Assembly (NCBI GenBank): GCA_020848665.1
Contig: JADLHR010000385.1
Coordinates: 1 to 32,615 of the forward strand
Reading direction: 5' to 3'
Source: Anaerolineae bacterium
Lineage (GTDB): Bacteria > Chloroflexota > Anaerolineae > Aggregatilineales > Aggregatilineaceae
DNA: 32,615 bases
This document shows positions 1 to 32,615 of this stretch, piece by piece (position 1 is the first letter of the stretch; the number at the start of each line of letters is the position of its first letter). A program made the translations under genes and the position numbers. The notes beneath the pieces were generated by a model. The model had not been told where the DNA came from. It ran no database searches and was given only the letters and a program-made list of their open reading frames with translations.

Positions 1-414
1 CCCCCCCCTTCTTCTTCATCTTCATCTTCATCTTCAAACCCTTCGATCGACGTCGTCGTCGATTCCACTGCCATTGCGCGACGACCGCCGGTCGACGACG
101 ACGATTCGGGGGGAGGGAAAGATGCCCGGGCAGAGGGCATTTCGGACGTGCTGGCCGCTCTCGGCGTGGGGATCGCCGCCGCCGAGCCGAAGCTGCAGGG
201 CTGGGCCCACGACGGCATCACCGACCGGCAACTGCGCACCGCCGTCGACACGGCGAAGCGGATGCGCCAGCGCGAGGGATCCCGCCAGCGCATCAGCGCC
301 GCCTACCTCGACTCGATCCTGCGCAACCCGATCGACGGCGCCGATGACGCGCCCCGCGACTACGCCGGCATGGCGGCGCGCTTCAAGGCCGCGGAGGAAT
401 CCGATGCTCGGTGA
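1..414 (+). CDS. C-terminal fragment of a replication-module protein (initiator-like); the 5' end lies outside the window
   Basis: Frame 1 is open from nt 1 to TGA 412-414. It reads PPPSSSSSSSSSNPSIDVVVD...DDDDSGGG linker, then ...RQRISAAYLDSILRNP.... It overlaps the next gene by 11 nt. Function is inferred from position only. Confidence 0.5.
   Translation, partial: PPPSSSSSSSSSNPSIDVVVDSTAIARRPPVDDDDSGGGKDARAEGISDVLAALGVGIAAAEPKLQGWAHDGITDRQLRTAVDTAKRMRQREGSRQRISAAYLDSILRNPIDGADDAPRDYAGMAARFKAAEESDAR
9..36 (+). repeat. Short tandem repeat (TTC)3(ATCTTC)3 encoding a poly-Ser tract
   Basis: Read directly: ttcttcttcatcttcatcttcatcttca. In frame 1 it encodes nine consecutive Ser. It is locally AT-richer than the rest of the window. 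Confidence 0.8.
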
Positions 415-901
415 CGACCTCCAGGCGTTCGCGCGTCACGTCGACGTCACGTTCGAAGCGTTCGGTTCGCGGCGGTTGTCCGAGGGTGCCGTGGGCACCT
501 GGTTCAAGCAGCTTCAGGGCTTCGCGCTGCGCGATGTGTGCGCCGAGCTGGACGATTGCGTGCGCCGATTGACGCGTCCACCGGCGTGCGCGGACGTGTG
601 GAAGTCGCTGAACGAGCGCCGTTCCGAGCACATCGAGAAGATCGCCGAGGCCAGCAAAGCCGCCGAAAAGCGCGACGCCGACAACCTTTTCGCCGGCCGT
701 ACGCCGATCGGCGAGGAGGCGCTGGCCGAGCTGCGCAAGCTGTTGCAGAAGCAACCGATCGACCCGAAGGCCTGGGCGCATCGCATCATCGATCGCTACT
801 GCGATGGCGATTCCTCGATCAACCCGACGCAGCTCGCGATGGCCTGCCGCGCGCTGGGCTATTCCACTGAGGACCTGGCCGTCATCCGAGGGAACCGATG
901 A
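404..901 (+). CDS. Replication-module protein, possibly a lambda P-like helicase loader
   Basis: ATG 404 overlaps the upstream stop; ATGA coupling to rusA at 898-901. The segment WFKQLQGFALRDVCAELDDCVRRLTRPPACADVW resembles, from memory, the lambda P region around RPFLPSPGQF. The 74..901 track ORF upstream of 404 looks off-frame. Confidence 0.5.
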   Translation: MLGDDLQAFARHVDVTFEAFGSRRLSEGAVGTWFKQLQGFALRDVCAELDDCVRRLTRPPACADVWKSLNERRSEHIEKIAEASKAAEKRDADNLFAGRTPIGEEALAELRKLLQKQPIDPKAWAHRIIDRYCDGDSSINPTQLAMACRALGYSTEDLAVIRGNR

Positions 902-1419
902 CCGCGCCGACCTTCCTGGTGCTGCCTTATCCACCCTCCAGCAACAGGTACTGGCGGACGCGCGTGGTGACGCCCAAGGGCCGGCCGCCGTTCGTGTCGA
1001 CCTACGTGTCGGACGAGGCCGAGCACTTCAAGGGCGATGTCGCCCGCCGCATCCTGCTGGCCCGCATGCCGAAGGCCGAGGGCCCGATCGAGATCGCCTA
1101 CACGCTGTTTCCGCACCGGCCGCTGGATTGGGCGACTCGCGCCAAGCGCGACCCGAACGGCTGGCAGTACACGGTGCAGTGCATCGACCTCGACAACGCC
1201 ACGAAGGTGCTGGTGGACGCGCTCAAGGGCGTGCTGTTCGACGATGACCGCTGGATTCAGAAGATCACCGGCGTGCGAGCGATTCCCGACCAGCACCCGG
1301 CGCGCGTCGTCGTCGCGGTGCGCCCGTGGCGCCCGGAGCCGATCCAGCCCGGGCTGGACCTCGCCCTGCCAGAGATCCACCGGCAGCCCATCGACGACTA
1401 CGCGGACCTGCCGTTCTGA
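898..1419 (+). CDS. rusA: RusA-family Holliday junction resolvase (crossover junction endodeoxyribonuclease)
   Basis: 173 aa. PPSSNRYWR near the N-terminus and DLDNATKVLVDALKGVLFDDDRWI are the RusA hallmark motifs (catalytic Asp cluster). Confidence 0.9.
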   Translation: MTAPTFLVLPYPPSSNRYWRTRVVTPKGRPPFVSTYVSDEAEHFKGDVARRILLARMPKAEGPIEIAYTLFPHRPLDWATRAKRDPNGWQYTVQCIDLDNATKVLVDALKGVLFDDDRWIQKITGVRAIPDQHPARVVVAVRPWRPEPIQPGLDLALPEIHRQPIDDYADLPF

Positions 1420-1430
1420 GGAGAAGCACC

Positions 1431-1529
1431 GTGACGACGATCCTTTGCATCGTGCTGTACCTGGCCGGCATGGCGCTCGTGCTGGCGTTCTTCCGCGGTG
1501 CGCAGCTATCGAGTGGAGGCGACGAATGA
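1431..1529 (+). CDS. 32-aa hydrophobic micro-protein (single predicted TM)
   Basis: GTG start 7 nt after a strong RBS, GAGGAG (1418-1423). Sequence: VTTILCIVLYLAGMALVLAFFRGAQLSSGGDE. ATGA coupling to the next micro-ORF. Confidence 0.4.
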   Translation: MTTILCIVLYLAGMALVLAFFRGAQLSSGGDE

Positions 1530-1594
1530 GCATCAACGACGTAATCATCGTGGTCCTGATGCTGGTGATGATCGGCGCGGCACTCACGCGATGA
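1526..1594 (+). CDS. 22-aa hydrophobic micro-protein (single predicted TM)
   Basis: ATG 1526 is preceded by GGAGG (1515-1519) and overlaps the previous stop (ATGA). Sequence: MSINDVIIVVLMLVMIGAALTR. Confidence 0.4.
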   Translation: MSINDVIIVVLMLVMIGAALTR

Positions 1595-1601
1595 GCGGAT
1601 T

Positions 1602-2291
1602 TTGCACACCACTACAAGGCCAGCGCCTGTGAAACACGCCTTCGTCCGCCCGCTGCGCGATTGGATCGCGGTCCGCCCCGAGGTCTCGCTGTCGTCGGTG
1701 ATCCACCTGCCGGCGGCGAACCGGCAGCGCGCGAGCCACGCGCAGATCGCGCACACCGGCACGGTGCTGGCCTGCGGGCCCGGTGACTATCCCGTCATCG
1801 ACAAGGTGCGCGGCCGCCGATCGAAGGTGTTCGAGCCGATGCAGGTCAAGCCCGGCGATCGCGTGCGCTTCGGCGAATGGTTGTATCCGCAGGTCGACTC
1901 TCATGGCGGCCCGGTGTGGCTGATCCAGCAGGGTGACGTGATCGGCGTGATCAGCGACCAGCGTCAGTGGATGATCAGCGTGCGGGTGATCTGCCACGAA
2001 CTGCTGCGGCTGCTACCGGACGTCCAAGGGCTGCTCGTCTCGCAGCGAATGATCAGCTCCGATGTGGCGGAGCTGGCAGCCCGGCATCCCAATGCCGACG
2101 TCGCGCCGGTGTCTTCCGCATGGGCCAGGGTTCGCAGCGATGGTCGCACGCAGGCCGTTCCTCCGAGCCTCGACGTCAGGTGGCGCATACCGGTGGCCGA
2201 CCTATATCGCAGCCTCGACGACCTTTCTGAAGCGCACCTGATCCCCTTCGCGCAAATGATCCACGCCTACGTGACCGGAGCCATCAAGTGA
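1602..2291 (+). CDS. GroES/Cpn10-like co-chaperonin domain fused to a ~105-aa C-terminal extension of unknown function
   Basis: FVRPLRDWIAVRP...GTVLACGPG...VKPGDRVRFGEW...WLIQQGDVIGVIS parallels E. coli GroES IRPLHDRVIVKR...GEVLAVGNG...VKVGDIVIF...LIMSESDILAIV. The start is uncertain (TTG 1602 or GTG 1629). Confidence 0.6.
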   Translation: MHTTTRPAPVKHAFVRPLRDWIAVRPEVSLSSVIHLPAANRQRASHAQIAHTGTVLACGPGDYPVIDKVRGRRSKVFEPMQVKPGDRVRFGEWLYPQVDSHGGPVWLIQQGDVIGVISDQRQWMISVRVICHELLRLLPDVQGLLVSQRMISSDVAELAARHPNADVAPVSSAWARVRSDGRTQAVPPSLDVRWRIPVADLYRSLDDLSEAHLIPFAQMIHAYVTGAIK

Positions 2292-2548
2292 GCGACGCAA
2301 AGCTGACGCAGGCGCAACTGATCGACCTGGTTGCCAAGGGCATTCAGGCCGAGCTGCAGGCCGAGATCGAGAAGCGGTTGCGGGAGATCATCGACCCCAT
2401 CGTCGTGCAGGCGTCGATCGCCGCCGCGCGGTCTGTGGCGGGCCAGGTGCAGACGTTCGATCGTGTCTCCACGCTCGAAACGGTGCTGCTCGTGAACTTC
2501 AACGGCCGGCCTGTGTACGAAGCGCCTGTGGGCGCGAAGGATGCATGA
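2288..2548 (+). CDS. Hypothetical phage protein (86 aa)
   Basis: GTG start in a GTGA overlap with the upstream stop. High third-position GC. Helical N-terminus. Confidence 0.55.
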   Translation: MSDAKLTQAQLIDLVAKGIQAELQAEIEKRLREIIDPIVVQASIAAARSVAGQVQTFDRVSTLETVLLVNFNGRPVYEAPVGAKDA

Positions 2549-3022
2549 ATGACTGATTCCACGTTCGCCCCCACGCTCACGCCCGAGCAGATGGCACTCC
2601 CCGACGACGAGCTGCGTCGCCAGGGCCTGCCGGTGCCGACGGCGCGGCAGCGCGAGGAGTTCGCGCATCGGCGCCGGCGCGCCGCCCAGCAGCAGGCCGA
2701 GCTCGCGCAGGACGCCCAGCGGCCGAGCTCGCGCTGGGTAGATCCGACGCCGCAGCCGCACGTGCTGCCAACGTGGGCGCAGCGGCAGCTCGATGCACAG
2801 CAGACGGCCGCGACACCGGAGCCGCGGATCTCGAAGGTCATCATCTGGCAGAACCCCGCCGAGAACTACCCCGCGAAGCCGGATAGCGGGGAGGAAGGGC
2901 GACCGGCGGGGGCCGTGCAGGAATCCCCCGGCCGCGAAGGGCTGACAGCACAGCAGGTGCTGGCATGCAAGACGCTACCTCCCTCATCAACCCTGCAACG
3001 CCGGCGACCCAAAGGAGCGTGA
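2549..3022 (+). CDS. Hypothetical phage protein (157 aa, Pro/Gln/Arg-rich, probably largely disordered)
   Basis: ATG immediately follows the upstream stop. High GC3 over most of its length. Confidence 0.5.
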   Translation: MTDSTFAPTLTPEQMALPDDELRRQGLPVPTARQREEFAHRRRRAAQQQAELAQDAQRPSSRWVDPTPQPHVLPTWAQRQLDAQQTAATPEPRISKVIIWQNPAENYPAKPDSGEEGRPAGAVQESPGREGLTAQQVLACKTLPPSSTLQRRRPKGA

Positions 3023-3024
3023 CC

Positions 3025-3354
3025 ATGCAGGAGATCTACCTCGACACCGTGGACCTGCCGAAGATCGAGCTCGAGCAGATCGCCACCATCGTCTACGACG
3101 GTACCGAGGACGATCGGCAAAAGGCCATCGTCGGTGCCGTCACCAGGATGGCCGCCGAGCAGTCGGACCAACCGCAGCTCGCCGTGACAGTGCGCGTGAT
3201 GCGCTGCGCCTGCGCCAACCAGGATTGCGGGTCCGGCATGCTGTTCTGCGAGATGGGCCGGCCCCGTGAGCCTGCGACGTGGTTCGGCATGTTCCGCCTG
3301 GTCGCCGCCACCAGTCGCCACGACGACCGTCCGCCGCCGAGCCTACCGCACTGA
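3025..3354 (+). CDS. Hypothetical phage protein (109 aa) with a Cys cluster, CACANQDCGSGMLFC
   Basis: ATG 3025 is preceded by AAAGGAG (3011-3017). The track ORF begins at 2965, which remains an alternative start. Confidence 0.5.
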   Translation: MQEIYLDTVDLPKIELEQIATIVYDGTEDDRQKAIVGAVTRMAAEQSDQPQLAVTVRVMRCACANQDCGSGMLFCEMGRPREPATWFGMFRLVAATSRHDDRPPPSLPH

Positions 3355-3357
3355 CCC

Positions 3358-3831
3358 ATGCCGCGCGCGAAGATCCCGTTCACGCCGGCGCACCTCGAGC
3401 TGGCCCGCAAGGTCGCCAAGCTCGGGGCGATCGATGCCGAGATCGCCGATTGCCTGGGCGTGAGCCTGCGCACGTACTGGCACTGGCGCGCCGAGCACCC
3501 GGAGCTCGCGCGCGCCGTGAAGCTTGGGAAGGCTGAGCCCGATGCGCGGGTCGAGCGGTCGCTCTACCAGCGCGCGGTGGGCTACGTCGCGCCCGAGACG
3601 GTGATCCACCAGATGCCGGATCGGGTCGGCAAGAACGGTCGGGTGATCAAGGGTCGCACCGTGCAGACCGAGGTGCTGCGGCAGTACCCGCCCGACTCGG
3701 TTGCCTGCATGTTCTGGCTGAAGAACCGGAAGCGCGGTGAGTGGTACGACATCAAGGCGGTGGAGCTCGGCAACCTCGGGGGCAACAGCTTCCGCGTGTC
3801 GCTGCTGCCGGAAGATGGGCAGGTGCTGTGA
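3358..3831 (+). CDS. terS: Terminase small subunit (HTH type)
   Basis: N-terminal HTH (IADCLGVSLRTYWHWRAEHPEL), then ERSLYQRAVGY and PPDSVACMFWLKNRKRGEWYD, a pattern typical of phage TerS. Lies directly upstream of, and GTGA-coupled to, terL. Confidence 0.8.
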   Translation: MPRAKIPFTPAHLELARKVAKLGAIDAEIADCLGVSLRTYWHWRAEHPELARAVKLGKAEPDARVERSLYQRAVGYVAPETVIHQMPDRVGKNGRVIKGRTVQTEVLRQYPPDSVACMFWLKNRKRGEWYDIKAVELGNLGGNSFRVSLLPEDGQVL

Positions 3832-5198
3832 GCGCAGTCGCCGATCCGACCGTCCATCGCACCTTCACGCTGACCGCCAAGCAGCGCGAGGCGATGGCGC
3901 TGATCGGCAGCGGCCCGCAGCACATCCTACTCGAGGGCGGCAGCCGCAGCGGCAAGACGTTCCTCATCGTGCGGGCGATCGTGGTGCGTGCGCTGGCTGC
4001 CCCCAACAGCCGCCATCTGATCGCAAGGTTCAGGTTCATCCATGCCAAGGCGTCGATCATCGGTGACACCTTCCCCAAGGTGATGCAGCTATGCTTTCCG
4101 GGCGTCGGCTACGAGCTGGATAAGCGTGACTGGTTCTACATGCTCCCCAATGGCGCGCAGATCTGGATCGCCGGCCTCGACGACAAGGAGCGCACCGAGA
4201 AGATCCTCGGGATGGAGTTCGTCACGGTGTACTTGAACGAAGCGAGCCAGATCCCGAAAGGTAGCCGCGACATCACTGTCACGCGCCTGGCGCAGGTGGC
4301 TCTGGTCGACATCGAGCGATTGCCGACGAAGCCGCTTCGCCACCTGATGCTGTACGACTGCAATCCGCCGAGCAAAGGCCACTGGACCTTCCTGGTGTTT
4401 CACCGAAAGCTCGACCCCGAGACGCGCGCGCCGCTGCCCGACCCCGGCAACTACGCCTACCTGCAGATCAACCCCGGCGACAACCAGATCAACCTGCCGG
4501 CCGGCTACATCGGCACACTGCAAGGCCTGTCGCCCCGGCTGCAGCGCCGGTTCCTGCTCGGCGAGTACGCCGACGAGAACCCGAACGCGTTGTTCTCCGA
4601 AGCCGACATCGACAAATGGCGCCACGAAGGCGAGCTGCCGCAGATGGTGCGGGTCGTGGTGGCGATCGACCCGTCGGGCTCGGGCGATGAGGACAACGCC
4701 GACAACGACGAGATCGGCATCATCGTCGCGGGCCTGGGGATCGACGGCAACGCCTACGTGCTCGAGGACCTGTCGTGCAAGGCCGGCCCGAAGGTGTGGG
4801 GCAACCTGGTCGGCGTCGCGTATGACCGGCACGAGGCCGATGCCGTGATCGGCGAGATCAACTTCGGCGGCGACATGGTCCGATTCGTCGTGCAGGCCGC
4901 GCGTCCGCGGACACCCTTCATCAAGGTGACTGCGAGCCGCGGCAAGGCGGTGCGCGCCGAGCCGTTCGCCCCACTGTATGACCAGGGCAAGGTGCGCCAC
5001 GTCGGTGTGCTGTCGAAGCTGGAAGACGAGCTGACCGCCTTCAGCACCTTCGGCTACACCGGCGAAGGCAGCCCGAACCGCGCCGACGCGCTGATCTGGG
5101 CGCTTGCGGCGCTGTTCCCCGGGATCATCGCCGGCCCGCGCAAGGCGCAGAAGAAGGTCGCCGATGCTGGTGGCCAACCCCTTGGATGGATGAGCTGA
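3828..5198 (+). CDS. terL: Terminase large subunit
   Basis: Walker A GGSRSGKTF, Walker B-like VTVYLNEASQ, and nuclease-domain acidic motifs VVVAIDPSGSG, IGEINFGGDM and SPNRADALIWA. GTG 3828 overlaps the terS stop. The track's upstream extension from 3741 overlaps terS and is unlikely. Confidence 0.92.
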   Translation: MSAVADPTVHRTFTLTAKQREAMALIGSGPQHILLEGGSRSGKTFLIVRAIVVRALAAPNSRHLIARFRFIHAKASIIGDTFPKVMQLCFPGVGYELDKRDWFYMLPNGAQIWIAGLDDKERTEKILGMEFVTVYLNEASQIPKGSRDITVTRLAQVALVDIERLPTKPLRHLMLYDCNPPSKGHWTFLVFHRKLDPETRAPLPDPGNYAYLQINPGDNQINLPAGYIGTLQGLSPRLQRRFLLGEYADENPNALFSEADIDKWRHEGELPQMVRVVVAIDPSGSGDEDNADNDEIGIIVAGLGIDGNAYVLEDLSCKAGPKVWGNLVGVAYDRHEADAVIGEINFGGDMVRFVVQAARPRTPFIKVTASRGKAVRAEPFAPLYDQGKVRHVGVLSKLEDELTAFSTFGYTGEGSPNRADALIWALAALFPGIIAGPRKAQKKVADAGGQPLGWMS

Positions 5199-5200
5199 CG

Positions 5201-5434
5201 ATGAGCAACCCGAGCCCCGCGCTGCCTGCAACCCCAGCCGGCCTCGCCTCTGAGCTCTTCCTGCTGCGCGAGTTCTGGAATGCCTGGAACGAGTTCCACG
5301 GTCTGGCCGCGCAGCGTGACGCCGGTCACCGGCCGAAGCATCCGCGCGCGGTGCTCGAGAGCGCGGCCCAGCGGATGACCGATCGCGCGCGCGACCTGCG
5401 CAACTTCTACGACCCGACCACCTCGAGGACCTGA
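5201..5434 (+). CDS. Hypothetical protein (77 aa) between terL and portal
   Basis: ATG 5201 lies 2 nt after the terL stop and the ORF ends 2 nt before the portal ATG. Confidence 0.45.
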   Translation: MSNPSPALPATPAGLASELFLLREFWNAWNEFHGLAAQRDAGHRPKHPRAVLESAAQRMTDRARDLRNFYDPTTSRT

Positions 5435-5436
5435 AC

Positions 5437-7569
5437 ATGGCTTCCGAAATGCAGCAGTTGCCCAGCGGCGATCCCCGCATCGTCGCCGCGAGGTCGTTCC
5501 TGCGGTCGCAGTCCGACATCGAGTCGGCCAACCGCATCATGGCGAAGGACGATCTGGCGTTCAGCTACGGCGACCAGTGGCCGGAGTACGTGCAGTCCCA
5601 GCGCACCATCGAGAACCGGCCGATGATCACCAACAACCGGCTGGGTGCCTACATCCGCCGGGTCTGCAACAACCAGCGCCAGCAGCGGCCGCGCATCCGG
5701 GCCAACGCTGCCGACGGGCGCGCGAGCCGAGCCACTGCCCGCGTGATCAGCGGCATGCTGCGCAACATCCAGTCGCACAGCCAGGCGGATACCGCGTTCG
5801 ACACCGCCTACGAGTCGGCCATCCGGGCCGGATGGGGCTACTGGCGCGTCATCACCCGGTACTGCCGCGACAACTCGTTCGATCAGGAGGTCGCGATCGA
5901 GCCGATCGACAACCCGTTCAGCGTCTACATGGACGGGTTCGCGATGGACGGATCGGACGCGGAGAACGCGCTCATCACCGACCTGATGCCGAAGTCGAAG
6001 TTCCGCCAGCTCTACCCGGACGCCGATGACGGCGCCAACTGGCCGATGGTCGGCAACGGCGACGACATCGGCAACTGGATCGAGCGCGAGTACCTCCGGG
6101 TCGCCGAGCACTTCTACACGGCGCGCACGCCGGACACCCTGATCGGCCTGTCGACCGGCGACACGATGTTCGCCAGCGAAGTGACCGAGCAAGTCACGGC
6201 GCTGTGGGACATGTCGCGTATCGAGGTCGTGCGCGAACGGCCGGTGCAGCGCAAGCGCATCAAGTGGGTGAAGCTCACCGCCCTGGAGGTGTTGGAAGAG
6301 CGCGACTGGCCAGGCCGCTGGATTCCGATCGTGCCGGTCTATGGTTCGATCGAGATCCGCGACGGCTATCGGTACCGCTTCGGCCTCACGCGCGATGCGA
6401 AGGATCCACAGCGCATGGCCAACTTCTGGAGCACGGCCGCGACCGAGTGGATCGGGGCCGCGCCGAAGTCCAAGTGGTTGAAGGCCGAGGGGCAGGACGA
6501 GGGCTACGAGCAGGAATGGCGCACCGCGAACGTCGATGCGCGCGCCAGCCTCACCTATAAGCCCGTCACCGACCAGAACGGTCAGACGCTGCCGCCCCCC
6601 CAGCGCATCCAACCGGAGCCGCCGCCCGAGGGCATCGTCACGATGCTACAGACCGCGAACAGCGACCTGTCGGCGGTGCTGGGCATCGTGGATCCGGCCA
6701 TGCGCATCGGCGGCAACGTCAGCGGCAAGGCGCTGAACGCCGAGCGTCTTCAGTCCGACGAGGGTACCTTCAACTTCACCGACAACCTCACGCGCTCGAT
6801 GCACCACACCGGCTGCATCATCATCGACATGATCCGCTGGATTTACACCGGCGAGCGGGTCATGCGGATCATCGGCGAGGACAGTCGCGATTCGCTGGTC
6901 ACGGTCAACCAGACGGTGGGCGACAAGGTGATCAACGACCTGACGATCGGCGAATACGCGGTCGAGGTCGACGCCGGCCCGGGCTACGAATCGCGCCGCC
7001 AGCAGAGCTCGGAGACGCTGGTCGGGCTCATGGACACGCCGCTGGGCATCCAGATCGCCGAGAAGGCGCCCGACGTCGTGGTGCGCGACATGGATCTCGT
7101 CAGTGCGGATGCGATCGCCGACCGCCTGGCCGCCGCCAACCCGCTCGCGCAGCAGGACGAGCTGCCGGCCGACTTCCCGGACGAGGCCCGCGCGATGATC
7201 CAGGGCCTGCGCAACGCCATGGCCGGCCTGCAGCAGCAGCTCGAGCAGGCGAACATGGTCATCAAGAGCCGCGCCGACGTCGAGGGCATGAAGGCCGCAG
7301 CGGCCACCCACCGCGAGCAGATCAAGGCCGAGACCGAGCGGCACTCCGACACGATGTGGGCGCAGGAAGAGCGCGACCAGTTCGAATCGGTCGAGCGCAC
7401 GCGGTTGCGCGAGGCCGAGCTGCGCCGGTCGACCTCGCTCGATGTCGCCGAGCTGAACGCGGTGGCCAGGCTGGTCGCCGAGATGATTCGCGAGCGTGGT
7501 GCCAGCGCCGACCGTGAGGTCGAACTGCGCAGGCTCGACCAGGTCGTCGAAACGGCGAGCGACGACTGA
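5437..7569 (+). CDS. Portal protein, P22 gp1-like
   Basis: 710 aa, immediately after terL. N-terminal AKDDLAFSYGDQWP...RPMITNNRL pattern. Long charged helical C-terminus (QQQLEQANMVIKSR...ETERHSDTMW...) like the P22 portal barrel. Confidence 0.88.
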   Translation: MASEMQQLPSGDPRIVAARSFLRSQSDIESANRIMAKDDLAFSYGDQWPEYVQSQRTIENRPMITNNRLGAYIRRVCNNQRQQRPRIRANAADGRASRATARVISGMLRNIQSHSQADTAFDTAYESAIRAGWGYWRVITRYCRDNSFDQEVAIEPIDNPFSVYMDGFAMDGSDAENALITDLMPKSKFRQLYPDADDGANWPMVGNGDDIGNWIEREYLRVAEHFYTARTPDTLIGLSTGDTMFASEVTEQVTALWDMSRIEVVRERPVQRKRIKWVKLTALEVLEERDWPGRWIPIVPVYGSIEIRDGYRYRFGLTRDAKDPQRMANFWSTAATEWIGAAPKSKWLKAEGQDEGYEQEWRTANVDARASLTYKPVTDQNGQTLPPPQRIQPEPPPEGIVTMLQTANSDLSAVLGIVDPAMRIGGNVSGKALNAERLQSDEGTFNFTDNLTRSMHHTGCIIIDMIRWIYTGERVMRIIGEDSRDSLVTVNQTVGDKVINDLTIGEYAVEVDAGPGYESRRQQSSETLVGLMDTPLGIQIAEKAPDVVVRDMDLVSADAIADRLAAANPLAQQDELPADFPDEARAMIQGLRNAMAGLQQQLEQANMVIKSRADVEGMKAAAATHREQIKAETERHSDTMWAQEERDQFESVERTRLREAELRRSTSLDVAELNAVARLVAEMIRERGASADREVELRRLDQVVETASDD

Positions 7570-7571
7570 CC

Positions 7572-7877
7572 ATGGAACCGCTCATCCCCATCGATCCGCC
7601 GCCCTCGCGGCCGATCATGATCGGCGGCGTGATCATGTTCAGCAACGCTGCCCACGCCGAAATGATGTTCACCGACCTCGGCTTCGAGCTTGTCGAGCAG
7701 ACGGAGACGACGCTGCGGATGGTCCGCGACGGACGATGCTTCGAGGCCTACGCCGAGCGCACCCTGGGCAACCAGTGGCGCGGATATGTCGCCCAACTAC
7801 CCGAGCCTGTCACCACCCCCGCCACATTCACCCAGGAGCCTGACCATGGCCAAGAGCCCGAAGAAGCCGACGAGTGA
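7572..7877 (+). CDS. Hypothetical protein (101 aa)
   Basis: ATG lies 2 nt after the portal stop. Acidic C-terminus. Overlaps the next ORF by 32 nt. Confidence 0.45.
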   Translation: MEPLIPIDPPPSRPIMIGGVIMFSNAAHAEMMFTDLGFELVEQTETTLRMVRDGRCFEAYAERTLGNQWRGYVAQLPEPVTTPATFTQEPDHGQEPEEADE

Positions 7878-8139
7878 CGATGCCGATCTGGCGCCCGCCA
7901 AGGCGGCCGACTTTGTCGTGACCGATGAAACAACGGACGAGCCGGACGGCCTGAATCCGGCGCCCACCGAAGACGAGATCGCCGCGCATCAAGCCGCGAT
8001 GAACGACGCGCTGAACGCCGCGATCCACGGTGTGATCGCCTACGCCCGCGGCCTGCCGCCGGCCAAGCCGCTCGAGGTCGGCGATCTCGACGCCATGCGT
8101 GCCGCGGCGCGCACCCATCTCCATCCCTTCCTGGGCTGA
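7846..8139 (+). CDS. Hypothetical protein (97 aa)
   Basis: ATG 7846 is preceded by CAGGAG. High GC3. The track ORF start at 7690 would overlap most of the upstream gene. Confidence 0.5.
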   Translation: MAKSPKKPTSDDADLAPAKAADFVVTDETTDEPDGLNPAPTEDEIAAHQAAMNDALNAAIHGVIAYARGLPPAKPLEVGDLDAMRAAARTHLHPFLG

Positions 8140-8141
8140 TC

Positions 8142-9161
8142 ATGGCCGACCAGAACGACACCGCCCCCCCCGCACCGGCGCCTGCTGCCACACCGGCGGC
8201 CGCGCCAGCACCCGCCGAGCCGCGCGGCCACCCGGACACCGTGGTCGTCACCGCCGAGACGGCGGACCAGTTCTATGCCGAGCGGATCGCCGCCGAGCAA
8301 GTGGCCTCCGGCCAGCAGCCGTCCGCCGAAACGCCCGATCCGGCCGCCGATGCCGACGCGGCGGAGGGCGAGACCGACGAGCAGCGCGCGGAGCGGCGCA
8401 GGAAGCCGATCGCCGATCGGCTGGGAGAGCTGACCCGGCAGCGCAACGAAGAACGGCAGCGCCGCGAACAGCTCGAGCAGCGGCTGGCCGAGCTGCAGGC
8501 CGCACCGCCCGCGCCCGCCGCGCAGGCGCCGGCACAGCCCGATCCAGCGGCAGCACCACCGGCGGCCGCCGCGCCACCCGCACCCGCCGAGGATCCGGAG
8601 CCCGATCCCTCGACCTACACCGACGCCTTCGAGTACGCGCGGGACCTCTCGAAGTGGCAGTCCCGTGTCGCCGTGCGCGAGGCGCTGGCGGCCCGCGATG
8701 CCGCGGAGACGCAGCGACGCGAAGAGGCGCGGGTGCAGCAGGTCGTGCAGTCGTTCCAGCAGCGCATGCAGCAGTTCCGCACCGCGACCACCGACTTCGA
8801 CACCGTCGTCGGCGGCTCGGTCGCGCCGACCAGCGAGCACCTGCGCAACGCGATCATCGAGTCCGATAACCCGGGCCCGCTGGTCTACCACCTGGCGAAG
8901 AACCCGGCGCTGCTGGCCGAGATTCAGGCGCTGCCGCCGGCCAGCCAGGCGCGGCGCATCGGCCGGCTGGAGGCCGAGCTAGCCGGGCCAGCACCAGCAC
9001 CGGTGCCGGCCCCGCGGCGAGCCACCACCCCGCCGCCGGCGCCGATCGAGCCGCTGCGCGGCGCCAACGGCAACGCGGACCTGCCGCTGTCGCCCACGCG
9101 CGAGTACCTGGGCACCTACGAGCAGTACAAGCGCGATCGGATGTCGGGACGGATCAAGTAG
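8142..9161 (+). CDS. Scaffolding protein (putative)
   Basis: 339 aa lying between portal and coat. Ala/Pro-rich linkers flank charged coiled-coil-like segments (RQRNEERQRREQLEQRLAELQ). Confidence 0.65.
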   Translation: MADQNDTAPPAPAPAATPAAAPAPAEPRGHPDTVVVTAETADQFYAERIAAEQVASGQQPSAETPDPAADADAAEGETDEQRAERRRKPIADRLGELTRQRNEERQRREQLEQRLAELQAAPPAPAAQAPAQPDPAAAPPAAAAPPAPAEDPEPDPSTYTDAFEYARDLSKWQSRVAVREALAARDAAETQRREEARVQQVVQSFQQRMQQFRTATTDFDTVVGGSVAPTSEHLRNAIIESDNPGPLVYHLAKNPALLAEIQALPPASQARRIGRLEAELAGPAPAPVPAPRRATTPPPAPIEPLRGANGNADLPLSPTREYLGTYEQYKRDRMSGRIK

Positions 9162-9365
9162 GCTTGCCTTTTCCCGTGATGCGGAATAGCATCCTGCCCA
9201 GCTAGGCATCGACCTACGCCCGCGCCCGCCAGCAGCGACATGCTGGACGCCGACCGGCAGCGTCATCGCCGGGATTATCCGCCTTGCTCCGCGTGAGAGA
9301 GCGACCGACTGGCCCCGGTTTCCGGGCCGAACGTGTCGTCCCCTTTTCACACACGCGGAGTCCCC

Positions 9366-10694
9366 ATGACTGCTTTCCTTCGGTCGCTCGGCGAACGCGC
9401 GAGCGATCTGCTGTTCGGCCTGATGGCCTCGCTCGGCCTGGTGCTGGGCAACAACAACCTGCTGACCATCTCGTTCATCACGAACGAGGCGCTGATGGTG
9501 CTCGAGAACGAGCTCACGTTCTCCAGCCAGGTTAACCGGGAGTACGACGATCGCTTCGCCGTCGACGGCGCGAAGATCGGCGACACGGCGAACATCCGCC
9601 GCCCGCCGCGCTTCATCGGCACCTTCGGGCCGAACCTGAACGTCGAGGACATCAACGAGACCAGCGTGCCGGTGACGCTGGCCAACCAGTTCCACGTCGA
9701 CTTCCAGATGACGACGAAGGACCGGTTGCTGTCGATGGACAACTTCCGCGAGCGCGTCATCCAGCCCGCGGTCGCCACCATCGCCAACAAGATCGACCTC
9801 TACGGCCTGATCCAGATGCGCGACCAGACGGCCAACAGCGTCGGCGTCGCCGGCACGCCGCCCTCGGGCCTCATCACCTACCTGCAGGCCGCGGCCTATC
9901 TCGACTCAGAAGCGGCGCCGCGCGACGGCCGCCGGGCGGTCGTGATCGAACCCTGGACGTCGGCGGCGATCGTCGACAGCCTGAAGGGCCTGTTCGTCCC
10001 GGCCGAGAAGCTGAGCAACCAGTTCCAGCGCGGGCTGATGGGCCGGGACTCGGCCGGCATGAACTGGTTCATGGATCAGAACGTCATCACGCACACGTAC
10101 GGCGCGTGGGCGACGACCGCTGGCACGCTCACGATGTCGGGTGCCAACCAGGGCCTGGCGACCGGCTGGGCATCGACTTCGACGCTGACGCTGACCACGA
10201 ACCAGGCGCTGACGCTGCAGAAGGGGGACACGTTCCAGATCGCCGGCGTCTTCGCGGTCAACCCGCAGAGCCGCCAGAGCTATCGGCAACTGCGGCACTT
10301 CGTCGTGCAGCAGGCCGTGACGGTGGCCTCCGGCGCGTTCCAGGTGACGGTGTCGCCGGCGCTGATCTACGGCGGCCAGTTCCAGAACGTGACCAGCTCG
10401 CCGACCGCCACCGCGGCGATCCAGCCGTTCAGCCTGGCCACCGGTACCGCCAACGCGGTGGTCTCGCCGCAGAACGCGCTGTTCCACCGGAACGCCGTGA
10501 CCCTGGCGATGGCCGATCTGCCGCTGCCGCGCGGCGTGAACATGTCCGGCCGGGCGAGTTCGAAAGAAGCGGGGCTGAGCCTGCGGATCGTCGAGCAGTA
10601 CACGATCAACAACGACGCGCTGCCGTGCAGGATCGACTCGCTGTGGGGCTGGGCACCGCTGTACAGCGAGCTCGGCGCCCGCATCGCCGCCTGA
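9366..10694 (+). CDS. Major capsid (coat) protein, P22 gp5-like
   Basis: NEALMVLENELTFSSQVNREYDDRFAVDGAKIGDTANIRRPPRF matches my recollection of the P22-type coat N-terminal region. ATG 9366 has RBS GCGGAG. The track's GTG 9333 is a less likely start. Confidence 0.85.
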   Translation: MTAFLRSLGERASDLLFGLMASLGLVLGNNNLLTISFITNEALMVLENELTFSSQVNREYDDRFAVDGAKIGDTANIRRPPRFIGTFGPNLNVEDINETSVPVTLANQFHVDFQMTTKDRLLSMDNFRERVIQPAVATIANKIDLYGLIQMRDQTANSVGVAGTPPSGLITYLQAAAYLDSEAAPRDGRRAVVIEPWTSAAIVDSLKGLFVPAEKLSNQFQRGLMGRDSAGMNWFMDQNVITHTYGAWATTAGTLTMSGANQGLATGWASTSTLTLTTNQALTLQKGDTFQIAGVFAVNPQSRQSYRQLRHFVVQQAVTVASGAFQVTVSPALIYGGQFQNVTSSPTATAAIQPFSLATGTANAVVSPQNALFHRNAVTLAMADLPLPRGVNMSGRASSKEAGLSLRIVEQYTINNDALPCRIDSLWGWAPLYSELGARIAA

Positions 10695-10720
10695 TCGCGC
10701 AACCCCCTCGAGGACACACC

Positions 10721-11194
10721 ATGCCGAACCCAGGACCCGCGATCACCAACACGCCTCAGACCAAAGCCGTGTTGCAACCCGTCAACACGAACGGCCCGGC
10801 CAATTCCGCCCCCGCCGAGCAGAACGCGCTGCGTCTGCTGGCGCTGGGACGAGGCATCAACGCCAACGCGGCGGCGACCGACACGCCGCTGTCGATCATC
10901 AACTCGGCCGACTACTCGGTCGACCAGGTGGTGATCACCAATGCGTCGATCTCGCTCAGCACAGCCACCGGCGGCCTGTTCACCGCCCCCGCGGCCGGCG
11001 GTACCGCGATCGTGGCCACCGCGGCGCTGTCTGCCCTGACCGGCCCCACGATCGTCAACAAGCGCACGGTCGCATCGAGCGCGCGGCAGACGGCCCAGAC
11101 GCTCTACTGGCGGTCGGTGGTCGCCCAGGGGGCGGTGGCCACCTTCGACTGCTACGTGTACGGCTTCGATTTCACGCCGTACACCGACGTCTGA
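10721..11194 (+). CDS. Small virion-module protein (157 aa), function unknown
   Basis: ATG 10721 with RBS GAGGA. Ala/Thr/Gly-rich and beta-rich in appearance. The rest of track ORF 10106..11194 overlaps the coat gene out of frame. Confidence 0.55.
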   Translation: MPNPGPAITNTPQTKAVLQPVNTNGPANSAPAEQNALRLLALGRGINANAAATDTPLSIINSADYSVDQVVITNASISLSTATGGLFTAPAAGGTAIVATAALSALTGPTIVNKRTVASSARQTAQTLYWRSVVAQGAVATFDCYVYGFDFTPYTDV

Positions 11195-11206
11195 CGGAGG
11201 GCCGCC

Positions 11207-11539
11207 ATGGGAACCACATCCGACGTCGTCCGGGGCAACGCCGGATCGATGCAGGTGATCGGCCTGGCGCTTGCGCCGGCGCAGCTCGCCGCCAACACCA
11301 GCGCCGAGCAGACCTTCCTGCTGCCCGGCGTGGAGGCGACCGCCATCATTGGCGGCGTCTCGTTCCTCGGGGCGATGGCGGCCGCCACCGGCATCGTCAA
11401 CGCCCGGATGGTGTCGGCGGGCCTGCTGGGCATCACCTTCAGCAACTCGGGCGCGGGCACGCCGACGCCGACCGCCGGCACCTTCGCGGTGACGGTGATC
11501 CGGCCCAACGTCTGGCCGCTGCCGGTCAACGGGATCTGA
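11207..11539 (+). CDS. Small virion-module protein (110 aa), function unknown
   Basis: ATG with RBS GGAGGG. Compact spacing in the head operon. Confidence 0.55.
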   Translation: MGTTSDVVRGNAGSMQVIGLALAPAQLAANTSAEQTFLLPGVEATAIIGGVSFLGAMAAATGIVNARMVSAGLLGITFSNSGAGTPTPTAGTFAVTVIRPNVWPLPVNGI

Positions 11540-11545
11540 GCGGCG

Positions 11546-11902
11546 ATGTCGGGACTGTCGCCGATCATCATCCCCGCGGGCCCCGTCCGGGCGCTGTCGG
11601 TCACCGCCTCCGCGCACGCGGCGGTGGTGCTGACGAGCTGGCCGGGCGGCTCGCCCAACTTCGCGCTGTTGCAGAACAGCGGCACGATCCCGGTAGCCGT
11701 CCGCCTGTCGCAGACCGGCGTTGCGCCCCCCGCCTTCCCGGTCGACCCGACAGCCGCCGACGGCGTGGTCGTACTGCTGGCCGGCCAGACGCTCATCGTG
11801 CCGATGCCGATGGGCGCTACCGGTACCGCCCAGGTGACCGCGATCGGATCGGCCGCCGGCCCGTCGATCCTGTATGTGACGCCGGTCAACTACCAGGCGT
11901 GA
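11546..11902 (+). CDS. Small virion-module protein (118 aa), function unknown
   Basis: Compact spacing and high GC3. Confidence 0.55.
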   Translation: MSGLSPIIIPAGPVRALSVTASAHAAVVLTSWPGGSPNFALLQNSGTIPVAVRLSQTGVAPPAFPVDPTAADGVVVLLAGQTLIVPMPMGATGTAQVTAIGSAAGPSILYVTPVNYQA

Positions 11903-11906
11903 CCCG

Positions 11907-12860
11907 GTGCGGCCCACCGACCTCATCCGCGACGCGCTGCGGGCGATTGGCGTCGCAGGCGTGGGCCAGCGGGTCGGCGCTGCCGATACCAACGACGCCT
12001 TCGCGACGCTCAACGGTCTGCTGGATCAGTGGTCGATCCAGAAGCTGATGGTGGCGTACCAAAACGAGATCATCCATCCGCTCGCACCCGACACCGACCG
12101 CTATACCATCGGCCCGAACGGGTCGATCAGCGCGCTGATCGCCGCGTCGATCGCCGCCGACGTCATGACCGTGACGCAGGTGATCACGGGCTCGATCGTC
12201 AAGGGCATGACTCTCCAGACCGCCACGCCCGAGACGCACATCACCGCGTTCCTGTCCGGCGGGGGCGGCGACGGGCCCCGGGCGGTCGGCACGTACCAGG
12301 TCGCCCCCCTGCAGACGCAGGCACAGGCGCCGCTCAGTGCGCAGTACCCGCGACCGATCGGCATTCGCTCGGCATTCGTGCGGACCAACGTCGGCGGCAA
12401 CACCCCGCTGGACCACCCGGTCAGTCCGCTGGCCGCCGCCAACTGGCAGCGCATCAGCCAGAAGAGCCTGCCAGGCCCCTGGCCGCAGGCGTTGTACTTC
12501 CAGGCCACCGAGAACAACGCGAACCTGTGGTATTGGCCCGTGCCGACGCAGGCAAGCGAAATGCACCTCTTCGCCGATGCGATTCTCAGTCGCTTCGCCA
12601 GCGTCGAGGAACAGCTCACTCTGCCGCAGGGCACCGAGCTCGCGCTGCGCTACGGGCTGGCCGAGCTGCTGCTGGTCGACTACGGCGTCAACGACGAGCT
12701 GCGGATCCGTCAGGTGAAGGATCTCGCCAAGCGAGGCCGTGATCTGATCAAGGCGAGCAACGCCGTGCCGCAGGAGGTCATTGCGTACGACCCTGCGATC
12801 GTCTCGCGCGGCGGTGCGAGCGCCGGGTGGATACTTCACGGGGGATTCTCTCCAACATGA
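11907..12860 (+). CDS. Tail accessory factor / head-to-tail adaptor, P22 gp4-like N-terminus
   Basis: PTDLIRDALRAIGVAGVGQRVGAADTNDAFATLNGLLDQW parallels P22 gp4 DLVRAALRKLGVASD...DAVDDLEAMMAEW (from memory). Lies immediately upstream of a gp10-like gene. Confidence 0.65.
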   Translation: MRPTDLIRDALRAIGVAGVGQRVGAADTNDAFATLNGLLDQWSIQKLMVAYQNEIIHPLAPDTDRYTIGPNGSISALIAASIAADVMTVTQVITGSIVKGMTLQTATPETHITAFLSGGGGDGPRAVGTYQVAPLQTQAQAPLSAQYPRPIGIRSAFVRTNVGGNTPLDHPVSPLAAANWQRISQKSLPGPWPQALYFQATENNANLWYWPVPTQASEMHLFADAILSRFASVEEQLTLPQGTELALRYGLAELLLVDYGVNDELRIRQVKDLAKRGRDLIKASNAVPQEVIAYDPAIVSRGGASAGWILHGGFSPT

Positions 12861-12915
12861 ATTCCGGCCGCCTCGCCAACACGCCTGAAGTCCTCTGGTA
12901 TCGGGAGGCCTGAAG

Positions 12916-14445
12916 GTGCCCGACTTCGCCGGCTTCGTGGGTGACGCCTACACCGCGCCGTCCATCACGCAGGACGCGCAGGCGACCGAGAACTGGTATC
13001 CCGAGGTCGATCCCTCCAAGCCGCAAGGATCGCGCGGCGTGGTGGCACTCTACCCGACGCCGGGGATGATGCTGCCGCCCTGGCCTGGTTGGCAGTTTCC
13101 CGGGATGATCGACGACCGCTCCGGCCCCATTCGGGGACTCTTCGAGCTACCCAGCGATCGGGGGGTGCTGATCATCCTCGGCAACACCTGTGTGTTGATG
13201 CGAATGACGCTGTTCATTCCGAACAGCATCTATCCGCCGTTTCTGCAGAGCGCGGGCGTGGGCAGGCTGCGCACCTCGAGCGGACCGGTGACGATCACCA
13301 GCAACGGCACCCACTGCATGATCACTGACGGGGTGGACCGCTATGCGTACGACATCGCGGCAAACACCATCGTCCGACTGACGGACGGGCCGCGGCCAGG
13401 TGGCGTGCGGTGCGACATCACCGACAACTTCATGGTCTACAACCTGGCCGACTCCAAGCAGTGGGCCGCGACCAGTGTGCTGTCAACGTCCACGCCCGCG
13501 CTGTCGTTCGCCTCGACCCTCAGCAGTTTCGATGACCTGGTCGCGCTGATCGTCGACCAGCGGCAGGTCGCACTCCTGGGCGAACAGACGATGGAGTTCT
13601 GGTCTGACGTCGGATCGTTCCCGTTTCCCTTCGGCATCATCGACGGGACCACCCGACAATTCGGTTGCCTTGCGCCCTACTCGGTGGCCCGGTTCGGCGA
13701 CGGGTTCGCCTTCCTCGGCCGCGATCAGCTCGGCCGGGGCGTGGTGCTCTACTGCGCGCACTACCAGATCGAGCGGATCAGCACGCATGCGATCGAGCAG
13801 GACCTCATCGGCCAGGCGCTCAATGATGCCTTCGCGTTCACCTACCAGCTGGCGGGCCACGTCTTCTACGTGCTGCAGCTGCCGACGGCCGATCGGACCT
13901 GGGTCTACGACCTCTCCACGAAGATGTGGCACCGCCGGACGTCTATGGGGCCGGACGGCAGGCTGCATCGCTGGCGCGTGAATGCGGTCGCACAGTTCGA
14001 AGGCGAGCTGATCGCTGGCGACAGCGAATCGGGCACCCTCTACTACCTGCGCAACGACTACCCGTGGGACGACCCGCCGATGCGTGTCACCGGCCCGCAG
14101 GGTGCTCGCCGCGCGATTCGCCGGATGCGCTGCAGCCCCCACGTCACGCGCGAGTTGAAGCGCGTGTTCTTCCACTCGCTGCAGATCCAGTTCCAGCCGG
14201 GCGTCGGCATCCCCAGCGGACAGGGCGCCGATCCGCAGGCCATGCTGCGATATTCGGACGACGGGGCGCACACCTGGTCGGAAGTGATCACCACGCCCAT
14301 CGGCCGCATGGGCGAATACCAGGCGCGCGCGATCTGGCGACGGCTGGGCGCGGCGCGCGATCGCGTCTTCGAGGTCAGCGTCACCGATCCGGTATACGCG
14401 CCGATCATCAGCGCCAACCTCGAGTTCTCGGAAGGGGCGTCCTGA
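12916..14445 (+). CDS. Tail accessory factor / packaged-DNA stabilisation protein, P22 gp10-like
   Basis: 509 aa. The C-terminus YQARAIWRRLGAARDRVFEVSVTDPVYAPIISANLEF parallels the P22 gp10 end RVLWKRVGRIRRLIGFKLRVITKSPVTLSGCQIRLE. GTG start with RBS GGGAGG. Confidence 0.72.
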   Translation: MPDFAGFVGDAYTAPSITQDAQATENWYPEVDPSKPQGSRGVVALYPTPGMMLPPWPGWQFPGMIDDRSGPIRGLFELPSDRGVLIILGNTCVLMRMTLFIPNSIYPPFLQSAGVGRLRTSSGPVTITSNGTHCMITDGVDRYAYDIAANTIVRLTDGPRPGGVRCDITDNFMVYNLADSKQWAATSVLSTSTPALSFASTLSSFDDLVALIVDQRQVALLGEQTMEFWSDVGSFPFPFGIIDGTTRQFGCLAPYSVARFGDGFAFLGRDQLGRGVVLYCAHYQIERISTHAIEQDLIGQALNDAFAFTYQLAGHVFYVLQLPTADRTWVYDLSTKMWHRRTSMGPDGRLHRWRVNAVAQFEGELIAGDSESGTLYYLRNDYPWDDPPMRVTGPQGARRAIRRMRCSPHVTRELKRVFFHSLQIQFQPGVGIPSGQGADPQAMLRYSDDGAHTWSEVITTPIGRMGEYQARAIWRRLGAARDRVFEVSVTDPVYAPIISANLEFSEGAS

Positions 14446-14864
14446 TGCCGCGCCCGAGCGTCCCGTTCTCCCGCTTCGTCGACAGCCTGGGCAACATCGC
14501 CCGGGAGTGGCGCGACTTCCTGGTGCCATCGATCGCCGATTGGTCGCCGGCCGGAAACGGTGTCTCATTCGCCTCTGCGGCGGGCACGTTCGTGCGCCGT
14601 GGCCAGCAGATTGACGTGTACTTCGATGCCACCTGGCCGGTGACCGCTGACGCATCGGCCGCACGAATCGCTGGCCTGCCCCATCCGGTAGGCGTGCGCC
14701 ACGGCGGGCTGTCGGTGGCGTACAGCAACCAAGGCGCGGCACTGACCGCCGTCGCACAGCCGGGCACCACGTACGTCGAGCTCTTCAGCATCGCCGGTGC
14801 CCTGTTGACCAACGCCGCCCTGTCCGGAAAGCGGCTGATCGCCTCGGGAACCTACCTCCTATGA
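14445..14864 (+). CDS. Small tail-associated protein (139 aa), at the position of the P22 needle gene but with no coiled coil
   Basis: TGATG coupling upstream and ATGA coupling downstream. Beta-rich sequence. Confidence 0.5.
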   Translation: MPRPSVPFSRFVDSLGNIAREWRDFLVPSIADWSPAGNGVSFASAAGTFVRRGQQIDVYFDATWPVTADASAARIAGLPHPVGVRHGGLSVAYSNQGAALTAVAQPGTTYVELFSIAGALLTNAALSGKRLIASGTYLL

Positions 14865-15778
14865 ACGCTCCGATCCACCTGCAGGCGCTGGCAGACCCGT
14901 ACGCCACCAAGACCCTCACGGTGCTGCGCGATGTCGTGCTGGCCGGTGACCTGGATCTCCTCGAGGACGTGATGCTCGAGCAGCCCGACCAGGCGCCGTG
15001 CGACGTCGTGCATCGGTTCGGACCCGGGGTGTACATCCGCGAGCTCACGATGTTGGCCGGGACCATGGCCATCGGCCACCACCAGCGTTTCCGACACGTG
15101 AACATCGTGCTGAAGGGTCGGGTGACGGTGGTCGATGCCGACGGCGGCCTGCGCGAGATCGTGGCGCCGCATTTCTTCGTCGGCGAGCCGGGCCGCAAAG
15201 TCGGCTACGTCCATGAGGACACGGTGTGGCAGAACATCTATGCCACGACGGAGACCGACGTCGGGCGGCTGGAGGCGATGCTGCTGCGCCAGTCGCCGAT
15301 GTTCCTGCGCCACCAGCAGCGACGCGCGGCGATCGCGCTCACCCATGAGGCCGACCGCCAGGACTTCGAGTCGGTGCTCACCGAGACCGGCATTGGCGCC
15401 GAGCAGGCGGCCGCCGAAACCGAGAACGAGGACGACCAGATCCCGTTTCCGGACGGCAGCTACGCGGTGCGCGTGGCGGCCTCGCCGATCCATGGCCAGG
15501 GCCTGTTCGCGACCAGCACCCTGCAGGCGGGCGACCTGATCGCACCGGCGCTGATCGACGGCCGACGCACGCCGGCGGGTCGCTTCACGAACCAATCGGT
15601 GACGCCGAACGCGCTGATGCTGCCGCGGCCCAACGGCGACATCGACCTGGTCGCGCTGGCGCCGATCGAGGGTATGCGCGGCGGCCAGCTCGGCGACGAG
15701 ATCACGATCGATTATCGGGTTGCGCTGGCGCTACAGGATCACCTGCGGCTCGCGCCGCCGTCCGAGGTGACGGTATGA
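14861..15778 (+). CDS. Cupin-like N-terminal domain fused to a C-terminal SET domain (putative protein lysine methyltransferase)
   Basis: SET motifs in the canonical order: SPIHGQGLFATSTLQAGDLI, GRFTNQSVTPNA (compare RFINHSCxPN) and GDEITIDYR (compare ELTxDY). The N-terminal part has beta-barrel/His-cluster features (IGHHQRFRHVNIVLKGRVTV). Confidence 0.7.
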   Translation: MNAPIHLQALADPYATKTLTVLRDVVLAGDLDLLEDVMLEQPDQAPCDVVHRFGPGVYIRELTMLAGTMAIGHHQRFRHVNIVLKGRVTVVDADGGLREIVAPHFFVGEPGRKVGYVHEDTVWQNIYATTETDVGRLEAMLLRQSPMFLRHQQRRAAIALTHEADRQDFESVLTETGIGAEQAAAETENEDDQIPFPDGSYAVRVAASPIHGQGLFATSTLQAGDLIAPALIDGRRTPAGRFTNQSVTPNALMLPRPNGDIDLVALAPIEGMRGGQLGDEITIDYRVALALQDHLRLAPPSEVTV

Positions 15779-16602
15779 GCGCCATCTCTGCTGCCGTCGT
15801 TGGCAGCGCTGTTGTCAGCGCCTACTCGGGCAACCGCGCGGCAAACACGCAGGCCGCCGCTGCGCGCGATGCGTCGGCGCAGCAGATCTACGCGGCGAAC
15901 CGCTCGGCGGACCTGCAGCACGATGCGACCATCCGCGGCCAGAATCTGCAGCGTGAGATGTTCGATCGGGCGGCCGGGTATTCGCAGCCGTACCGCGAAC
16001 GGGGCGCCCAGGCCATAGAGACCCTCTCCGGCGAACTGAGCAGCGGGCAGTTAAGCAAGAACTTCGACGCTTCGATGATGGCGCAATACGCGCCGGCCTA
16101 TCAGTTCCAGCTCAAGCAGGGCCTGGGTCAAGCTGAGAACATGGCCAACCGCATGGGCGGGCTCGTCGGCGGCAACGCGCTGCAGGGGTTGAACACTTAC
16201 GCGCAAAACTACGCTCAGACCGCGTACCAGCAGGCATTCAGCAACTATCAGACCGAGCAGGCGAATCGGTATTCGCGCCTGATGGGCGTCGCGCAACTCG
16301 GCCAGAACGCCGCGGCAGGCACCGGCTCGGGCGCCATCGCTACCGGTCAGAGCATGGCGAACCTCGGCCTGGCCGGCGCCCAGGGGATGAGCAACTCTTA
16401 CGCCACGGGCGCCAACAACGCCTCGGGCTATCTGACCTCGGGCGCCGCTGCGCAGGCCGCCGGCCAGGTAAGTGTGGGCAACTCGCTGTCGGGCGGCCTG
16501 AACAGCTATCTCGGCTGGAACTATCTGTACGGCCGTCCGGGAGGCGCGTCCGCCGCGCCGGCCACCACGACGATGCCGGGATCGTTGTCTCTGAACCAGT
16601 GA
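15775..16602 (+). CDS. Internal virion / ejection protein (first of three)
   Basis: 275 aa, Gly/Ala/Gln/Asn-rich and low complexity. The position matches the P22 gene 7-20-16 block. Confidence 0.55.
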   Translation: MSAISAAVVGSAVVSAYSGNRAANTQAAAARDASAQQIYAANRSADLQHDATIRGQNLQREMFDRAAGYSQPYRERGAQAIETLSGELSSGQLSKNFDASMMAQYAPAYQFQLKQGLGQAENMANRMGGLVGGNALQGLNTYAQNYAQTAYQQAFSNYQTEQANRYSRLMGVAQLGQNAAAGTGSGAIATGQSMANLGLAGAQGMSNSYATGANNASGYLTSGAAAQAAGQVSVGNSLSGGLNSYLGWNYLYGRPGGASAAPATTTMPGSLSLNQ

Positions 16603-16608
16603 CGCGCC

Positions 16609-18153
16609 ATGCCGCTTGATCCGAGCATCCCGCTGCAAGCCAAGGCCCCTGACCCCCTTCAGACGATGGGGCAATGGATCGGTCTGGCGCGCCAGAAGCA
16701 AGCGCTTGAGCGCGAGACGGCGACGCTGCCGACCGACATCGAGAAGAGCAAGGCCGAGTCGGAGCGGGCGCGGATCGACGCCGAGAAGGCGCGCCGTACG
16801 CTGGACGACTACATCCGCCAGCAGCGAGCCACGGCCGAGTCGGCGGAAGCCGCGGCGAAGGTAGCCTCCGGCAGCGCCGAGGCCGACATCGTAAAGCGCA
16901 AGGCAGAGTCAGGAAAGGCTGTCACCGAGGCGGAGAAGGCGAAGTTCGGCCTGTCCACCGACTACATGAGCGTGCTGCGCGCCAGCAGGGACCGATTCCT
17001 GGCCGACGAGCGGTTCGATCCGGATTCGCCGAAGTTCGATCGTCGGGCGATGCTGGAGGCCATGGCCGACGCGCGTGATGAATCGATCCGCGCAGGCGCG
17101 CCGCGTCATCTGGCTGAGGAACAATTCGCGATCAGCATGGCGCAGGCAGCCCAGGATCCGCGGACTTACCGGCAGACGATGCAAAACAGTATCGTGGCCG
17201 GCAACAACTCAGCCGGTCAGGCGCAACTGGCCCAGCCCGTCGGCATCCAGACGAACAGCGGCCAAGTCACGCAGGTGGTCAACGCGAATCGGTTCGCCGG
17301 GCCCGTGGGCCAAGCCATCCAAGGCACGCGGACGCAGCAGCAGCCGCCGCCGACCACGCAGGTGTTCTATGACGATGGCGAGGGCGGCGGCCGGATGGGC
17401 CTGTATGGGGCGCAGGGCGGCGGCGTGCGCCCAGCGGCACCGCAGCCGATGCCGGGCGCTCCGCGGATCGCACCGGCCGGCGCAGGAGCGCCCGCGGCCC
17501 CGGCTCAGACCCCGCCGCCGCGCAGCTTCGTTCCGTCCGGCCCGCCTATGGGTGCCGAGGCCAACATGCAAGGTCAGGTGCAGGTGGTGCAGGCCGACCG
17601 AACGGCCACCGCCAGCGCGGCTGCTTTCGCCGAGCAGAACAAGGCGACGCTTGCCAAGATCCGCGAGATCGTCACGAAAGCGCCAACTGGCGTCGGAGCC
17701 GACAAGCAGGCATTCGCCGCAGGCCTCGGCGCATTGATCGGCATGGAGTCGGGCGACGAGAAGAAGTCGGCCGCGGATCTGCTGAACAAGTACTCTGCGC
17801 AGTTGCAGGCGCTGACCGGCGGTAACACCGACATGGCGCGCTCAATCGTCGAAGCGGCCATTCCGAACAGCAAGATGACCGATACGGCCATCCGGAAGGT
17901 GGCCCGTGAGTTGACCGCAGTCCAAGACATGGCGCTGGCCAAGCAGCGGTTCCTGGCGCGCGTCGAGCACAACCCTGTGCAGTATCGAGAGCAACTGGCG
18001 ATCTTCAATCGCGTGGCGGACCCGCGGGTGTTCCAGTTCCCGACGATGAACCTGAAGGAACAGGCCGCCCTGCGCAAATCGATGACACCGGCCGAGCGTG
18101 GCGAGTTCGAGGCGAAGCTCGAGGCGGCCGAACAGTTCGGCCTGATCCGGTGA
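16609..18153 (+). CDS. Internal virion / ejection protein (second of three)
   Basis: 514 aa. Charged helical N-terminal region and a Pro/Ala/Gly-rich centre. Assigned by synteny. Confidence 0.55.
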   Translation: MPLDPSIPLQAKAPDPLQTMGQWIGLARQKQALERETATLPTDIEKSKAESERARIDAEKARRTLDDYIRQQRATAESAEAAAKVASGSAEADIVKRKAESGKAVTEAEKAKFGLSTDYMSVLRASRDRFLADERFDPDSPKFDRRAMLEAMADARDESIRAGAPRHLAEEQFAISMAQAAQDPRTYRQTMQNSIVAGNNSAGQAQLAQPVGIQTNSGQVTQVVNANRFAGPVGQAIQGTRTQQQPPPTTQVFYDDGEGGGRMGLYGAQGGGVRPAAPQPMPGAPRIAPAGAGAPAAPAQTPPPRSFVPSGPPMGAEANMQGQVQVVQADRTATASAAAFAEQNKATLAKIREIVTKAPTGVGADKQAFAAGLGALIGMESGDEKKSAADLLNKYSAQLQALTGGNTDMARSIVEAAIPNSKMTDTAIRKVARELTAVQDMALAKQRFLARVEHNPVQYREQLAIFNRVADPRVFQFPTMNLKEQAALRKSMTPAERGEFEAKLEAAEQFGLIR

Positions 18154-20240
18154 TGGGTAAGTACTCGGATCAGTTCCGCTCGCTCGGAGCCGGAGAATCC
18201 GAGATCCGCGATACCGCGAACCGCGGGTATGCAGCTCGCTTTCGCGCACTGGAAGAGTTCGACGAGCGAATCAGCAAGGCCGCCGAGGCACCGGAGGGCG
18301 GCACGTCGACGCCGCAGCAGCCGAAGAAGCCGCGCAGCACCTGGGAGAAGATCCTCGGCATCCCCGATGCCGCCCTGACGATCGGCACCGGCATGGCGTC
18401 CGGCCTGATGGGCGCCGGCGCCGGCATTCTCGACAACATGCTGTCGGGCACCTGGGGCACCCGCGAAGGCACGCAATTGGCGGAGCGTACCGCCGGCCGG
18501 GTGATGGAGCGCAACACCTGGACGCCGCGCACCGAGGCGGGCCGGGAGTATGCGGAGACCGTAGGTCGCGCCTTGAACGATTCCGGCATCGTCGCGGTCG
18601 CTCCGATGATGGATGTCGTCGGCGCCGTTCCGCATGGTGTGCAGGCCCAGCTCGCCGCTCAGTTTGGACGCCTGCGCGGTCGCGCGCCGTCGGTCCGCGC
18701 TGCGGATATCCCGCCGCCGGAGGCGCCCCCGAACGTCGGGATCAACCCAGGCGGGATGCCGTCATCACCAGGCGGTGCTGGGGCCACCGCTGATGCCGCC
18801 GCGGCGACGTCAACCGGCGCACGCATCGCTGAACTGCCGGGCGCTGGCGGCGCGCCCACGGCGCCGCAGCCGACAGTCCCTGCAGTTCGCCAGGCGGTGA
18901 CGCGTGCGGAGCGCGAGGGCCGCACGGTGAACACCGACGCGCTGACGCGTCAGGAACGGGCGGGCTCGCTGCCCGTTCCGATCGATCTGACGCGCGGCCA
19001 GGCGCTGCAGGATCCGGCGCTGATCTCGATGGAGCGCAACCTGCGCTCGCGCAATCCGGCGTTGGTCGAACGCTACGGCGCGCAGAACCGTGCGCTACAG
19101 GCCAATGTCGATCAGATGCGCACCACGGCCGCTCCCGACGTGATGATCGAGAACCCGACCGCCGCGGGCCAGGCGCTGGTGGAACGCATGGCCGGCCGTC
19201 AAGCCGAGCGCGCGGCCGAGACGAGTGCCGCCTATCAAGCACTGCGCGATGCCAACGCCGGGGCGCTGCCGCTGGATGGCGCCACGTTCGGCGCCGAAGC
19301 GGGCCGAGCGCTCGAATCGAACATGAAAGGGGCGTTTCTCCCGTCGTCCGTGCAGTCGATCGTCGAGCAGTTCGCCAGCGGCAAGCGAGCGATGACCTTC
19401 GAGAACTTCGAGAATCTCCGCACGATCCTCGCGAGCGAGGCCCGCAAAGCCCAGCGATCGGGCGACGGCAATGCAGCGGCGGCCATCCGCTCTGTGCGCG
19501 ACACGCTGGAGAACATGCCGATCAGCTCCGAGGTCGCAGAGGTCAAGGCACTGGCCGACCGAGCCCGTGCCCTGGCGCGTGCCGAGTTCGCCCGCGAAGA
19601 GGCGATGGCCGGCTACGGCGAGGTGGCCGCCGGCAGCGCGGCGGCGGACACCTTCGTGCAGCGCCATTTCATCAACCGCCGCGACACCAAAGCGGTGGCG
19701 CGCGAGTTGGCGGACCTCGATCCGGAATCGCAGCAGATCGTCCGCGCCGAGGTGATCAATCACCTCCAGCGCCAAGGCACTGACTCCTCGCGCAACTTTA
19801 ACTCGTCGGGCTACAACCGGGCGCTGAACGCGCTCGGTACGCGTCTGGATGCCATCTTTCCAGCCGAGCAGGCGGCGCAGCTCCGCGCCATCGGCCAGGT
19901 TGCGCGCGACATCGATGCGCAACCCAAGGGCGCCTGGGTCAACAACTCGAACACCAGCGTGGCCGAGCTCGCGCGAGAGGGGCTGGCCTCGTCGGTCGAG
20001 GCGGCTGCCAACGCGAAGACCGGGGGCATCGGCGGCACGATCATGCGCGGCAAGTTCAGCGACATGTTGAACAGGAAGCGGCTGGCCCGGGAGAACGAAG
20101 CGATCCTCGGGCCGGGAGCCGGCATTGTCGGGGAGTCGACCGCGAAGGCGCGCCGCGGAGGCGCGCCGGTGCTGCCGGCCGTTACCACGCCAGCACAATC
20201 GTCAGGCGCAATGCGCGAGCGTCAGAAAGCGGACCAATGA
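18150..20240 (+). CDS. Internal virion / ejection protein (third and largest)
   Basis: 696 aa. Start is GTG 18150 (GTGA overlap) or ATG 18153. Assigned by synteny with P22 gene 16. I saw no enzymatic motif. Confidence 0.55.
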   Translation: MMGKYSDQFRSLGAGESEIRDTANRGYAARFRALEEFDERISKAAEAPEGGTSTPQQPKKPRSTWEKILGIPDAALTIGTGMASGLMGAGAGILDNMLSGTWGTREGTQLAERTAGRVMERNTWTPRTEAGREYAETVGRALNDSGIVAVAPMMDVVGAVPHGVQAQLAAQFGRLRGRAPSVRAADIPPPEAPPNVGINPGGMPSSPGGAGATADAAAATSTGARIAELPGAGGAPTAPQPTVPAVRQAVTRAEREGRTVNTDALTRQERAGSLPVPIDLTRGQALQDPALISMERNLRSRNPALVERYGAQNRALQANVDQMRTTAAPDVMIENPTAAGQALVERMAGRQAERAAETSAAYQALRDANAGALPLDGATFGAEAGRALESNMKGAFLPSSVQSIVEQFASGKRAMTFENFENLRTILASEARKAQRSGDGNAAAAIRSVRDTLENMPISSEVAEVKALADRARALARAEFAREEAMAGYGEVAAGSAAADTFVQRHFINRRDTKAVARELADLDPESQQIVRAEVINHLQRQGTDSSRNFNSSGYNRALNALGTRLDAIFPAEQAAQLRAIGQVARDIDAQPKGAWVNNSNTSVAELAREGLASSVEAAANAKTGGIGGTIMRGKFSDMLNRKRLARENEAILGPGAGIVGESTAKARRGGAPVLPAVTTPAQSSGAMRERQKADQ

Positions 20241-20419
20241 AACCCCTTCACCCGGAACGCGCGGTTCACCGCCCCCACCGTGACCAGGCCGGCCAGCCAG
20301 CCGAGCGGCTTCTCGCCGGTGACGTGCGCCGCGATCACGCCGATCAGCGTGCCGACGATCAGCAGCAAGTAGAGCTGCCAGAAGCCGATCCACAGCCGTG
20401 TCAGCAGGAACCGAATCAT
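20222..20419 (-). CDS. Small integral membrane protein (65 aa, 1-2 TM) encoded antisense to the structural operon; moron / candidate superinfection-exclusion factor
   Basis: By hand count, 60 of 65 codons end in G/C, against about 62% for the competing plus-strand ORF. Hydrophobic sequence: LWIGFWQLYLLLIVGTLIGVIAAHV ... LGWLAGLVTVGAV. Confidence 0.65.
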   Translation of the reverse strand: MIRFLLTRLWIGFWQLYLLLIVGTLIGVIAAHVTGEKPLGWLAGLVTVGAVNRAFRVKGFHWSAF

Positions 20420-20438
20420 GGTCGTCCCGGAGGGTTGA

Positions 20439-21050
20439 ATGCCTAACGTCAGTATCGCACCCGGTTTGGGGATTGGCTACCAGGGGCTGCTGCCGAACGG
20501 CCGGCCGAACAATGCCGGGCGGCTGCGCACGTTCCAGGCCGGGACCACCACGCCGATCGCCACCTACACGAACCAGGCCGGCACGATCGCCAACGCCAAC
20601 CCGATCGTGCTCAACGCGGACGGGCGCCCACCGCAGCCGATCTGGCTCGACAACGCGCTGCTCTACAAGTTCCAGCTCGAGGACGCCGCCGGCAACGTGC
20701 TGGCCACCTTCGACAACATCGAGCCGTCCGCCAGCGCCGCCGGGCTGGGCGGCAACACTGGCCCGGCGTTTCTCGCTCAGCGCGCGGTGCCGGGCTACCA
20801 GTGGCTGCCAAGCGGCATCCTGATCCAGTGGGGCGCCACCGTCGGCATCGCGTCGAGTGCGAATCTGGTCTTTGCGCTGCCGGTCGCCTATTCCAACGCG
20901 CTGCTATCTGCAGTGGTGACGCCGCTCGGAACAGGCAACAGCGCCACCCCCGTGTCCGGAGCCATCGAGCTCGTCAACGCGGGCACGGTCCGGATCTACA
21001 ACAAGTCGGCCACGAGCGAAGCCTTCACCTGGCTCGCCATCGGCTACTGA
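20439..21050 (+). CDS. Tail fibre protein (short)
   Basis: The N-terminus GRLRTFQAGTTTPIATYTNQAGTIANANPIVLNADGRP...YKFQLEDAAGNVL is the common phage tail-fibre/tailspike N-terminal pattern. The C-terminal part looks like a small receptor-binding knob. RBS GGAGGG. Confidence 0.7.
   Translation: MPNVSIAPGLGIGYQGLLPNGRPNNAGRLRTFQAGTTTPIATYTNQAGTIANANPIVLNADGRPPQPIWLDNALLYKFQLEDAAGNVLATFDNIEPSASAAGLGGNTGPAFLAQRAVPGYQWLPSGILIQWGATVGIASSANLVFALPVAYSNALLSAVVTPLGTGNSATPVSGAIELVNAGTVRIYNKSATSEAFTWLAIGY
20451..20479 (-). promoter_or_regulatory. Candidate sigma70-type promoter for the inverted membrane-protein gene
   Basis: On the minus strand: TAGCCA (20479-20474), a 17-nt spacer, then GATACT (20456-20451), about 30 nt upstream of ATG 20419. 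Each hexamer matches consensus at only 4 of 6 positions. Confidence 0.25.
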
Positions 21051-21065
21051 TCGCGAGGAAAGAGC

Positions 21066-21434
21066 ATGCCTTCTGTCAACGCCGGACCCGCGTCGACCAC
21101 CACCCAGAACGTCCAGGCCATGATGGGCGTGGCCGCGGGAATGACCACGCCGATCACCCGATCGGCTGAACAAGGTCTGCGAGGGGACGAGAGCGGCGCC
21201 ATCATCGTGACGACCGACGCGGCGCCGACCACGCTGTACGTGATCGGCAAGATCCAGTCTGGCTGGAACGCCATGGTGATTCAGGGAGGCGCTGGACAGA
21301 TCACACTCGCGGGCGCCGCCGGCGTCACGCTGCTGCAAGCTGCCGGGCTCGCGGCGACCGCAGCCCAATACAGCGGCGTATCGCTATACGCCATTGCTGA
21401 CGACCAGGTCGTGATGGCCGGTGATATGCAATGA
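21066..21434 (+). CDS. Hypothetical tail-cluster protein (122 aa)
   Basis: RBS GAGGAAAG. ATGA coupling to the next gene. Confidence 0.5.
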   Translation: MPSVNAGPASTTTQNVQAMMGVAAGMTTPITRSAEQGLRGDESGAIIVTTDAAPTTLYVIGKIQSGWNAMVIQGGAGQITLAGAAGVTLLQAAGLAATAAQYSGVSLYAIADDQVVMAGDMQ

Positions 21435-23674
21435 GCTACGCGATTCCCCCGCTCCGCGCCTGGCAATCCGGCTCTCAGTCGTTTTGGAACAGGCGGCTGT
21501 TCTGGTCGGAAGAGGAGTACGAGGCGGCGCCGGGACGGAATAAGACGCTGCTGGACGCCGCCGTCATGTCGGCACTTGGCTTCACGTCGAGCGGCGGCGC
21601 CAACGGCACGGCGGTCGACAGTAGCGGCAATCTCGTCGCTGCATCGGCGCCGCGCATCACGCACGAGCGCGGGGCGACACACTGCTTGACTCAGTGGACT
21701 TCCAGCCTGGCGCAATTGTATCCGGCTCTGGTCACCACCGCTGGACAGTTCAAATCGCCTGACGGGCTGGCAACGCTGCAACTGGCCACGAGCCCTGTCA
21801 GTTACTTCAACCTCAACGCGGGATTCACGGCGCTCAGCAACACTTGCACGCTGGTGGCGTACATCAAGCGCGGCAGTTTCGACTACGACGCCGCCTCTAA
21901 GTATGGTTTTTACAACAGTGCCACTAGCCTGGACATCGGCTACGCAGCACCGAACTACTCGACCGGGAAAATAGAGGCGATCCAGAGCTTAGCCGGCACG
22001 ATCACGGCTCGGACGGAGCCGATGGGCAACGGCGTGTTCAAGCTGATCGTCACTGCGACGGGGGGAATGTCGGCCGGCGACCCGTGTTTGGTGTATGCCG
22101 GGGCGACAGGGGGCGTCGTGGGGCCTGGGCACCAGCATTGGACGAGCGCGTGCCACGTCAACGACGGGCCGTTGCCGCTGCCGTTCCTCAACACGTTTGA
22201 CACTCGTCCGCTGTTCAGCGCCGGCACGCCGATGCGGCAGAACCTGTTCGCCACGACGGATCTGACGAATCTGACGCAGTTCGGCCGAAATGGCGTCACG
22301 CCCTCGGCCCTCGGCGCTGTCGGTCCGGGAGGCGCTCCAGCGTATCGGCTGACAAAGGACGACGCGTTGGGAAGCCGCTCGCTGTGGGCGCACAACGATA
22401 CTCTGCCAAGCCTCGTGGCTGGATGCGTGAATACGCTTTATCTTGCGCTGCGCGGCGGGACGATAGCGGACGTGGGCATGCTCAGCAACGCGGGCTGGTC
22501 AGCAGTGCGTGCTGAGATCGTGTCGGGACCGGGAACGGTCAATAGTAATGCGTTGCCGAGAATCGACGGACTGCAGTCTGGGCAATGGACCATTGTCCGC
22601 ATCCGCAACGTGCCGGCCGACCTTGTCAGCTGGGGCGGTCTATACATCTACCCCGGCGGCGCAGGGCCTGATGGCGCGGGAAGCTATATCGACGTGTCGA
22701 CTGTGATGCTTCACGAGGGCACCGCCGATCTGTCATTCGAGCCCGATCCGATCTCCGTCTACCCGCAAGCCGCCCTCCTCATCGAGCCCGCCCGCACGCG
22801 CGAGACGCTGTATCCGCGCGACCTGACGCAAGCGGCGTGGGTCAAGAACAACATGACGGCCACGAAGACTGCCGTCGGCACTGATGGCGTGGCGAACAGC
22901 GCAAGCACGCTGACCGCATCGGCGAGCAACGGCACATGCCTGCAAAGCGTCACCAGCGCCAGCGCCAATCGCGCCTTCGGCCCGCACATCCGGTCGCGCA
23001 GTGCTGCCTCTCTCATCCTCGATTTGACGTGCGACGGCGGAACGACGTGGCAGGCCGTGACGGCCAATGCGGCATGGATGCCGTACAGCGCGCTCAAGGC
23101 AAGTGTCACGAATCCGAGCTACGGATTTCGGCTGCGCAGTAGCGGCGACAGCATTGACGTGGATTGGGCGCAGGGCGAAATCGGGGACTTCGCCACGTCA
23201 CCGATAGGCGGCACAGAGAGCGCGGCGCAGACGCGGAGCGTCGACACCATCGGCACGCCCGCTGACTGGATCAGCGATGCGGCGGGTACGGTCGCAGCGA
23301 CCTTTGTGGCGCCGATTGACGTGTCGGGATACCCGGCTGTGGTGGGCACCCCGGGCAGCGCGATGCCGGTCTATGTGAGCGCCACGCGAGCCGTGGGAAT
23401 ATTCGACGGTCTGAGTCTCGCCGGGGCTGTTGCAACAGTCGCAGGCAACGTGTATCGAGCAGCTTCGAATTGGGGCACTGGCGTGATAGGTATCAGTGTG
23501 GACGGCCTGCCAGTAAACAGCGATGTGTACGACGGCACGATGGGCTCGTCCCTGTACCTCGGACGGACTGGCGGGGGCAATATCCTCGGCAGCGGCATTC
23601 TCGCGCTCGAACTCTCGGGCACGAAGGCAACCGACGCCCAGCTCCAGCTTGCCTCTCAAGGCTTACTTCCATAA
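21431..23674 (+). CDS. Large tail fibre / host-specificity protein with repeated jelly-roll (ConA/LamG-like) modules
   Basis: 747 aa. Module boundaries such as AALLIEPARTRETLYPRDLTQAAWVKNNMTATKTAVGTDGVANSASTL resemble phage receptor-binding proteins. Third-position GC is lower than in the core genes. Confidence 0.6.
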   Translation: MSYAIPPLRAWQSGSQSFWNRRLFWSEEEYEAAPGRNKTLLDAAVMSALGFTSSGGANGTAVDSSGNLVAASAPRITHERGATHCLTQWTSSLAQLYPALVTTAGQFKSPDGLATLQLATSPVSYFNLNAGFTALSNTCTLVAYIKRGSFDYDAASKYGFYNSATSLDIGYAAPNYSTGKIEAIQSLAGTITARTEPMGNGVFKLIVTATGGMSAGDPCLVYAGATGGVVGPGHQHWTSACHVNDGPLPLPFLNTFDTRPLFSAGTPMRQNLFATTDLTNLTQFGRNGVTPSALGAVGPGGAPAYRLTKDDALGSRSLWAHNDTLPSLVAGCVNTLYLALRGGTIADVGMLSNAGWSAVRAEIVSGPGTVNSNALPRIDGLQSGQWTIVRIRNVPADLVSWGGLYIYPGGAGPDGAGSYIDVSTVMLHEGTADLSFEPDPISVYPQAALLIEPARTRETLYPRDLTQAAWVKNNMTATKTAVGTDGVANSASTLTASASNGTCLQSVTSASANRAFGPHIRSRSAASLILDLTCDGGTTWQAVTANAAWMPYSALKASVTNPSYGFRLRSSGDSIDVDWAQGEIGDFATSPIGGTESAAQTRSVDTIGTPADWISDAAGTVAATFVAPIDVSGYPAVVGTPGSAMPVYVSATRAVGIFDGLSLAGAVATVAGNVYRAASNWGTGVIGISVDGLPVNSDVYDGTMGSSLYLGRTGGGNILGSGILALELSGTKATDAQLQLASQGLLP

Positions 23675-23683
23675 GGACTCAAA

Positions 23684-24103
23684 ATGGACCAATACAAATC
23701 AACAGACCTCACCGCCGAAGCTCGGCCCCGAGTCGCTGAACTCCGCATCAGCTTCCCTCACGGTGCCGCTCCCGGTGTGACCACTGTGCTCGAAGAAGAA
23801 CTGACGTTAAGCGACGGTCGGGTCTTCTATAACGGCATACCAGCCATCGGTTCGGCCGTCGCTGCCGACGACGTGATTTACGAACTGCATCACGAAACCC
23901 GTGCCCCTACCGGCAACAAGATGGCGATGGCTGAGTTCCTGAACTGGGCAGCGTCGTTCGGCATCACGCAGCATGCGCGACGAGTCGATTCGAAGGCGGT
24001 CGCCGCCATGCTGCCGGTCAAAGACCCCTCGATTCCGAGCAAACCGATGCCGGCCGAGGCCACCGAAGCCATTCGTTCGGGTGGGACGGATGTCTTCCGC
24101 TAA
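23684..24103 (+). CDS. Hypothetical protein (139 aa), compositionally atypical
   Basis: RBS AAGGA. Many A/T-ending codons (caa, aaa, tca, aca, gaa, tta, tat, ata). Confidence 0.5.
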   Translation: MDQYKSTDLTAEARPRVAELRISFPHGAAPGVTTVLEEELTLSDGRVFYNGIPAIGSAVAADDVIYELHHETRAPTGNKMAMAEFLNWAASFGITQHARRVDSKAVAAMLPVKDPSIPSKPMPAEATEAIRSGGTDVFR

Positions 24104-25904
24104 CAGCGGTCCGGCCAGCAGTGGCGGCAATCCGGGGCCGGCAGTCGACACGCCACAGAATTCGTTCGCATACCCGATCTATTCCGGCGTCTCCGACAGC
24201 GGCCGGCCGGTCTATCCCGGGAACCCGGGCGATATCGTCAAGAACTTGACACAGCAGCTGCTTGGCCCGCCCGGCGGCCAGTACGTGCTTGACAGCTGGC
24301 AGTGGTTCGGCGATCAGTGGGTCGAGCGCTACGTGCCGATCGGCGAGCCCGCGACCACCACGGGCGATGTGACCGTCATCGACTCGACGGGCGCAAACCG
24401 CGGCGCCGTGCAGACGATCAAGGTCCTCGGCAACTTCACCGTCGTGAACGGCGTGCTGACGCTGGATCTGACGCAGGCGGCCTCCGGCACCGGCGGCACT
24501 GGCACCGGCACCGACACCGGCGACAACACGCAGAACCCGCCCGGCACGATCGCGACGCCGGCATTCGATGCGCAGACGCTGAGCGCCGTGCTCGCGGCAA
24601 TCGCCTCCGGTGCCGCAGGCTCCAAGCGCCTGGCGGGCTGGACGCAGTTCTCGTCGATCCTGGGCGGCTCCTGGAACGTGGTGCTGCGCCAGGACGGCAC
24701 CGTGCGTTATCGCGCGAAGTACACCGCCGCGATTACGCCGGGCGCGACGCTCACCGCCCCCCAGGTGCCAAACACCGTCACGACGAACAGCACCGCCGAC
24801 TTCAATGTCGGCACCTGGACGCTCGCCATTGAGAAGGACGGCGACGCGAGCCGGTTCCTGTTGGCGACCGCCGGCGCCACCGGCGGCGGCAAGCAGGTCA
24901 CGTTCGCCGCCAACCTCGACAACAGCAAGAGCGTCGATCTGAGCCAGACGGTGTTCACCTTCCCCGAGGCGCTGGACATCACCGCGTCCGCGACGCGGCT
25001 GTCGGTCAGCGACCCGCGGGTGCTGTCGATGATCGATCCGTCGCAGCCGTGGAACTCGTCGATCGCGGGCACGAAGTACGATCACCGGATCCAGGCGGAT
25101 CGGCAGTACACGGCTTCAGCCCAACTGACGACGGCCGGCACGACCTGGGGCAACATCACCACCGTTCGAACCCCCAGCTCGATCACGTGGAACGGGTTCG
25201 ACATCCTGCGGCGCAATGCCGTGGACCCAGGCGGCCAGCCGGGCGCCAGCTTCTACATGGCGCTGCACCCGCCGGTCGCCTGGGATGCCGATCCCACCAC
25301 GGCGCGCGCGATCCTGAGCTGCTTCGGCGAGACGGTGGACTACGACACGCCGTTCCGGTGGGCGTTCTCGGTCGAGCCGCGCGCCAGCTCGATCGGCCCG
25401 AACATCGCGTTCAACATCGCGAACTGCCACTACGGCGGCGATGCGCCCGGGAATCAGCAGCCGTTCGACATCCTGATCGGTGGCAACGGCAAGCTGCTGC
25501 TGTCGGTGACCTGGGCCGCCGACAACGTGCCGGCGAAGGGCGGCCAGCAGCAGCGCTGGGACGTGCCGCTGCTCGACTACTTCCTGCAGGTCGGGCACCG
25601 GTACTACTTCGAGATCCGCTGCCGGATCAAGAACGACGGCACCGGCTATCTGCAGATCCGGATTCGCGATGGCCTGGCCGGCACGGTCACGCTGTGGGTC
25701 AACCACGTCGGACCGCTCGGCTGGCCCGGTGGTACGAGGAAGTTCGGGCCGAAGTGGGGCCCGTACGACTACAGCGATCCTCACGTGCTGTTCTGCGAGA
25801 TCGACAGCGACGGCAGCGTCGTGGTGCTCGACCGCGAGCAGCCCGGCTACCCCTCCCTCACCACCGCGATCTTGATGGACACGGTCGCCTACTACGGAAC
25901 CTGA
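24090..25904 (+). CDS. Tail fibre/tailspike-like protein with a C-terminal jelly-roll domain, possibly polysaccharide-lyase-like
   Basis: 605 aa from ATG 24090 (the track ORF begins at 23973, inside the upstream gene). The Gly/Thr linker GTGGTGTGTDTGDN separates the N- and C-terminal regions. C-terminal pattern: HRYYFEIRCRIKNDGTGYLQIRIRDG...LWVNHVGPLGWPGG...KWGPYDY. Confidence 0.55.
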   Translation: MSSANSGPASSGGNPGPAVDTPQNSFAYPIYSGVSDSGRPVYPGNPGDIVKNLTQQLLGPPGGQYVLDSWQWFGDQWVERYVPIGEPATTTGDVTVIDSTGANRGAVQTIKVLGNFTVVNGVLTLDLTQAASGTGGTGTGTDTGDNTQNPPGTIATPAFDAQTLSAVLAAIASGAAGSKRLAGWTQFSSILGGSWNVVLRQDGTVRYRAKYTAAITPGATLTAPQVPNTVTTNSTADFNVGTWTLAIEKDGDASRFLLATAGATGGGKQVTFAANLDNSKSVDLSQTVFTFPEALDITASATRLSVSDPRVLSMIDPSQPWNSSIAGTKYDHRIQADRQYTASAQLTTAGTTWGNITTVRTPSSITWNGFDILRRNAVDPGGQPGASFYMALHPPVAWDADPTTARAILSCFGETVDYDTPFRWAFSVEPRASSIGPNIAFNIANCHYGGDAPGNQQPFDILIGGNGKLLLSVTWAADNVPAKGGQQQRWDVPLLDYFLQVGHRYYFEIRCRIKNDGTGYLQIRIRDGLAGTVTLWVNHVGPLGWPGGTRKFGPKWGPYDYSDPHVLFCEIDSDGSVVVLDREQPGYPSLTTAILMDTVAYYGT

Positions 25905-25907
25905 GCC

Positions 25908-26621
25908 ATGGCAGCAGTCTTCAAGGGCGGGATGGCCAACAACCAGGCCACCGGTGCGACCACCAACCTGATCGGCTCGACTGACAACTGGGGCGGCGCA
26001 CCGGTCGACTCGGGCGACACGCTCATCATCTTCGGCTGCTACGGCGGCTCGGTCGCGGCGGCCGCCGACTGGCTGGACAACATGATCGGCAGCTACGGGT
26101 CGAACCCGAACTGCGGCATCCTGGCGCTGGTGAGCCATCCGAACGGCCAGTTTCACCTGGGCGCGGCGTACGCGGCGATCCAAGGCGCGACCGCCGAGCG
26201 GGTCGTGGCGATGGAGCTGAACACGCTGCGCGGCCTGCGATCGGTCGCGGTGCACCGCTACAGCGGCCTGCGAATCACGAGCGACCCATTCATCGCCGCG
26301 GCCAACGGCAACTCCCTCGCCAATACGGCGATTGCTGCCGGCAACGTCGATCCCGGTGGGTCCGGGCTGGTGCTGGCGGCGTTCGCCTCGGATCAGAGCG
26401 GCATCACGTTCGCGAGCGGCGGCAACACGCAGCGCCTGGTGGCCGACCAGCTCACGACATTCGAGCGCATCACCACCGGCGCCGGCAACGTCGCGATGTC
26501 GGGTACCGGCAGCGTGGCCACGGGCCCGAAACTCGCGCTCGCGCTCGCGTTTCGCGACACCGTGACCGGCGGTGGCGCCCAGATCATCGCCACCGGGGGC
26601 GGGCAGGTCCTGGGGATCTGA
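25908..26621 (+). CDS. Hypothetical tail-cluster protein (237 aa)
   Basis: Compact spacing and high GC3. Gly/Ala/Thr-rich. Confidence 0.5.
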   Translation: MAAVFKGGMANNQATGATTNLIGSTDNWGGAPVDSGDTLIIFGCYGGSVAAAADWLDNMIGSYGSNPNCGILALVSHPNGQFHLGAAYAAIQGATAERVVAMELNTLRGLRSVAVHRYSGLRITSDPFIAAANGNSLANTAIAAGNVDPGGSGLVLAAFASDQSGITFASGGNTQRLVADQLTTFERITTGAGNVAMSGTGSVATGPKLALALAFRDTVTGGGAQIIATGGGQVLGI

Positions 26622-26890
26622 TGCAGATCGAGACCACGCTGTTGATGGGCGCGCTCAACGTGCTGTTCGCGATTGGGTTCGCCGTCGGCGGCTGGTGGGC
26701 GAAAACGTTGTGGGATGCCGTGCAGGCGCTGCGGCGAGATCTGACCATGCTGCAGGTCAAGTTGGCTGAGGACTACACGCCGAACGAGCGCTTCGAAGCC
26801 GTTGTACGCCGCATGGAAGAGGTGTCCGATGACCTGGGCCAGAAGGTCGACCGGGTGATCGACATCCTGATCGGACGAAAGCCCTCATGA
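26621..26890 (+). CDS. Small membrane protein with an N-terminal TM and a coiled-coil tail (holin or i-spanin-like candidate)
   Basis: LLMGALNVLFAIGFAVGGWW TM segment, followed by an amphipathic helix. TGATG and ATGA coupling. Lies directly upstream of the endolysin. Confidence 0.45.
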   Translation: MQIETTLLMGALNVLFAIGFAVGGWWAKTLWDAVQALRRDLTMLQVKLAEDYTPNERFEAVVRRMEEVSDDLGQKVDRVIDILIGRKPS

Positions 26891-28008
26891 CCCGCGACGA
26901 TCTCGTCCGCGCGCTCGCTGCGCCGGCCATCCGCGCGTTCCTGCAGGCGTTACGGCTGGGCGAGGGGACGAAGGGCGCCAACGGCTACCGGACGCTGTAC
27001 GGCGGCGGCCTCTTCGAGTCGTTCGCCCGGCATCCGCACAAGCCGGTGAAGGCCGCCGGCATCACCAGCACTGCGGCGGGCGCGTACCAGTTCCTGGCTC
27101 GCACCTGGGACGAGGTCGCCGTGCAGTACGGCCTCGAGGACTTCTCGCCGCACAGCCAGGACCTGGGCGCGGTAGCGCTGCTCTACCGTCGCGGCGCGGT
27201 TGACGCCATCCTGTCCGGCCGCATCGAGGCCGCCGTGGCGCTGTGCGTCAAGGAGTGGGCCAGCCTGCCCGGCTCGCCTTACGGCCAGCCGATGGTCACC
27301 ATGCCGCAATTCCTCGCCGAATACCGCTCGGCGCTGGCCGCGCTGAGTCCCGCGCCTGGGCCTGCTGAGCAGGAGCCGTCGCCCATCGTCGAATCGAAGC
27401 CCTCCCTGGAGACCTCCCCCATGCCCGACAGTCCTACCCCCTCGACCCTCCAGACCGTCGCCACTGTCGCCGGCGCCGCCACCGGCAATCCCTGGATCGC
27501 CCCGGCGCTCGGCATCCTGTCCGGCCTGTGGCCGGAGCTGAAGGCGCTGTTCGCCGGCCCGGGAGCGTCCGAAGTCGCCCAGCGCAACGCCCGAGCCGCC
27601 GAGGCGGTCATGGGCGCCGTCATGCAAGCCACCGGCACCGAGAGCCCGCCGGACGCCGTCAAGGCGGTCCAGGCCGATCCGGTGATGGCCCAGCAGGCCC
27701 GTGCGGCGGCCGCTGACGCGCTGGATGCCTTCGGCCTGGTCGAGACCGGCGGCGGCGTCGTAGCGGCGCGCCAGTGGGCCGCCACGCCCTCCACGCCCGA
27801 GTTCTGGCGCACCGGGGCATTCTGGCTGTCGGCGGTCCTGCTGCTGCTGATCGCTGCCGGCTTCTATGCCGTGCTGCGCGACGGTTCGCCGTTCGGCAGC
27901 GACACGCGGGCCACCGTCATCGGCGCGCTGATCGCCTGCCTGAACATCGTCTGCACGTTCTGGTTCGGGCTGTCGTTCAGCCGGTCGACGAAACCGCCGG
28001 CGCAGTAA
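26887..28008 (+). CDS. Endolysin: lambda R-type lytic transglycosylase (GH104-like) N-terminal domain plus a ~195-aa C-terminal domain with predicted TM helices
   Basis: AFLQALRLGEGT, GYRTLYGGGLFESFARHP, STAAGAYQFLARTWDEV..GLEDFSPHSQD and EWASLPGSPYGQ align motif for motif with lambda R (AFLDMLAWSEGT, GYDVIVGGELFTDYSDHP, STGAGRYQLLSRWWD...GLKDFSPKSQD, IWASLPGAGYGQ). The C-terminus contains GAFWLSAVLLLLIAAGFYAVL and ATVIGALIACLNIVCTFWFGLSF. Confidence 0.88.
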   Translation: MTRDDLVRALAAPAIRAFLQALRLGEGTKGANGYRTLYGGGLFESFARHPHKPVKAAGITSTAAGAYQFLARTWDEVAVQYGLEDFSPHSQDLGAVALLYRRGAVDAILSGRIEAAVALCVKEWASLPGSPYGQPMVTMPQFLAEYRSALAALSPAPGPAEQEPSPIVESKPSLETSPMPDSPTPSTLQTVATVAGAATGNPWIAPALGILSGLWPELKALFAGPGASEVAQRNARAAEAVMGAVMQATGTESPPDAVKAVQADPVMAQQARAAAADALDAFGLVETGGGVVAARQWAATPSTPEFWRTGAFWLSAVLLLLIAAGFYAVLRDGSPFGSDTRATVIGALIACLNIVCTFWFGLSFSRSTKPPAQ

Positions 28009-28031
28009 CAGGCCCTTCGCGGGATATCTAG

Positions 28032-29594
28032 CTAGGCGGCGCGCCGACGCCGGGGGCCGAGATCGAATACTTGGCCGGTCCAGCGCACAGGGGTTTGTTC
28101 GGACACCTTACGGGACGCCACCTTATCCCCCGTTCGCACGGCGTAATGCAGCCTACAGGCGAGCGTCGCGGGATCCAATTCCACCCGCTCCAGCACCTCT
28201 GTCAGCGCCATCCGCACGTCCGGGGCATGCTGCGCCGCCCGGTCGCGGATGTCGGCGAACAGCGCGTCGAGCGCCAGGCGAACATCTGCCGGCGTCACGA
28301 CAGCGGCGTGCTGCTGCTGGTGCAGCCGCGCGTGCATCGCGGCCAGCTCGTCGACCAGCGCCGCGCGCGACGCTTCGAGGTTCGCCACCTGACGCAGCAC
28401 TGGCGCTGGATCGTCGATCTGGGCGGCCAGGTCGACCGTTCGCCCTATCCGCTGCGTCAGACCGGCAATGCGCCGCTCCAGCGCCGCGACCGAGCGGCCG
28501 TCCACCCGGCCCCCTTGATCGGCCTGCAGGGCCTGCATCACGTGTCCAACCGCCTCATCTGAGGATAGGTCGGCCTGCAGCTTGGCGAGCACGGCTGCCT
28601 CCAGCCGCTGCACGGCGATCTTGCGTCCCTTGCCCAGCCGATAGGCGCCGCAGCCGTCCGAGTGCCAGACCCGGCCGTCCGGCGCCAGCACCAGCCCGGA
28701 CAGCAGCAGCGGCGTCGCCCGGTTGCGCCGGCCGGCCGCGCCGGCTTCCATCTGCGCGAGGATCGCCTCGGCCTGCTCGTCGGTGATCAGCGCCGGGTGC
28801 GTGTCACGCTGCACCAGCCAATCGGCGCGCGGCCGCCGCTTCTCCCCCTCGGCCGTCGATCCGCCCTCCCGCTCGGCATGCATGTTCCAGACGGTGTGGC
28901 CGGCGTAGGTCAGTGCCTGCCAGTCCATGGCATGGGTGCTGGTGGCGGGCCATGGCGATCGCAGGCGCGCAATCACGGTGCCGCGCGGGATGCCTTCGGC
29001 CCGCAGCCGCAGGTAAGCGCACACCTGCGGCGCCGTGTCCTCGTCAATCACCAGCCGCGACTTGCGCACCGGCTCGCCGCCTCGGATCGCGCCGGTGGCG
29101 ACGTGCTCGAGGCGGTAGCCGCGCGGCGCCCGGCCGCCGGCTCGCCAGCCCTGACGGACGTTCTCCGCCATGCCGGCCAGCCCCTTCGCCTTGCTGATCA
29201 GCGAGTGGTATTCGTCGAACGCCTGGAAAACCGACCGCACGATCATCTCGGTCGCCGGATCGGTGTCAGGCAGGTTGCGATAGACGATCCGTACCTTTCG
29301 CGCCGCGCAGTCGCGCTCGAATACCATGGCGAGCAGCCGCCGGCGGGCGATCCGTGAGGTGTCCAGCACCAGGATCCAGTCGAACGCCCGGTCGGGCGAT
29401 TTCAGATCGGCCAGTAGCCGCTGGAAGGCCGGGCGATCCGCATCCTTGCCGGATTCGACGGCATCGGCGTATTCGTCGAGGATGGCCAGGTTGCGGGCGG
29501 CCGCCAGGTCGTGCAGGGCGCGCCGCTGTGCGTCGATCGACACATCACTGATGTCCTTGCTCGATCGCATGTACGCGACGGCGGTGTTCCTCAT
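28032..29594 (-). CDS. int: Large serine recombinase (phage integrase)
   Basis: 520 aa. N-terminal resolvase-type catalytic domain (AVAYMRSSKD...DAQRRAL...RPAFQRLL...ILVLDTSRIARR), a recombinase domain (GGRAPRGYRL) and a long C-terminal coiled-coil region. Confidence 0.92.
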   Translation of the reverse strand: MRNTAVAYMRSSKDISDVSIDAQRRALHDLAAARNLAILDEYADAVESGKDADRPAFQRLLADLKSPDRAFDWILVLDTSRIARRRLLAMVFERDCAARKVRIVYRNLPDTDPATEMIVRSVFQAFDEYHSLISKAKGLAGMAENVRQGWRAGGRAPRGYRLEHVATGAIRGGEPVRKSRLVIDEDTAPQVCAYLRLRAEGIPRGTVIARLRSPWPATSTHAMDWQALTYAGHTVWNMHAEREGGSTAEGEKRRPRADWLVQRDTHPALITDEQAEAILAQMEAGAAGRRNRATPLLLSGLVLAPDGRVWHSDGCGAYRLGKGRKIAVQRLEAAVLAKLQADLSSDEAVGHVMQALQADQGGRVDGRSVAALERRIAGLTQRIGRTVDLAAQIDDPAPVLRQVANLEASRAALVDELAAMHARLHQQQHAAVVTPADVRLALDALFADIRDRAAQHAPDVRMALTEVLERVELDPATLACRLHYAVRTGDKVASRKVSEQTPVRWTGQVFDLGPRRRRAA

Positions 29595-29763
29595 CCTGGG
29601 CGGCCTTGTCGTTGTCGATCACCAGCACCGGGCCAGCCGGGCGGACCAGATAGCGGGCCAGCAGCCGGGCGATTCCGGATACTGCCATCGGCCGGCCGAC
29701 GGATTCAACCGCCAGCGGGGTCGCGACCGGCTTCGGCGCCTCGTGCGACGGCTGATCGGTCAT
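29545..29763 (-). CDS. Small ORF (72 aa) immediately upstream of int and overlapping it by 50 nt; candidate recombination directionality factor
   Basis: ATG 29763 is ATGA-coupled to the upstream ORF. The track ORF starts at 29808. Confidence 0.35.
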   Translation of the reverse strand: MTDQPSHEAPKPVATPLAVESVGRPMAVSGIARLLARYLVRPAGPVLVIDNDKAAQDEEHRRRVHAIEQGHQ

Positions 29764-29966
29764 CGTTGCCCATGCCTCGACGGATACCAGCCGCGCTGCG
29801 CCTCGCAATACTCGATCGCACGCGTACCATCGGCCAGCCGGAACGTGTGTCGGTCGACGGCCCGCACCAGCACCAGCACAGCATCGCGCACCTGCGGCAG
29901 CTGCTCGGCCGGCACGTCGCGCAGCACAGTTTTCCAGGCACCGCTGTTGTTGACGTCGAGGTTCAT
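29760..29966 (-). CDS. Hypothetical early protein (68 aa)
   Basis: ATGA coupling at both ends. Confidence 0.45.
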   Translation of the reverse strand: MNLDVNNSGAWKTVLRDVPAEQLPQVRDAVLVLVRAVDRHTFRLADGTRAIEYCEAQRGWYPSRHGQR

Positions 29967-30535
29967 GCCATGAGCCTCAGCCGCCGGTCAGCGATCGCAG
30001 CCAACGTCGCCCCCCCCGAACTGTCGACGGGCTTCGACTCCTCGTGCCCGAGCGGCATGGCGCCCAGATCCGGCGGTAGCTTCTCCGTCTCGAGCATCTG
30101 GCGCCGAAAGTCGAGCTCCACTTGAGCGGACGCTGTCACCTGCTGCGCCAGCGTCGCGATCGCCTTGGCGTCTGCCGCCTTCATGTTGCCGGCCTTCACC
30201 GCCTCGATCGCATCGAGCAGCATTTCGCGCAGCTCGCCGCTCTTGGTTCCCATGGTTGGCTTCCCGTCGGAGGGTGTTCGATAGTTGCACCAGCTCGTCG
30301 AGCTCGTGCTGCTGATGCGCGATGGGCCGCAGGCGGTTCCAACACTGCATGCACGTGTCGCCGGGGCCTTCACCGATACGCGCTGGCCACGGTATTCGAA
30401 CTGCACCAGCAGCTCGCCCTTCGCGTAATCGAGCATGTGGCCGAACGATGCGCAGCCGAATGCGCGCAGCAGCTTCTGCATATCCTGCACGGCGCGCTCG
30501 CCGCTGGTGGCGGATTGGTAGGGCAGCGCGGTCAT
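29963..30535 (-). CDS. Hypothetical early protein (190 aa as drawn); the middle third has doubtful frame quality
   Basis: The N-terminal ~57 aa and C-terminal ~95 aa look protein-like. The central stretch PATRACSVGTACGPSRISSTSSTSWCNYRTPSDGKPT does not. Confidence 0.45.
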   Translation of the reverse strand: MTALPYQSATSGERAVQDMQKLLRAFGCASFGHMLDYAKGELLVQFEYRGQRVSVKAPATRACSVGTACGPSRISSTSSTSWCNYRTPSDGKPTMGTKSGELREMLLDAIEAVKAGNMKAADAKAIATLAQQVTASAQVELDFRRQMLETEKLPPDLGAMPLGHEESKPVDSSGGATLAAIADRRLRLMA

Positions 30536-30792
30536 CAGTAGTACCCGCCCCGGGTATCTGGATCGGCCTGCCAGCGAGCCTCAGCGGCGGCGTCCTGGGC
30601 GGCGCGTTGCGCCTCGCGCTGCTCGTCGCGGAGGTCCTGGCGATACTGCGCGCACAGACGCTCCAGCCGGTCGATCTCGTTGGCAGCCAGGTCGCCCAGC
30701 AGCGCCACCTCGTCCCAGCGCGCAGACGCGGTTCGCCAGCTCGGCAGCGCGGCGCGCAGGCGCTCGGCGACGGGGTTTGGACGGCCGGTCAT
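30535..30792 (-). CDS. Hypothetical early protein (85 aa, helical/charged)
   Basis: TGATG and ATGA coupling. High GC3. Confidence 0.5.
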   Translation of the reverse strand: MTGRPNPVAERLRAALPSWRTASARWDEVALLGDLAANEIDRLERLCAQYRQDLRDEQREAQRAAQDAAAEARWQADPDTRGGYY

Positions 30793-31520
30793 TGCAGCGG
30801 CGCCTCGAACGGATCGCGATCGCCCGTGCCATCCAGCGCCGCCGGGTACGCGCGCGCCGTGCGCTTCTTCTTCGCCGCCGGCTTCTTGCCGCCAGCAGGC
30901 TTCTTGCCGCCGCCCTTGCGGCCGCGCTTCGCCGGCTCGGTGACGGGGATGTCGTCCGGATCCTCGCCCGAAAAATCGTCGTCGCCGACCAGGTCGCGCT
31001 GGCGCGCATCCTTCTCCGGCTGCTCGTAGGTCGCAGCCTCCGGCGGCGTGATCGTCACCTCGATCGTGCTGGTGCGCGACTCGTAGAGCGCACCGACCCC
31101 CTCGGCATCCGGATGCGCCTTCATCCGGCAGCGGACCTCGACCGAGCGCTCCATCAGCTCGAACTTGAACCGGTCGAGCGTGCAGTCCGCGAGCACGACG
31201 TGATCGTCGCCCAGGAGATCGTTGGAGAAGATCTCCACGCGGGCGCCGACCATCGTGTTGCCCCAGGAGATCTTCTTGATGTGCGGGAACTTGCGCACCG
31301 GGGCGTTCGCGGGCTCGCCGTTCTCACCGACCCGCTGCGCGCTGATCGTGTCCGGGGCACGGTACAGCGCCTCGCGCAGCTTCGGCTCGAACAGATCGAG
31401 GACCTCGGGCCCGAAGGTCATCGAGATCTGGATGCCCAGCCCGACGTCCTTTTCGCCCTTGTTGTCGATGAAGTCCTTCAGGCCCTCGATGTGGGCGGGG
31501 TGCTGGTGGGTCTGGAACAT
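30789..31520 (-). CDS. Early protein (243 aa) with a globular N-terminal domain and an acidic-then-Lys/Gly-rich C-terminal tail
   Basis: The real start is ATG 31520 (MFQTHQHPAHIEGL...), 2 nt after the upstream stop. Tail sequence: DDDFSGEDPDDIPVTEPAKRGRKGGGKKPAGGKKPAAKKKRTARA. The 388-aa track ORF's N-terminus overlaps the upstream gene out of frame. Confidence 0.6.
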   Translation of the reverse strand: MFQTHQHPAHIEGLKDFIDNKGEKDVGLGIQISMTFGPEVLDLFEPKLREALYRAPDTISAQRVGENGEPANAPVRKFPHIKKISWGNTMVGARVEIFSNDLLGDDHVVLADCTLDRFKFELMERSVEVRCRMKAHPDAEGVGALYESRTSTIEVTITPPEAATYEQPEKDARQRDLVGDDDFSGEDPDDIPVTEPAKRGRKGGGKKPAGGKKPAAKKKRTARAYPAALDGTGDRDPFEAPLQ

Positions 31521-31522
31521 GG

Positions 31523-31951
31523 TCAGACCTCGTGCGTGCCTTCGACCTGGCGCGCCATCCGCGCCCGCGTGCGGTGGTGCAGCCAGTGCTGCGCCTCCTC
31601 CAGCTTCGTGAGCGCGAGCGCATTCTCGCGGCAGGCGAACGGCCCTTTCTGAAACGCCTGCAGGCGGTCGATCACGATCGCGATCAGCGCTTCGTGCGTG
31701 ACGCCGTTGACGCCGGCCTCGGCGATCGGACCGTTCTGGAACAGAATCCTCGCGTGCTGGGCTGGCTCCCCATGCCGAGCGACGAACGGGCAGGACGGAT
31801 TCGTTTCCGTGTCCAATCCTCGAATCATGTAAAGGTGATTCGCGCCGCCCGAGCCGGGCTCGTCTTCGACCATGATGGTCAGCTTGTCGTTGGCCGGGTT
31901 GACCCGGTGGCTGGTGATCTCGCGCATGTGGTCCTCGGTGGTGGTGGTCAT
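31523..31951 (-). CDS. Conserved phage protein of unknown function (142 aa)
   Basis: ILFQNGPIAEAGVNGVTHEALIAIVIDRLQAFQKGPFACRENALALTKLEEAQHWLHHRTRARMARQVEGT is a motif I recall recurring, unannotated, in many phage genomes. Confidence 0.65.
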   Translation of the reverse strand: MTTTTEDHMREITSHRVNPANDKLTIMVEDEPGSGGANHLYMIRGLDTETNPSCPFVARHGEPAQHARILFQNGPIAEAGVNGVTHEALIAIVIDRLQAFQKGPFACRENALALTKLEEAQHWLHHRTRARMARQVEGTHEV

Positions 31952-31962
31952 TCAACCCAACG

Positions 31963-31974
31963 CCGCCGGCGGTT
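31963..31974. promoter_or_regulatory. Palindromic box CCGCCGGCGG+TT, copy 1 (candidate operator)
   Basis: A perfect 10-bp palindrome at 31963-31972, 12 nt upstream of the start codon at 31951. It recurs 35 bp away. Confidence 0.3.
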
Positions 31975-31997
31975 CGGCACTCGCGGGGTTGGCTCCC

Positions 31998-32009
31998 CCG
32001 CCGGCGGTT
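31998..32009. promoter_or_regulatory. Palindromic box CCGCCGGCGG+TT, copy 2 (candidate operator)
   Basis: An identical 12-mer at 31998-32009. Both copies are followed by CGG(G)CACT (31975-31981 and 32014-32021). Confidence 0.3.
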
Positions 32010-32156
32010 GTGTCGGGCACTGCTCTCGTATGGGCCGATCCCGGAAGCCGAGGCCAGCCCCTCGCGCTGGCAAACCGCGGTCGCCTTCCGGAGCCGCCGC
32101 GGACCATGGCTCGATCGCCGGCTTTCGCCGACAAAGGCCCCTTGTGCGTTCTGTGA

Positions 32157-32534
32157 TCAGCTCGCGCCCAGCGCGGCCATCGCCGCACGGACCTCGCTGC
32201 GCATGATCTGCTCGCTGGTCGACTGCAGCGCCCGCGTCAGGTGATCGAGCGCGCCCGGAACGTCCGCATCACCCGCCGGCGGGTTCTGCACCCCCCGGTA
32301 GCTGTAGCGGCCGCGGATGAACTTGTCGAAGTGCCGGCCGGCCGACGGCGCCTGGCGGAACGCCTCGAAGTCCTCGGGCTGCACGCCGGCGTAGCGGTAG
32401 TGCCCGCCCTGCTTGAAGGTCACGCCCAGCGTGAGCGTCGCGGCGTCGTAGCCGATCGCGGCGATCTGTGACGACTCGACCGGCGCCATCGTGAGCGGGC
32501 CGGTGTAGAACGTGGGGGCGACAGCAATGGCCAT
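32157..32534 (-). CDS. KTSC-domain protein
   Basis: VESSQIAAIGYDAATLTLGVTFKQGGHYRYAGVQPEDFEAFRQAPSAGRHFDKFIRGRY fits the KTSC pattern (S..I..vgYd.....L.v.F..G..Y.Y.gV....f..l..A.S.G.yf...Ir). Confidence 0.72.
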   Translation of the reverse strand: MAIAVAPTFYTGPLTMAPVESSQIAAIGYDAATLTLGVTFKQGGHYRYAGVQPEDFEAFRQAPSAGRHFDKFIRGRYSYRGVQNPPAGDADVPGALDHLTRALQSTSEQIMRSEVRAAMAALGAS

Positions 32535-32567
32535 GTTAATTTTCCAGTCGGTGAAATGAGCGGTGGA

Positions 32568-32615
32568 TCAGCGCCGGCGGACCGCCAGCGATTCGGCCTG
32601 GTGAATGCGCACGCC
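32568..32615 (-). CDS. 3' end of a further minus-strand gene (15 codons plus stop); product unknown
   Basis: The reverse complement reads GVRIHQAESLAVRRR-stop with high GC3. Too short to evaluate. Confidence 0.25.
   Translation of the reverse strand, partial: GVRIHQAESLAVRRR

What the first reader, a model, noticed from the sequence alone, without database searches (positions are those of the whole stretch)
14861..15778. Cupin + SET-domain (lysine-methyltransferase-like) protein embedded in the virion tail/ejection gene block
Position:
- The 305-aa ORF is ATGA-coupled on both sides (14861-14864 and 15775-15778).
- It lies between the gp10-like and 139-aa genes upstream and the three ejection-protein-like genes downstream.
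- That is the slot gene 14 holds in the P22 order 4-10-26-14-7-20-16.

SET motifs:
- Residues ~201-287 (nt ~15461-15721) carry the three SET hallmarks in canonical order and spacing.
- SPIHGQGLFATSTLQAGDLI, with HGQGLFA at nt 15491-15511.
- GRFTNQSVTPNA, compared with RFINHSCxPN (nt 15581-15610). The usual His is Gln here.
- GDEITIDYR, compared with ELTxDY and its catalytic Tyr (nt 15692-15718).

N-terminal domain: residues ~48-128 look like a small cupin barrel with a His cluster (IGHHQRFRHVNIVLKGRVTV).

Why it matters:
- SET enzymes are eukaryote-type protein lysine methyltransferases.
- In bacteria they are mainly known as secreted effectors (Chlamydia NUE, Legionella RomA/LegAS4, Burkholderia BtSET). 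In viruses they are known from chlorella virus vSET.
- In a podovirus structural operon next to the ejected proteins, this gene could methylate virion proteins during assembly.
- It could instead be a packaged enzyme co-injected with the DNA to modify host proteins.
- I am not aware of a characterised example of either, or of the cupin-SET architecture.
Basis: partly seen in the sequence, partly recalled or inferred. Interest (0 to 1): 0.8.

Follow-up and report, generated by a model that had tools for sequence, protein, structure and literature searches.

The report
Phage cupin plus minimal SET methyltransferase
A temperate P22-like phage carries, just upstream of its DNA-ejection genes, a two-domain protein (small cupin barrel plus an unusually short SET lysine-methyltransferase fold) that belongs to a large, widespread and uncharacterised phage family.

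Summary
ORF 14861-15778 (305 aa) overlaps both neighbours by ATGA. It lies between a gp10-like gene plus a 139-aa gene and three ejection-type genes of a temperate P22-like prophage.

A confident AlphaFold model (pLDDT 92) shows an N-terminal cupin barrel, a helical linker and a C-terminal domain. The 50 listed PDB fold matches of that C-terminal domain are all SET lysine methyltransferases.

The architecture is not unique:
- It is PHROG 34170 (E=5e-78).
- It has 249 cluster representatives at E<=1e-30 and relatives in at least 465 IMG/VR contigs.
- It occurs in cultured phages such as Rhodoferax phage P26218 gp30.
- In 70 of 73 related loci a gp7-like ejection gene follows directly.

Three further points:
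- The SET domain lacks the I-SET insert (about 7 residues where MLL1 has 42).
- The cupin alone fills the same slot in other podoviruses.
- In one prophage the two domains are separate genes beside replication genes.

GxG, Asn and the catalytic Tyr are invariant. The His-to-Gln change is private to this phage (1 of 270 sequences).

Function is untested. My best guess is a late cytoplasmic enzyme that methylates lysines on a phage morphogenetic protein. No paper on the family was found.

The parts
14861..15778 (+). Complete cupin-SET gene, 305 aa including stop. ATGA-coupled to both neighbours.
   Evidence: phrog_34170 E=4.7e-78. AlphaFold2 pLDDT 92.1, pTM 0.88.
14882..14977 (+). N-terminal helices (residues 8-39). 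Variable in length and sequence across the family.
   Evidence: Secondary structure of the model. Alignment A1.
14996..15241 (+). Cupin beta-barrel (residues 46-127).
   Evidence: Foldseek PDB matches are TM1459, ectoine synthase, germin and EutQ at E about 1e-4 to 1e-5. BFVD matches are cupin-only phage proteins at about 1e-11. This part hits phrog_12032 at E=1.4e-27.
15059..15118 (+). Cupin motif-1-like stretch G67-x5-H73-x-Q75-x3-H79-x6-G86 (GTMAIGHHQRFRHVNIVLKG).
   Evidence: H73, Q75 and H79 are at least 90% conserved and H51 is invariant in cupin-SET proteins. The His pattern is not kept in cupin-only relatives.
15260..15424 (+). Helical linker (residues 134-188). The last two helices (about 160-188, DRxDF..L.E.G) go with the SET gene where the two domains are separate genes.
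   Evidence: D165, D168, E175, G177 conserved. (L120 SET protein starts with the homologous DQIDYSRF..GL segment).
15455..15751 (+). Minimal SET domain (residues 199-283) plus C-terminal helix (285-297). No I-SET insert.
   Evidence: The 50 listed Foldseek PDB matches are all SET domains: MLL1 4e-5, vSET TM 0.59/0.65, EZH2, ASH1L, NSD. Profile against PDB sequences: MLL1 5e-7, vSET 3.4e-5. Pfam SET is hit by 62 of 63 family members.
15491..15511 (+). SET-N motif HGQGLFA (GxG; G212 and G214 invariant).
   Evidence: Aligned to MLL1 IHGRGLF.
15581..15610 (+). RFTNQSVTPN, the NHS/CxxPN signature motif. N244 is invariant. Q245 (CAA, 15593-15595) replaces a His.
   Evidence: 269 of 270 distinct family sequences have His and only this one has Gln. 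It is a single CAC-to-CAA change relative to L007. The exact protein recurs in 4 sequencing runs.
15698..15715 (+). EITIDY, the ELxF/YDY signature motif with the catalytic Tyr285 (invariant).
   Evidence: Motif definition from PMC3178901.
14445..14864 (+). Upstream 139-aa gene in the P22 gene-26 slot, coupled to the cupin-SET gene. No family match.
   Evidence: Conserved as a 139-aa gene in the 80%-identical relatives.
12916..14445 (+). gp10-like head-closure (Hc3) gene.
   Evidence: phrog_578 E=1.5e-86. PF11134 Phage_stabilise on the product of the corresponding gene in relatives.
15775..16602 (+). gp7-like first ejection protein (275 aa), coupled downstream.
   Evidence: phrog_598 'DNA ejection' E=3.9e-17. 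A homologue lies directly downstream of the cupin-SET gene in 70 of 73 related viral loci.
16609..20240 (+). Two further genes (514 and 696 aa) in the gp20 and gp16 slots.
   Evidence: Position and size only. No PHROG or Pfam hit. BLAST relatives occur in some related loci.

Best explanation
Shown:
- The gene encodes a soluble protein of two modules.
- Module 1 is a small cupin barrel. In other podoviruses this barrel exists on its own at the same genomic slot.
- Module 2 is a helical hairpin plus a minimal SET fold. It keeps the cofactor and catalytic signature (GxG, Asn of the NHS motif, EITIDY tyrosine) but lacks the I-SET insert that normally forms the substrate groove.
- The gene belongs to a large family carried mainly by P22-like phages, in which it is almost always followed directly by the first ejection-protein gene.

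Inferred:
- It is made late, together with the tail-completion and ejection proteins.
- It works in the cytoplasm of the producing cell, where S-adenosylmethionine is available.
- There it methylates lysine(s) on a phage morphogenetic protein, most plausibly one of the co-expressed internal or ejection proteins.
- The cupin and the helical hairpin would provide the substrate docking that I-SET provides in canonical enzymes.
- It is more likely an assembly-time modifier than an injected effector.
- In this phage the private His245-to-Gln change may weaken activity. The cofactor-binding Asn and the catalytic Tyr are intact.
For: Fold and motifs:
- AlphaFold2 model with pLDDT 92 and pTM 0.88.
- Cupin matches.
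- The 50 listed PDB fold matches of the C-terminal domain are all SET domains.
- Profile hits to MLL1 and vSET. Pfam SET is hit in 62 of 63 relatives.
- Invariant G212, G214, N244, E280, T282 and Y285.

Selection: dN/dS against an 80%-identical relative is 0.23 for the SET part and 0.11 for the cupin. Both modules are therefore maintained.

Genomic position:
- ATGA coupling on both sides.
- A gp7-like gene lies directly downstream in 70 of 73 loci.
- The same order is seen in P26218, PH1 and a Manatee Spring podovirus and in close relatives.

Modularity:
- Cupin-only proteins occupy the same slot in RSK1 and X14.
- A cupin-only protein occupies the T7 gene-13 slot of phiAp1.
- Cupin and SET are encoded as adjacent separate genes in a Paraburkholderia prophage.

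Missing I-SET: 7 residues where MLL1 has 42. I-SET normally reads the substrate (PMC3178901).

Against ejection (inference): known ejection proteins must pass the tail channel. A beta-barrel plus a pseudoknotted fold is a poor candidate for that.
Against: - No biochemical, proteomic or genetic data exist for any family member.
- The gp7-like neighbour has no conserved lysine column across 95 homologues.
- In the split-gene prophage the pair sits after replication genes, not beside ejection genes.
- In Alteromonas phage H4/4 the cupin-only gene is upstream of the portal gene.
- Loss of I-SET could mean loss of peptide methylation altogether.
- The window protein has Gln where 269 of 270 relatives have His.
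- A packaged viral SET enzyme does exist: PBCV-1 vSET (PMC7019647).
Confidence: 0.4

Rival explanations
1. Non-catalytic assembly factor. The protein would be the functional counterpart of P22 gp14 or T7 gp13, helping the ejection proteins assemble. The truncated SET fold would serve only as a protein-binding module (a pseudo-enzyme), at least in this phage.
For: - It sits in the same slot as P22 gene 14.
- Its cupin-only relative sits in the T7 gene-13 slot of phiAp1.
- Cupin-only versions show that the SET part is dispensable for the slot function.
- I-SET is missing.
- The His-to-Gln change lies in the NHS motif of this phage.
- Pfam describes T7 gp13 as a 'probable scaffold protein'.
Against: - GxG, Asn244 and Tyr285 are invariant across the family. 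His245 is present in 269 of 270 sequences. Such conservation is expected only if catalysis matters.
- dN/dS of the SET part is 0.23.
- No homology to gp14 or gp13 was detected.
Confidence: 0.2
2. Accessory enzyme aimed at a host protein in the infected cell. It would be expressed late, or from the prophage, and would methylate a bacterial target such as a nucleoid-associated, translation or defence protein. It would have no role in the virion.
For: - The split cupin and SET pair lies after replication genes in the Paraburkholderia prophage.
- cpnSET is reported to target the chlamydial protein Hc1 as well as histone H3 (PMC10117894). A cited paper title says an archaeal SET protein acts on the DNA-associated protein MC1-alpha (same call).
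- The phage is temperate, with a serine integrase at 28032-29594.
Against: - In 70 of 73 loci the gene is embedded in the structural operon directly before the ejection genes, often with overlapping stop and start codons.
- No match to defence-system models.
- No promoter or moron-like isolation was seen at this locus. It is ATGA-coupled on both sides.
Confidence: 0.2
3. Packaged, co-injected effector. The protein would be loaded into the capsid with the ejection proteins and delivered with the DNA to methylate host proteins early in infection.
For: - The gene neighbours the ejection genes.
- There is a precedent: PBCV-1 packages vSET (PMC7019647).
Against: - No virion proteome evidence was found.
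- The protein is a compact beta-rich globule, unlike the low-complexity, Ala/Gly/Gln-rich gp7-like protein next to it.
- SAM is available only in the cytoplasm.
- Cupin-only relatives in the same slot carry no effector domain.
Confidence: 0.15
4. Short tail fibre or adhesin, as the PHROG labels for the cupin-only families suggest.
For: phrog_12032 is labelled 'short tail fiber protein' and phrog_24280 'tail fiber adhesin'; both hit residues about 26-162. GenBank records carry the same labels.
Against: - The fold is a small enzyme-type cupin plus SET, with no fibre or trimeric coiled-coil features.
- A tail-fibre-like gene lies elsewhere in the window, at 20439-21050.
- The labels are carried by GenBank records, and no experimental basis for them was found in the papers read.
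Confidence: 0.03

Closest known systems
PBCV-1 vSET (A612L), the 119-aa chlorovirus H3K27 methyltransferase
   Same: - A virus-encoded minimal SET domain.
- Among the best fold matches (3kma_A, TM 0.59/0.65) and a profile hit at 3.4e-5.
- Both signature motifs and a short C-terminal helix instead of a Zn post-SET.
- vSET is packaged in virions (PMC7019647).
   Different: - vSET is stand-alone and acts on eukaryotic histone H3. Only its SET-C half aligned to the family profile.
- This protein is from a bacterial virus and its SET part is shorter: about 85-100 residues, against 119 for the whole vSET protein.
- It is fused to a cupin and a helical hairpin.
- Its substrate is unknown.
Eukaryotic SET1/MLL-type SET domains (Pfam PF00856)
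   Same: - Best sequence and fold matches.
- Shared GxG, N(H)SxxPN and ExxxDY motifs in the same order.
   Different: - MLL1 has 42 residues (I-SET) where the phage family has 7.
- MLL1 has a Zn-binding post-SET and needs WRAD partners (the Zn post-SET is stated in PMC3178901; the WRAD requirement is my own knowledge).
Bacterial and archaeal SET proteins (Chlamydia cpnSET/NUE, Legionella RomA/LegAS4, Burkholderia BtSET, Bacillus BaSET, Methanosarcina Go1-SET)
   Same: Prokaryote-encoded SET lysine methyltransferases (PMC10117894). Ordinary stand-alone bacterial SET genes were also picked up weakly in the genome scan (L121-L123).
   Different: - Those are stand-alone or effector proteins. The stand-alone bacterial SET genes picked up here (L121-L123) have about 40 residues between SET-N and SET-C.
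- Most are secreted into eukaryotic cells.
- None is reported from a phage; the review never mentions phages.
Cupin-only phage proteins (phrog_12032 and phrog_24280; Ralstonia RSK1 ORF13, Shewanella X14 gp38, Ralstonia phiAp1 gp43)
   Same: - Homologous N-terminal barrel.
- Same slot before the first ejection or internal-virion gene.
   Different: - No SET domain.
- A different His pattern in the barrel.
- Labelled tail fibre, with no supporting evidence found in the papers read.
P22 gp14 (Pfam DUF2824, 'head assembly protein') and T7 gp13 (PF11090, 'probable scaffold protein')
   Same: A small gene in the same position, between the tail-completion genes and the three ejection or internal-core genes.
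   Different: No detectable sequence or profile similarity. The relation is positional only.

Membership tests
SET-domain protein lysine methyltransferase (PF00856) | Signature motif NHS/CxxPN (definition in PMC3178901). | tested here: inconclusive
   The window has TN-Q-SVTPN. Asn, Ser and Pro-Asn are present, but His is replaced by Gln. 269 of 270 relatives have His. The cofactor's one side-chain contact is the conserved Asn, which is kept.
SET-domain protein lysine methyltransferase (PF00856) | Signature motif ELxF/YDY with the catalytic Tyr. | tested here: met
   E280-I-T-I-D-Y285. E280, T282 and Y285 are invariant in 63 sequences. It aligns to MLL1 EELTYDY.
SET-domain protein lysine methyltransferase (PF00856) | SET-N GxG cofactor motif. 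| tested here: met
   H211-G-Q-G-L-F-A. G212 and G214 are invariant. It aligns to MLL1 IHGRGLF.
SET-domain protein lysine methyltransferase (PF00856) | SET fold organised around a pseudoknot. | tested here: met
   The domain model (pLDDT 88) matches only SET structures among the 50 listed hits, with probability 1.00 and TM 0.50-0.61.
SET-domain protein lysine methyltransferase (PF00856) | Score above the Pfam gathering cut-off. | tested here: not met
   The window protein scores 16.3 bits against a cut-off of 22.4. 62 of 63 relatives hit SET at E<=0.01, best 1.4e-9, and most carry a precomputed PF00856 hit.
SET-domain protein lysine methyltransferase (PF00856) | [quoted passage not shown] | tested here: not met
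   About 7 residues lie between SET-N and SET-C, against 42 in MLL1. Ordinary bacterial SET genes in L121-L123 have about 40.
SET-domain protein lysine methyltransferase (PF00856) | SAM-dependent methyl transfer to lysine. | not testable with these tools
   Needs an enzyme assay.
Cupin superfamily | Small double-stranded beta-helix barrel. | tested here: met
   Foldseek matches TM1459, ectoine synthase, germin and EutQ at E 3e-5 to 3e-4, probability 1.00. There is a weak phmmer hit to a Cupin_2 protein.
Cupin superfamily | Metal-binding motif 1, G(X)5HXH(X)3-4E(X)6G (from my own knowledge of the family). | tested here: inconclusive
   The spacing fits (G67-x5-H73-x-Q75-x3-H79-x6-G86), but Gln and His replace the second His and the Glu. 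These residues are conserved in cupin-SET proteins but not in cupin-only relatives.
PHROG 34170 (phage cupin-SET family, unknown function) | Full-length profile match. | tested here: met
   E=4.7e-78, residues 37-290 on profile positions 25-280 of 296.
P22 gp14 / DUF2824 | Sequence or profile homology. | tested here: not met
   BLAST E=2.5. hhalign probability below 1%. Only the gene position is shared.
JmjC / 2-oxoglutarate oxygenase | JmjC-type barrel with an HxD/E...H triad. | tested here: not met
   No Pfam JmjC hit at E<=10. None of the 50 listed fold matches is a JmjC protein.
Podovirus ejection (internal) proteins | Presence in the virion and release on infection. | not testable with these tools
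   No proteomic report was found for any family member.

The most novel reading that the evidence does not exclude
Cupin-SET proteins are a dedicated virion-maturation enzyme of P22-like phages. A minimal SET domain has replaced I-SET with a cupin and helical docking module. It would methylate lysines of the internal or ejection proteins (or of another capsid-interior component) before packaging, and this modification would be needed for efficient genome delivery. This would be the first protein lysine methyltransferase with a role in bacteriophage assembly, and a SET catalytic domain shorter than the 119-aa vSET, which a chlorovirus review calls the smallest histone methyltransferase.
Probability: 0.15. 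Interest if true: 0.8.

Novelty: new variant of a known kind. Interest (0 to 1): 0.5.

Why it matters
SET enzymes are known mainly from eukaryotic chromatin, from a few bacterial effectors and from chlorovirus vSET.

This work points to a large, uncharacterised phage family with hundreds of sequence clusters and cultivable members such as Rhodoferax phage P26218. In this family a stripped-down SET fold is joined to a cupin and sits almost always directly before the ejection-protein genes.

If the enzyme is active, three things follow:
- Lysine methylation would become a step in podovirus morphogenesis or host takeover.
- The family would show how a SET domain can recognise substrate without I-SET.
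- It would give a function to a gene slot (P22 gene 14, T7 gene 13) that is still poorly understood.

If it is inactive, it is an example of an enzyme fold reused as an assembly module.

The PHROG labels 'short tail fiber' and 'tail fiber adhesin' for the cupin-only relatives look unfounded and are spreading through annotations.

Tried and rejected
1. Homology of the cupin to P22 gp14 or T7 gp13.
   - BLAST and hhalign, including profiles built from 21 gp14 and 23 gp13 homologues, gave probabilities of 2% or less. Rejected.
2. P22 gp14 and T7 gp13 as GNAT acetyltransferase folds, which would make the slot a general 'lysine-modifier' slot.
   - The only GNAT matches were a profile hit for gp14 (PseH, E=0.28) and single-sequence hits for gp13 (spermidine acetyltransferases, E=0.39), both at chance level. 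The T7 gp13 family profile found no GNAT. Not supported here.
   - My recollection of the Pfam clan assignment could not be checked.
3. JmjC or 2-oxoglutarate oxygenase reading of the cupin. No support.
4. A conserved substrate lysine in the adjacent gp7-like protein. None was found in 95 homologues.
5. Other libraries.
   - NCBIfam has no model for this family.
   - PADLOC gave no hit.
6. Literature. Ten full-text searches found no paper on a phage cupin-SET protein, on virion proteomics for it, or on the role of P22 gp14.
7. Sequencing error as the source of Gln245. Rejected: the identical protein is assembled from four runs.
8. Direct inspection of the pseudoknot, of the inter-domain interface and of what fills the I-SET position.
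Full report
**Observation**

The ORF at 14861-15778 (+) is real and encodes 305 aa.
- ATGA at 14861-14864 overlaps the stop of a 139-aa upstream gene.
- ATGA at 15775-15778 overlaps the start of a 275-aa downstream gene.
- The quoted motifs lie at the stated coordinates: HGQGLFA at residues 211-217, RFTNQSVTPN at 241-250 and GDEITIDYR at 278-286.

The window has 67.8% G+C and strong third-position GC bias in the called genes. It is a temperate P22-like podovirus, with these genes:
- small and large terminase subunits, a P22-type portal, scaffold and coat;
- an Ad3-like adaptor and a gp10/Hc3-like head-closure protein;
- the 139-aa gene, then the gene in question;
- a phrog_598 'DNA ejection' protein, then proteins of 514 and 696 aa;
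- a tail-fibre-like gene, an endolysin-like gene and a serine integrase.

This order parallels P22 4-10-26-14-7-20-16.

**What the protein is**

On its own the protein only grazes Pfam SET (E=0.013, 16.3 bits, cut-off 22.4). It also only grazes MLL1 in the PDB (E=0.016). However, it matches PHROG 34170 (function unknown) over its full length at E=4.7e-78. Its N-terminal third matches phrog_12032 and phrog_24280.

Family size:
- A search of the large protein collection gave 907 homologues at E<=1e-3. Most carry a precomputed PF00856 hit, and some are named 'SET domain-containing protein-lysine N-methyltransferase' by NCBI.
- An exhaustive search of cluster representatives gave 3,492 hits at E<=0.001 and 249 at E<=1e-30. 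Nearly all of the 150 listed cover both domains.

Structure:
- An AlphaFold2 model built on 63 sequences is confident (pLDDT 92.1, pTM 0.88).
- It shows N-terminal helices (8-39), a beta-barrel (46-127), a helical linker (134-188), a second beta domain (199-283) and a C-terminal helix (285-297).
- The whole model finds only small cupins in the PDB (TM1459, ectoine synthase, germin, EutQ).
- In the viral structure library it finds cupin-only phage proteins and some 'SET domain containing' phage proteins.
- The C-terminal domain modelled alone (pLDDT 88.4) finds only SET-domain methyltransferases among its 50 listed PDB matches: MLL1, vSET, EZH2, ASH1L and NSD, with probability 1.00 and TM 0.50-0.61.
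- A sequence profile of that domain hits MLL1 at 5e-7 and vSET at 3.4e-5.
- 62 of 63 family members hit Pfam SET at E<=0.01.

**Active-site state**

A review of SET structures defines the domain by a pseudoknot fold and two motifs, NHS/CxxPN and ELxF/YDY (PMC3178901). [quoted passage not shown]

- In the family, G212 and G214 (GxG), N244, E280, T282 and Y285 are invariant.
- The His after Asn244 is present in 269 of 270 distinct sequences. The single exception is this window's protein, which has Gln.
- The change is one third-position transversion, CAC to CAA, relative to an 80%-identical relative.
- The identical protein is assembled from four sequencing runs of one project, so it is a real allele.
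- Against that relative, dN/dS is 0.22 overall, 0.11 for the cupin and 0.23 for the SET part.

The family thus looks like an active enzyme under purifying selection. Whether Gln245 weakens this copy cannot be decided here.

**An unusual SET**

In the HMMER alignment to MLL1, SET-N (profile positions 12-38) and SET-C (46-99) are separated by 7 residues. MLL1 has 42 residues there. That region is the I-SET insert. According to the same review, I-SET is present in all SET methyltransferases and acts as the reading platform for the substrate.

Ordinary stand-alone bacterial SET genes picked up weakly in the genome scan keep an insert of about 40 residues. The catalytic part here spans about 85-100 residues, shorter than the 119-aa vSET, which a chlorovirus review calls the smallest histone methyltransferase (PMC7019647).

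The high pTM suggests a fixed arrangement of the cupin, the linker helices and the SET fold. I infer that these replace I-SET in substrate binding. I could not inspect coordinates to confirm this.

**Modularity**

The cupin occurs alone in many phages.
- In the P22-like Ralstonia phage RSK1 and Shewanella phage X14 it occupies the same slot before the 'DNA ejection' gene.
- In the T7-like Ralstonia phage phiAp1 it lies between tail tubular protein B and the internal virion proteins, which is the T7 gene-13 slot.
- In Alteromonas phage H4/4 it lies upstream of the portal gene.
- Across these relatives only Y58, R60, E61 and three glycines are invariant. The His pattern of the barrel differs between cupin-only and cupin-SET proteins.
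- A conserved metal site is therefore doubtful for the broad family. H51, H73, Q75 and H79 are nevertheless well conserved among the fused forms.

In a Paraburkholderia ferrariae prophage the cupin (L120 2213-2941) and the SET module (2938-3660) are separate, overlapping genes.
- The last linker helices go with the SET gene.
- That pair lies directly after a replication-initiator gene, an unassigned 172-aa ORF and a primase/helicase gene, not next to ejection genes.
- One metagenomic relative carries an extra N-terminal domain that looks glycosyltransferase-like by eye.

**Distribution and synteny**

- At least 465 IMG/VR contigs encode relatives.
- Among the 80 best loci, 73 have room downstream. 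In 70 of those a gp7-like gene follows directly, by profile search. By BLAST alone the count is 55 of 73.
- A gp10-like gene lies within 1.5 kb upstream in 44 of 78 loci.
- Stop and start codons overlap in 14 of the 70 junctions.
- The same order is annotated in Rhodoferax phage P26218 (gp30), Pseudoalteromonas phage PH1 (gp49) and a Manatee Spring podovirus. That last gene is already annotated by similarity to the PBCV-1 enzyme.
- Isolate genomes with such prophages are Burkholderiales: Cupriavidus, Hydrogenophaga, Paraburkholderia and Burkholderia. The closest relative (80%) is in a Burkholderiaceae metagenome-assembled genome. Another 80% relative sits in a 182-kb contig with identical gene order.

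**Relation to P22 gp14 and T7 gp13**

P22 gp14 is Pfam DUF2824 and T7 gp13 is PF11090, 'probable scaffold protein'. Neither is detectably related to the cupin or to the other, even with family profiles.

Chance-level hits of both to GNAT acetyltransferases were not strengthened by the gp13 family profile. The shared feature is position only.

**Mechanism**

What is shown is a two-module protein with an apparently competent but I-SET-less SET core. It is under purifying selection, it is almost always placed before the ejection genes, and in this window it is translationally coupled to them.

My inference is as follows.
- It is a late cytoplasmic enzyme that methylates lysine(s) of a phage morphogenetic protein, possibly one of the co-expressed internal proteins.
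- The cupin and the helical hairpin would act as the docking unit.
- SAM is cytoplasmic.
- A beta-barrel plus a pseudoknotted fold is an unlikely passenger through the tail channel.

Points against this reading:
- The gp7-like neighbour has no conserved lysine.
- The split pair lies beside replication genes.
- No experimental data exist for any family member.

I give this reading 0.4. The rivals are:
- a non-catalytic assembly factor (0.2);
- an enzyme aimed at a host protein in the infected cell (0.2);
- a packaged, injected effector, as with PBCV-1 vSET (0.15);
- a tail fibre, as the PHROG labels claim (0.03).

**Novelty**

The fold families are known, and the family is present in databases (a PHROG, RefSeq names). 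Ten full-text searches found no study of it, and a review of bacterial methyltransferases does not mention phages.

I class it as a new variant of a known kind: a SET domain without I-SET, fused to a phage cupin at a conserved morphogenetic slot. This particular copy is an ordinary member apart from its private His-to-Gln change.

Interest is moderate, at 0.5. It is not low, because a cultivable model (P26218) makes the question directly testable.

Noticed in passing
L120 2213-2941 and 2938-3660 (Paraburkholderia ferrariae NBRC 106233 prophage): Cupin and SET modules are encoded as two separate overlapping genes. They lie directly after a replication-initiator gene, an unassigned 172-aa ORF and a primase/helicase gene rather than in a structural operon. 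The helical hairpin travels with the SET gene.
   Followed up: partly
L090 6953-7405 (Ralstonia phage phiAp1 gp43); L004 7815-8483; L005 7914-8474: Cupin-only homologues occupy the slot just before the first internal or ejection protein gene, both in a T7-like phage (the T7 gene-13 position) and in P22-like phages. They are labelled 'short tail fiber protein' or 'tail fiber adhesin' (phrog_12032, phrog_24280). The papers read gave no experimental basis for these labels, so they look like propagated misannotation.
   Followed up: partly
window 14445-14864: The 139-aa gene in the P22 tail-needle (gene 26) slot has no PHROG, Pfam or PADLOC match. It is conserved as a 139-aa gene in close relatives. 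P22 gp26 itself (233 aa) matches the PHROG tail-needle families (phrog_1219, phrog_1030), which this protein does not. Its role as a plug is a guess from position.
   Followed up: no
protein P0123 (545 aa, metagenomic): A relative carries an extra N-terminal domain of about 285 aa in front of the cupin-SET unit. The domain looks glycosyltransferase-like by eye (...VVDNGS...). It could be a real fusion or a gene-call artefact.
   Followed up: no
window 15775-16602: The gp7-like ejection protein is very poor in lysine (2 Lys in 275 aa here; family median 2.1%) and rich in Ala, Gly, Gln and Asn. No lysine column is conserved across 95 homologues.
   Followed up: yes
window 21431-23674 and 23973-25904: Two large ORFs (747 and 643 aa) downstream of the ejection genes have no PHROG hit, and the first has no Pfam hit either. 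They are presumably tailspike or receptor-binding proteins of unknown type.
   Followed up: no
window 28032-29594 (-): A 520-aa large serine recombinase-type integrase (phrog_95) lies at the end of the structural and lysis block. The element is therefore a temperate phage or prophage. No tRNA gene is present in the window.
   Followed up: partly
L106, L107, L110, L113, L114 (genome-contig scan): Relatives occur on short contigs binned into Bathyarchaeota, Saccharibacteria, Bacillota, Armatimonadetes and planctomycete genomes assembled from metagenomes. These are probably mis-binned phage contigs rather than true hosts.
   Followed up: no
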